64,000 nt of DNA. It comes from Octopus vulgaris (taxonomy: Eukaryota). The translations under genes were made by a program, and so were the position numbers. Shown piece by piece: positions 1 to 64,000 of this stretch (positions are counted from its first letter, which is position 1; each line of letters opens with the position of its first letter). Location of the stretch: positions 72,354,001 to 72,418,000 of the forward strand of contig OX597819.1 in assembly GCA_951406725.2 (NCBI GenBank), given 5' to 3'. The notes under the pieces were generated by a model, which searched no databases, was not told where the DNA came from, and saw only the letters and a program-made list of their open reading frames with translations.

Positions 1-66
1 ACATACATGCATACATATATACATACATACATACATACATACATACATACATACATACATACATAC

Positions 67-117
<51 letters not shown>

Positions 118-603
118 CATACATACATACATACATACATACATACATACATACATACATACATACATACATGCATACATACATACGTGAATCCAACCGA
201 TGCCAGCATGGAAAGCAGACCATTAAATGATGATGATGAGGAAGAAGAAGAAGAAGAAGAAGAAGAAGAAGAAGAAGAAGAACAGGAGGAGGAGGAAGAA
301 GAAGAAGAAGAAGAAGAAGAAGAGGAGGAGGAAGAAGAAGAAGAAGAAGAAGAAGAAGAAGAAGAAGAAGAGAAGGGGGAAGAAGAAGAAGAAGAAGAAG
401 AAGAAGAAGAGGAGGAGGAAGAAGAAGAAGAAGAGGAGGAGAAAGAAGAAGAAGAAGAAGAAGAGGAGGAAGAAGAAGAAGAAGAAGAAGAAGAAGAGGA
501 GGAGGAGGAAGAAGAAGAAGAAGAACAGGGGGAGGGGAGGGGGAAGAAGAAGAAGAAGAAGAAGAAGAAGAAGAAGAAGAAGAAGAAGAAGAAGAAGAAG
601 AAG

Positions 604-632
<29 letters not shown>
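1..632. repeat. (TACA)n followed by (GAT)n/(GAA/GAG)n microsatellites
   Basis: Directly visible; repeated at ~8555-9106. Explains the poly-E/K/R ORFs. Confidence 0.97.
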
Positions 633-634
<2 letters not shown>

Positions 635-1386
635 GGCGGAAGACGAAGAGAAGGAAGACAAAAAAGAGGAGAAAGAGAAGGAAGATGAGGAGGAGGAGGA
701 ACAGGAGAAAGTAGAACAACAACCACAACATTTTGCTGTATTTGTCTTCATTAGCTAAAAGGCAGGCCTCTAATAAATTATTTCCTCGGCAGTCATTGGA
801 AGATAAATCTTTTTTTATGTAAATAATGTTAGGAAGAAGAAGAAAACAACATAAAATAAATTAAATTGAAAGTAGGGATCACAGAAGATGAAAGATATCA
901 CAATCCCTTTTGTTATTTTTTATTTCTTCTCCCAAAATGACTTGTAAATCTATTGTCGAAAATGATAAGGCATATTTCGACTCTCACCCAACGAGAGGTC
1001 AGCAAAGGAAACAGGCGAAAGGTGAATGTAACTTGACTGTTTATTCGATTTCCCCGGTGAAAATTCTGGAAAGTAATTTAAGTTTGTAAATCAAAACATT
1101 CAGTCAAGATTAGCCGACTTCCTGTTCAGAATTCATTAAGCTCACGTTTTCTATGTTACAGAAAAAGCCACGGTTGGAAAATGAAAGAGGTAAGGAGGGA
1201 GGGTTCTGACAGTCTGGTTGTTCGCGTTGATATCGGACGAAAGGAAAAGCGTTGCCATTTTGATATTTTTCGAATGGGGAGGCATGAGTGCGAGAACGAA
1301 ATTTGCTTAGTTGGCGATGGAGGGTAAACTTGTGAACAAGGTCGATTTTTTTCATTATAATAATCATCATTATTACCATGATTGAG

Positions 1387-1615
1387 GGCGGCGAGCTGGC
1401 AGAATTGTTAGCACGCTGAGCGAAATGCCTAGCGGTATTTTGTCTGCCGTTACGTTCTGAGTTCAAATTCCGCCGAGGTCGACTTTGCCTTTCATCCTTT
1501 CGGGGTCGATTAGATAAGTACCAGTTACGCACTGGTATCGATGTAATCGACTGAAACTCTTTGTCTGTCTTTGTTTGTTCCGTCTATGTTTAGCCCCTGT
1601 GGGTAAGAAAGAAAT
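1387..1615 (+). mobile_element. tRNA-derived SINE, family A
   Basis: Head ggcggcgagctggcagaa, B-box gagttcaaattcc, core gcctttcatcctttcggggtcgat. Related copies at 1643-1770, 9861-10240, 33520-33707(-), 34225-34390, 52905-53100, 62775-62980(-). Confidence 0.85.
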
Positions 1616-2206
1616 GATTATTATTATCATGTTTGTGAAGAAGGCGGCGAGCTGGCAAAATCGTTAGCACGCCGTACAAAATGCTTCGTCCGTTTTTACG
1701 TTCTGAGTTCAAGTTCTGCCGAGGATGACTTTACCTGTCATCCTTTCAGGTTCAATAAAATAAGTATCATTTAAAAGACTTTGCCAATATTTGTGGCTAC
1801 TTCTATACAGGCAATAAAACCTGTCACTGCACCTACAATTTGTTATGCAGCATCCTGACATGTGAAGGGAAGGGAGAGGCTTTACAACAATTCCATCAGA
1901 GTTTTGAATAATTTCCTTTTCGGAGCTGTTTATTGACAGCTGTAATTGAAACTACATCGACTATAAAATTTCACTTAGGTCACTAAAACCTTTGAATGCA
2001 GTTATAATCGTCACAAAAATTCTATTTTCTTTCTTACAAAATGTAAGTCAGTTGTAAGTGGTTAGAAACACAATGACGGGTGCTGTAAGATGAGATCGCT
2101 GTCTTCTTTCGTTCTCAGTGAATTCAAATTGCTTTCACATAGGTCGTTAATGTTCTAAGCCATTGTGGTAGCAACTTCTGATGGAAACAGTGAAAAATTT
2201 TATATA

Positions 2207-2438
2207 CAGGGTGTTCAAAAATCTCTCCGCAGCGAATTTTTTTCTCCAAGATGTATTTCAAAACATGTGCAGAAGAGTCAACTTATGTACTGAAAATGAA
2301 GGACGACACTTTCAACACCTCTTATAAAGTTTTATAAAGTCTTGTAAAGTCTAATATATTCTTTTATAGTCTTATACTATCTTATAAATAGTCATTTTGC
2401 AATACAATACTGCGGAGAGAGACTTTTTGAACACCCTA
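2207..2438 (+). mobile_element. Tc1/mariner-derived MITE
   Basis: TA flanks and TIRs cagggtgttcaaaa / ttttgaacaccct. Interior encodes a transposase-like C-terminus, LQDVFQNMCRRVNLCTENEGRHFQHLL*. Other copies at 10675-10906 and 33799-34051 (reverse). Confidence 0.85.
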
Positions 2439-2594
2439 TAGTTACTCGAGACAAAGAGGTCTTTGAGGTAGTATCTATTCAAGTATTGTTTAAATAAAAA
2501 CTTTTAAAACACGTAAATGTGATTTTATGATAAACTGTTTGTTAAACCCAATAACAATACATACTTCGAAATGTGAATAACGGGAGTGGTTATA

Positions 2595-3020
2595 GGTGCA
2601 GAAGTGGCATAGTAGTTAGTAGTTTGTTTACCAGCCACATGGTTCCGGGTTCAGTCCCGCTGCGTGGCACTCTGGACATGTGTCTTCTACTGTAGCTTCG
2701 GGCCGACCAAAGCCTTGTGAGTGGATTTGGCAGATGGAAACTGAAAGAAGCCCGTCGTATATATATGTGTGTGTGTGTGCGTGTGTGTGTGTATGTGTGT
2801 ATGCTTGTGTGTATGCTTGTGTGTCTGTTTGTCTCCCACCATCAATTGAAAACTGATGTTGGTATGTTTACGTCCCCGTAGGTTAGTGGTTCAGCAAAAG
2901 AGACCGATAGAATAAGTACTAGGCTTACAAAGAATAAATCCTGGGGTGGGTCGATTTGCTCGACCAAAAGCGGTGCTCCAGCATGGCCGTAGTCAAATGA
3001 CTGAAACAAATAAAAGAATA
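2595..3020 (+). mobile_element. tRNA-derived SINE, family B (internal (TG)n, tail ccagcatggcc...tgactgaaacaa)
   Basis: A/B-box-like head (tggcatagtagtt / gggttcagtccc). Many copies: 6525-6730(-), 11063-11480, 17200-17345(-), 17375-17810, 30370-30830(-), 31615-32230(-), 34465-34955(-), 35580-35850(-), 42915-43190(-), 45625-45945, 56265-56410(-), 61560-61700. Confidence 0.85.
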
Positions 3021-4234
3021 TGAATTATAAACAATAAACTAAAATGTCATTTGAAAGACAATGTCAACATTTGTGGGTATTTCTCTACATGCAATAAAGA
3101 CTTTCGCTGCACTTGTAGCGTTAGGTAACGTCCTATGTGAGTGTACATGCATACATACACACCTGCATATGTGCGTGTGTAATGTGTGTGTATACATACA
3201 TACACACATACATACATACATACATACATACATACATACATACATACATACATACATACATACATACATACATACATACATACATACATACGTACGTACG
3301 TACGTACGTACGTACGTACAAGCATATGGATCGTAGCCATAGAGGTTGATAAAAAGTATTTGGAAAAGTATAATTTAAAAGACATTGTCAGTATTTGTGA
3401 ATATTCCTATACATGCATTGGAGGCTGCCACTACACTTGTAACCTGATAGGTAACGTCCTGACTTTAGTGTGCATATAATTATGTATATATTGCTTGAGC
3501 ATCGTTCATTCTAGCTGTCAATGTCATCTGTTAGTCTCATAATCGACCCACATTTTTATATAGACATCTGTCAAGGCACACGTGATCAGAGAAACCAACG
3601 TGTCTGTGTGTGTCTGTGTGTGTGTGTGTGTCTGTGTGAACAAGTAGAAAATACAAGAATAAATTGGAAAATGAAATTAAATTTCAATTGATATTTACAT
3701 GGACAAACATGAAGGACAAAGAAATTGAGCCTAAATTTGAACGAAGTCTCGTACTAGAGATTAGATCATGAACTAAGCTCAAGCGATTATGCACCAATGT
3801 CAGCTCATGTAATAGTGGAGTTGTATTGTGCCAGTCATCCGTGTTAAACTTTCACCCAGAACTAAAATCCTCCAGCTCGTTATTACATGTATGCAGATTA
3901 AAAAAAGGAGTGGATGCTGAAAATTGCAAAGGTGGCCCTGAAAGTCGAAGCAATAGTTAAAAGTTTTTCAGAAGGAACGTTCTAGGCAAAGGCGAGAATG
4001 TTACCATACTCGCAAAAATTCAAATGACTTCCCTTGGAAATTGAAAGTAGTATGTAAGGTTGGTTTATTATAAACCGATTTCAACCGTTCAATGCTTGAC
4101 TTCGTAATTGCTCAGAAACTGCTAAAGCTTACACTGACACAAGACTGGGAGTTTGTTGGAAAGATGTTTAGAGCCCTATTCATACTAGTCAGCAATATAC
4201 CTGTGTCTAATCGAACATAATGGCACTGAGTTTC

Positions 4235-4305
<71 letters not shown>

Positions 4306-4349
4306 GCTAGTGCATATTAAATTAGCAGCTACACCATATATGTATTCAA

Positions 4350-4459
<110 letters not shown>

Positions 4460-4651
4460 CGTTTCCTTGTTTGGTTTTATGTTTTCGTTTCTCGTTGTAT
4501 TCTACGTTTATTTGTGGTGTCCTGTACTCATATACGCATGTATATATACATATAGATGTAGGTATGTACATATATGTAGGTATGTACATATATGTAGGTA
4601 TGTACATATATGTATGTATGTATGCATATGTTTTATTTATTAAATTGTTAT

Positions 4652-4690
<39 letters not shown>

Positions 4691-4757
4691 CGGGAAGCTT
4701 TATGAAAATAGACAAAAGACGAAGGCAGGTTTACGGAAATAAACAAAATAAACATAC

Positions 4758-4790
<33 letters not shown>

Positions 4791-5217
4791 TGTATGTATA
4801 TATAAATGTATATATATATATGTCCAAGCTTGTTTTTACACATTCACCACCACAACCTCGTTTAGGCTTAGCAGCCCTTCCTATTTGTTTTCACTATTCT
4901 GTTTTTGTTGACAATTTTGACCCTCCGCAAAATCCCAAATTTTATTTAATTTGCTTTGCAGGAGCAGCTGTTTTATCGAAGGCATATCTTGTGAAATGCT
5001 CGAAACTGATGAAGGGTCGTTCTTTATGTTGTTTGTCTTGTTTTCCATTTGTGCTTTACAATGCACTCATACTTCATATTTTTTGTTGTTTATGATTTGT
5101 GACGTCCTGTGCCCACATATGCATATATATATTTATGGTCTTTCAAAATATGACTGCGTGTGTACCGTTGGCGATTTTTTCCCCTCTGTCTTCCCTTCTC
5201 TGGATCTTTCCTTCTAT

Positions 5218-5252
5218 ATTTCCGACGAAGAGCTTCGCTCGAAACGGTAAAT
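5218..5252 (+). ncRNA. Hammerhead-ribozyme-like motif (variant core CCGACGA) in a Penelope/retrozyme-like repeat
   Basis: attt-CCGACGA-a-gagc-ttc-gctc-GAAA-cggt-aaat; duplicate copy at ~13520-13554. U4C core change and an imperfect cleavage triplet. Confidence 0.5.
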
Positions 5253-5427
5253 CCTCCTTCTTTCCTTCTTTCATATGCGTCCAATAATACTATATTTGTT
5301 CCACGTCCTCGCGTTGTTGTGTTTTTTTTTTTTTGTGCTTTCTTGTTTGGATTAACTATATATATAAAGTTAATCCAAACAAGAAAACACAGAAAAAAAG
5401 AGAAAAAAAGAAAAAAACACAGCAACG

Positions 5428-5475
<48 letters not shown>

Positions 5476-5509
5476 GTATAGATGTAAATATGTTCATGTA
5501 CGTAAGTAA

Positions 5510-5556
<47 letters not shown>

Positions 5557-5727
5557 CATACGTACATATATATATATATAGGGAAAGTTTACGAAAAAAA
5601 AAAAGACGAAGGCAGGTGGTGTACAAAATAAACAGATGTGTTAGTATAACGCTCAGGAATAGAAAAAGTCTTTTACGGTTTGAGCCTACGCTCTCCTACA
5701 GAAAGGTACACAGAAAAACAAGGAGAG

Positions 5728-5773
<46 letters not shown>

Positions 5774-5869
5774 TTATATAATTAAGGATAAGATCGTTAT
5801 TTTAAATAGCGATCATATCAGGTGGCTAGCATGGGAATAAAAATCTCTTGGGTAATAATTATTGGTAAA

Positions 5870-6138
5870 ATTATAATTAAGGGTATCTAAAAGATACCAT
5901 CATGCTAGAAATAGCAGTCAAAACTTGACTCTAAAACCACATCAAATATTCATACAGCACCAGGAGAGAAGACAAAGAGACAAAATGAAGTAGCAAAAAA
6001 TAATTTTTTGCTAGTTTATTTGGTCTCTTTGTCTTCTCTCCTGGTGGTCTATGAATATTTGATGTGGTTTTAGAGTCAAGTTTTAACTGCTATCTCTAGC
6101 ATGATGGTATCTTTTAGATACCTTTGATAATAATTATA
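5870..6138. repeat. Palindrome/foldback repeat with ~130 bp arms centred at ~6002
   Basis: ggtatctaaaagataccatcatgctaga...tagcaaaaaa mirrored by tttttgcta...tctagcatgatggtatcttttagatacc. Also at ~15615-15885. Confidence 0.9.
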
Positions 6139-6165
6139 TATATATGTGTGTGTGTATGAATATGT

Positions 6166-6233
<68 letters not shown>

Positions 6234-6950
6234 CGTACCCTTATCTGATATATGTCAGACAATATTTTATCCTGTTTCATATACTCTGCTGTTATCTGAT
6301 GAGACAAACAATAGTGATATTGTTACGTTCTATGTTATCGTCGTTGTTGTTGTAGTATGTTTGTAAAATTATCCATCACACCTTATCTTATGAACGTATA
6401 CCTGTTGTAGGGAGATGCATATGTATGTATATAGATAAGTATATCTATATACGTATCTACACGTATATCTATGTGTGTGTGTGTGCGGGTATAACCTACA
6501 TATACCTTGAGTGTATGTATTGTTTTATTGTTTTACTTGTTTCAGTCATGTGACAGCGGTCATGCTGGAGCACCGCCTTTAGTCAAACAAATACACCCCA
6601 GGACTTATTCTTTGTAAGCCTAGTACTTATTCTATCGGTCTCTTTTGCCGAACGGCTAAGTTACGGAAGTGTAAACACATCAACATCGGTTGTCAGGTGA
6701 TAATGGTGGGGGACAAACACAGATACACAAACATATACTTATATTCTGTCTATATTCTGTCACGCTTATTCGTTCATTCCACTCTTCGTTCTTTCGTTTC
6801 CCCCTCTCTCACATTTCTCTGCCTTCTCTTCTTGCTCACTTTCCCTCCACTTTTCACTTCACTGTGTCCCTGTAATTTTTTCTCGCCCCTCCTTAGTTCT
6901 TCTGTTCCTCTGCTTCTACTTCTCCCTCTTCTCTTCTCACGTGACCGGCG

Positions 6951-7050
6951 NNNNNNNNNNNNNNNNNNNNNNNNNNNNNNNNNNNNNNNNNNNNNNNNNN
7001 NNNNNNNNNNNNNNNNNNNNNNNNNNNNNNNNNNNNNNNNNNNNNNNNNN
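6951..7050. other. Assembly gap (100 N)
   Basis: Run of N. Confidence 1.
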
Positions 7051-7062
7051 ATATATGTTTAG

Positions 7063-7063
7063 G

Positions 7064-7125
<62 letters not shown>

Positions 7126-7174
7126 GACAGACAGACAGATAGACAGACAGACAGACAGACAGAGACAGACAGAC

Positions 7175-7231
<57 letters not shown>

Positions 7232-7286
7232 GGCAGGCAGGCAGGCAGGCAGACAGACAGACAGCCAGCCAGACAGACAGACAGAC

Positions 7287-7376
<90 letters not shown>

Positions 7377-7393
7377 GTAGGTAGGTAGGTAGG

Positions 7394-7485
<92 letters not shown>

Positions 7486-7500
7486 CAGATAGATAGATAT
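7063..7500. repeat. Compound (GA)n/(GACA)n/(GATA)n microsatellite
   Basis: Directly visible. Confidence 0.97.
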
Positions 7501-7501
7501 A

Positions 7502-8385
7502 CACATTAGTGTGCAAATTAATCCGGATAGGATCAAATTTCGTGACTTTTTCATAAAATGTCGTAATCTGTAACTTAACTAATGATTTTTTTGTTGTTTT
7601 TCGTTCAGAATAGTGCAGTAGCGACACCTGGCATCTAATCAGTTGTGGCTTCGCTCCAGCATTTCCTTCAGTGTTATACTAGAGCTCGTTCTGTGTTGTT
7701 GTTCCTGCGAGCGTTCATTATTAGCTTTTAAATTCAGGGTAGCTATCACATCCAGGAAGCGTGCAAGTATTGTAGCTCTTAGAAAAAAGGGCTGGTTCTA
7801 GTACGAGACAGATGGATGAAAAAATAGATGTGGCAAAGTCAACTGTCGGTGAAATTGTGAAGAGAGCAAGAAAACACTGGCGTACAAGCAACACTACGCC
7901 GAGGAAGATATGGAAGACGACGCAAGACAACACCTTACGATGATAAAATTTTGATCAGAAATACCTTGAAGGATCCAAGGAAAACTAGTAAAACCCTTCA
8001 GAAAGATCTAGCTACAGCTGGTGTAAATATTTCGCCTTCAACTGTCCGATGAATGTTCCTTGAAGCTGGCAGACCTATCAGAAAGCCGGTACATAAACAT
8101 GTTGTTATAAAGTGAAAACATCTGCGCTAGACACGCGATCATGCTGAAGGGAAGGCAGAAGATTGGAGAAAGGTAATATATTCGGATGAATCGCATTTTG
8201 AAGTGCATAGGTACAGGTCAGTAGACAAATCAAAGGTGGGCCTCATCGACCAGGGCACATTCAACAAGCGCCAAAATACGTACCTAAGCTTTTGTTTTGG
8301 GTTTTTTTAACTGCTGAAGGTCTAGGGTGGCTTATTAATGTCGAGGGAATGATGAATGGTGATAAATACAAGTCGATCCTATATG
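7502..8385 (+). mobile_element. Decayed Tc1-like DNA transposon (5' part, transposase pseudogene)
   Basis: Translation across frameshifts and stops: ...VAKSTVGEIVKR...GRRRKTTPYDDKILIRNTLKDPRKTSKTLQKDLATAGVNISPSTVR*...EDWRKVIYSDESHFEV...LFWVFLTAEGLGWLINVEGMMNGDKYKSIL. These are Tc1 HTH, W..V..SDE and VWG-like motifs. Truncated by a SINE fragment at ~8390. Confidence 0.88.
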
Positions 8386-9077
8386 GAGTGTTTTTTCTCA
8401 AGAGCACAACTCAACGCCCGGTCTGGGAATGGAACCCACGATCTCGCAATCGTGTGTGCAACACCCCTAACCACAGAGCCAAAACGCCTTCACTCACATA
8501 CACACGCACACACACACACACACATGCACGCACGCGCGCGCGCATACACGCACATAATACATACATGCATACATATATACATACATACATACATACATAC
8601 ATACATACATACATACATACATACATACATACATACATACATACATACATACATACATACATACATACATACATACATACATACATACATACATACATAC
8701 ATACATACATACGTGAATCCAACCGATGCCAGCATGGAAAGCAGACCATTAAATGATGATGAGGAGGAAGAAGAAGAAGAAGAAGAAGAAGAAGAAGAAG
8801 AAGAAGAAGAAGAAGAAGAAGAAGAGGAGGAGGAGGAAGAAGAAGAAGAAGAAGAAGAAGAAGAGGAGGAGGAGGAAGAAGAAGAAGAAGAAGAAGAAGA
8901 AGAAGAAGAAGAAGAAGAAGAAGGGGGAAGAAGAAGAAGAAGAAGAAGAAGAGGAGGAAGAAGAAGAAGAAGAAGAAGAGGAGGAGGAAGAAGAAGAAGA
9001 AGAAGAAGAGGAGGAAGAAGAAGAAGAAGAAGAAGAAGAAGAAGAAGAAGAAGAAGAAGAAGAAGAAGAAGAAGAAG

Positions 9078-9108
<31 letters not shown>

Positions 9109-12027
9109 GGCGGAAGACGAAGAGAAGGAAGACAAAAAAGAGGAGAAAGAGAAGGAAGATGAGGAGGAGGAGGAACAGGAGAAAGTAGAACAACAACCAC
9201 AACATTTTGCTGTATTTGTCTTCATTAGCTAAAAGGCAGGCCTCTAATAAATTATTTCCTCGGCAGTCATTGGAAGATAAATCTTTTTTTATGTAAATAA
9301 TGTTAGGAAGAAGAAGAAAACAACATAAAATAAATTAAATTGAAAGTAGGGATCACAGAAGATGAAAGATATCACAATCCCTTTTGTTATTTTTTATTTC
9401 TTCTCCCAAAATGACTTGTAAATCTATTGTCGAAAATGATAAGGCATATTTCGACTCTCACCCAACGAGAGGTCAGCAAAGGAAACAGGCGAAAGGTGAA
9501 TGTAACTTGACTGTTTATTCGATTTCCCCGGTGAAAATTCTGGAAAGTAATTTAAGTTTGTAGATCAAAACATTCAGTCAAGATTAGCCGACTTCCTGTT
9601 CAGAATTCATTAAGCTCACGTTTTTTTTGTTACAGAAAAAGCCACGGTTGGAAAATGAAAGAGGTAAGGAGGGAGGGTTCTGACAGTCTGGTTGTTCGCG
9701 TTGATATCGGACGAAAGGAAAAGCGTTGCCATTTTGATATTTTTCGAATGGGGAGGCATGAGTGCGAGAACGAAATTTGCTTAGTTGGCGATGGAGGGTA
9801 AACTTGTGAACAAGGTCGATTTTTTTCATTATAATAATCATCATTATTACCATGATTGAGGGCGGCGAGCTGGCAGAATTGTTAGCACGCTGAGCGAAAT
9901 GCCTAGCGGTATTTTGTCTGCCGTTACGTTCTGAGTTCAAATTCCGCCGAGGTCGACTTTGCCTTTCATCCTTTCGGGGTCGATTAAATAAGTACCAGTT
10001 ACGCACTGGTGTCGATGTAATCGACTGAAACCCTTTTTCTGTCTTTGTTTGTCCCGTCTATGTTTAGCCCCTGTGGGTAAGAAAGAAATTATTATTATCA
10101 TGTTTGTGAAGGCGGCGAGCTGGCAAAATCGTTAGCACGCCGTACAAAATGCTTCGTCCGTTTTTATGTTCTGAGTTCAAATTCTGCCGAGGATGACTTT
10201 ACCTGTCATCCTTTCAGGTTCAATAAAATAAGTATCATTTAAAAGACTTTGCCAACATTTGTGGCTACTTCTATACAGGCAATAAAACCTGTCACTGCAC
10301 CTACAACTTGTTATGCAGCATCCTGACATGTGAAGGGAAGAGAGAGGCTTTACAACAATTCCATCAGAGTTTTGAATAATTTCCTTTTCAGAGCTGTTTA
10401 TTGACAGCTGTAATTGAAACTACATCGACTATAAAATTTCACTTAGGTCACTAAAACCTTTGAATGCAGTTATAATCGTCACAAAAATTCTATTTTCTTT
10501 CTTACAAAATGTAAGTCAGTTGTAAGTGGTTAGAAACACAATGACGGGTGCTGTAAGATGAGATCGCTGTCTTCTTTCGTTCTCAGTGAATTCAAATTGC
10601 TTTCACATAGGTCGTTAATGTTCTAAGCCATTGTGGTAGCAATTCCTGATGGAAACAGTGAAAAATTTTATATACAGGGTGTTCAAAAATCTCTCCGCAG
10701 CGAATTTTTTTCTCCAAGATGTATTTCAAAACATGTGCAGAAGAGTCAACTTATGTACTGAAAATGAAGGACGACACTTTCAACACCTCTTATAAAGTTT
10801 TATAAAGTCTTGTAAAGTCTAATATATTCTTTTATAGTCTTATACTATCTTATAAATATTCATTTTGCAATACAATACTGCGGAGAGAGACTTTTTGAAC
10901 ACACTATAGTTACTCGAGACAAAGAGGTCTTTGAGGTAGTATCTATTCAAGTATTGTTTAAATAATAACTTTTAAAACACGTAAATGTGATTTTGTGATA
11001 AACTGTTTGTTAAACCCAATAACAATACATACTTCGAAATGTGAATAACGGGAGTGGTTATAGGCGCAGAAGTGGCATAGTAGTTAGTAGTTTGTTTACC
11101 AGCCACATGGTTCCGGGTTCAGTCCCGCTGCGTGGCACTCTGGACATGTGTCTTCTACTGTAGCTTCGGGCCGACCAAAGCCTTGTGAGTGGATTTGGCA
11201 GATGGAAACTGAAAGAAGCCCGTCGTATATATATGTGTGTGTGTGTGCGTGTGTGTTTGTGTGTGTATGTGTGTATGCTTGTGTGTCTGTTTGTCTCCCA
11301 CCATCAATTGAAAACTGATGTTGGTATGTTTACGTCCCCGTAGGTTAGTGGTTCAGCAAAAGAGACCGATAGAATAAGTACTAGGCTTACAAAGAATAAA
11401 TCCTGGGGTGGGTCGATTTGCTCGACCAAAGGCGGTGCTCCACCATGGCCGTAGTCAAATGACTGAAACAAATAAAAGAATATGAATTATAAACAATAAA
11501 CTAAAATGTCATTTGAAAGACAATGTCAACATTTGTGGGTATTTCTCTACATGCAATAAAGACTTTCGCTGCACTTGTAACGTTAGGTAACGTCCTATGT
11601 GAGTGTACATGCATACATACACACCTGCATATGTGCGTGTGTAATGTGTGTGTATACATACATACACACATACATACATACATACATACATACATACATA
11701 CATACATACATACATACATACATACATACATACGTACGTACGTACGTACAAGCATATGGATCGTAGCCATAGAGGTTGAAAAAAGTATTTGGATAAGTAT
11801 AATTTAAAAGACATTGTTAGTATTTGTGAATATTCCTATACATGCATTGGAGGCTGCCACTACACGTGTAACCTGATAGGTAACGTCCTGACTTTAGTGT
11901 GCATATAATTATGTATATATTGCTTGAGCATCGTTCATTCTAGCTGTCAATGTCATCTGTTAGTCTCATAATCGACCCACATTTTTATATAGACATCTGT
12001 CAAGGCACACGTGATCAGAGAAACCAA

Positions 12028-12081
<54 letters not shown>

Positions 12082-12680
12082 CAAGTAGAAAACAACTATA
12101 AATTGGAAAATGAAATTAAATTTCAATTGATATTTACATGGACAAACATGAAGGACAAAGAAATTGAGCCTAAATTTGAACGAAGTCTCGTACTAGAGAT
12201 TAGATCATGAACTAAGCTCAAGCGATTATGAACCAATGTCAGCTCATGTAATAGTGGAGTTGTATTGTGCCAGTCATCCGTGTTAAACTTTCACCCAGAA
12301 CTAAAATCCTCCAGCTCGTTATTACATGTATGCAGATTAAAAATAGGAGTGGGTGCTGAAAATTGCAAAGGTGGCCCTGAAAGTCGAAGCAATAGTTAAA
12401 AGTTTTTGAGAAGGAACGTTCTCGGCAAAGGCGAGAATGTTACCATACTCGCAAAAATTCAAATGACTTCCCTTGGAAATTGAAAGTAGTATGTAAGGTT
12501 GGTTTATTATAAACCGATTTCAACCGTTCAATGCTTGACTTCGTAATTGCTCAGAAACTGCTAAAGCTTAAACTGACACAAGACTGGGAGTTTGTTGGAA
12601 AGATGTTTAGAGCCCTATTCATACTAGTCAGCAATATACCTGTGTCTAATCGAACATAATGGCACGGGGTTTCAGTATTA

Positions 12681-12789
<109 letters not shown>

Positions 12790-12833
12790 GCTAGTGCATA
12801 TTAAATTAGCAGCTACGCCATATATGTATTCAA

Positions 12834-12946
<113 letters not shown>

Positions 12947-13058
12947 GTCCGTTTCCTTGTTTGATTTATGTTTTCGTTTCTCGTTGTGTTCTACGTTTAT
13001 TTGTGGTGTCCTGTACTCATATATGCATGTATATATACATATAGATGTAGGTATGTAC

Positions 13059-13091
<33 letters not shown>

Positions 13092-13649
13092 TGTATGTAT
13101 ATATAAATATGTATATATATATGTCCAAGCTTGTTTTTACGCGTTCGCCACCACAACCTCGTTTAGGCTTAGCAGCCCTTCCTATTTGTTTTCACTATTC
13201 TGTTTTTGTTGACAATTTTGACCCTCCGCAAAATCCCAAATTTTATTTAATTTGCTTTGCAGGAGCAGCTGTTTTATCGAAGGCATATCTTGTGAAATGC
13301 TCGAAACTGATGAAGGGTCGTTCTTTATGTTGTTTGTCTTGTTTTCCATTTGTGCTGTTCCATGCACTCATACTTCGTATTTTTTGTTGTTTATGATTTG
13401 TGACGTCCTGTGCCCACATATGCATATATATATATTTATGGTCTTTCAAAATGTGACTGCGTGTGTACCGTTGGCGATTTTTTCCCTCTGTCTTCCCTTC
13501 TCTGGATCTTTCCTTCTATGTTTCCGACGAAGAGCTTCGCTCGAAACGGTAAACCCTCCTTTCCTTCTTTCATAAGCGTCCAATAATCCTATATTTGTTC
13601 CACGTCCTCGCGTTGTTGTGTTTTTTTTTTGTGCTTTCTTGTTTGGATT

Positions 13650-14505
13650 GGGGCTGGCCGAGTTGGAGCAAATATCAGAATTGAACAGCCGAAATTTGCT
13701 ATGATGATTCGGTGTCTGACTGAAGATTGAAGGCTTCGAATGATTTGTCTGTGTTCCGTGTTCGTCCCTTCCTGTATTTCACGTTCTTTATATATAAAAA
13801 CATTTATTCTTATATTATTGCGGCGTTACGTGCCCCCCCCCCCCCCGTTTGTTTGTCCAATTTTAAACCCTGCACGACTTCTATACACTTTGTCTTTCCT
13901 ACCCGCCATTGCTTCTTTACCAAACTATTTTGGCGCCCTCCGATTCTTCCCCCTCTTCCTCCCATCCTCCTTAATCCCTTCTTTCTCCTTTTCTCTTGGT
14001 CACTGATTCTGTCCCCTGCCTTCCACCCTCTTTGATTCCCTCTCTCTCTGTCTCTCTTTCTCTCTCTCTCCTGCAACCTGCTGCTTCTTAACCATTCTGT
14101 TGGCGATCGTATCTCGACCAACATGTGTCCCCTCTACCGAAACGGTAATTATTTCTACGCCAGCTGCTATGTTGTTGTTGTTTTTGTCTCATTTGGTCTA
14201 AAGTCGTAAGACAACCATCGTTATATTTTGTTTATCCATTACTGTTTTCAATTTCGTTTTCGTCTCTTGTATTTACATCCGTCTCGTGCGTTCACATTCC
14301 TGTCTTCTACCAAGAAATCTAATGCTTACAGCTTAGTTTTTTTCTTGGGGCTGGCCGAGTTGGAGCAAATATCAGAATTGAACAGCCGAAATTTGCTATG
14401 ATGATTCGGTGTCTGACTGAAGATTGAAGGCTTCGAATGATTTGTCTGTGTTCCGTGTTCGTCCCTTCCTGTATTTCACGTTCTTTATATATAAAAACAT
14501 TTATT

Positions 14506-14511
<6 letters not shown>
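13650..14511 (+). mobile_element. Non-coding element with 165-bp terminal direct repeat (697-bp period), pLTR/retrozyme-like
   Basis: 13650-13814 is repeated at 14347-14511. Absent from duplication copy 1. A diverged relative lies at ~16480-17115. Confidence 0.65.
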
Positions 14512-14538
<27 letters not shown>

Positions 14539-14752
14539 GTATAGATGTAAATATGTTCATGTACGTAAGTAAGTATATATATATATATACATACGTACAT
14601 ATATATATATATAGGGAAAGTTTACGAAAAAAACAAAAGACGAAGGCAGGTGGTGTACAAAATAAACAGATGTGTTAGTATAACGCTCAGGAATAGAAAA
14701 AGTCTTTTACGGTTTGAGCCTACGCTCTCCTACAGAAAGGTACACAGGAGAG

Positions 14753-14788
<36 letters not shown>

Positions 14789-14792
<4 letters not shown>

Positions 14793-15475
14793 GAAATATT
14801 AAAATAACTAAGTCTCTCTAAAAGAGAACAGCGGCAGCGTTCCCGGAAAATAATAGTTATCGCCATACTAATATGGCATTCTTATAAAAATAAGAAAAAA
14901 GCTGTCCGCTTATTAGCTCCATGAGGCCATCGCCTTAAGTTAGCTATTTGATACACAAACTGTATCCATATAACCTTCGAACAAGGGAGGTCAGTCGCTC
15001 CACACTACTTGACCGGCAGCTACAGACGCGTTTCGGGGTATTGCCCCTTTTCAATGCAGCGTAGCCAGCCAGTAGGTGTCGCTTCCGACAATCTCTGTTC
15101 GATGGTTTTATTTACCTAGTTTCGGTGGAATACATCCACTTGTTTTCAATAATAGAAATATTAAAATAACTAAGTCTCTCTAAAAGAGAACAGCGGCAGC
15201 GTTCCCGGAAAATAATAGTTATCGCCATACTAATATGGCATTCTTATAAAAATAAGAAAAAAGCTGTCCGCTTATTAGCTCCATGAGGCCATCGCCTTAA
15301 GTTAGCTTAAGTTGCCGGTCAAGTAGTGTGGAGCGACTGACCTCCCTTGTTCGAAGGTTATATGGATACAGTTTGTGTATCAAATAGCTAACTTAAGGCG
15401 ATGGCCTCATGGAGCTAATAAGCGGACAGCTTTTTTCTTATTTTTATAAGAATGCCATATTAGTATGGCGATAAC

Positions 15476-15480
<5 letters not shown>
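14789..15480 (-). mobile_element. Retrozyme/Penelope-like non-autonomous element: 362-bp unit x1.4 plus an inverted segment, inserted in (TA)n
   Basis: 14789-14945 is repeated at 15151-15307; 15313-15480 is the reverse complement of 14851-15018. (TA)n on both sides, and the matching site in copy 1 (~5730-5770) is empty. Confidence 0.8.
15019..15060 (-). ncRNA. Type I hammerhead ribozyme, U3-A8 core variant
   Basis: Minus strand: gctgca-TTGAAAA-gggg-caata-cccc-GAAA-cgcg-TC-tgtagc. Stem I 6 bp (one G-U), stem II 4 bp, palindromic stem III ACGCGU, GUC triplet. Confidence 0.8.
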
Positions 15481-15517
<37 letters not shown>

Positions 15518-15908
15518 TTATATAATTAAGGATAAGATCGTTATTTTAAATAGCGATCATATCAGGTGGCTAGCATGGGAATAAAAATCTCTTGGGTAAT
15601 GAATTATTGGTAAAATTATAATTAAGGGTATCTAAAAGATATCATCATGCTAGAAATAGCAGTCAAAACTTGACTCTAAAACCACATCAAATATTCATAC
15701 AGCACCAGGAGAGAAGACAAAGAGACAAAATAAAGTATCAAAAAATAATTTTTTGCTAGTTTATTTGGTCTCTTTGTCTTCTCTCCTGGTGGTCTATGAA
15801 TATTTGATGTGGTTTTAGAGTCAAGTTTTAACTGCTATCTCTAGCATGATGGTATCTTTTAGATACCTTTGATAATAATTATATATATGTGTGTGTGTAT
15901 GAATATGT

Positions 15909-15974
<66 letters not shown>

Positions 15975-17114
15975 CGTACCCTTATCTGATATAAGTCAGA
16001 CAATATTTTATCCTGTTTCATATACTCTGCTGTTATCTGATGAGACAAACAATAGTGATATTGTTTCGTTCTATGTTATCGTCGTTGTTGTTGTAGTATG
16101 TTTGTAAAATTATCCATCACACCTTATCTTATGAACGTATACCTGTTGTAGGGAGATGCATATGTATGTATATAGATAAGTATATCTATATACGTATCTA
16201 CACGTATATCTATGTGTGTGTGTGCGGGTATAACCTACATATACCTTGAGTGTATGTATTGTTTTATTGTTTTACTTGTTTCAGTCATGTGACAGCGGTC
16301 ATGCTGGAGCACCGCCTTTAGTCAAACAAATACACCCCAGGACTTATTCTTTGTAAGCCTAGTACTTATTCTATCGGTCTCTTTTGCCGAACGGCTAAGT
16401 TACGGAAGTGTAAACACATCAACATCGGTTGCCAGGTGATAATGGTGGGGGACAAACACAGATACACAAACATATACCTATATTCTGTCTATATTCTGTC
16501 ACGCTTATTCGTTCATTCCACTCTTCGTTCTTTCGTTTCCCCCTCTCTCACATTTCTCTGCCTTCTCTTCTTGTTCACTTTCCCTCCACTTTTCACTTCA
16601 CTGTGTCCCTGTAATTTTTTCTCGCCCCTCCTTAGTTCTTCTGTTCCTCTGCTTCTACTTCTCCCTCTTCTCTTCTCACGTGACCGGCGTTCGGCCAAGC
16701 TTTCTTTCTTGGTCTGGTCGTTGTCCGTGCAATATCGATATTCCTCATTGTGTTTGTGAAATCTTGTATCCCTACCGTAAGGCTTAATTTCCACACACGC
16801 CAGCTTAATTTAATTCGTCCTTAGTCGAAAGAGATCTGTTGTTATATCCTGTTTATTTTATGGTATTTGTGTAACATTGTCTGTTTTTTTCCGTCCTTGT
16901 TTTTGTATATATTCGCTGCTTTCTTCCAAGGAATCTAATGCTCTTAGCTTAGTTTTTCCTTGGGGCCGGCCAGATTGGAGCAATCTCAAGTATAATCAGC
17001 CGAAATTGCGAAGTTAATCTGGTACTTGACTAAGGAAAGAACACTTCAAATGACCCGTCCTTGGTTTCTTTGTATCGTCTGCCTGGATGTTTTGCGATCC
17101 CATTTTGTATTTTT

Positions 17115-17200
<86 letters not shown>

Positions 17201-17535
17201 CGACGGGCTTCTTTCAGTTTCCGTCTACTAAATCTACTCACAAAGCCTTGATCAACCTGAGGGTATAGCAGAAGATACTTACCCAAGGAGACTGAAACCT
17301 AAACCATGTGGTTGAAACGCAAGATTCTTATCACACAGCCACATGATGGGTGTGTAGAATATATGCATATATAGTGGTTGTGTGGTAAGTAGCTTGCTTA
17401 CCAACCACATGGTTCCGGGTTCAGACCCACTGCGTGACACCTTAGCCGAGTGTCTTCTACTATAGCTTTGGGCCGACCAAAGCCTTGTGAGAGGATCTGG
17501 TAGACGGAAACTGAAAGAGGCCCGTCATATATATG

Positions 17536-17597
<62 letters not shown>

Positions 17598-17808
17598 CGT
17601 TTATGTGTCTATGTTTGTCCCTCCATGATCGATTGATAACCGATGTTGGTGTGTTACTGTCCTCGTAATTTAGCAATTCGGAAAAAGAGGCCGATAGAAT
17701 AAGTACTAGGTTTATAAAGATTAAATCCTGGGGGCGATTTCTACAACTAAAGATGGTGCTTCAGCATGGTCGATGTCAAATGACTTAAACGTGTAACAGA
17801 GTTAAAGA

Positions 17809-17868
<60 letters not shown>

Positions 17869-17895
17869 CTCTATTTAATATGCTATATATATATA

Positions 17896-18883
17896 CTAGC
17901 ATTAAAGACCCGTCGTTGCCGGGGCATAGTGCTAGTGCATGTATATATGTGTATATATATGTGTACATATTACATGCACATCTATATATATATATACATC
18001 TGCACATAAAATACAAAGTTATATCTTGATATCGCTAGTGATAACAATACTCAAAATATATAACAGACTGGAATTGATAGCCCGTCTCTTGTAATTTCGA
18101 TCAATTGTATCTTGTCCTCCCTCTTGTATAGAAGTGTGGCTACAATCCAGCCTACCTCTACTGTCTGGGGGGGGGGGGGCATTTTAAATTTTTTTCCGGG
18201 ACGTCCTACGTCCCAGATATAAAGGTAAAAATAAAATATTTCCACTTTGCAAGTTCGAGTCGAACCTTGCTTCTATTGTGGCGAATTTACTATAGTCGCA
18301 CCAAGACACTTTTCGAAGGTGCTTTCCTCCAGGTGTTCAAATCTTCTTTTTTCTCTACATTGTATACTTTATAGACAATAGTCTTTCCTTTAATTTAATT
18401 TTTTATTATCCATCTGGACTATTCCATTTCTGCACGCTAATTTTATTTTTAATTTATTCCCATTCATGTGTAACCACTTATTCAAGTTCAAGTCATTGAT
18501 GCAATTCTATACCAATTGCTATTTTTACTTTTGTTATGTTACAATTATATTATATTTTAGTTTGATTTTAATTATTACTTACAACATATGATTCAATTGT
18601 TATTATTATTTTTATTGTTAAAGTGAAAGTATCTGACATAAAATAGAGAAATGTTTTTGTTTCACTTTTAACTTGTAATACTGAAATAGTGGAGAAGATA
18701 TGATATTGCTATGGGCTCGCTCTAAGCAAGAAGCTGAACATTTTTTGCCTAGGAAACTCCATGGACCCTAAGTAAGGCATGTGTAAAATTTGAATGAAAT
18801 TGGTTGTGTAGTTCTCAAGCTTTAGGGAACACACAGACAGACAGACAGACAGACACACATTCTCAGTTTCATATATATAAAGA
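17896..18883 (-). mobile_element. Non-autonomous Helitron, copy 1
   Basis: Minus strand begins TCTTTATATATAT..., has (GTCT)n near the 5' end, and ends in a GC hairpin (cccggcaacgacggg) followed by CTAG|T. Confidence 0.82.
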
Positions 18884-18896
18884 CACACATTCTCAG

Positions 18897-18935
<39 letters not shown>

Positions 18936-18975
18936 CATACATACATATATGTGTGTGTGTTTGTGTGTATGTATT

Positions 18976-19034
<59 letters not shown>

Positions 19035-19036
<2 letters not shown>

Positions 19037-20322
19037 GCATTAAAGACCCATCGTTGTCCGGATCATAGTGCTAGTGCATGTATATATGTGTATATATATG
19101 TGTACATATTACATGTACATCTATATATATATATATACATCTACACATAAAATACAAAATACAAAGTTATATCTTGATATTGCTAGTGACAACAATACTC
19201 AAAATATATAACAGACTGGAATTGTTAGCCCGTCTCTTGTAATTTCGATCGATTGTATCTTGTCCTCCCTCTTGTATAGAAGTGTGGCTACAATCCGACG
19301 GCTGCATCGAAATTCATTTTTGGACTTTCTTCTATCGAAGACATTTTAACAAAAATACTTCCGTGTAAACGGTGAAAATATTGTCAATTTCCCCAAACAG
19401 GGACACAATTCAATTTTTAAACAATAACCAAAGCTCCTTCTCCCAAAAGGATGGGGGTTAGGGTTTACAATTATTTAACAAATGCAACACAACAACGCTT
19501 CCCCTACAAGGAACCAACAAACGTGATAACAATAGTTAAACAGAAATAATAATAACAACAAACCTTACGGTAAACCAAAAAGCAGTACTCTGTTGAAGCT
19601 ATTGGCCTTTATGGATTAGAAATAAACTAACAGCGGTACTCAGTAGAATGCTAATGCTAGCTAATTAGCAAATAATCTAATGTAAAAGCCGTGCACAACT
19701 CCATCTGGACTATTCCATTTCTGCACTTAAATTTTAATTTTTATTTATTCCCATTCATGTGAAACCACTGATTCAAGTTCAAGTCATTGATGCAATTTTA
19801 TACCAATTGCTATATTTTTACTTTTGTTATGTTACGATAATATTATACTTTAGTTTGATTTTAATTATTACTTACTACATATAATTCAATTGTTATTATT
19901 ATTTTTATTGTTAAAGTGAATGTATCTGACATAAAATAGAGAAATGTTTTTGTTTCACTTTTAACTTGTAATACTGAAATAGTGGAGAAGATATGATATT
20001 GCTATGGGCTCGCTCCAGGCAAGAAGTTAAACATTTTTTTGCCCATGAAACTACATGGATCCTAAGTAAGGCATGTGTGATGTTTGAATGAAATTGGTTG
20101 TGTAGTTCTCAAGTTTTAGGGAATCGTAGTGGAGAAGATATGATATTGCTGTGGGCTCGCCCTAGGCAAAAGGTTAAAAATATTTTTTGCCGATGACATT
20201 CCCAGGACCCTAAGTAAGGCATGTGTAAAATTTGAATGAAATTGGTTGTGTAGTTCTCAAGTTTTAGGGAAACACACAGACAGACAGACAGACACACATT
20301 CTCAGTTTTATATATATAAAGA
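19035..20322 (-). mobile_element. Non-autonomous Helitron, copy 2
   Basis: Same termini as copy 1. Has a ~140-bp internal tandem duplication and a different internal segment at ~19297-19700. Confidence 0.8.
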
Positions 20323-20330
20323 TATATATA

Positions 20331-20980
20331 CTCTCTCTCATTACTTGTATTAATAATTTTTACTGTATCCCAGTCTTTATACGCTAGGCCACTTGGTATT
20401 TTAAATTGATGTTATTAATTAATATTCAATTTTTTCACCCTTATTGTGATTTTAATTATAAATTAATTTGTTCTCAAACCAGCAGTAAATTACTGGGGTA
20501 GTATTTACATCCGGGTTTAACGCGTGAGAAGGAGGATATTTGAACGTAACTGCAGATATAATCGGCTGTGCCATTCGCCTTTGTTCGGCTTCGTGTGAAT
20601 GTTGGCGTTCGACTCAGCAAATTATATTTTTTTGGTATACTCTACTGAAGATCCGAAAATGATTGTGTAAGTAAAATTACACAATCTATTAACGGTGAAA
20701 CAATTGTATAGAATTAATCTATTTTTACGTTATTTTTCATTTGTCCTGCTCGCTTACATTCTTGGCGCGTTGAACTAATTATTGAGAACAATTCTTTAGT
20801 GGTGGATTCCCTTCGTGGATCTATATCTAGCGTTAGAGTGACCACATGTGGACTCTCTCTCATTCCTTGTATTAATAATTTTTACTGTATCCCAATCTTT
20901 ATATGCTAGGCCACTTGGTGTTTTAAATTGATGTTATTAATTAATATTCAATTTTTTACACCCTTATTGTGATTTTAATG
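20331..20980 (+). mobile_element. Retrozyme-like element: 522-bp unit x1.25 with terminal direct repeat and probable TSD
   Basis: 20331-20456 is repeated at 20853-20979. atataaagatatatata occurs on both sides (20314-20330, 20981-20997). Contains a hammerhead. Confidence 0.75.
20641..20712 (+). ncRNA. Type I hammerhead ribozyme with long stem II extension
   Basis: tcta-CTGAAGA-tccg...[gattgtgtaa/ttacacaatc hairpin]...cggt-GAAA-caattg-TA-taga. Canonical core, GUA triplet (cut after 20708), palindromic stem III ACAAUUGU. Confidence 0.8.
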
Positions 20981-20988
20981 ATATAAAG

Positions 20989-21050
<62 letters not shown>

Positions 21051-21051
<1 letters not shown>

Positions 21052-21465
21052 TACAATTGACAATCTAACAATTTATTTCCATTATAATATGTTATACTAT
21101 ACTATAAAATATAACATAAAATAAATAAAGTCAACAATTTGCTTCGACTTCTATACATTATTTGATTTATAAACAATTCATGTCTATGTATACAAGTCTC
21201 TTCAGGGCCTTGGTTCAAAAAGACAGATGGAATTTCATGTAAAAGATTGCAAAATACTGATTCTGAATGCCTATGTCTTGGAGCGTGAGTTTTAACAGTT
21301 CAAATACATAAGTACAATAAAAGGACAACAAAATTCAAATGGATAAAATAATTAAGTAAAGAAAATTTACAACGGTCAAAATGGTTTTTTTTATATCTCT
21401 CCAGTAATATTAATCTAAGTGTATTTAAATAGAAAGTAATCACTGGCCATTTCAATGATATATAA
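21051..21465 (+). repeat. Left arm of long inverted repeat (partner 25972-26396)
   Basis: ~410 bp diverged reverse-complement match, e.g. tgtatacaagtctcttcagg / cctgaagagacttgtataca. Confidence 0.9.
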
Positions 21466-21476
21466 TAATAATAATG

Positions 21477-21544
<68 letters not shown>

Positions 21545-21545
21545 T

Positions 21546-21750
21546 AAGCAGTTGTGGTCGATGAAAAAGGTGGTGGTAGTAGTACCAATAATTATCGGAG
21601 CCCTGGGAACAGTGAGTAAAAATCTCGAGGAGTACATGGGACAAATAGGGGCTGCAATAAGGGTGGAGCACTTACAGAAAACACCACTGCTTGGAACCGC
21701 TCGATTACTCCGGAAGGTGCTAAGAAAATAAGCGTTAGAAGCTGTGCAAA
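21546..21750 (+). mobile_element. 3' fragment of Dong/R4-type RLE retrotransposon
   Basis: KQLWSMKKVVVVVPIIIGALGTVSKNLEEYM...LQKTPLLGTARLLRKVL*, directly after a (TAA)n tract. Confidence 0.8.
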
Positions 21751-21753
21751 GAA

Positions 21754-21819
<66 letters not shown>

Positions 21820-21844
21820 CTGATGATGATGATGATGATTAATA

Positions 21845-21911
<67 letters not shown>

Positions 21912-21913
<2 letters not shown>

Positions 21914-22541
21914 TATAAATAAATAAATAAAATATCAGAGTTTTACTTAGTTTTAGAGACCGATAAATCGTGTAAATCCATATTTATTCTAAAGATATGC
22001 CTATGCATGTTCGAAAGAACGTATTTCTAGTATATCAACTAATTATTTATTCGTATGAGCTACTTTTCATATATTTATGATCAGTCAAAGTAAATATATA
22101 TAAATTATATATAATGACAATATATAATAACGCCTCTCGTTTCTTATTTATATTTTATTATCTCTTTATCTAAGAAATGATATAGGTTATAATTATCGTA
22201 GATCTGTGTTTTTGTTTATTTTATTTACGGAGTTCTCCCTTCGATAAACTACGTAAATGAGGACCATAATTTGTTAGTTACTTTGAATAATTTTTATATC
22301 AATACCAATAAATAAATGAGAGGAGTTATTATATATTGCCATTACATATAATTTATATATATTTACTTTGACTGATCATAAATATATGAAAAGTAGCACA
22401 TACGAATAAATAATTAGTTGATATACTAGAAATACGTTCTTTCGAACATGTATAGGCATATTTATAGAATAAATATGGATTTACATGATTTATCGGTCTC
22501 TAAAACTAAGTAAAATTCTGATTATTTATTATTTATATATT
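21912..22541. repeat. Palindrome with ~235 bp arms and ~160 bp spacer
   Basis: 21912-22150 is the reverse complement of 22308-22541 (ttttacttagttttagagaccgataaatc / gatttatcggtctctaaaactaagtaaaa). Confidence 0.92.
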
Positions 22542-22544
22542 TTT

Positions 22545-23160
22545 CCTTCTTTCTTCACATTTTCTTCCATTTCTCGCCGGGTGTTTTCCGTACACCTAAG
22601 GCAGAGAAGCTCATTGTATGCATTCCCAGATTACACACGCAAATTTACAGGTAAAATATATATTTAAAAGAATTAATAAACAAATAAATTCATGAATGGA
22701 TGTTGTTTTCACAGCAATAATGCTCTTCTCAGTACATGAGTCGTTCCAGTTAACACGGTTTTTTGCACTTCCTGTAGGGATGGTAAGCCTGGTATCATTT
22801 TCAAATAGGTTTCAGTACCTTTTTTTATCATTCTTAGAGATCCTACAATCACTGGTACTGTAGTCGCCTTGAGATGCGACATTTTTTCAATTTCTATTAG
22901 CAAGTCTTTATATTTACTGATCTTGTCAAATTCTTTCGCCATTATATTGTGATTGCAAGGAATACTCATGTCAATTAATAATAACACCTTTTTTTGTTTG
23001 ATCTTTTATAATAATATCCGGTTTATTAGCTTCTATAGTTTTGTCAGTATGTACGGGGAAGTCCAAGAAAACTGACACATTTTCTCCCTCAGTCACAGCT
23101 TCAGGATGGTGTTTATACCATTTGTCAGCGGTTTTGATTTTATAATGCCGACATATTGCT
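22545..23160 (-). mobile_element. 3' fragment of a second Dong/R4-type RLE retrotransposon
   Basis: WYKHHPEAVTEGENVSVFLDFPVHTDKTIEANKPDIII / LLIDMSIP...KISKYKDL...VPVIVGSL...LQEVQKTVLTGTTHVLRRAL (one frameshift), plus 3' UTR. Confidence 0.87.
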
Positions 23161-23170
23161 ATTATTATTA

Positions 23171-23235
<65 letters not shown>

Positions 23236-23238
<3 letters not shown>

Positions 23239-25862
23239 TAGTATATTTTTATATCGTGCTTTCACTTCACTACCGAGCGCAGCTCTCTGTGCCTTGGGTA
23301 TGTGCTGTGATTTGTTGTGATGCTCTGATGGTTATTGTATGGAAAGTGTTCTGCGTAAGATGTGTGCAGTGCCTAGTAGTGCAATTTTCTGTATGTTATA
23401 TGTGTTTGTAAGTCCTGGTGTTTTTGTTATGTATTTGTCTGAGTATTTTTTATCATGTCTAATGCACCTATTATGATAGGAATTGTTTCTGTTTTTAGAT
23501 TCCACATTCTGGTTACCTTTATTTCCAGGTCTTTGTATTTTGAAAGTTTCTCCATTTCTTTTAGAGACACGTTGTCATCCGCTGGTATTGATACATCAAT
23601 TAGAAAGCATTTTTTTCCTTCATGATCTCTGACAACTATATCTGGTCTGTTGGCCTTAATTTCTCTATCTGTGTGTATTGGCATATCCCAGAGTATGGTT
23701 GCTTTCTCGTTTTCTGTGACCTTTTCTGGTGTGTGCCTATACCATCTTTTTTCTGTTGTTATTCCATAATGTTGGCATAGTTTCCAGTGTATATAGGTCC
23801 CAACTCTGTCGTGTCTGTGAATATATTCCTTCTTAGCCAGGACTGGGCAGCCAGAGATAATATGATTTATTGTTTCTTGTCCATCTCCACATATTCTGCA
23901 GTTACTTGTTATATTTCTTTTCATTACATGTTTTTGGTAATTTCTGGTGGGGAGGCTTTGGTCTTGTGCTGCAATTAAAAATCCTTCTGTCTCTGCTTTG
24001 AGTCCTGAACTTTTCAACCATTGTTAGGATTTTTCTTTGTCTATTTCTTTTGCATTTAGTTTAGTCCAGTATTTGCCATGAAGGGGCTTTCCTTGCCATC
24101 GTTTTATCATGGCTCGTTGCTGTTCTATTTTTAGTTAGGATTTAGTTAGGATTTGTTTTATAGCTTTTGTTGTTTCTTCATCTTCTTCTTCATATTTGTT
24201 AGGTGGTATGATTTCTTGTTTGTATTTATCAGCTTCCTTAAATACTGAGAACAGTTTTTTGTTTTGCTCGTGTTTTGCCGCTATTTGTATCAGTTTTCCT
24301 TCCTTCTGAAGTAGATATTTTGCAGTCCTATGGTGGTTATTTTATAGTAGTTTTCCAGCTGTATAAGGCCTCAACCACCATCTATACGTTGTATATATAG
24401 TCTTTCTATGTCAGATTTTGGGTGATGCATCCTAGATCCTGTCATTATTTTTCTTGTTTTCCTATCTATTTTGGTCAGTTCATTTAGTGTCCAGTTAAGG
24501 ATATTGTAGCTGTAACTTATAACTGGGACGGCTAAAGTGTTGATACCTATTATCTTGTTTTTAGCATTGAGCTCTGTTTTCAGTATTGATCTAACTCGTC
24601 TATAATATTCTTTTTTTACTTCCTCTTTCATTTGTGTGTGTTGTGTCTTATCTAATTTATGGATTCCTAAGTATTTGTAAGTTTGGCTTTGGTCTAATTC
24701 TTTTATTTCATTGGTTTTTATCTAGTGTGATGTTGCTACTCTTAATTAGTTTTCCCCTTTTCAGGGTTACTTTGGCGCATTTCTCTAATCCAAATTTCAT
24801 ATCTATTTCTTTGGTAAATCCATGAACTGTCTTTAGTAGTGTTTCCAGCTGTTTGTCATTTGTTGTGTATAGTTTTAGGTAATCCATATATGATCTTTTT
24901 GCCGTAACATTTATATCCGCATCCAGTTCTGTTTAGCATATCCGATAGAGGTGACAGTGCCAAGCAGAAAAGGAGTGGAGAGAGCGTATCTCCCTGGAAT
25001 ATTCCTCTTCTAATGGAGATGGCTTTGGTTTTCACAAGTCCCTCTTTTGTTTGGAGCTGTAGCACTGTTTGCAGTTTATTCATAGAGTGTTCTATGTACT
25101 TTATAATTGTTGGTGCAACTTTGTTCATGACTAGTGTTTCGAGAATCCATGTGTGGGGGATGCTATCAAACGCCTTTTTGTAGTCGATCCAGGCCATACT
25201 GAGGCCTTTCTTCTTTCTGTGGCTGTCTTCAGTTATGGCTTTATTGATCATTAGTTGATCTTTACAGCCATATGAGCCTTTGCGGCATCCTTTCTGCTCT
25301 TCTGGAAACAGGTTGTTTTTGTCTAGGTGCTTGTTCAATCTTTGCGATATTACTGCAGTAAATGCTTTGTACATTGTAGGGAGACAGGTTATAGGTCTGT
25401 AGTTTTCTGGTTTTGCTGTCTCATTTGATTTAGGAATTAAGATGGTTTTCCCCTTCGTGAGCCATTCAGACATTGTCTCTGGCTCTGCTAGTATGCTGTT
25501 AAAGTTTTCAGCCAGCTTTTTGTGCATTCCTGTTAGATATTTCAACCAGAAGTTGGGGATCTTGTCATTCCCAGGTGCCTTCCAGTTGCTTAGTCTTTGC
25601 AGTGCCTGGGTGACCTCTTCAGTTGTTATGGGGGTCCAAAGTTGCTCAGATGCTGAGTTTGTTGTTTTAATACTCCTTTTTTTGGGGTTGCTCGTTCGCC
25701 GACCATATTTCTCTCCAGAATTCTTCCACTTCTGCCGTTGGTGCTGCAGTGATTTCTATTTTATTTTTGCCAAGTTCTTGGTAGAACTTTTTGGGGTTGG
25801 AGTTGAACTGTTTGTTTTGTTCAAAGAAACGTTGGCGTTTCTCGTACCGGCGGATCCTTTGT
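23236..25862 (-). mobile_element. 5'-truncated, frameshifted Dong/R4-clade non-LTR retrotransposon (RT + CCHC + restriction-like endonuclease)
   Basis: RT motifs ENYRPITCLPTMYK, EQKGCRKGSYGCKDQL, WIDYKKAFDSIPH, GIFQGDTLSPLLF. Also AAQDQ, CRICG..ETINHIISGC, RHD and RPDIVV..CFLID..K..KY. Flanked by (TAA)n on both sides. Confidence 0.93.
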
Positions 25863-25894
25863 GCTTATTATTATTATTATCATTATTATTATTA

Positions 25895-25943
<49 letters not shown>

Positions 25944-25971
25944 TACCCTCATCATCATCATCATCATCATC

Positions 25972-26396
25972 ATATATCATTTCAGTGATTATTTTCGATT
26001 TAAATACATTTAGATTAATATTATTGGGGAAATACAAAAACCTTTTTGGACCGTTGTAAATTTTCTTTACTTAATTATTTTATCTATTTGAATTTTGTTG
26101 TTCTTTTATTGTACTTATGCATTTGAACTGTTAACGCTCACGCTCCGAGACATAGGCATTCAGAATCATCATTTTGCAATTTTTTACAATAAATTTCATC
26201 TGTCTTATTGAACCAAGGTCCTGAAGAGACTTGTATACATAGATATGAATTGTTTATAAATCAAATAATGTACAGAAGTGGAAACAAATTGTTGGCTTTG
26301 TTTTTTTCTTAAATTGGTCATGTTATTTTATACTATATTATATTTTATACTATATTATATTATAATTTAAATAAATCGTTACATTGTCAATTGTAT
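25972..26396 (-). repeat. Right arm of long inverted repeat (partner 21051-21465)
   Basis: Reverse-complement match to the left arm. Confidence 0.9.
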
Positions 26397-26730
26397 TTCT
26401 CTATCTGTAATTTGTATTTATACCCCTATTTCTGTTGTATTCAACTGCCCTACCAGTGATTTGGATGTTTCAGACCCCTTTGAAGGAATCGTTTTTTCCT
26501 TCGTTTCTTATTGTTTGTGTGTATTCTCAGTGCATTTTCAACTTCTGTTTTTCTTATATACATATATATTGTATGTGTGTGTATATTTATATATATATAT
26601 ATATATGCATGAGAATGTATATATGTATATATGCATGTACTTTTGTATTGTATATATATTTATATATTATTAAACTATCCTCTATTTGATATATTGAGGT
26701 CTAATTCTTTTTGTGTATACTTCGATACGC

Positions 26731-26799
<69 letters not shown>

Positions 26800-26812
<13 letters not shown>

Positions 26813-27977
26813 TGAGAATGTGTGTCTGTCTGTCTGTCTGTGTGTTTCCCTAAAACTTGAGAACTGCACAATCAATGTCATTTAAATTTTACACATGCCT
26901 TACTTAGGATCCGGGGAGTGTCATCGGCAAAAAACTTTTTTAACTTTTTGCCTAGGGCGAGCCCACAGCAATATCATATCTTCTCCACTACGATTCCCTA
27001 AAACTTGAGAACTACACAACCAATTTCATTCAAATTTTACACATGCCTTACTTAAGATCCATGTAGTTTTATGGGCAAAAAAAATGTTCAGCTTCTTGCC
27101 TAGAGCGAGCCCATAGCAATATCATATCTTCTCCACTATTTCAGCATTACGTGTTAAAAGTGAAACAAAAACATTTCTCTATTTTATGTCAGATACTTTC
27201 ACTTTAACAATAAAAATAATAATAACAATTGAATTATATGTAGTAAGTAATAATTAAAATCAAACTAAAGTATAATATAATCGTAAAATAACAAAAGTAA
27301 AATAAGCAATTGGTATAAAATTGCATCAATGACTTGAACTTGAATAAGTGGTTTCACACGAATGGGAATAAATAAAAAATAAAATTAGCGTGCAGAAATG
27401 GAATAGTCCAGATGGATAATAAAAAATCAAATTAAAGAAAAGACTATTGTCTATAAAGTATACAAAGTAGAGAAAAAAGAAGATTTGAACACCTGGAGGA
27501 AAGCACCATCGAAAAGTGTCTTGGTGCGACTATGAAAGATATCTAACCAGAGGCGGTAAATTCGCCACAATAGAAGCAAGGTTCGAGTCAACGGAGCGTG
27601 CAAGGGAGTACTCGACTCGAACTTGCAAAGTGGAAATATTTTATTTTTACCTTTATATCTGGAACGTAGGACGTGCCAGATAAAAATTAAAAATGCACCC
27701 CCGCCAGAAGTTGAAGTAGGCTGGATTATAGCCACACTTCTATACAAGAGGGAGGACAACATACAATTGATCGAAATTGCAAGAGACGGGCTTACAATTC
27801 CAGTCTGTTATATATTTTGAGTATTGTTATCACTAGCGATATCAAGATATAACTTTGTATTTTGTATTTTATGTGTAAATGTATATATATAAATGTAGAT
27901 GTAATATGTACACATATATATACACACATATACATGCACTAGCACAATGACCCGGCAACGACGGGTCATAATGCTAG
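26800..27977 (+). mobile_element. Non-autonomous Helitron, copy 3
   Basis: Reverse orientation of copies 1 and 2. 3' hairpin gacccg-gcaacga-cgggtc, then CTAG|T at 27974-27978. 5' end merges into (TA)n. Confidence 0.82.
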
Positions 27978-27990
27978 TATATATATATAT

Positions 27991-28175
27991 AAGGAAGTAA
28001 TTTTATTCTCAAACGCAGGATAATGCTAACAATATAACATGAACAGGATAAGCTATCCATATTTTGCAGAAAAATCGGTCGGCGACAGACTTTCCTGCAA
28101 AATATGAATAGCGTATCTTGTTTGTTGATCTATTATTAGCATTATTCTGCGTTTGAGAATAAAATTATTTCCTTA
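27991..28175. repeat. Palindrome with ~88 bp arms between (TA)n tracts
   Basis: aattttattctcaaacgcag / ctgcgtttgagaataaaatt, centre ~28082. Confidence 0.85.
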
Positions 28176-28265
28176 TCTTTATCTTTCAATACATCTCAAC
28201 GCTTCTAAAGCAAACTATGTTTGTTGGCTTTCAACGTCAGTTGAATATATATATGTATGTATATA

Positions 28266-28820
28266 CAGGGTCAGGCAAAATGATCTGACACATTTGTAGG
28301 TTAAATAAAAGGCATTGTTTTTCGTTTCTTTTTCAGTTGCTGCCATGAATTGGACTGGTGAGCATCGCGCTTTCATTGTGGAAACGTTTATCAAAACAAA
28401 CGATTCTGTAACTGCAACACAAAGAGCGTTCCGTTTGCACTTCAATCTTGGTAGACATGATCCCGTACCAGCTCGAAACACGATCTTGTTATGGATTACC
28501 AACTTCAGAGCTACTGGATCTGCATTGAAACGAAAATCAACCGGCCGACCTCGCACCGCCAGAACTTAAAGATGCAATTCGTCAAGAAATTACTGCCATT
28601 CCACATGAAATGACCCGCCGAGTTATTGACAACTTTCGTGAACGCCTTCGACAGTGTGTGGACAATAATGGATCCCATTTGACTGATTTAATTTTTAAAA
28701 CATAATGAAACAAAATGGCATTATATGTACTTTTCAAAAATAAAAACACTTTTTTGTTTCTTTACTTCATTTGCCTTTTATTTAACCTACAAATGTGTCA
28801 GATCATTTTGCCTGACCCTG
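28266..28820 (+). mobile_element. Internally deleted Tc1/mariner-superfamily transposon
   Basis: ~48-bp perfect TIRs (cagggtcaggcaaaatgatctgacacatttgtaggttaaataaaaggca) and TA flanks. N-terminal HTH (MNWTGEHRAFIVETF...TGRPRTART) abuts the C-terminus (ELKDAIRQEITAIP...RLRQCVDNNGSHLTDLIFKT*); catalytic domain missing. Confidence 0.92.
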
Positions 28821-28847
28821 TATATATATATATATATATATATATAT

Positions 28848-29981
28848 GTTAGTTAGTTAGTTAATTTGGCTCAAAAGCAAATAGCAAGGCCATGTAGGGG
28901 GACATGGAGTTAAGTACAGGGTGGTGTTCATGTAAAGAGTTCAGGCCACTTGAGGTCCAGGGAGGCTTTGAACAAAGCGGTCGTCGGCATCTTCACCATC
29001 TCGTCTGGCAGCTTGTTCCACGGATCCGCAACCCGGACGGAGAAAGCTCCTCTCCTTCGATTGAGATGAAATCGTCGCAGGTAGAGCTTTTCGGAATGAC
29101 CCCGCAGCCGACGCTCTGGAGCAGGAGTGAAGAACAGCTCTTTCGAGAGGTTACACTTTCCGCTTATAATGTTATGGGCGAGAATGAGATCACCACGGCG
29201 GCGGCGTTTTTCAAGAGAATAAAGGTCGAGCGTCCTCAGCCTTTCTTCGTAGGACAAATTTTTGAGACCATGAACCATGCGGGTAGCCAGCTTCTGGACT
29301 CTTTCGAAATGCTGTATGTCTTTGAGGAGATAAGGAGAAGAGGCTTGAATCCCATACTCCAATATGGGTCTCACCAGCGTGACATAGAGTGGTAGGAATA
29401 TGGCTGCTGTGAGCATTCCGAATGACCGTCGAATCAAGAACAGAATTCCGCGTGCTTTGTTGGCAGCATGGACGCACTGGGCCGAAGGCGAAAAGGAGGA
29501 ATCCACCAAGATACCCAGGTCCTTTACCTGATCGGTCCTCTCCAGCAGCAGACGACCCGGCTCGAAATCAAGTTGAGTTGCAGGAGTAGAGCCGACAGGC
29601 AGATGACAGCACTTTGACACGTTCAGACACAGGTCCCAATCGTTAGACCACTTCCAAATTTGGTGGAGGCATCGACGAAGATCCTCTATATTACCGCGAG
29701 GAGCGACTAGTTTGATATCGTCGGCAAATAGAAGGGTGTGTTGCGTGAGGTCGTCGGGCATGTCATTTATGAAGACTAAGAACAACAAGGGCCCAAGCAC
29801 TGAACCTTGAGGCACGCCACTGCTCGCACTGGAGACGTCGGACCGCGAACCATTAACTTGGACTTGGAAGGAGCGATCTGAGAGGAAGGCACCAACCCAT
29901 CGTATAATATCCGGATGGAAACTATATGCTTGAAGCTTGACAAGTAATAGGCGGCGGTTTACCGAGTCAAAAGCTTTGGCT
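28848..29981 (-). mobile_element. 5'-truncated CR1-like LINE (RT C-terminal half, open frame)
   Basis: AKAFDSV...GVPQGSVLGPLLF...LFADDIKL...KDLGILVD...LVRPILEY...ERVQKLATRMV..LSYEERL...RGH, with a (TAAC)n tail at ~28848-28864. Confidence 0.92.
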
Positions 29982-30024
29982 TATATATGGAATAATTACT
30001 ATGAAGCTTGTGCAGAATATATTG

Positions 30025-30325
30025 TATAAAGGATCGTGGGTAAGACCAATACAATGCAAGGTAAATCACAAAAAACAAATATATGAATTAACGTAAACTT
30101 ACCTTGTATCGAACATTTCAGGGTTATGACCCCATTTTCTAGAAATCGACGAATGTTGCCGATGTGCGTGTGTGTGAACGCTCATCGGCAACATTCGTTT
30201 ATTTTCTTGAAAATGGGGTCATAACCCCGAAATATTGAATACAAGGTAAGTCTACATTTTTGTTTTCTTGTGATTTACCTTGCATTTACTTCGCATTGTT
30301 TTGGCCTTACCCACGATCTTTTATA
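30025..30325. repeat. Palindromic element (~130 bp arms) with a degenerate hammerhead-like motif in each arm
   Basis: ggatcgtgggtaag / cttacccacgatc and gaatgttgccgatg / catcggcaacattc. Right arm: ttc-TTGAAAA-tgggg-tcataa-cccc-GAAA-tatt-gaa (30204-30239). Confidence 0.75.
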
Positions 30326-30898
30326 TATATATATATGCGTGTGTGTTTATATTATTTATATGATATTTTTTACTTGTTTCGATCATTAGACTGTGGCCAT
30401 GTTGGGGCACCATCTTGATATATAGTTTTTCAATCTTTATCATTTATCATTGGACACGGCTTTGAAGGGTTTAGTTGAAGCAAATGAACCCCAGTACTAA
30501 TTTTTTCAAGTCTGGTCCCTATACTACTGGCCTTTTTGGCAAACCACCAATTTGCTGCAACGTAAACAGACCAACGCTGGTTATCAAGTGTTGAGAGGAC
30601 AAACGCGAACACAAGTTATCAAATGATCGTATACACATGTATGCGCGTGCGCGCGCGTGTGTGTGTACATATATGTATATGCGTATGACGGGCCTCCATG
30701 CAGTTTCTATCAACAAAATTCCCTTACTTGGTTAACGGAAACTGTGTCGAAGACACCCAAGTTTTCGCGCAGTGGGATTGGAACCCGAAACTACGTGGTT
30801 ATGAAGCAAACTTCTTACCCATACGGTCATGAATGCGTCTTCGGCATAATATTATAAATGCGTGCGTGTGTGTGTGAGTGTGTATGTGTGTATGTGTT

Positions 30899-30938
<40 letters not shown>

Positions 30939-31091
30939 TGTGTATTATACAAACGTGTATTTGTAAATATATGCGCATATATATATATACATGCTTATAC
31001 ATACATACATACATACATTCAGCAACCGGTTTGAACCCTCTTAAACTGAACTTAAACTGAAAGAAAAATCAGACACATTATTACACTCTAC

Positions 31092-31130
<39 letters not shown>

Positions 31131-31812
31131 TGCATGCGCGCGTGCGTGCCTAGCATCCGGTGAAAAATACATCGCTAGATCCTCGCACAATGAATCTACT
31201 GTTATATACTACGACCGTATATAATTGTGTGTATAACTGGGTATATATAATGTCTTCCCGGAAAACAATTAAAGTCTTCAATCGACGGCGGTAGAAAAAG
31301 ATACGACGACCACTAACCGTGACAAAGGAAGATATATCTCCAAATACTTTAATGTTTCATAAAACCGATGATTAACTTAATTAATTCAAGGGTTTTCAAA
31401 GGATAAGAAATTAACTTGACCCCCAAACTCCCAGCTTTAGTCAGAATGCCGGTTGTATCTTTAGAAAAATCTGACGCCAACTTCCGAAAGTCATGTGATC
31501 TGGAACACTAAGAGTTGCTGTCTACTCGCCAACATTATTACAATGATATGCTTGAAACAAGATACGAGACTTTTCTTCAAATACGCCATATTGTTTTTTA
31601 TGTTTTTTTGTCTTTTATCATTTACTTGTTTTAACTATTGGGCTGCGGCCATGCTGGATCACTGCCTTGAAGGCTGCTAGTTGAACAAATCGATCCCAGT
31701 ATTTATGCCTTTTATATGGTATTTATTCTATCAGTTTCTTTCACCGAACCGCTGAGTTAAGGGGACGAAAACAAACCAATACTGTAGGGGAGATAGACAA
31801 ACAGGCTCACAA

Positions 31813-31844
<32 letters not shown>

Positions 31845-32597
31845 TCTTTTACTTGTTTCAGTCATTTGACTGCGGCCATGCTGAAACACCGTCTTAAAAG
31901 GTTTTAGTCGAAGAAATCGACCCCAGGATTTACTCTTAGTAAGCCTAGTACTTATTCTATCGGTCTATTTGGCCGAACAGTTAAGTTACGGGGACATAAA
32001 CACACCAGCATCGGTCGTCAAGAGATGACGTGTAGAGGTACAAACACAAACACACAGACATATACGTACATACACACACACATATATATGTTGGACCTCC
32101 ACCTCACTTTCTACAAAATTCATTCACAAGATATTGATCGACCTTGGGTTATAGTGGAAGCCACTGGGCCAATGTGCCACACAGAGGAACTGGATCTGAG
32201 ACCATATGGTTGCAATGCAAACTTCTTAACCAAAAGTTTATACTAAAAGTTTCAAACCTATGTCAATAAACCCCAAGCTCTTTTAGAAATGTTTGCTCTC
32301 GTAATGGGCACCGATATATGCCCCACCACCACCGATTGTATTTCCTTATGACCTTTTGAGAAATCGATATCTTTTTTATATAAGATTTTCGGCAAATCTG
32401 TTACAAATGGAAAAGATTCCGATGATATTGTCATCTGATGCAGAAAAATGGATGGAGAGCAGAAAGGTCACAAACCTCATCAAAGCATATCCTTTAATTG
32501 TTTTAGTAGTAAGTTGGTAATGCAACCGTGGGTTTGCAAAGTCGTTTTTGTATCTGGTTTGCAAGATTCTTTATGTGAATCTGTGTGTTGGAAGAAA

Positions 32598-32922
32598 TTT
32601 TGTTGTGCCTAGGGAGGGTCATTATGCCAATATAATTAACACACACATTGGTTCAATTCCACTCCTTTATTATTGGTCAATTGGTTAAACATCTAACTGT
32701 CAGATCGATTAAGAGAAAAGTCACTGAAAATGTTGCAAGCAGCAACGAAAGAGCTTTAACATACAAAAACAAAACAAATGACCTACTGCTTAACCAAATT
32801 AAACAAGTAATCGATTAGTTAGTTGGATATTTAACCAATTGACTAATAGTAAAGGAGTGGAATTGAACCAGTGCGTGTGTTAGTACTATTGGTATAATAG
32901 CCCTCCCTCGACACAGCAAAAT
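32598..32922. repeat. Inverted repeat (~115 bp arms, ~95 bp spacer), foldback/MITE-like
   Basis: ggttcaattccactcctttattattggtcaattggttaaa / tttaaccaattgactaatagtaaaggagtggaattgaacc. Confidence 0.85.
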
Positions 32923-33202
32923 ATAGGTGTGCGTGTAAATATGTATGTACGGTATGTCATTACTTAGTTTTATTTCAAGAGTTCTTGCCAATAGAGAAAG
33001 AGCCGGTTTCTAACCTAAATTCAAGGCTCCTTCTTCGGAATTTCAACATCAACAACAGGGTATTTTTGTATGCATGCTTTTTATGTATGTATATATGTAT
33101 GACTGTGTGTATGCATATATATATATCTTTCTACGTATGTATATATGTATGTATGCTTGTATGTATGTATTTATGCATGTACGTACGTATGTAGGTAGGT
33201 AT

Positions 33203-33450
33203 TACGATGTCTCATCAATAAGTATCCGGACTGTTGCCACAGTAATGAAGCTGCTGTACGCAGAGTGAAGCCGCTTGGCACAGATTGACTTTGAACTCTG
33301 GTGTGCATGAGCACTAAGTTTTAATGTTCTAGCTCACTTCCGCTGTTTACAGCAGTGCTTAGAAGGAAGGTGTGTCGCGTGTGATCGCCACATTGACCAT
33401 GACAGAGAAAGTTGTCATGGCGATACCTGCTCAGAGGCCCACGCAGTTAC
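33203..33450 (+). mobile_element. Probable 5' end of a mariner-like element
   Basis: TA-CGA...TCAATAAGTATCCGGA terminus typical of mariner TIRs; no partner TIR found. Confidence 0.45.
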
Positions 33451-33798
33451 AGAATGCAATTTTTATCGATTATTGATCTATTGTTAAAGCCTCCGTAACT
33501 TAAACCCCGTGTAATCCTTTCTACTATAGACACAAAGCCTGAAATTCTTGGGGAAGGGGAACTAGTCAATTACATCGACCCCAGTACTCAACTCATTTCA
33601 TTGACCCCGGAAGAGTGAAAGGCAAAGTCGACCTCAGTGGAATTTGAACTCAACGGACGAAATGTCACTCAGCATTCTGCCCGGCGTGCTAACGATTCTG
33701 CCAGCTTAAAACCCATGTAAAAATATCGTTGTTATAAAGCAATAAGGCTGCGAGTCGGCAAAATCGTCAAAGAGTCGGGAAAGAAGTACCTTCTTATA

Positions 33799-34051
33799 CA
33801 GTGTGTTCAAGTCTCTCTGCAGTATTTTATTGCAAAAATAAATAAGATGGTATAAGACTACAAAAGAATATAATAGACTTTACAAGACTTTAAAACACTT
33901 TATAAGAGGTTTTGAAAGTGTCGTCTTTCATTTTCAATACATAAGTTGACTTTTTCTACACATGTTTTGAAATATATCTTGGAGAGTCTGACTGCTGGAG
34001 AGTCAGGATGAAAAAAGAAATCAACTGCAGAGAGACTTTTTGAACACCCTG
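33799..34051 (-). mobile_element. Tc1/mariner-derived MITE (same family as 2207-2438), nested in a family A SINE
   Basis: TIRs cagtgtgttcaa / ttgaacaccctg with TA flanks; the SINE head (33746) and B-box (~34078) lie on either side. Confidence 0.82.
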
Positions 34052-34649
34052 TATTTCTTGTGGCTCTTTCCTATCTGCGTTCAAATCCCCGTCGAGGGTC
34101 GATCAAATAAAGCAGCAGTGTAGTTCTGGCATCGATGCTATCGATTTATCTCCTCCCCTCCACAGTTGCTGACCTTGGGTCAAAATTTGAAGGCTTTATC
34201 ATTCGAGGGCCGAAAAAAAAAAAATGCTTAGCAGTATTTGTTCTGGTAGTTTACACTCTATGTTCAAATTCCATCGTGGTCAACTCTGACTTTCATTCTT
34301 TCAGTACCAATGAAATGAAGTACCACTCAGATACCAAGGTCCATGGCATCGACTAAACCTCCTCGCCTCCATTTTGCTGGCCTTGTGCACAATTACGAAG
34401 GTATGGCGAGAGAAGTTGTGGAGGAAAACACGAAACAATCTTCTCCATTAATCAAAGGTTTTCTAAACTGCGGCCATGCTGAGGTACTGTCCTCAAGAAT
34501 TTTAGTCGAATGAATCGACCATCAATACTTCTTTCGAGCCTGGTATTTATTCTCTTGTCGAACCGTTCAGTTACTGGGACATAAACACACCAGTTGTCAA
34601 GCGGTGGTGAAGTACAAACTCAGGAGCACACACACACACACATATATAT

Positions 34650-34717
<68 letters not shown>

Positions 34718-35062
34718 TACATATACATACATACATACACACACACACATATACATACATATACATATATATATATATTATATATATATAACACACATAT
34801 ATACACGCGACGGGTTTCTTACAGTTTCCGTCTACCAAATCTACTCACAAGGCTTTTGTCACCGAGGCCACTCTGGAGCCCAAAGAGCCACTCGGTAGGA
34901 CTAAATCCAAAACCATCTAGTTAGCAAGCAAGCTTCTTACCACACAGCCATGCCGAGAAATTAAAATTCAATTCATCTGGTTTTTATTATTTCAAATTCT
35001 GAAGCCAAGTAGATTTCAGTAAGATTGGAACTCAAAACAATGGAACAAACCCAAATATTCCT

Positions 35063-35386
35063 ATTATTTACATTTTTCGGATATTTGTCTTCATCTTGTT
35101 TGTTAACACGTTTCGACTGATATACCCTCCAGCCTTCATTAGGTGTCTTGGGGAAATTTTGAACCTAGTTTCTTATTCGTAAGGTATTTTTCAATGTTAT
35201 TACTCAGGTCACTGCCTGGAATAGAAAAATATCTTAGGAATGAGAACCCAGGTTCGAAATTTCCCCAAGACACCTGATGAAGGCTGGAGGGTATATCAGT
35301 CGAAACGTTGTGTTAACAACAAACAAGATGAGGACAAATATCCATCAAATGTAAATAATTCCTCATCTCTTAAATATAGAACTGTA
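35063..35386. mobile_element. Palindromic hammerhead-bearing element, copy 1
   Basis: Inverted arms. Right arm: gacac-CTGATGA-a-ggctg..cagtc-GAAA-cgtt-gtgtt (35269-35314), with unique 3' tail cctcatctcttaaatatagaactgta. Confidence 0.85.
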
Positions 35387-36066
35387 TTATCTATATATTC
35401 CTTCCTATAATCTACTGCGTATTACTCTAAGTACCTCTCTCTTGATTACTAACTTTGAGACAATTAGTAAGGAAGAAATGAAGTGAAGTTTGTTGCTGCC
35501 CAGTTAGCTGATGTCATCAGGGGGCGCTGGTGCACTTGCCTTCTGCAATCGATCACCCACTTGTTTTTAAAAGAGGGTATTTTTAATCAAATGATTCAAC
35601 TAATATTTTCTTTTTAAGTCTGGTTACTTATTCTATAAGTCTTTTGCCAAACTGCTAAGTTATGGGAGATGTAAACACACCAACACCAGTTGGGAGGACA
35701 GACTTCTTTCAGTTTCCACTTACCAAATCCACTCACAGGACTTTGGTTGGCCCAAGGCTATAGAAGACACCTGCCCAGGGTTCCACACAGTGGGACTGAA
35801 CCCAGAGCCATGTGGTTTGGAAACAAGCTTCTTACCACACAGTCACACCTGCACTTAATACAATATTTCACTAAATTTCTTATTTTAAAAATTAATTGAA
35901 AGAAGAGCATTTCAAGAGCAATATAAGAAAACAGTTAGACATACCAAAGAATTAAGGGGAGTGGTGCTAACAGATTGTCATAACCATTCAGACTAGAACT
36001 TGGTACCCTTCCTGTCTACAGACAACGACTGATCTACAAGGCATTTAAAGAGAGCAGTCACATTAA

Positions 36067-36332
36067 CCCTTCTGTTACTGTATTTTGAGATTCTGTGTTT
36101 CCTTCAATAACTTTAATTATAACAAAAGGATATAGTAAAATAACTTAGTTATAATTAAGCTAATGTTAGGAACATAAATTTTGACTAAGGCTTGGTGGAA
36201 GATTTTAATTAAGAACTTCTGAAAACAAATGTCTTGTTTTCATAAGTTCCGAATTAAAATCTTCCAAACCTTAGTCACAATTTATGTTCCTAAGAGGCAG
36301 AGCCAGTTTCAGCCGGGATGGTAATGAAAGGG
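36067..36332. mobile_element. piggyBac-like MITE (TTAA-CCC...GGG-TTAA)
   Basis: TTAA target duplication and ccctt/aaggg termini. Similar elements at 37356-37570, 40111-40310, 44987-45200, 45232-45438, 46838-47000, 53115-53335, 60216-60377. Confidence 0.8.
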
Positions 36333-36924
36333 TTAATCTGACTAGTCTGGGAGAAGCTGCAGCAAGGCTATAAGTGTTGTTCTATTTGACAAAAATAAAT
36401 GTGGGAATATCATTTACTCCCCATTTTAACTACTTTTACTGAAAAGAAATATATTCCAAGACAAATGTTAATTGTTGCATCTCTTTATATCATAAAAATC
36501 AAGGAATAATAAAAGTAAATCAATAACATTGGTGTAAAGAATTCCACACAGATTGGTTCCAGTGTGTAACTTGACAAATTTCATGAAGGAAAAAATTTGC
36601 AGCAGGTTAATCGTTAAACAAGTTCAAAATAGAAAAAGTAAAATGGTCAGCATTTCCAATTTTTTACCAAAATTGGAATTTCAAACAATTTGAGGGTATT
36701 GAAAACATCAAAAAGAAAAAAAGAATGTTACCCTCTACATATATTTTTTAAAATTTCATTTATCTTTTTTCCTCCATTATCAGAGAAAAATAACTCACAG
36801 CCAATGTCCAGGATTTACTGTTTGTATAAAGAACCAAGAAGATAATCTAAGAATGAAATGGCTACTGAGAGAATACTAAGTTTCCAAGACAAAAATGGAT
36901 TCAGAAAGGGTGGAGACAACATTT

Positions 36925-36940
36925 TTTATTCGTTTTTATT
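36925..36940 (-). promoter_or_regulatory. Candidate polyadenylation signals (two AATAAA) of the minus-strand gene
   Basis: tttatt at 36925-36930 and 36935-36940, ending a ~2.4 kb repeat-poor, U-rich (minus strand) stretch after the stop codon. Confidence 0.4.
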
Positions 36941-39315
36941 ATAAACAATAAAGCCAATTAGAAACAAGATCAATATATCTATTTATCAAATATAGATTTT
37001 ATATATAATATATATGTATGTCTGTCTGTCTGGAATTGAGTATATATTTTTCATTTCATTTCATACTGTTTGTTTTCTTTATTATTGTTTTTATTAGCAA
37101 AAGTTTAAAAAAGTTGGGTGGGAAAAATTGAATGTTAATCAAGATAAATTAAAGTAAAACAAAAAAAAAAAAAAAAGAATGTTTACTCTTTAAAGCACAA
37201 ATTAAAATACCAATTATCAAAAATAAACAGCAGTAATAGAAAGGTGCAGCTCAGATAACAATGTATTCCATGGTGTACTTGTCCTGAAACAGGTTTCACA
37301 AACTAGAAAATGTATAAACAAAAGTGTTTCTAAGATCAAAAGATTTTCTTGTTAACCCTTCAGCATTTAAACTGGTTGTGTTCAGCTAAAATATTGTTTC
37401 ATGTTCAAACTGGTCATATCTGGCCCCTCACACCTACCCTACAATGTCATACTAAAAGTAAACAATTACATCATAAAACTCTCAAAGCTAACAGATAATC
37501 CACAACTCATTCAAAGCAATGTGAATAAATACGCATTACATTTGCCAGAGTAAATCTGAATGCTAAAGGGTAGAAGTGCTTGGAAGAAAAAGACGGAGTT
37601 ATTAATTTGTTTCCTTCTAGGAAAAGAAGAACTTTTCTAACTTTATCAAAACTGAATACGCTTTAAAAACAAGCCAGAGAAACCTAGGAAGTGTCCAGGA
37701 ATAAATATTTGAAGTTATATAAATTAAAATGCTATCTCTAATCCTCTGCTGACTGCTAACCAATGTTGATGTTGAGTAGTAACAACTGGTAGCAATTAAC
37801 TAGATTTTCTTGACACAGAATATTTAAACAATTCAAAAACCAGAGAAACTACAAATAAAACCATGAAAGGTAAACAGTTGATTGATCTACTTAGAAATAA
37901 GTTATTAGAAGAAAAAGGACAAAAGTGTCTACATTTTTTTTATTTGGTAGTGTTGTATCAAAAGAGTTAATTCCTGCACAAAGCTATTAGAAATTGTTCC
38001 CGGCAAGTTTTTGGATAAACTGTGGTTAACACATTTGAATTAGAAAATCCAGTCAAGGTGCCTTATAGCTAAAAGTAAGGTTCATGTGACAACTGTATAA
38101 AATGTGGAATGAAGAAGAGTTGTAGATTAAATCTTAAATAGAAAGTGTATAATAGAAAAGTGGACCATAATAATAATGGTTTCAAATTTTGGTACAAGGT
38201 CAGGAAGTAGAGTTCAAGTTGATTACATGAACCCGGTAGTGAGCTGGCACTTATTTTATTTTTATTATCCATCCTGAAAGGCTGAATTTGAATACAGAAC
38301 AGAGAGCAAGAAGAAACACCGCTAAGCATTTTGCCTGCAACACTGATCATTCTGCCAGCTTTCTACCTTATTGGACCATAATATAAGGTGTGTACTTGGA
38401 GCCTTCTCTATCCATTATCATCCCACTGCTCTCGTTAGCCCACAAACTTTAAATAAATGGAATGCAAATTTTAGACAACCTCAAACTATCAAATGGACTT
38501 GAAAATCTAAGGTTAAAGAAACAAAACATGAATCCAAGAAAATAATGTATTTATAACAAAAAAAAAATCAATGCTGCAAATGATTCTGGAATGCATGTTA
38601 TAATATATCAATATTAGATTTTTTTTTTTTTTTTTTTTCAATATATCAAAGCACAATTTAAACTGAAATTTAATCCTGAGCACCTGAACAAGAGAAAAAA
38701 AAGGAGAGGTGAAAAGAAATAGAAACAAGACTATTGGAGAAGAGAAGTAAAAAAAATTGAAAAACTAAAACACCAGTAGTAGTAGTAGAAGAAACAAAAT
38801 CACAATGTGACATTTTTGAAGTTAAGTAATTATCATTGATGACAGCAACAAGAAATTAGACAAAACATTGAGCCAGAGTGAATCAAAAATTTCACTGTGA
38901 ACCTTTGCAACTAATATTGCTCAATGGCAAAAATTCAGAAAATTCTCCATGATTGTAAATATATCAGTAGAAAGGTTGTTATCAAAACACTGAATGTTTT
39001 GATAAGGAGGACAAAAAGAAAAGCAAAGATTGGGGGTGGATACAGGTGGACAAGAATAACAATACAAGAAAAGCCACCAAGACAAATTCTTTTGGTCAGA
39101 CACTATTACAAAAAAAAACAAAAAAAAACAGGCACTTGTGATAGAAAAATATCCCACAGGATAGGTACACACATTTTAAACTTGATATATAACAGTTAAT
39201 GTATGTATAAGAAACAAATCATTAATTTCAGTTCAATGTGTGCATGTGTGTGCGTGTCTGTGTGTGTATCCCAAAGTCAAACATTGGCACTGGAATTAAT
39301 ATCAGTAAAAATACA

Positions 39316-40050
39316 TCACAGTCTGTCTAAGATTTCATGCTTTTCTTTTAGATTCATATCTTTGAACTTCCTGGCTTTCTTCTTGGACAAGATCTTTTGC
39401 TTCATCTCCTCAGCACTTACATTAACAAAGTTTAATGGATCACTAACATCAATTTCTTTAGGTTCTCTAACGGCTTTCACAAATGAAGGAGAACTGTCTA
39501 AGTCATCAAGAGGGATTTTTGTGATGTAGGATTTTGCTGTTCCAGCAACTTCGTTGTTTGATATATTAGCTTCTGCTTTAATCGACTCAATATCAGATTT
39601 GACCACTGCCACTATATCTGATTCCGCTTTCTCTGATTCTGCTTTCTCTGATTCCGCTTTCTCTGATTCACACTTTTCTGATTCACACTTTTCTGATTCA
39701 CACTTTTCTGATACTGCTTTCTCCGATTCCGCTCTCTCTGATTCTGCTTTCTCCGAGTCTCCTTTCTCCGATTCTGCTTTCTCCGATTCCCCTTTCACTG
39801 ATTCTGCTTTTTCTGATTCTGCTTTCTCCGATTCTACTTTCTCCGATTTAACCGATCCTGTTTTAATTGAATTCGTTTCTTGTTTGTCCGATTCAGATTT
39901 TTCTGATCCACTTTTGACAGATCCTGAATCAGTTGTCAATACAGGAACTGCATCAGGAATATCATATATTGCATCACTTTCAATATTCTTAACTTCACTT
40001 TCAACTTCTGATACAGTCACCCTTTCCACAGTAGGTTCATGTCCATTTTC
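39316..40050 (-). CDS. Terminal coding exon of an unidentified host gene (acidic, low complexity, SEKAE repeats)
   Basis: Strong acceptor tttttgtttacag|GAA (phase 0); open frame ENGHEPTVER...KEKHEILDRL* of 244 codons; phase-compatible with exon 42731-42846. Confidence 0.75.
   Translation of the reverse strand, partial: ENGHEPTVERVTVSEVESEVKNIESDAIYDIPDAVPVLTTDSGSVKSGSEKSESDKQETNSIKTGSVKSEKVESEKAESEKAESVKGESEKAESEKGDSEKAESERAESEKAVSEKCESEKCESEKCESEKAESEKAESEKAESDIVAVVKSDIESIKAEANISNNEVAGTAKSYITKIPLDDLDSSPSFVKAVREPKEIDVSDPLNFVNVSAEEMKQKILSKKKARKFKDMNLKEKHEILDRL
39617..39848 (-). repeat. Coding 15-bp tandem repeat (S-E-K-[A/C/G/V]-E)
   Basis: gattc(t/c)gctttctc(t/c) units with mostly third-position variation. 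Confidence 0.9.
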
Positions 40051-40380
40051 CTGTAAACAAAAAAAAAAGATTTTTTTTAATCAATTTACGTTTTGATTTT
40101 ACAAGTTTAACCCTTTTTCTATCATATTTCTGTTGAATTAAAACAAAGGCAGTGTTATTTCATTTTTAAAATAATGAATTTATCAAAATAATTCATTAAG
40201 CTGTTTAGATGCATAACATGAAACTAGTGAAAGGTTTTAATTTACTTTAAAACAAGAGGTTTACATCAAACAGCCAAAGGGTGGTCTCGGGCAGGTAGGT
40301 ATCAAAAGGGTTAAATAAAAAACATTTCAAGAAAAACAAAGATCCAGAAATGCTACTCACATGAAAAACAGGATCAAAGA

Positions 40381-40761
40381 GTACATTATTTACATTTGAC
40401 GGATATTTGTCATCTTATTTGTTAACACATTTTGGCTGATATACCCTCCAGCCTTCATCAAGTGTCTTGGGGAAATTTCGAACCTGGGTTCTCATTCTTA
40501 AGGTATTTTTCAATATTATTATTATAATTATTCAGGTTAATAGCACTATTCCAAGTTCGATTCCAGGCAGTGACCTGAATAATAATAACATTGAAAAATA
40601 CCTTAGGAATGAGAACCCAGGTTCTGAATTTCCCCAAGACACTTGATGAAGGCTGGAGGGTATATCAGCCAAAACGTGTTAACAACAAACAGGATGAGGA
40701 CAAATAACCATCAAATGTAAATAATGTACATAATTCCTCATCTCTTAAATACAGAACTGTA
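40381..40761. mobile_element. Palindromic hammerhead-bearing element, copy 2 (degenerate core)
   Basis: Same arms and tail as copy 1; core reads ttgatga...aaaacgtgtt; B-box gttcgattcc in the centre. Confidence 0.85.
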
Positions 40762-42289
40762 GGATCATATTTAATGCTCAGTCAAGCTAGACTGAAATAT
40801 CTAATTTTCATCTGACCAAGCATTGCACTCCCAGAACAGTTTGCTGTTTTCATAACCATAATTCTATATTTACCAGAATGTGTGTGACTAGTTCAGTTTC
40901 CATAGCAGTAAAAGTAGAAAAGTGCAAAAATACACACATCCTCCTAATAATGTAACTCCCAGTCCAAAATGAAATGCATATTTATTTACTTTAAAGAGTT
41001 TTTGCTATGTAAGGCTGGAACCATACAAGAAGATAAAGTAAACTACAAAAACAAAAAATGAAGTAAGTTTTGCCTTATATTTCTATATTTTAGGGCAATG
41101 ATCCCTTCTTTAGATCATTTGGGAAAGTGAAGGATGTTAAGGTCACTGCTCAAGAGTATGGGGAAGAGGGAGGTGACATGCACAGACTGGTGTTGCTATA
41201 GTAACTAAACCTGCTTCATGTAGTTCCTGCCTGTTTATGGCTGGTCTCTGTTGATAAGGAGGGCCTCCATGATTCTGAGATTATTCTTGCTGACTAATAG
41301 ATACCTTGAAATCCTAGGTCTGGCACTTTAGGTGTTTTTTTAAATGAAGTGTCTATGTGCAGATATTCTTTTATTCACATGCGCAATTTATTTACACAAA
41401 ATTCGGTAAAGAATTTTCTCCTAAGACTATTCCTGTAATGGAAGATCTTATATCCCGATTATACTTCAATCATGTTGAACATGACTTCCCATGAATATTT
41501 TTTATTCAGTGTTGCATCATGTGACCTTATGTAATGATTTATTTATTAATGATTTAATTATTTAAAGGCAGTCTAGACTTAAGAGAAAATTACCAGTGAA
41601 ATTTCAGTGTCATCATCATTTAACATCCATTGTCCATACTGGTATGGACTGGACAGTTTGGCCAGGGCTGGCAAGCTGGGATGCTGCACCAGTCTCCAGT
41701 CTGTTTTTGGCATGGTTTCTACAGTTGGATGCCATTCCTAACACCAACCATTCTGAGTGCCACCAACATGGGTGCCATTTGTATGACACCGGTATCTGTC
41801 ACAACTGCAATTTTGCTCAGCTTGTGTCTTAAGCCTGACATAATGCCAAAGGTCCCCATCATTGCCCCCGTGGGACCCAACACTCAAAAGGAACTTGGCC
41901 ACTTTGCCTCCGTGGGGTCCAACGCTTGAAAGGAACTCAGCCACTTTGCCTCTGTGAGGCCCAATGCTCAAATGGTGCACTTTACATGCCTACGCTACGC
42001 CATGGGTGCCAGTTATGTAACACCAACATCAGCCATGACTACAATTTCCCTTTGCTTGACAGGTCTTCTCAAGCACAGCATATCACCAAAGGTCTGTCAC
42101 TGGTCATTGCCTCTGTGAGGCTCAAAGTTTGAAGATCATGCTTCACCACTAAATTGAGCACAAATCCCACTGAGACAAGAAACCAATGTCTAGGAATTGA
42201 CATAATTATATGTGAATACAACAGACTTAAGTGTAATCAGCATACCTGGGCATGTAAAAGTGTTGTGGTTATCACTAATTATTTCCTAG

Positions 42290-42640
42290 TCATGGCCAAT
42301 GCCAGTGCCGTCTGACTGGCACCCATGCCAGTGGCATGTAAGAAGCACTGATGGAGGCAGTGACAGGTGACCAAGACTCTTGGCGATATACCATGTTTGT
42401 GCTTACCTGTCAAGCCAAGTGAGATTGTAGTCATGGCCGATGCCAGGTCAATGGCACCTATGCTGGTGACACGTAAAAAGCACCCACTACACTCTCAGAC
42501 TGGTTGGTGTTAGGAAAGGCATCCAGCCATAGAAACCTTGCCAAATCAGATCGGAACCTGGTGCAGCTCTGGCTTACCAGGTCCAGCCAAGCTGTCCAAC
42601 CCATGCAAGCATGGAAAGCAGACGTTAATGATGATGATGC
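42290..42640 (+). mobile_element. Retroposon family C ((GAT)n tail, internal ~57-bp tandem units)
   Basis: ggtgttaggaaaggcatccagcc...ccaacccatgcaagcatggaaagcagacgttaatgatgatg. Copies at 41605-42150(-), 52020-52378, 54050-54381, 57320-57605, 63800-63975(-). Confidence 0.75.
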
Positions 42641-42730
42641 ACAGGTTTCTATCAAAACCACCATCTTAATAGGTCAATAATTTAAGCTAAAACCAACACA
42701 AATTAAATATAAATTTCTTTTTTTACTTAC

Positions 42731-42846
42731 AATAAGTTCTGGGGGAGGTGCAGGAAGGTCCTCACTCAGTCCATTGGTTATCAAAGTGGTACCAGAGGCA
42801 ATTCCTTGGCTGGTGGTCTCACCTGTCTCAGCATTTTGTTTTGTCT
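42731..42846 (-). CDS. Internal coding exon of the minus-strand host gene
   Basis: Acceptor ttctttgttttcag|AG and donor ATT|gtaagt; 116 nt, phase 1 to 0; xTKQNAETGETTSQGIASGTTLITNGLSEDLPAPPPELI. Confidence 0.72.
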
Positions 42847-43913
42847 CTGAAAACAAAGAAAACTAATGTATAATACAGAGTTTTTGTTTGATTGCTTTTT
42901 CTTTTTAAAAACTTTTCCAAGTTTGTCATTGCATATGACCATGCTGGGGCACCCCCTCGAAGTGTTTTGGCCAATCACTAAGTCCCAGGACCTATTTTAA
43001 AGTTTGATACCTATCCATTTGGTTTTTTGTTAAACAACTAAGTTACAAGAGGACATAATACCAGTTGCCAAACAGTGAAACACACACACACTTTGGTCAG
43101 CCCAGTAACATAGAAACTTAGCCAAGGTACCAGAGTGAAACTGAACCCAAGACCCTGTGGCAGTGAAGTAAACTTAACCACAGTTATGCCCATATCTATA
43201 TTGACTGACATTAAGAAAACTAATTCAGTTTGATTAAAAGGTAGTTATGTAATTTCCTTAGATGAGGTGAAGAATTTAAAGTAAACCTTAAGATCTTCCT
43301 AAGAATGTTTTGAGTTTATATTTAAAATTTGGACTAAGAAAAAAATCTTAGGTCTACTACCTTAGTACCCAATATAAAGTACATCTGAACACAATACCTA
43401 CTAAAAATACATTTGAGCATGGTACCTACAACAAACAATACTTTGAGAGCAGTTTCTGACAGAGAGCGCATCTGATGTACCTAACTGCTAATTTTGTCAA
43501 AATAAATACAAGAATTGAAATTTAAAGGAAGAAAATTGCCATCAGAATTAAAGTTATTGCAAAATAAGTTGGTGACAGTTAGGATGTTTGGCCATAGAAA
43601 AATCTACCTTAAGCTCCCCCCGACGCATGCAAGCCTGGAAAAGTGAATGTAAAAATGATAGTGGTGATGCAGGAGCATAGCATATTTTCAAACTAAACTT
43701 AAGGCTTCTCAAATGATGAAGGAAAAATAACTTTCAGTAATTCTAAAAACAGTGTTTATAAGTTGGCCAACGCTAAATTGGCAGAAATTAGTTGAATGTT
43801 ATGAACTGAAAAGGAAAAGGCAAAAAAAAAAATTCGAAATTACTTTTTTCCAAGAAAAATTAGCATTTGTAATATATTAAGGTGTGCTCAAGTCAGTCAA
43901 CTGTATCAACTTT

Positions 43914-44335
43914 ATTTACATTATTTATATTTGACAGATATTTGTCTTCAACTTGTTAACACATTTCGGCTGATATATTCTCCAGCCTTCATCAGGTGTC
44001 TTGGGGAAATTTCAAACCTGGGAGCTCATTCCTAAGGTATTTTTCGATATTATTATTATTCAGGTCACTGCCATATGCCTGTGGGCATATGGCGTAGTGG
44101 TTAAGAGCACGGGCTACTAATCCCAAGATTCTGAGTTCGATTCCAGGTAGTGACCTGAATAATATCCAAAAATACCTTAGGAATGAGAGCCCAAGTTCGA
44201 AATTTCCCCAAGACACCTGATGAAGGCTGGAGAGTATATCAGCTGAAACATCGTGTTAACAAACAAGATGAGAACAAATATCCGTCAAATGTAAATAATG
44301 TACATAATTCCTCATCTCTTAAATATAGAACTGTA
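43914..44335 (+). mobile_element. Palindromic hammerhead-bearing element, copy 3, with intact tRNA-derived head and 10-bp TSD
   Basis: TSD tatcaacttt (43904-43913, 44336-44345). A-box TGGCGTAGTGG at 44090-44100, B-box GAGTTCGATTCC at 44133-44144, hammerhead gacac-CTGATGA..GAAA-ca-TC-gtgtt at 44212-44257. Confidence 0.87.
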
Positions 44336-47300
44336 TATCAACTTTCTTCAAATAAAATCTTGTTTAGTTTGAAAAATATGAGTTATATTCCTGCATCATC
44401 ACTAATTTTAACATCCACTTTTCCAGGCTTGCATAGGACAGAGGGAGCCTAAGGTAGATCTTTCTATGGCCAAACACCCTTACTATCTGTCATCAACCCT
44501 CACTGTTTGCAAGCAAGGCACGTTTTTCAAGGAAGACTTCAAATCAAGGATACCACTTGTATGATGGTGTGCAGAATAATTTGAAGTCGGAATGTGCTTA
44601 ACTTTGTCAAGACAAAGATATATGCAAATACACTTGCATGCACACAGGCATGCACACTACACGTAATGAGCTTTTTTACCATTCATTTCAACTGATTTTT
44701 AAAATAATGAATTTAATAAAAATAACCATTATTTAGCTGGTGTTTTGAAAATAAATTTACATGGAATTTTGATGAAAGGTTTAAATTCAACCCTATAGCA
44801 TTCAAACTGGCGATACCCAAGCAATATTCTTGTTTTATGGTCAAAGCAGCCAGATCTAGCCTCTCACACCTACCCTACAATGTAATTCTAAAAATAAATC
44901 ACATCTTTGAAATCTTTTGGCTACAAGATAATTCATGATTAATCTAAATCAATGTGACTAAATCTATATTTAACAAATCACTTTAACCCTTTCGTTACTG
45001 TAGTTAGAAATGCTCTGTGTTCCTTTCAATTAATTTGAAATATAGCAAAGAATTTAGTAAAATAACTTATGTTCCTAACACTAGCTTCATGATAAACTGT
45101 GATTAAGGTTTGGTGGAAGATTTTAATTCAGAACTTATGAAAACAAGACATTTGTACTACAGAGCCAGAGGAGGTTTCAGCCAGGTTGGTATCAAAAGGG
45201 TTAAGAATTGTTTCTTTATTATATATTTTAACCCTTTTGTTACTGCATTTATTTTGAGATGCTTCAAGTTTCTTTCAATTAATTTTAAATATAACAAAGA
45301 ATTTAGTAAAATAACTCAGTTATCATTCAGCTAGTGTTAGGAACAAATTGTGACAAAGGTTTGATAGATTTTAATTCAAAACTTGCGAAAAGACATTTGT
45401 ACTCAGAGCTGGTTTCAGCCAGGTTGGTAATAAAAGGGTCAAAACAAAGTTTGTATCATAGAAGTGAGGGGCAGTATCAGGTAAGTTGGTATCAAAAGGG
45501 TTAAACCAAGTCATATTACTCAAACTGTTTTTGAGTGTCTAAACAGAAATAGATGCACTTCCCACTTTATGGTCAAGTAGTGAACCTTTGGAATAACCCC
45601 ACTAGAAGGAGGGAAGGTGTTTTAGGATGGCTGTGTGGTTAAGAAGCTTGCTTTACAACCATGTCACTTCATGTTCAGTCCTGTTGTGTAGTACCTTGAA
45701 AAAGCATCTATAGCCTTGGGCCAACCAATGCCTTACAAATGGATTTGATAGAGAGTATGCGAGTGTGGGAGCGTCACTTGACAACTGGGCTTGGTTTGTT
45801 TACATCCCCATGACTTAGTTTGCCAAAAGAGACTGACAGAAGTATCAAACTTAAAAATAAGTCCTGGGGCCAAGTTGCTTGACTAAACCCTTCAAGGTGG
45901 TGCCCCAGCATGGCCACAGTCCAATAACAGAAACAAGCAAAACAAGAATTCTAAAAATTAAATGATGTAGAACCATTTTGGAGTTACATTAGTATAGAAA
46001 ATTGACATGTATTAATGGAGTTGATCACTATGACAACACTATTGATACATCGAAATGATCAGCTAATTGAAAAGTTTTCAATCAAGACTATCAAGAGCTC
46101 AATAGTGTTCAATTAACTGTTTGTTTATTTTTGGTGGGTATTTTCCTGATATTGTCTCTTTACTGTTATGGCTTGTATTAAGATCAATCAACAGTGAAAA
46201 TGTATCTGAAATGGCTTCGGGATGTGTGTGCAGGGGAGAAAAGAGTGGGAAAGAACCTGTTGAACTAAAATCATTCAACTGCAACAAGGAGTTAAAGTAA
46301 ATAATGTAATGTTTATTTGTGATTGATTCAGAGTTTAATCAGTTAAATGTTGATAAATCACATGTTAATGGATGTCAGTCATTAGTTTTAATAATCCAGG
46401 GTTTAAAAAAAAAGAAAAATGAACATAATGTGAATTAATAGAATAACATGAAGCACTAATAAGGATGGCTAAATATATTTACTGTATTTTCCAGCAGATA
46501 TTTTGACCTTTCCAGAACATAATTTATAGGCAAAAGAGGTAGACTTGTCCTTGAAGACATCTTTGGAAAAATATAAATTTCATGTGAAATGCATCAAGAT
46601 TAGGGAAGATAGTGTAAACAAACACCATCACTATGTTGACTTGTCTGTTGCAAACCCTGTTTGTGATGGCATGTTGAGGGAGAAATATCTTTGTATTTGC
46701 ATTGTCTTAAATTACTTATTCTCAGGTAAATTAGATAGAAACTGACCTACCTTCTAAATTCAATTCTTTCATTAACATATGAGCCTCAATTTTCTTTGAC
46801 AAAATATGTATTTCTCTTTGCAGAGACAGTTTTTAACCCTTTAGCATTCAGCTTACTCAGCATTACCCATTTATTCACACAAATTCTGAATTAATTATGC
46901 ACTATTTTGTAGCTTTGAGATTCAATGTGTTTAATTTTAGAATTACATTGTGGGGTAGGTGTGAGAGACTGGATCTGACCAGTTTGAACTAACTAAAAGG
47001 TTATCTTTTGTCCACAGGAAATGAAAAGTTAATGAGCACAAGTTTGATACACATGCATGATAGGTGTTTAAGTTCAATGTCATGTCCATTTCTCCATACC
47101 AGCATAAGTTAGATGAATATATTAATAATGCATTGTTTTACAGCCAGATGGGCTTTGTTCAACCTGAGGTTACAGTAGAAACCACTTCTCCAAACTGCCA
47201 TGCACTAGAACTGAACCTGAAACAACATGGTCGGGGAACAAACTTCTGAACTACAGCCATACTTGTGCCTTTCTGAATAAAAACATGGTTACTCTTTGAG

Positions 47301-48924
47301 AAATGTTTCCAGCTCAAAACCAGTCTGGCATGAGGTACACATTCTGAAGTAAGATAACTGATGGGTAGAGGAGGTCAGACCAATCAAAACTAGGTGGATA
47401 TAAATATTCTATTTCATCTCTAAAAATGTGATGTGTAGCTCAAAAAATGCATCTCAAACATTTAATCTAAAAGGAAGTACTTCAGCAGAAAGTCAAATAA
47501 CAACAGGTAGTCCTTTGCATGTTTAAAAGGAATGGGATACAATTAGGTTCTGCCAACTTTTCGATACAAAGATATTTTTAAAAAATAAAACTGGGTCTTT
47601 GACAACAGTTTTAACACCCATTTTATTTTCCCATTACTGACCTATAACACAACATGCCTTTATGTACCCTCATGCTATACCTAATCTATAAGTCCCAACT
47701 GTCTCTGATCTGGCTAAACTATTTTATATTCTCTGTCTATCAGTGACTTTTCATAGTCAAATGAAGATATTTTTTTCTTTTTCCTTTTCACCAAGCATGT
47801 CCAAACCAGTGTAACCAGTTTCTTTTATACCACAATACTTCTGACACCCAACCATGTTCTCAATCCAACTTGCACTCACCCCATTTTATAAATTAATCAT
47901 GCACATCTGACAAATCTCATTCCATTTATTTTCAACAGCTGTAATTCTATACCCAAGTTCCACTTTTCTCACACAAATTGAGTTTTGTCTTGTTAAACAT
48001 GTGTTGTTAACAGGTTAGAAACCTAATTTGTTCTACAGAGACATTAAAATATTTTTAATAAATGTGATAACTTGTACCTTCTAATAAATTTGTGAAAGCA
48101 GCAAGAAACACAAGAAAGGGGGGGTTGGCAACACTACAAAGCCACCAAAATCAACCTAACTCAATGAAAAAATACAAAATTTACACTAAATGACTTGAAA
48201 AAAAAGAAAAAAAAAAGCATTTATGAAGTCTAAAAGGGTAATGATCAGTTTATTACTTTCAAAAATTATTTAGACATAGGATATCACTGCTTTGAACAAC
48301 TATGCTTCCATGCTTTGCACAAGCCAAATGAAATTTGTTGAGGCAGATTTTCTGTGGCTGAATGCCTTTTCTATCATCAAACCTACATTTGTTTTCAAGT
48401 GAAGTTGCTGCAGAAGACTAACAATGAATGACATTGCTTGCATAACAGTGACACTCAAGTACAGCTCTTGTGATGTCAAAACAAGACACAAACTTACACG
48501 ATGTTCTTTCAGTTTCTGTCTAGCAAATCCAATCACAAGATTTTGGTTAGTCCAGAGTACAGGTGGAGACACTTGCTGAGCATGCCACATAGTGGGACTG
48601 AATCCAAAACCATATGGCTGGGAAACAAACTTAGCCGCATCTGCATGCATATATATATATATATATATATATATAGCTAAATTATGAGATAAACCTCAAG
48701 TAGAAGAACTGGTTTGAACAAAAATTTATAGGTTACACTATAAAAGAGAATGAAATAAAAATAACATTACAAGAAAATACTAACACAAATAATTGAGACA
48801 TTTTTTCCAAGCATTCATGCTTAATTTCTCAGACATTCATATTTTATAATTTAGATAAATTATGAATAATATTTAAATAATTCAAAGTAATAAAAAAAAT
48901 CATAAAGTCGGCTCAACAAAGTAC

Positions 48925-48960
48925 CTGCAGAGTAGCTAAAGATCTGGATGAAATGAGGCC
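48925..48960 (-). CDS. Candidate 36-nt exon (GLISSRSLATLQ)
   Basis: ttttttgtactag| ... CAG|gtactt, symmetric and open in phase 0. Splice signals are the only support. Confidence 0.3.
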
Positions 48961-51900
48961 CTAGTACAAAAAATGACTATTGTATTTAATAGTGTAGGAG
49001 TTGTGCTAATTTATACTTGATTTTAACTGGAAAAAAACTAGTGTGTCCCTTAGATACAGCAAAGTTATGATTGGGTGGAGTGGGGGCGAAATTTTGTACC
49101 AAGATTGAACACCAAATTAGGGGCACAACTTCTTCAAAAGTAAATATAGTAGTTTAATTGGCTTTACTGAAAATACATTCAACGTACAGATACAATTCAT
49201 GGAGTTTAGCAGCAGATGAAATATTGTATAATTGAAAAATTATCAGCTTGCATGCTAAGATAAACACCCTTATGGAAACTGAGCTAAATTCTGTTTCTTT
49301 TAAACCCTTTGGTACCAAACAGTATATTTCTAATTAACAGATTTAATTAGAAAGCAAAGAATGTTGATAATTATTAACCTTCTGTTTTTCAAGCGTTTTT
49401 AAAAAGTTTTTTCTAGATATTGCTTTATTTTAACTCATTGTTATGAACCTTTCTAAGGCTATCCTAGGCTCTCTGATGTAAACTTGTTTTAATGTCATTT
49501 AAATTAAAACCTCTCATCAAAATTTCATGTTAGATTATGTTCCAAATGCCAGCTTAATGACAAAATTATTTTATTAGATTATTTTCAAAGTAAACTGAAA
49601 CAAAGAATTTCAATAGAAATATGGAGACAAAAAGGATTCTGACAAGATTGAAAGGGTGTGATGCTTATTGAATAGACTAAGCTACAGATACAACACAAAT
49701 TTGTGAAAATCAGAACAAAACATTAATTTTAATTGGAAAAACTGAATCAGTACCCTTTGAGCATCTGATGAGCAATCAACACTTGAAAAATATGAGCATA
49801 GAGGGAATTCTTGAGAGCAGCAATTGTGGAAAAAATTAGTATGTAAAATGATTGGTGTAGGGAAATGGGAAGGAATAACAAGAAGAGTGCCAGGGGAAAT
49901 GTGGAAGATAAATTTAATTCAGAAGTTTATTGTGGCTGAGAGTAAAAAGAAGCAAAAACAGCATCTGTAAGCCATTGGTTGTTAGTAACTGTCTCAATCT
50001 TTCTTATTGAGAGAAAAGGTAAGAGAAGGAAATGAGGAAAACAGCATGAGAGCTGACAGTAGCCATGACATCATGACTGACAAAAGCAACCACCAGCAGA
50101 GACAGATATATTAATCTGGAACCAAAGAGACCAATTAAATAATCTCGTAAAAGTAAATGGTAATTGCAAAATGCCAGATTTTAGGTGACCATTAACTGTA
50201 AATGGGAAGAGCATCTACAAATTGACACAGCAGATCTAAGTGATTAAAACATTTACAGTGACAATTACTGGGAATTAATGTCAATTTAATATGCCTGCTT
50301 TAGATCATAAAACTAAGGTTGTTTCGCGTTTTCTTTTTTAAATTCCCCACTTTTATATCCTTACTGGGAGGTAAAATATTCATGATATTTTTCAAAAACT
50401 TTTTATATATATATTTTGTATAACATTTACAATTTCTGATCAAAATCACAAGGATTCTTTATTTTAGTTGAAGGACTCAACTCCAGTCTCTTTTTTTTTT
50501 TTGTATTATTGTAAAGCCTGGTGACATGTAGCAAACTTGTAAGACACTGCCAATGCAGTGGGATTGAACTGGAAACCATGTAGTTGCATAGCACACTTAT
50601 AAAACACATTGCCCTATCTGCACTTATTGGATAATCAACCATGGGCAGTGACAAGGTGAACCTCTATTTGCACAATGAAGAGAGTAATATCTATTCCATT
50701 AAGCAATGGTGGAAGGAGATATTTGTGCTGTTTGGAGTAATACTATAATACTAACTGGTTGTATGGTGGGTCTATATTAACACCTCTCCCACTAGGTTAA
50801 TTTCAACTATAAAAGACAATTTCTCTCAATCCTGTTTTCTTGAGTAAACGTTAGTCACTGTCTAAAAATTTGGGTGTGCTTTGTACACTTGACATGCTAG
50901 ATATGTGAAATGGTTCACACCAGTGCACATTATTTCATATGATGCCTGGTTGCATTTAGCACAAAACAATCAGGAGTTTCCAGCCAGTACTAAAAGCCTA
51001 CTACCACATCTCAAATTCGGTTTCTTTTACTCCCAGGTGACTTGACTGAGCAGATCTACAATCAAATTAGTTCAAAACATGACTAATTGTTTTCTTTTGT
51101 TTTTTGGCAGAAGACATTGTGCATCTAGAACATTATCCAGTGCGTGTGCGTGTGTGTTGTAAGGTTGTAATCCAAGCTGTAGGGTGTAATCCAAGGAAGA
51201 TTTTTTTTAGCTGCTCTTTTTCAGATTGGTTTCTCTCTGACATGGTTATACAGCATGGTGGCTTGCCTCATCAAATCAACATCTTTGCTTGACTACTCAC
51301 TATTGTTGCTGGTTACATTTTATTGCAACAGTGGCACCCACACATAGGAATGAAAGACACATCAAGTATATAAAGTTGTGATAATGTCAGAGCAAGGGGT
51401 AAACTCATTTCAATCATGATTACAGCTATCAGGATTCATCATTATTAACCCCTAGACATTGCTGACTCGAGTCCTAAGACTCATAGAGCTATAGGGCTCC
51501 TAGTTATTTGGTTTCAAATGGCATAGACCAAGATAACATTCCTCCTGAACAGGGCCACCAGTCCATCATAGGATTACTTAGTTACAATCAAGTGAAATGA
51601 AGTGTTTTATTCAAGAACACAATGCACCACTTGACCTGGGAATTGAAACCACAATCTTGCAATCATGAGTATCAGAATTGGCAAAATTTAAATCACGAAC
51701 CCCAATTGATTTTTTGTTTTGGTCAGTCCCTGCAGGAGCTCCTCACCATTTTAGACAGGGAATGCAACAAGCATTTTGCTATATAAGGGAGTTCATTCTT
51801 GAAGTTTTGAATATTTGTTCATGTAATTCAACACCACAATCTGGTTTCTTACATTTCAGAAACTATGTAAAGCAAAGCCATAATTGTTTCTTCAAGCTTT

Positions 51901-54385
51901 TTTCAAACATTACAACCTCCATTTTATCTCTAAAAGTCAATTAACAGCAGACACACCAACAGAACTTTGATCTTTTATCTCATACCTTTAACCCTTTCGC
52001 ATTCAGATTACCATTTCAAAACCACATCCGAACATGATCATTGCCAGGGCCACGGATTGGCTCCCATGCCGGTGGCATGCACAAAGTGCCATTTGAGTGT
52101 TGCCAGTGTCACTTTACTAGTACGTGCCGGTGGCACGTGAAAAACAACATTCGAATGTGGTTGTTGCCAGTGCTGCCAGATTGGCTCCTGTGCAGGTAGC
52201 ACATGAAAAACACCTTTTGAATATGGTCATTGGTTGGCATTAGGAAGGGCATCCAGCTGTAGAAACTTTGCCAGATCAGATTGAGCCTGGTACAGCCTTC
52301 TGGCTCACCAGTCCTCAGTCAAACTGTCCAACCCATGCCAGCATGGAAAGCAGACGTAAACAACAATGATGATGATGTTTTGAATTAATCATGCTTTATC
52401 TCATTGCTTTGAGATTTTGATGTGATTGTTTACTTTTAGAATTACATTATAGGGTAGAAGTGAGAGACCAGATCTGGCCAGCTTGAACATAAAACAATGT
52501 TTAATTTCTCAGAACTTTAAACCTTCAAGCTGTTACTTTCCAGTCAGCTCAATGTCTTCTTGCAATCTTTAGTCAAGTTTCATCAAAAGATTCAGAAATT
52601 CATGCCAAAACCACTTTTCTAATATTTAAACACAAGATTTAGTTCAGGAGTAAAACATCTGAACTCAGTTAAACTGCAGCATAAACTGCAGCATCAGTTT
52701 CTATTTTTACTAATTTTCTTCTTAAGGGCTGAGAAGGCAAATGATTAAATAATGCCATTGAGTGCCCAGAACTTGAAAAGATCTAGCATCTCATTTAGCT
52801 GTTTATGAGGCAGCTTGTCTTAAACATTTTGTTACCATATTTCTATTGCACTGCTTTTTGTTTCAATTCTGAAAATAATAAAAAATTTGGCAAAATAACT
52901 CATTAAAAGGTGGAAAGCTAGAATCGTTAGCATTCCAGACAAAATGCTCAGCAGCGTTTTTTCAATGTTTTACATTCTGAGTTCAAACACCAACATCGGC
53001 TAGCTTTCATCCTATTAACGTTGATAATGTACCAGTCAAATACTAAGGTCAACATAACTGACCCTCTCCCACTAAAATTGCTAGCCTTCTGCAAACATTT
53101 CTAACAATTATTAACCCATTAATGCCAAACTTTTTAATTTATAACTAAGAATCTCTTTTTTATACAACTTTATCTGATACTAAATATATAAAAACATTTT
53201 TTATTACAGTAGGTGTAATATCTGAAAGATACTCCAGTCTTGATGACTAAGGATAGCTCAAAACAAAATACAGGTGTTGTAGAAATATGGATTATCCTCC
53301 TGGTCCTAAAATAAAGGACCATGGGCACTAATGGGTTAAGCTAAAGTTTGAAACAAAACCTTCTTTCAAAATTTCATGTTAATTTAATTCAGACCCCTTT
53401 AAAACAGACAAGTTTGCTTCCCAGAACAAGGGAACAATCTCAGGTGGGATGGTTTCAAAAAGGGATGACGTGGAAAAATATTTCCATTTTTCCAGGTTTA
53501 TATGGAGTACACAGGTCTTTCCTGGCACAGTATCTTGCTATTTGTTGCAGTGCTTTGTCATTTTCTTTCAAGCAGATCAACCTCTCACAATCAGCTTTCA
53601 CCATTTATTCCTGATCAATCCTTGGTTTTCTTCCACAAGATCCTGTCCATTTGAATCCACTGGAATTTTGTTTTTGCCTAACTGTCATTTTACATGTCAA
53701 ATGATCCTATCAATGCCGTCTTCCTTTCTCATATGCCATATTTGATTCCTCTTAGACCTAGTCTGCTACTTAACTCATTTCTGCTGCCCCTCATACAGAC
53801 AAACATTGTACATTTTAACATACATCATTATACTAATAATGGAATATTAAGTCACCCATCATATGGTGGGGAGGGGGAAACTTTGGAAATATACTCCTGC
53901 CACCATTGGTTATATCAGGAATTATAGCTTACATGCAATAATTATCGTTTAGCTTTTATCATCAAATTTCACAGTGCTTACACAAAATCAAATACAATAA
54001 TTTTCAAATGAAAAATATCACCTTATAACTAAAAAAATTTCTTTGTATACCTGACTGGCTCCCATGCCAGTGGCACGTAAAAAGCATCATTCAAGCATGG
54101 TCATTGCCAGTGGAGCCCGACTGGCTCTTGTGCTCGTGGCACATAAAAAGCACCATTTAAGTGTGGTTGATGTCAGTACCACCTGACTAGCCCTCATGCC
54201 GGTGGCACATAAAAAGCACCTACTAAACTCTCGGAGTGGTTGGCATTAGGAAGGGCATCCAACCTTAGAAACTCTGCCAGATCAGATTGGAGCCTGATAC
54301 AGCCTTCTGGCTTGCCAGTCCTTGGTCAAACCGTCCAACCCATGCCAGCATGGAAAGCTCACATTAAATGATGATGATGATATAC

Positions 54386-54461
54386 CTTCTCCCATAACTC
54401 ATTTACTTCGTCTTCGATTCTTTCTGACTGCCTGTATAGCATACTGAGAATGGCCACCTTC
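54386..54461 (-). CDS. Candidate internal exon (xKVAILSMLYRQSERIEDEVNELWEK)
   Basis: Acceptor ttttagtatcttcag|G and donor AAG|gtatat; 76 nt, phase 2 to 0, open, protein-like composition. Confidence 0.55.
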
Positions 54462-55185
54462 CTGAAGATACTAAAAATCCTGCTTAAAGAGAACTTTTGT
54501 CTTAATTAGGTTTCAGATATTAATTATTTGTATTTTTATTGGCTTTGCTCAGTTAGTTACAGCCATGCTGGGACATCACCATGAAGGATTCTGAGGTACA
54601 AAACTGTTTTTCCTAAATCTGTTGCTTATTCTAGCAGTTCCTTTTGAAACAAACTATGGAGATGTAAACAAACTAATACTGGCTGCAAAGAGAGGCAGGT
54701 GGACAAGCACTAACACACATAAGGCTTCCATACAGTTTCTGTTTATTAAATTCACTGAAAGCATTGGTCGACTGAGGACAAAGCTTACAGTAGAAAGAAC
54801 TTACAGTAGGCTACTGGGGTAATGGGGGCAATGAATGAATATCTAGAAATGAGCACAGAGAGGGTGCTTATAATAGACCAGCAAGTGGTTAATTATATAA
54901 TTTGAAAAATTTGAAAAAAAAAGTGCTATTAAGTTTCATTTAGTTGTAAAACCTTTAAATCCCATCAGACTAAATGAAAAATTTAAAAAAGGAAAAAAAA
55001 GTCTTATTAAATCAGGCTGTTTTTTTTCCTTTCTAAATATTTTTGTCAGGAAAAGGTAGAAAAAGGATAGCAACTCTTTCTTCACAGCAGACCCTCAGGG
55101 TTTGTAATCATGCAAACTGCACAGCAATTTCTCTAGTATCGGTCCCACATTAAAAAAAAAAACTCAGCACATACTATAAGGTGTT

Positions 55186-55305
55186 AGTTAGACAGGACAC
55201 AAAGCGTTAGTTAGGACACAAAGCGGTAATTAGACAGGACAAAGTGTTAATTAGGACACAAAGCATTAATTAGACAGGACACAAAACGTTAATTAGACAG
55301 GACAA
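55186..55305. repeat. Short minisatellite (~18-23 bp unit, tagacaggacacaaagcgttaat) within a family C repeat
   Basis: About six degenerate units visible. Confidence 0.75.
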
Positions 55306-58247
55306 ATAGAAACTGTGCCAAAGACATGGACACAGGACACAGGCCTTGGGCCCACTAGATCCTGTTAAACTCTCCAACCTATACCAGCATGGAACATGCA
55401 ACATTAAATGATAATTTTTACAATATATACATTTGTTATTATTCCTTAATGGAAAAGATAACAGTAGAAATAGCTAATCTTAAAAAGAAATTAACACAAA
55501 TAATGAAACGCAGCAGACTACTACAAGAATAAACAGGTTTAAGTAGGATATCAGCTGAACAGAGAAGAAAGCAGACCACAAAGGCTGGTTAGTTTCTTCA
55601 GCCATTATCTTTAAAAAGCAGCTACCATAGTAACTGGAGATAAAGAGAGGTAAACAAGACCATGTTTAAACGGGACAAATCAATGCTGTTTTAAGTTATG
55701 CATCATACTGAAGCCAGTTGTCTAAGAAGCAGGCCAGTGACTGTATGTGCGTGTGTGTATACACACACAGACACACATTAAACTTTAAGGCAATATTTCT
55801 TAAATCAACATTGCTTCGCAAAGCTAGTAGATATACAGAGAAAAATATCATTTGCTTTCTCTTTTCAAGGAAAAAAATGATTTATGAGCCAAAGAACAAA
55901 CAAGAAATATAAACCATAAATCATTAAGAAAAGAGCAAGGACAGTTTTTAATTTCCTCATTTGTGAAATATTTAGAATAAGCAATGCCTAACGAGAATCA
56001 ATGCATTACATGAAACATTGCTTATTTCCACTGTATAGTCATCGTTTTAATGTTCACATATCTATGCTTGCATGTGTCAAATGGAGTCTAAGATTTTCTA
56101 CACCCAAATGTCGTCCTTCCTGTTGCCAGCACTTGTTACCAAGCAGGGAAATATTTTCCCATGATTAAATAGGTTTTTGCAGAATATTGGAGTGATATTG
56201 CTTGTAGGGCAGTGACACAACTATCACCTGATGTCAAAACAAAGAGACACACCAACACAAATATGACAGGTTTCTTTCAGTTTCCATCAACCATTCGGAA
56301 GGCTTTGGTTGGCCCGGGGTTATAGAAGACACTTACCCAAGATGCCACACAGTGGGACTGAACCCAGAATTGTGTGTTTGGGAAGTAAACCTCTTAACCA
56401 CACAGCCATACCAGTCATCAATCATTAAAATATTAAACCAAGTACACAGAACTTGTTATGGCTATGTCCAGCCTGGAAAAAGTTAAAATTGCTTGGAAAT
56501 GGGGGAAGTTTCATAAGAACAAAAGATTTTCTAATGATGATGTTGGCAAGGTTACAGGAGTTGAGAACAAGGTTGTGAAATTTAGTTCTAATACAACCAC
56601 CCCATTACTCCAGCAACCTCTTCCACTTGATGGGGTCCAACTTTTCATCCATCTGAAAAGATGCAATAAATTAAGATACACCATAATACAGAGAGGTTCT
56701 TTCTTTACTCGCAAATAAAAAAAAAATTTGTGCAAAACAAATTTATCTTACAAGAAGTGCACCAAGTTAACAGAAATAAAAGTCAAACTAAATGCTATAC
56801 AGCATTTTAGTTTGATCCAACATTATTTGAAAACTATGAGAATGATTCAGGTTTGATTTTTTTCATCACTTAAAATTTGCCAATACAATATTTTAAATAG
56901 AATATTAGTGTCAAACTAAATTGAGAGTCCAGTGATGTCCAACCTTTCTTTTAGTCCAGCATCCAAAATGTTATCAGGTGTGTGATACAATGGTGAGAAT
57001 ATCAGGTTCACAATCAAAGAGGTCATGGCTTGAGCAATGCTTTATATCCTTGGACAAGTCACATTTTCCCCAGTCTACTCAGTTGACAAGTGCCAGCTGA
57101 CTGGTTCTGTGCCCCTCCTTTCTCTCCATCTGTTATGTCCACAAAGTTCCAGTGAGTCAAAGGTTGGAGTCTCAAACACTATAAGGAGTGCTCACAGCTA
57201 TGCAGGCACCAAAAACAATTAGCAAAAGTGTGGTATAAGTGACAAGGTGATGCTTGCTTGCAAATGATGGCTAAGCAAGCCCCCGCCCCCAAAGTGTTGC
57301 CATTGGCTATTCCCAAAGTGGCGAAGCATGGTCTTCAGATGTTGAATCTGTCAGAGGCGATGACAAGTGATTGAGACCATTGGTGATTTGCTGTGCTTGA
57401 GAAGACATCAAGCCAAGCAAAATCATAGTCATGGCCAGTGCCACATAAAAGGCACCCACTACACTCTTGGAGTGGTTGGCATTAGGAAGGGCATCCAACC
57501 ATAGAAACCAAACCAAATAGGATTGGAGCCCAATACAGCTCTCCAGCTTATCAATCAGACTGTCCAACTCATGCTAGCATGGAAAGCAGATGCTAAATGA
57601 TGAAGACAATGGGTTGATTAAAACTGAAATAATCCAAGCTATTTTGTGAAAACAACTGAAGTTTTATGAATTTAAGCTAATAATGCATATTTTCATTTTG
57701 GACAACAAAGCTCTTTGGAAAGACTAGTCCCAGCATGTAATAAGAAACCACATATTAAGTAGACATTTATAGAAGTCACTTGAGTGATACATCACCAATT
57801 CCTACTCTTAGAATGACTTCCCATTGTAACACACATGCACACACACGTGCGCTCACACAGAGATCAGTGAACATGAACATAAAAATAGTTTCCTTTTGTT
57901 TAGAAACTCAGAAATTGGTATCCAATAGTAATTTAGAGAAGGGGAGAGAGAGAGAGAGAGAGAGAGGAGTGAAAAGAAATGAAATAGGAGAGCAAGACAA
58001 AAGGAAAAAGAGAGGAAGAGAAAGAGGTAGGCTGAGAAGGTGTAATACAATAACCTCACTGTCTGTAGTTGGTAAACAAGTTTAAACATAGCCAGAAAAA
58101 TACTAAAAGTTTCTTCTAATTGAATTATCAATAAATTTAGTTGCTGTGTAAGTGGAATCAATTGTTTCTAGTCAACAATAACAATTTCAATGTCATTTTA
58201 ATTTGAAGTTGGAGGTAATGGCTTCAATCAGGGACCTATTTTAGTAC

Positions 58248-58304
58248 CTTTCCACTGACAGATGACAGTCATTTTGGAAAAGCCTCAAAAGGCTCTCTTG
58301 CTTC
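58248..58304 (-). CDS. Candidate internal exon (xKQESLLRLFQNDCHLSVEx)
   Basis: cttttacgctag|G ... AAG|gtacta; 57 nt, phase 2 to 2, joins in frame to 54386-54461. Confidence 0.4.
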
Positions 58305-61300
58305 CTAGCGTAAAAGTATGAAATAAATATCATTAAGACAGAAATATCAAGATTCCACCTGCATACACCTAACAAATTCAAGTATCCATGGAAAAAAAAA
58401 CCAGTCACTGATCAAGTTTTTCATCTACCCAACTAACCAACGCACCTGATCCTCACCAATCACACTAGTCCAAATTTAGATCTTTGCATATATATTACAG
58501 CAAGTTTTTATAGTTCATATCACATTGTCAATCCTTAAACAAGTGAATAGAAACGTGACCCAGATTTTTTTGTGTGTTTTTATTAAACTAAGTGGAAGTT
58601 TGACACTATTTACAGCAGCAAGACAGTTATTTGATCTCAAGACTTCAAACAATGTCTAGAGTAATATTTCAGATATTTTTATGACTTATCTCCACACACA
58701 CACGCGCATGCACAATAATCAACCTTTTGTTTGAAAATTGCCCTTTAATCATTTAATCTAATCATTTAATTTAATTTAATAATTTAAGTACACGTTTGAA
58801 AGCTGAGTCGACAGATGAGTTTTAATGGCATGAAATCTCCCAGTGGATTTCCCAATGAACAAGTTTCTAATACCCAAGTGGCTAAGAAGTGTCAGCAGAA
58901 GGGCACCCTGGCCCCCTAACAGTAAAAAGGGCTGAAACGTGCTTGGGGAGGGTTTATTCTCTGAAGACCTTGTGTTCAGCTCTCTTGAGAGTTTCTTACC
59001 ACCATTTGCCCCAGTGAATTTAATTTATAGAGAGAATTTTCCTAGATTACCCATTAAGCTGTTCCCAACACTTAAATGCCATTTTTTTCTTTTTAATACT
59101 AGTTAAACCAGGACAGGAAGGGTTCAGAAACCTGAAGCCCACTTGTGACCAGATCTAATATTACAGAATTAAAAGTCAAGGTAACCATTATAAATACTGA
59201 ACATTTTTTCTACAACTTCCAGTAAATCACTGAATTCCTGAGAAGAATTCAAATTTGAGGTGCAAGGTGGCTTAATGGTTAGAGTGTTGGACTCATGGTA
59301 AGATTGTGGTTTCAATTCCTGAGCAAAACACTTCATGTCACTCCAGTCCCCTCAGCTGACAAAAATTAATAATCATATAACAGAGCAGCACTTCATCCAG
59401 GGAAGAATATTTATGCCAGAGAAACTGGAGAACCAGCCCTATGCTCCTTGCAGAGTAATGTGGACTAACCATTCAACTGTAAAATAATTCCAATTCTTTG
59501 GAAAATTACATTTTATTTGAAAATCCGAGGCAAGGAGAGTTAAGATATTTACTTATCTGGGGAGAAAAAAATAGTCAAATAGCCAGGTTGGTCAACATTA
59601 AAACAGCCATGATAGTCTCAAAATTTATTCATACTTCACCCTTTCAATGCAACTCATTCCAATTTATCAGGAATTTGATTTCAGTGTAGAATCAATACTT
59701 ATTGGATCTATCCAATTTTGTAATTGAAGTTGTCCTGGTGGAACTGATACCAACTGCACCCCACCCTTGTAGAACCATCAACTCAAAACCCATTCCTTGT
59801 AACACTGACGTAAAACTTCTGGCGACATTTGGTGGACCATTATTTTAATGGGTGGGGTTAACACGATAGAGTCTTAAACTATAAAACTACCTACAAAATG
59901 AGTAGAAAGAACTGACAGCTGAATAGCAGAAGCAAACTCCTAACAAGATGGAAACAGAACCAGGACTCGCAACTCAGAAATGTGAGGTACCAAACTAGAA
60001 TTGGCGATAGTGATTGGTTTCTAAGTAGCATCTGACAAGCCCAACAATCCTTTAAGGACATGTAGGGACACTGAATTTCATTATGCAACCCTAATATAGT
60101 ACAAAGTTTATTTTTATAACACCATATTCACTTGTTAAAGTTATCTCTAAAGATTTTCCGCAGAAATTATATCCAGCACTGATTATCTCTGTACAGATAA
60201 CCTTAAGTGAATTAACCCTTTACTTGCCTTTTATTAAAATATACAGCCTTTGTCTTAATTTTGGAAATGAAAATTTATCAATTGTCCTCAATATGTTGGT
60301 GCTTCAAGCATTACTATGAAATTTTAATAGGATATTTTAATTTAGATCACTTTAAAACATTCTGTATCACAGAAGAGTTAATGAAACAATTTGGATAGGT
60401 TCCAAAACAATGTTGTTTAAAGGAAGAACTAGACAATTCAAGCAATGAAAAATTTGACCAAAGCAAATTCTGAAATACCAAAAAGAGATGAATTAATCCT
60501 TTAGTTTTCTCATTCTGTCAAAAATAATGCATATTTATTCACACAGTTTTGAATTAATCATGCATTATCTCGTCACTGAAATTTTGATGGTGTGATTATT
60601 TTCAGAATGACATTGTAGATTGTGTATGAGACTGGATCTGGCCAGTTTGAACAGAAAACAGGAATATTTAGGGCAGATGTCGCCTGTTTAAATGCTGAGG
60701 GATGAAACCAGTTTTATAATATGGGCTAACAACAAACTAAACAGGAAAATAAATAAGTCCCATAACACTTTCAGACATTCAAATACGCTAATTTCTACAG
60801 GGAGGGAATATGGGAAGATTGAAAAGTGAAACAAGGGGACAGAGTTTTACAATAATAAATAGAAGTTGAGACCTCTAAATTCCAATCATTGCTGGATTTT
60901 GTATATCATCTTCATTTCAAAGTCCACTTGTCCATGGTTTGCATGGTTTTAATGGAATTTATTAAAGATTTTCTTTGGATGGCTGTCCTTCCTCTTGCCA
61001 ACTCTCACCCACTTCCAAATAAAGCAGTGTTTTTCCCTATGACTAGATGTGTCTTTATGGGAGGATTGGATACAAATGATGCTTCTTGTATGGTGGTGAC
61101 ACTTGTTTACAACTATAGCATGATGTCAAACAAGGAGACACACACATATACATACACACAAATAATCTGAGAGCATACCCTGAAAACAGTAAAAAAAGCT
61201 TAAAAGAAACCCACCCCAGATCCTACACACTCACACAGAGGCTTTCAGTTTCTGTCTACTAAGTCCACTCAAGGTTTTGGCCAACCTACTGTGAACCTTG

Positions 61301-61709
61301 TCCCTGTAAAATTTTAATATGTACTCTAACATTTAAGTGCATTAGGAGTAATATTTAATAAGAACATCAGAAAAAAAAGTTAATTAGAAATTATTGTAAT
61401 TAAAATATTAATCAATGACCAAGACATTTTTTTTCAGCAAATACAAGAGAAGAAAATATTTTCCAGACTTCTTCAAAAACCTAGACCTCTTCAATGATTA
61501 ACATTTACAATACTTGAAGCTGTGGTGAAAAACAATAGACATGGCCACAATACGTGAAGACACGGTGCTCTGATTAAGAAGTTTGCTTTACAACTCTGTT
61601 TCAGGTTTAGTCCTATGTGGCACTTTGAACAAGTGTCTGTTATAGCCCCAAGTAAACTAAAACCTTGTGAATGTACTTAGTCTATAGAAACTGATAAAAA
61701 GTTCATATA

Positions 61710-61719
61710 TGTGTATATG

Positions 61720-61753
<34 letters not shown>

Positions 61754-61863
61754 AGCGTGTGTGTGTGTGTATGAGCGTGTGTGTGTGTATGAGCGTGTGT
61801 GTGTGTGTGAGCGTGTGTGTGTGTATGAGCGTGTGTGTGTGTATGAGCGTGTGTGTGTGTATG

Positions 61864-61940
<77 letters not shown>
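61710..61940. repeat. (TG)n with a higher-order ~18-bp unit atgagcgtgtgtgtgtgt
   Basis: Directly visible. Confidence 0.9.
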
Positions 61941-64000
61941 ATGCACACTTTTGTCTTGATATTGTGCACCAGTTGTAAGTAAGCATCCCTGTTGTAAAAG
62001 CAGTGTTCATTTGCAATCTATGAAATTATGCCCAGCTATTGTGTTGATGTTTGAAGGACTCAGGAGAATATTACCTTACATGGAAACCAGTTAAGGGTTG
62101 GCAACAAAGACATCCAGCCATAGAAAATCTACTTTGCAAGGGTCAGGCAAAATTTGCCAATGTAAGAACACACAAAAATTGCACTTTTGTGGGTGTCAGA
62201 AAACAGGATGGTCCAGACATGCCATCCACATGAAAATGGTGTTAATATTTAATGCATGAAAAACTTAAAATATTGGTCACTGACTAATATATTTATTGTC
62301 GCTACATATTTTTATTTCCAGTTACTTTGTCTTAATGTTCCGGGTCTCAAATTAACATTAACTATTCTGATTTCTTCATGTCCATGGAATCTGAAATATT
62401 TCATTTCTAAAGTGATTCTAAACATTTGACTTCACAGTCCACTGGAGGCCAAAGTACAAAATTTGGCACACTTCACATGGAAAGCTAATGTATTTTAATG
62501 TTAATGTATTTTTTTTTTTTTAGAAAAAATATACAAAACTATTTTATTATTCATAGTCATTTATATGAAAACCATAACATTTTTCATCATGCTCAAACAT
62601 AAATATAGATTCTGTAAATTTTATTTTTATAAACTCACAGCACACTGAGAACCTCACTTGTAAACTATATAAATTTAACTCTTTTCAATAGCAACCCACC
62701 CAAGACCATCCTTTATTCTAAAATACAAACTTTGTTTTAAAATTATCAAAACTTTTCATCAAAATTTCATATTTATTTCTTTATTGCCCACAGGGGGCTA
62801 AACAGAGGGGACAAACAAGGACAGACAAAAGGATTAAGTTGATTACATAGACCCCAGTACTTATTTAATCAACCCCGAAAGGATGAAAGGCTAAGTCAAC
62901 CTCAGCAGAATTTGAACTCAGAATGTAACGGTAGACGAAATACTGCTAAGCAATTCGCCTAGCATGCTAATGGTTCTGCCACCAAAATTTCATATTAATT
63001 TGTTCCAAACATCGGTCTAACAAAGGCTATTTTACTAAATTCTTCATTTTTCAAAATCAAAGTTGGTGTATTTCAAGAGAAACATTGTAACCAAAGGTTT
63101 CAGTAATAGTAAAGTGGATCCTCCTCTACTTTCCATAGAATAAACTTTTGAACCCAACTTCTGGTTCCTTTTGATGCCCACCTGTCTGAGACTGCAGCTG
63201 GTTCTACAATACAAACTTCTGGTTTTAAAGTGGTCTAAAAACCTTCCATCAAAAATTCATATGTTCGAAACACCAGCTTAATGATAAAGATATTCTGCTA
63301 AGGTCCTCATTATTTTCAAAACTAACAAACACAATGTATTTCAACAGAAATATGGTAACAAAAAAAAAAAAATACAAACAGGGTGCTAATGTGCTTGACT
63401 AAATTCTAGTTCCAACACTAACCCCTTAATACAATGGCATTCCCTTTCCACTTTAGACAAAATTAAAAGCAAGACTAGAATGGAAAGAATGAATATTTTA
63501 CACAAGTTAAAAATATGGCAAGGGCATCATTTAACATTTTAACTTATTGAAAAGATTAAATCATATAAATCATGCAGCATTATTTGTCATGGTGGCAATA
63601 AATATGTGGTTTGTGTAAAGTTAGTGGATTCACATTTTTCTCCTTCTCACTCTTCAAATTGTCTAATATTTAAAAAAAATTCCTTTGCAAAGTTTTTCAA
63701 TGCTTTGTTGATGTTATGAATTATATAAAAACAAGAGCCCCACCACCACCACCATCATTTAATAGGTAACTTTGGAAGTATACTTTTACCAATGTGCATC
63801 ATCATTTAAGGCCTTTTTTTTTATGCTGGTAGAAATTGGACAGTTTGACAAAAACAAATGAGCCAGAGGCCTATGTCAGGTTCTGCGTCCATTTTGGCAT
63901 AGTTTCTATAGCTGAATACCCTTCCTAATAACAACCACTTAACAGTGTACTGGGTGCTTTTTACATGGCACCAACATACAATAATTATGAATTAACTGAT

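Follow-up and report, generated by a model that had tools for sequence, protein, structure and literature searches.

A probable non-circularly permuted hammerhead ribozyme with a split catalytic strand in non-coding, Penelope-like tandem repeats of Octopus vulgaris

Introduction

Two divergent repeats in a 64,000-nt stretch of Octopus vulgaris DNA (hereafter the window) preserve the same set of pairings, and the question raised by this locus is what kind of RNA such a fold represents. A first-pass annotation had read it as a structured RNA conserved in a retroelement, perhaps an unusual ribozyme that cleaves itself, and had judged that it fits neither the hammerhead nor the HDV or twister consensus. 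As far as sequence can tell, the general proposal is supported by the complete core and the covariation reported here; the verdict against the hammerhead has to be reversed, since the motif fits a permuted one. We conclude that it is quite probably a non-circularly permuted hammerhead, present once per unit of non-coding, Penelope-like tandem repeats, and that it likely cuts the repeat RNA once per unit. It appears not to be a new chemical class: what is new is the wiring of a complete hammerhead core.

Results and Discussion

The host repeats

Two insertions in the window carry the fold, and contain the following features in addition to the family A copy analysed in detail below (copy A).

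13650 to 14509, + strand: family A insertion, a 5'-truncated, non-coding head-to-tail array of 1.2 units whose 3' end runs into (TA)n
13652 to 13726, + strand: first ribozyme copy of this array, matched by the structure descriptor; the 5' strand of the closing helix (Pc) and the hairpin upstream were lost with the truncation
16496 to 17117, + strand: family B insertion, of an older family whose unit is related to that of family C; it is truncated on the 5' side, where the boundary is approximate, and ends in (TA)n
16910 to 17052, + strand: family B ribozyme copy (copy B), decayed: the core is CUAAGGA (G5A), stem II contains a C.A mismatch and the A of the K-turn is broken

The family A unit is 697 nt long and non-coding, and is repeated head-to-tail with a unit junction near 13812. 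A first look at the 2.8-Gb genome, which has repeats corresponding to octopus elements already published, gave 1860 candidates for its core, and all 40 scored matches were at 100% identity. From 60 loci we obtained 51 distinct arrays, whose 5' ends are scattered and 18 of which exceed one unit; complete 3' ends meet a TA microsatellite in 50 of 50 cases. The unit is covered by contigs of 4 sequencing runs that we guess to be RNA, assembled contigs being blind to ends, strand and level.

The start of the inserted element at ggggctggccg, the first strand of the fold, had been taken as significant. The starts in the window do fall at 13648-13650, but as a truncation point: only 2 of the 51 distinct arrays start at 14344-14352, one of them being the window's own. 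The start at 13650 is a chance 5' truncation, and the argument from it to a cleavage site or a true 5' end fails. Nor is the insertion clean, as about 77 nt of duplicate 1 (5354-5430) are missing from duplicate 2.

Non-coding head-to-tail units, variable 5' truncation, a fixed 3' end and one ribozyme per unit form the pattern of non-autonomous Penelope-like elements (PLEs) and non-LTR retrozymes. Animal non-LTR retrozymes, as described in the available text of Cervera and de la Pena 2020 (PMC7229834) and Li et al. 2026 (10.64898/2026.07.22.740005), are likewise non-coding, tandem and PLE-linked with one hammerhead per unit; however, their hammerheads are of type I, in place of which the octopus unit has the permuted split-core form, and their circular RNA has been demonstrated, whereas circles of the octopus units are a prediction.

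Neither an ORF linked to families A-F nor an autonomous protein-coding partner was found among the loci examined, and the suggestion of an IRES-like element finds no support, there being no ORF linked to the unit. The GIY-YIG ORFs beside family A in L022, L026 and L010 were rejected as partners: they are separate neighbours with their own ends. A Neptune-like element with open RT and GIY-YIG frames of up to 784 aa and TA ends is a candidate mobiliser of families A-F. Intact Neptune-like PLEs (RVT_1 plus GIY-YIG) are abundant at L188-L203 (for example L201:13-1917, +), with an atypical minimal hammerhead near the TA-ended 3' end. Different repeat families nest side by side in the same TA microsatellites (L229, L230, L040, L054).

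Family B yielded 2433 first-look candidates in the genome. It is homologous to family A (74% over 148 nt), and families B and C have related units with the same unit-start motif after a TA-like tract. This motif, GCGGCG followed by TACGT just after the TA-like priming site, occurs in families A, B and C (window 13812-13835; L213:910-940; L218:930-960) and is a candidate RT-recognition element.

The fold of copy A

The strands of the fold in copy A are located as follows; nucleotide numbers of the type G10.1 are those of the hammerhead core.

14136 to 14212, + strand: upstream block of small hairpins (hairpin, GCCAGC, GNRA hairpin), common to families A-E
14295 to 14299 and 14302 to 14309, + strand: 5' strands of Pc, in the RNAfold minimum free energy (MFE) structure, with double changes in 3 of 8 proximal pairs
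14310 to 14348, + strand: hairpin P0, pairing ccaagaa (14310-16) with ttcttgg (14342-48), with no linker to G10.1
14349 to 14353 with 14383 to 14387, + strand: stem II, ggctg with cagcc; G10.1 is 14349 and C11.1 is 14387
14354 to 14361 with 14403 to 14410, + strand: stem I-II interaction helix, gccgagtt with gattcggt; 3 of 9 pairs change on both sides
14362 to 14364, + strand: non-bulged K-turn strand GGA, contiguous with the 5' strand of the interaction helix (14354 to 14364)
14365 to 14370 with 14391 to 14396, + strand: stem III, gcaaat with atttgc; U16.1 is 14370
14371, + strand: H17 (A), with the cut predicted between 14371 and 14372 by analogy with the hammerhead core; triplet AUA
14372 to 14376 with 14412 to 14416, + strand: stem I, tcaga with tctga, the strand beginning at 14412 (the 5' strand) leading into CUGAnGA
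14388 to 14391, + strand: G12-A13-A14-A15.1 (GAAA), between the 3' strands of stems II and III
14397 to 14402, + strand: 3-nt K-turn bulge and GA(U), bulge positions 1 and 3 variable
14417 to 14423, + strand: catalytic CUGAnGA, one element with the 5' strand of stem I (14412 to 14423)
14424 to 14439, + strand: 3' strands of Pc, directly 3' of A9, in the RNAfold MFE structure

Read 5' to 3', the core opens with the 5' strand of stem II and one strand of the interaction helix; stem III, NUH and stem I come next, then the 3' strand of stem II with GAAA and stem III, the other strand of the interaction helix, and last stem I with CUGAnGA. All the pairings named in the first-pass annotation are present on the + strand of copy A, with equivalents in copy B at 16926-17029, and the structure descriptor matches both family A copies of the window and has 0 matches in 100 first-order Markov copies of it. 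The + strand corresponds to the RNA: its G-U pairs become mismatches on the - strand, and the descriptor matches the + strand only. Both Pc and P0 are predicted unaided by RNAfold. Two elements had been missed, the closing helix (14295-14309 with 14424-14439) and the K-turn. The GNRA-type hairpins reported upstream do exist in both copies, at 14136-46 and 14203-12 in A and at 16774-83 and 16824-33 in B, but lie outside the ribozyme. The block that they form with GCCAGC (14136-14212; 16774-16833) is kept in families A-E although the spacers diverge.

Covariation of the helices

Covariation was evaluated in an alignment (A3) of 20 rows with an intact upstream part, namely 14 of the 30 loci retrieved with a pattern that excludes the cores of families A and B (56 matches, control 0), 4 family B loci and the 2 window copies; 14 of the 20 rows were therefore chosen by a pattern that fixes part of the core. 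In this A-E lineage 13 of 53 pairs change on both sides and 92% of the cells are paired, a result reached by 0 of 500 shuffles, with 30-48% paired in slid controls; as the copies are related, such pair counts are inflated and the shuffle counts are not probabilities. All helices covary.

Stem II gives the cleanest test: family C, found by fixing only its 3' strand (39 matches, control 0), leaves the upstream strand free to vary. Of 25 family C loci, 3 are truncated or deleted there, and 20 of the 22 informative ones have the compensating C; in family B the base is U in all 28 parsed loci, so that U-A in B stands against C-G in C. The covariation that had been claimed for this stem, ggc(t/c)g with cagcc between the two window copies, does not hold: ggccg with cagcc in copy B is a C.A mismatch private to that copy, given that 24 of 29 other B loci have GGCTG, and the true covariation comes from family C (GGCCG with CGGCC). 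Copy B matches the descriptor only with a relaxed core. The other B loci have CUGAGGA in 21 of 29 cases, and G5A is the mutation used to abolish cleavage in the available text of Eckert et al. 2023 (PMC10085705); judging from its core, copy B is presumably dead catalytically.

A complete hammerhead core in a different order

Every element of the hammerhead core is present, but out of order, with the 5' strand of stem II upstream of all others. CUGAnGA follows stem I, GAAA lies between stems II and III, and a UH site lies between stems III and I; all 11 core positions sit on the correct helices. Stems I, II and III covary in A3, with G10.1-C11.1 in 20 of 20 and A15.1-U16.1 in 19 of 20 rows. Across families the cleavage triplet is AUA, AUC, GUC or GUA, never NUG. 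In family A copies anchored elsewhere 666 of 666 letters of CUGAnGA are kept, and N7 is free (A1, G5, C8, T6 in A3, and all four bases across families). A GARG/CUUC hairpin over the core was rejected because N7 takes all four bases, and a type I minimal hammerhead formed with the downstream CGAAU...GUC was rejected for having neither stem I nor GAAA.

The block order S, G, C and the stem I-II interaction helix are those of type SGC, and the crossing stems differ from the orders of types I, II and III (CGS, GSC and SCG, without core pseudoknots). A strict type SGC does not describe the fold, as the partner of stem II lies upstream and covaries, and the strand after CUGAnGA pairs in the closing helix. 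We interpret the fold as the non-circular SGC/CSG strand ring of Eckert et al. 2023, here apparently opened between A9 and G10.1, Pc and P0 being two extra helices inserted in the catalytic core at that point. In the parts of that paper available to us (PMC10085705), the SGC and CSG rings cleave in vitro, CUGAnGA is assumed to adjoin stem II directly with no insertion of more than 1-2 nt there, and only two CSG sequences, from metagenomes, are given.

Compared with type SGC as represented there by HRIMA-1 and its variants, the octopus fold has the same S-G-C order, short linker between stems I and II, interaction helix and double pseudoknot, but splits block C, adds two helices at A9/G10.1 and has a K-turn; its host is a chromosomal animal retroelement, whereas the SGC sequences came from metatranscriptomes. 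Type CSG (PMC10085705) has the same cyclic order, but there the opening of the ring follows stem III and the core strand is unbroken. The pistol-like pseudoknot hammerhead of PDB 8YDC (Zhan et al. 2024, PMC11300833, as far as the accessible text goes) also makes helix II a pseudoknot and keeps the core chemistry, but its connectivity is different and no break at A9/G10.1 is seen in it.

The K-turn is recognised by its sequence pattern, a 3-nt bulge followed by tandem G.A/A.G between two helices, whose G, A, G and A are kept in 20, 19, 20 and 19 of the 20 rows of A3. It would offer an answer to a geometry problem left open in the available text of Eckert et al., namely how stem III is connected at its end to the stem I-II helix. 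A published description of the split-core wiring was not found in the literature searched, which included few subscription papers, and within that literature these would be the first non-circularly permuted hammerheads in animal chromosomes. If correct, the assignment breaks the stated rule that the CUGAnGA strand of a hammerhead runs straight into stem II, and the inserted helices would be a natural port for regulation or engineering.

The same wiring with unrelated stems

A looser descriptor run over 228 loci brought up, in four flanks, a lineage with unrelated stems and the same wiring (lineage F; first loci L011:43-112 (+), L019:2243-2321 (+), L021:179-255 (-) and L068:45-122 (-), also L229-L253). 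It has 2213 exact matches in the genome (control 0), tandem units of about 830-875 nt and several young subfamilies; 13 of 36 pairs show double changes, against 0 of 500 shuffles. A clear K-turn is missing. P0 lies directly against G10.1 in 56 of 85 copies, the remainder being truncated or changed, and the same junction without linker occurs in families A-E and in the Naiad-type copies described next. A pattern scan of metagenomes gave 0 of 120 loci passing the descriptor.

Naiad elements are PLEs that, in the available text of Craig et al. 2021 (PMC8557442), target (TA)n, are 5'-truncated and occur in tandem, all of which holds for our repeats. They are reported there without canonical hammerheads, some 'HHR_core/half_core' sequences fitting no descriptor. 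We inspected by eye the last 300-450 nt of 50 of the 54 published consensuses in the supplement. Six of the 50 end in the split wiring with P0 against G10.1, namely Naiad_Obim, Ovul, Amil, Aacu, Anas and Bfor, that is, two octopus, three Acropora and Beroe; intact type-CSG hammerheads could be recognised by eye at the 3' ends of six nematode Naiads (Hcon, Hpol, Asuum, Nbra-1/2/3; File S5). In the remaining consensuses the stretch examined contains a motif that is twister-like or unassigned, or else none. A second conserved 3' motif is shared by Naiads CGi, Sglo, Olur, Tgra, Pmar, Chem-1/2, Skow and Pfla in the same supplement, and is possibly a ribozyme not yet recognised.

The octopus Naiad motif has 349 matches in the genome (control 0), and 19 of 50 loci pass the descriptor; of 24 parsed copies the core is complete in 22 and the GA/GA K-turn is present in 19. 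The 3' motifs that may be twister-like are those of Naiad-4_Chem, Movir-1, Mgal, Bpla, Mphi, Scon and Mmer. Families A-F share with the octopus Naiad 3' end only the fold, with no detectable sequence likeness, and have no ORF with an N-terminal GIY-YIG and a C-terminal RT linked to the 3' end, as a Naiad PLE does. Nor could the Naiad-type 3' end be joined to a Naiad ORF in this genome, so that the link rests on the published consensus; the Naiad ORF fragment in L143 was rejected as a partner for the same lack of a join. Cephalopod Naiads are reported dead in the available part of PMC8557442, in contrast to the young family A. The fold likely derives from Naiad elements, and is likely the putative self-cutting RNA reported missing from them, which would explain why descriptor searches reported Naiads without hammerheads.

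The 5' ends of genomic copies

If the RNA is cut, reverse transcription of the cut template may leave copies that end near the site. For 100 lineage F copies anchored at the core (the first 100 of 2802 matches), 15 of 92 5' ends fall at +2 to +8 from the predicted cut (1.48 per nt per 100), with a peak at +6/+7, compared with 8 of 100 at +11 to +40 (0.27 per nt per 100, four of these being one duplicated insertion) and 2 of 77 at -1 to -20, upstream of the cut (0.13 per nt per 100). An overlapping sample gave 18 of 85 ends (p 4e-10). The linkers of six peak copies have no TA microhomology beyond one base.

The signal in family A is broader. Among 100 passes anchored at the 3' tail (the first 100 of 354 matches), 11 ends fall in 14369-14391, compared with 17 over the preceding 229 nt (14140-14368; p 1e-4); another 11 lie in 14392-14423, where the rate is likewise raised, and the comparison of the site window with downstream positions only has p 0.04. 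The three family A ends at the site share ATAT with the flank. None of 51 longer arrays ends at the site, in a sample whose queries favoured long copies, and 57 of the 100 passes read through it, which fits circles or uncut multimers. The 5'-end peak lies 2-12 nt short of the cut and not at the cut itself. We take the pile-up just 3' of the predicted cut as an indirect sign of cleavage in vivo, and run-off from cut RNA fits it better than stalling, because at the peak the last helix has already been unwound by RT, and P0, the stronger hairpin, is without a peak.

These results suggest the following life cycle. In the folded RNA, Pc (from A9) and P0 (up to G10.1) would stack end to end in a five-way junction and hold A9 and G10.1 together, and the K-turn would bend stem III back into the interaction helix. 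Transcripts of tandem arrays would be cut to unit length and possibly circularised, and a Penelope-like RT/GIY-YIG protein acting in trans would prime at (TA)n, some 135 nt 3' of the cut. In most passes RT would read through an uncut or religated site and produce arrays; in about 10-20% it would run off a cut template and produce the pile-up of 5' ends.

Taken as a whole, we lean, with less assurance than for the assignment itself, towards an active hammerhead with a divided catalytic strand, the two parts of which are bridged by stacked helices. To the six block orders regarded as possible it would add a seventh natural wiring, one conserved among the Naiads of ctenophore, coral and octopus, with nematode Naiads having an intact CSG of the same ring; Naiads would swap ribozyme types rather than lack them, and the genome would record cleavage in vivo as a pile-up of 5' truncations.

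Alternative readings

An unlikely but coherent alternative is that the RNA is derived from a hammerhead and normally off: P0 would stack on stem II, cleavage would take place only with the retroelement protein or never, the fold would owe its conservation mainly to RT binding or protection of the RNA, and RT stalling in the knot would give the 5'-end peak. It would account for the passes that read through, the majority in family A, and for 5' ends raised in that family over the whole 3' half of the fold; P0 against stem II without linker, as in all lineages, could block the A9.G12 pair. There is also a precedent in the Anolis PLE, which uses uncut RNA in vitro and whose hammerhead is protein-assisted, mutants of it being without effect on insertion in vitro (PMC11167929). 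Yet three lineages with unrelated stems retain all the catalytic nucleotides and the exclusion of G from position 17, and stalling is at odds with a peak that follows the unwinding of the last helix and is lacking at the stronger hairpin.

It is very unlikely that the motif is instead an ordinary type-SGC hammerhead, whose stem II would be formed by the strand after CUGAnGA, the upstream strand being a competing or inhibitory pairing. Such a pairing can be drawn in lineage F between CCUUC and the AGGGG that follows the core, with two G-U pairs and one bulged A, and family A has GGCU 5 nt after the core; it is absent in families B and C and in the Naiad-type lineage, and covariation links the sequence 3' of the core to the 5' side of the closing helix and the upstream strand to stem II.

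We give still less weight to a different functional class, IRES-like or a new class of ribozyme, that merely resembles a hammerhead. HDV-like and twister ribozymes are defined by their own stem order and conserved loops, and the earlier judgement that the motif belongs to neither was right: there is no Rfam match, and the stem order differs. Rfam is silent altogether, with nothing at the gathering score in the window and only microsatellite artefacts among the E-value matches in 13000-17300, a point in favour of a different class; this silence says little, because Rfam also missed the ordinary PLE hammerhead at 13524. The 11 core positions on the right helices, and the lack of a following ORF, argue against such a class.

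Chance pairing, or neutral sequence shared by descent, deserves practically no credence and is already refuted: the nested MFE is unremarkable (z -1.33; RNAfold, pseudoknots left out of the model) and A and B are homologous, but the descriptor finds 0 matches in 100 controls and three lineages have different stems with the same wiring.

Neighbouring features

The window contains a recent tandem duplication of about 8.4-9.7 kb (about 1-6950 and 8450-16700), in the region of which there are an N gap (6951-7050) and a 78-nt sequence repeated six times (73-100% alike), in appearance a series of short repeated exons. Ordinary minimal hammerheads of the Penelope type are present at 13524-13551 and 5222-5249 (+), in a different repeat, and family A is inserted into the flank of the repeat that bears the former. 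An RT fragment at 28931-29980 (-; RVT_1, E 1e-19) is not linked to the ribozyme motif.

Follow-up and report, generated by a model that had tools for sequence, protein, structure and literature searches.

The insertion at 14787-15481 is probably a recent copy of a high-copy, ORF-less non-LTR retrozyme that was likely mobilised by a PLE. It was analysed within a 64-kb window (i.e., the whole stretch of DNA under study). Both the U3-A8 core of its hammerhead and its tandem-plus-inverted architecture are already published. The insertion adds one more animal retrozyme family and one more insertion with a Penelope footprint, and it provides genomic support for a mobilisation route that papers propose without showing the mechanism. 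A probably heterozygous and very young copy, together with many public holders of the family, makes a workable test substrate.

The coordinates of the insertion and its surroundings are given in Table 1. The long arm (14787-15307, 521 nt) comprises 1.44 units of 362 nt, with 15149-15307 identical to 14787-14945 at 159 of 159 positions (period 362), just as the initial annotation had read it, namely as a 362-bp unit repeated about 1.4 times with a near-identical overlap. Beyond a 5-nt filler (15308-15312), the segment 15313-15481 (169 nt) is the exact reverse complement of 14850-15018, a match that can be extended to 15021 at the cost of one mismatch, and all three overlapping segments of the insertion are mutually identical. 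The earlier placement of the start of the inverted copy at 15018, 6 nt 3' of the predicted cut, is exact, this base being the seventh of the 3' product. The insertion shows no LTR-type ends, the longest stop-to-stop frame in the unit is 55 aa (trimer, either strand), and a BLAST search of the unit against the 64-kb window found no second copy. The whole unit folds with z = -7.1, and 64% of it is paired when it is folded as a circle. A TSD is unreadable within the (TA)n, which measures 41 nt in the empty site and 35+36 nt in the filled one. In the accessible sections of PMC7229834, metazoan non-LTR retrozymes are described as tandem elements of 150-450 bp with a GC content below 50% and type I hammerheads, for which PLEs are proposed as carriers. 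Their sizes are 350-390 bp in mussel and 330/350 bp in axolotl, the latter with HHR_Amex1 (Cervera & de la Pena 2020, PMC7229834). Elements of this class have no LTR, PBS or PPT, their TSD, where one exists, exceeds 4 bp, and their RNA occurs as linear and circular monomers. Likewise, the present unit is 362 nt long, tandem-forming, non-coding and self-paired, with 41.7% GC, a type I hammerhead and many copies. The earlier view of a retrozyme-like element is thus supported by an ORF-less, high-copy 362-nt unit with a type I hammerhead motif.

Table 1. Features of the insertion and of its empty counterpart, in window coordinates
Feature	Position	Strand	Remarks
Empty (TA)n site, 41 nt	5730..5770	.	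uninterrupted; in matching block, which probably represents the second haplotype
Left (TA)n target tract, 35 nt	14755..14789	.	overlaps element end; exact boundary ambiguous by 2-3 nt
Full 362-nt monomer	14787..15148	-	41.7% GC; RNA sense is minus
63-nt "tail"	14787..14849	-	on long arm, missing from inverted arm; 14787 (=15149), next to (TA)n, recurs as an end of family copies
Type I hammerhead core domain	15019..15060	-	core UUGAAAA; U3 15054, A8 15049; predicted cut 15025/15024
Second hammerhead-like motif	15105..15155	-	UUGAAAA core 15149-15143, 5-bp hairpin, GAAA 15123-15120; straddles fixed 3' end
Second unit, 5'-truncated, 159 nt	15149..15307	-	identical to 14787-14945; without hammerhead
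Inversion junction	15303..15313	+	5-nt microhomology and locally templated filler
Inverted 5'-truncated arm	15313..15481	+	exact copy, monomer positions 7-175 from the cut; stops short of hammerhead
Right (TA)n tract, 36 nt	15479..15514	.

Every core position of the hammerhead motif apart from the U3-A8 pair is canonical, with C17 (15025) as H17, as expected of a type I core. In the MFE fold, helix II (15047-15035) has 4 bp and a CAAUA loop, and it is followed by GAAA at 15034-15031 and by the palindromic ACGCGU helix III at 15031-15026. Helix I has 6 bp and continues past an internal loop to about 15011/15070 in a long hairpin. The layout is that of three helices with the open end in helix I, among which helix III (one pair and a palindromic tetraloop) cannot close in the monomer and only forms between two copies. 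The internal loop in helix I and the CAAUA loop 2 would be candidate loop 1-loop 2 partners, and we take the loops of this hammerhead to resemble canonical hammerhead loops. An unconstrained co-fold of two 60-nt copies yielded a double hammerhead (-55.7 versus 2 x -24.8 kcal/mol), and the 76-nt hammerhead region folds with z = -3.9. A strict hammerhead descriptor matched twice in the window, at the 15060-15019 motif and at a C3-G8 motif at +35274, the expectation being 0.017 per 64 kb (60 Markov simulations). Three Rfam searches, two of them at E up to 10, returned no hammerhead match, which we take as insensitivity of the model because the C3-G8 min-HHRs of the window were also missed at the gathering score. 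The 14787-15481 locus contains one complete hammerhead, where Li et al. look for two consecutive ones in an active copy, and helix I is misfolded in the MFE of its read-through transcript. On these predictions, this locus is probably a dead-end copy whose single hammerhead would not release a monomer circle alone.

The UUGAAAA core with a compensatory U3-A8 pair, as initially proposed, holds up: none of the 26 variant rows at >=3% in four mapped runs touches a conserved core base, 15054 and 15049 included, and natural covariation of the two positions is published. Random decay of the core was rejected, since no core variant reached 3% in the mapped runs. The notion that U3-A8 is an unpublished core was also dropped, as it already appears in PMC3088659 and PMC4209133. 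The accessible parts of the former report natural U3-A8 covariation in hammerheads, with earlier in vitro activity, and those of the latter report U3-A8 in ~1,300 hammerhead motifs of S. mansoni PLEs. Since U3-A8 is invariant in the mapped copies, the covariation is deduced from the canonical core and is unseen within the family; we infer that U3-A8 is characteristic of the family and preserves the 3-8 pair. The only two variants inside the hammerhead, at 15035 and 15037, turn a G-C into a G-U pair in helix II. One diverged contig of run X7 has two small indels within the hammerhead. All three loose-end consensuses that reach the core retain U3, and two show A8, one of which has lost U4. With respect to structure, 12 of the 26 variants are unpaired, seven keep a pair and seven break one, numbers too few and too linked for inference. 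Depth is 6-9 thousand at 15063-15075 in two of the four runs versus several hundred thousand elsewhere, and diverged copies, possibly with other 3-8 pairs, therefore appear to have been left out of the mapping.

The second hammerhead-like motif, which the initial annotation does not mention, is probably not catalytic, judging from its sequence, because it lacks the G10.1-C11.1 pair, needs a bulge in helix I and has a variable A15.1 (15120 T>C, 8-25% of depth in three runs). Such a motif arises in 6 of 3000 shuffles under a descriptor that was written after the motif was seen. A sibling family in public contigs aligns over 15107-15190 only (four pieces), and there are hints that this segment, together with the tail, may form a recognition module.

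The family is widespread in public sequencing data. Twenty of the 24 listed runs contain 0.94-1.00 of the sampled words of the unit; the list covers 12 studies and nine organism labels, with five rows possibly from the source organism, and none of the listed holder runs is on record as RNA. Contigs of four runs were mapped on the permuted unit 14946-15307, and 2542, 4300, 1187 and 22 of them were placed. The 1187-4300 contigs in each of the three DNA-sized runs point to a very high copy number. Among the 32 listed pieces (of 8208), 6 span the unit junction 15148/15149 by the 31-letter rule; two are largely whole (records 3 and 19), and the other four come from a sibling ~85% alike. Therefore, the monomer closes on itself in the family and not only at this locus. 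Loose ends in (TA)n at 15149 occur in 33, 13 and 2 contigs (three of four runs; among 24 of 276 loose-end rows). One contig has a (TA)n loose end at 15218 (=14856), near the end of the short arm at 14850. The ends of the family are recurrent and not freely permuted. Free permutation was rejected, and with it the circularly permuted ends that had been envisaged, since the other copies examined share the fixed end at 14787/15149 abutting (TA)n. No common ORF-like continuation was found in the 24 of 276 loose-end rows shown. Depth crosses the cut without a clear step (1.12M to 1.00M in X2, 167k to 146k in X13, 319k to 282k in X12), contig depth not being equal to copy number. In run X7, which is RNA by guess, two contigs without differences cover all 362 positions and one of them spans the cut site; DNA-sized runs with the same organism label are heterogeneous, and the X7 variant may be an expressed lineage. 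Pattern scans for relatives in viral, genome and metagenome contig collections returned 0 loci.

The flanks of the insertion recur at 5580-5713 and 5771-6950, around an uninterrupted (TA)n, and this empty site between matching flanks supports the proposed youth of the insertion. Specifically, block 19-6950 matches 8552-16689, with mismatches of 0.7-1.1% in the two long stretches counted (8/1174, 27/2489) and 4/141 in the short left flank of the empty site, and it ends exactly at the sole N gap of the window (6951-7050, 100 N). Paired, almost identical blocks that end at a scaffold gap commonly indicate that two haplotypes have been scaffolded one after the other. Because the first block stops exactly at the N gap, 19-6950 and 8552-16689 are, from their sequence, probably two haplotypes placed in tandem (i.e., a false duplication), and therefore the insertion is probably heterozygous and younger than previously assumed. 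Given the N gap, we do not regard a true segmental duplication as the most likely origin of the empty site. As for the statement that the element is absent from the other duplicate, the empty (TA)n is real, but the "duplicate" is probably the other haplotype.

Other repeats occur in and around these blocks. A 273-bp imperfect palindrome (91%) is found in both (15611-15883 and 5866-6138) and is therefore older than the retrozyme insertion; further palindromic repeats lie at 17198-17530, 21912-22540, 27992-28173, 30029-30321 and 36166-36293. A 697-bp unit with identical terminal repeats (168 bp) ending in (TA)n (13648-14512) is present in the second block only, the first block having a short inverted repeat at 5335-5390 instead, and there is a segment of 73-75% similarity at 16911-17053. 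A hammerhead-like sequence at 13524-13552 (+) has a CCGACGA core (U4C), a 4-bp helix II, GAAA and a weak helix I. A pentapeptide-repeat frame lies at 39530-40093, and 7850-8400 looks by eye like a degraded Tc1/mariner transposase.

The insertion consists of a partial tandem with an adjacent inverted 5'-truncated copy, which is the architecture of PLEs, and three insertions of another hammerhead-bearing family in the window show the same footprint. In the accessible text of PMC8557442, the PLE footprint comprises a partial tandem, an inverted 5'-truncated copy, a tail and a microsatellite bias. According to the available portion of PMC11167929, a purified PLE protein can nick AT-rich DNA on both strands and extend them, and it begins reverse transcription at two sites in the RNA, which set the limits of the tail. 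The footprint match and this two-site RT start lead us to read the two arms as cDNAs that would begin at monomer positions 238 and 175. In the proposed course of events, transcripts of tandem master copies would have the sense of the present minus strand, the hammerhead would cut as a dimer, and 362-nt monomers may circularise. A PLE RT/endonuclease would write the unit into a TA microsatellite, with the two cut DNA strands serving as primers at two likely fixed RNA sites 63 nt apart. The long-arm cDNA would start at position 238 and extend over 1.44 units, crossing a hammerhead that was uncut or had been religated, and the short-arm cDNA would start at position 175 and run 169 nt. A 5-nt microhomology would then bring the two 5'-truncated ends together in head-to-head orientation, along with a short templated filler. 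The one-sided extension is 63 nt long (the PLE tail being 30-40 bp), and the second fixed end is given by the short arm and one contig. No RT plus GIY-YIG ORF is present in the insertion, Pfam searches of 31 of the 97 long window frames gave no GIY-YIG, and no PLE ORF sharing the ends of the insertion was found within the 64-kb window. The only RT matches in these frames are fragments (RVT_1, zf-RVT; Pfam) at 23430-25755 (-) and 28928-29980 (-), with RT itself at 24859-25755 and 28928-29977, and at least the second of them we take to be CR1/L2-like.

The three insertions of the other family (35063-35396, 40385-40770 and 43920-44336) contain min-HHR-type hammerheads (C3-G8) and have a fixed short end and a ~35-nt tail. 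The one at 43920-44336 is flanked by a short direct repeat. Both arms of the 40385 copy show U3-G8 and the loss of G12, a possible intermediate of the 3-8 swap. Text resembling a tRNA was noticed by eye at ~44088-44150, where ARAGORN found nothing, possibly a PLE-carried SINE.

At 15303-15307, the long arm ends with 5 nt that read as the reverse complement of 15018-15022 (chance 0.14-0.43%), which is the sole site of the unit complementary to the end of the long arm apart from that end itself, and 15308-15313 duplicates 15298-15303 (chance about 0.17%). The chance that one of the two breakpoints falls 0-6 nt 3' of the cut is 3.8%, or 7.1% within 6 nt on either side, for a feature that was chosen after the fact and in a single event. 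The junction microhomology extends to position 3, two bases from the cut, which would favour run-off at the cut. However, with a single matching 5-nt site, the microhomology is by itself enough to fix the position of the junction. An RT that stalled at the foot of helix I would lead to the same breakpoint, and the proximity of the inversion break to the predicted cut may be a coincidence. The long arm reads through the hammerhead uncut. In the head-to-head insertions of the other family, six of six arms run at least 84 nt past the predicted cut. Likewise, PMC11167929 reports, in its available portion, that cleavage by the PAc hammerhead is dispensable for insertion in vitro and that no reads end at its cut. 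Two other opposite-strand joints of the 362-nt family were found in public contigs, one of them with an end at position 16, which would again speak for run-off, the other three ends being at 88, 103 and 129; the inversion joint of this locus, which sits at the edge of the mapped stretch, is absent from the seven joint rows. Of the rolling copy of a cut or circular RNA proposed in the initial annotation, the more-than-unit-length copying stands, but a link between inversion and cut is no more than a possibility, given a chance of 4-7% and no stop at the cut in any of the six arms of the other family. In a stronger version, which we consider unlikely, the short arm would be a run-off cDNA that ended at the 5'-OH of a cleaved RNA, recording cleavage in vivo, and the vestigial hammerhead would be a priming signal common to siblings. 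If this were true, one PLE enzyme dimer would have used an uncut or circular RNA as the template for one strand and a cleaved RNA for the other. A genome-wide pile-up of short arms at the cut would then tell whether PLE-associated hammerheads cut in vivo, and would show which template was used (i.e., cut, uncut or circular RNA).

A single rolling cDNA could instead have folded back, with its 3' end annealed to 15018-15022, or switched template, but we doubt this; in the equally doubtful fold-back version, the inverted arm would result from second-strand synthesis that endonuclease resolution terminated 63 nt before the start was reached. The complementarity of the last 5 nt of the long arm to one site besides itself and the identity of all three overlapping segments agree with a fold-back, the junction microhomology serves it equally well, and the accessible text of PMC8557442 suggests that the tail arises from EN-mediated resolution. 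However, PMC11167929, as far as its available portion goes, maps the tail to two RT start sites, with both strands primed. A fold-back also leaves the nearness to the cut a coincidence, since the long cDNA crosses an uncut hammerhead, and the identity of the arms is a weak argument, as ~15% of random copies would match (a rough product of X2 variant frequencies). We regard it as highly improbable that the inverted arm arose after insertion at the DNA level, by replication fold-back or end-joining repair, or that it is an assembly chimera. Microhomology with templated filler, as observed at the junction, also marks polymerase-theta-type repair, and the joint is unseen in the mapped contigs and lies in a region that is probably mis-scaffolded. 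Yet the outer ends are both flanked directly by the (TA)n of an otherwise intact empty site, the flanks are neither lost nor inverted, the three insertions of the other family have the same head-to-head form with fixed ends, and the 362-nt family has its two other opposite-strand joints in public contigs.

It is also very unlikely, in our view, that the unit is the pseudo-LTR of an autonomous PLE and the insertion its 5'-truncated debris rather than an independently cycling retrozyme. The footprint is the same as that of PLE debris, S. mansoni PLE hammerheads have U3-A8 and occur as dual motifs, 100-700 bp from each other on opposite strands (PMC4209133, accessible parts), and Xenopus retrozymes and pLTRs are homologous according to the available text of bioRxiv 10.64898/2026.07.22.740005. 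On the other hand, public contigs join the monomer to itself across 15148/15149, no common ORF-like continuation appears in the 24 loose-end rows shown, the longest frame has 55 aa, and helix I (6 bp) and helix II (4 bp) match the canonical retrozyme type and not the min-HHR type of PMC4209133.

Read as a PLE-mobilised retrozyme, the insertion shares with the retrozymes in the accessible sections of PMC7229834 a size below 450 bp, a GC content below 50% and a non-coding, tandem-forming and highly self-paired monomer. Its hammerhead is also like theirs in having a 6-bp helix I, a 4-bp helix II, a one-pair helix III with a palindromic tetraloop and a predicted dimer, and the double-hammerhead co-fold resembles the arrangement given there for axolotl HHR_Amex1. 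Unlike those retrozymes, which have C3-G8, the present one has U3-A8, an extra degenerate motif and one hammerhead at the locus, and its inverted arm and two-ended PLE footprint are not described for retrozymes in the main-text sections of PMC7229834. The same compensatory 3-8 swap is seen in the Cercyon PLE min-HHRs of S. mansoni (PMC4209133) and in Perreault 2011 (PMC3088659), both in their accessible parts, but here it is found in a canonical-size type I motif of an ORF-less monomer, whereas that of Cercyon is in a min-HHR of a pLTR. In a literature coverage with few subscription papers, we found no published account of this family, nor of breakpoints located at a hammerhead cut.

With EN+ PLEs (Penelope/Poseidon, Neptune and Naiad; accessible text of PMC8557442 and PMC11167929), the insertion has in common the partial tandem, the inverted 5'-truncated copy and the tail at one end, as well as a (TA)n or AT-rich target and a hammerhead in the repeat. 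It differs from them in lacking an RT/GIY-YIG ORF and in its tail of 63 nt versus the published 30-40 bp. Animal retrozymes have been proposed to be non-autonomous PLE derivatives by Li, Clavereau & Pollet (2026, bioRxiv 10.64898/2026.07.22.740005), in whose available text eight of nine predicted Xenopus retrozyme dimers did not cleave. The structure of the present insertion fits the same proposed relationship. On the one hand, the evidence in the accessible part of that study is co-occurrence and pLTR homology in vertebrates; on the other hand, the evidence here is the footprint of an insertion.
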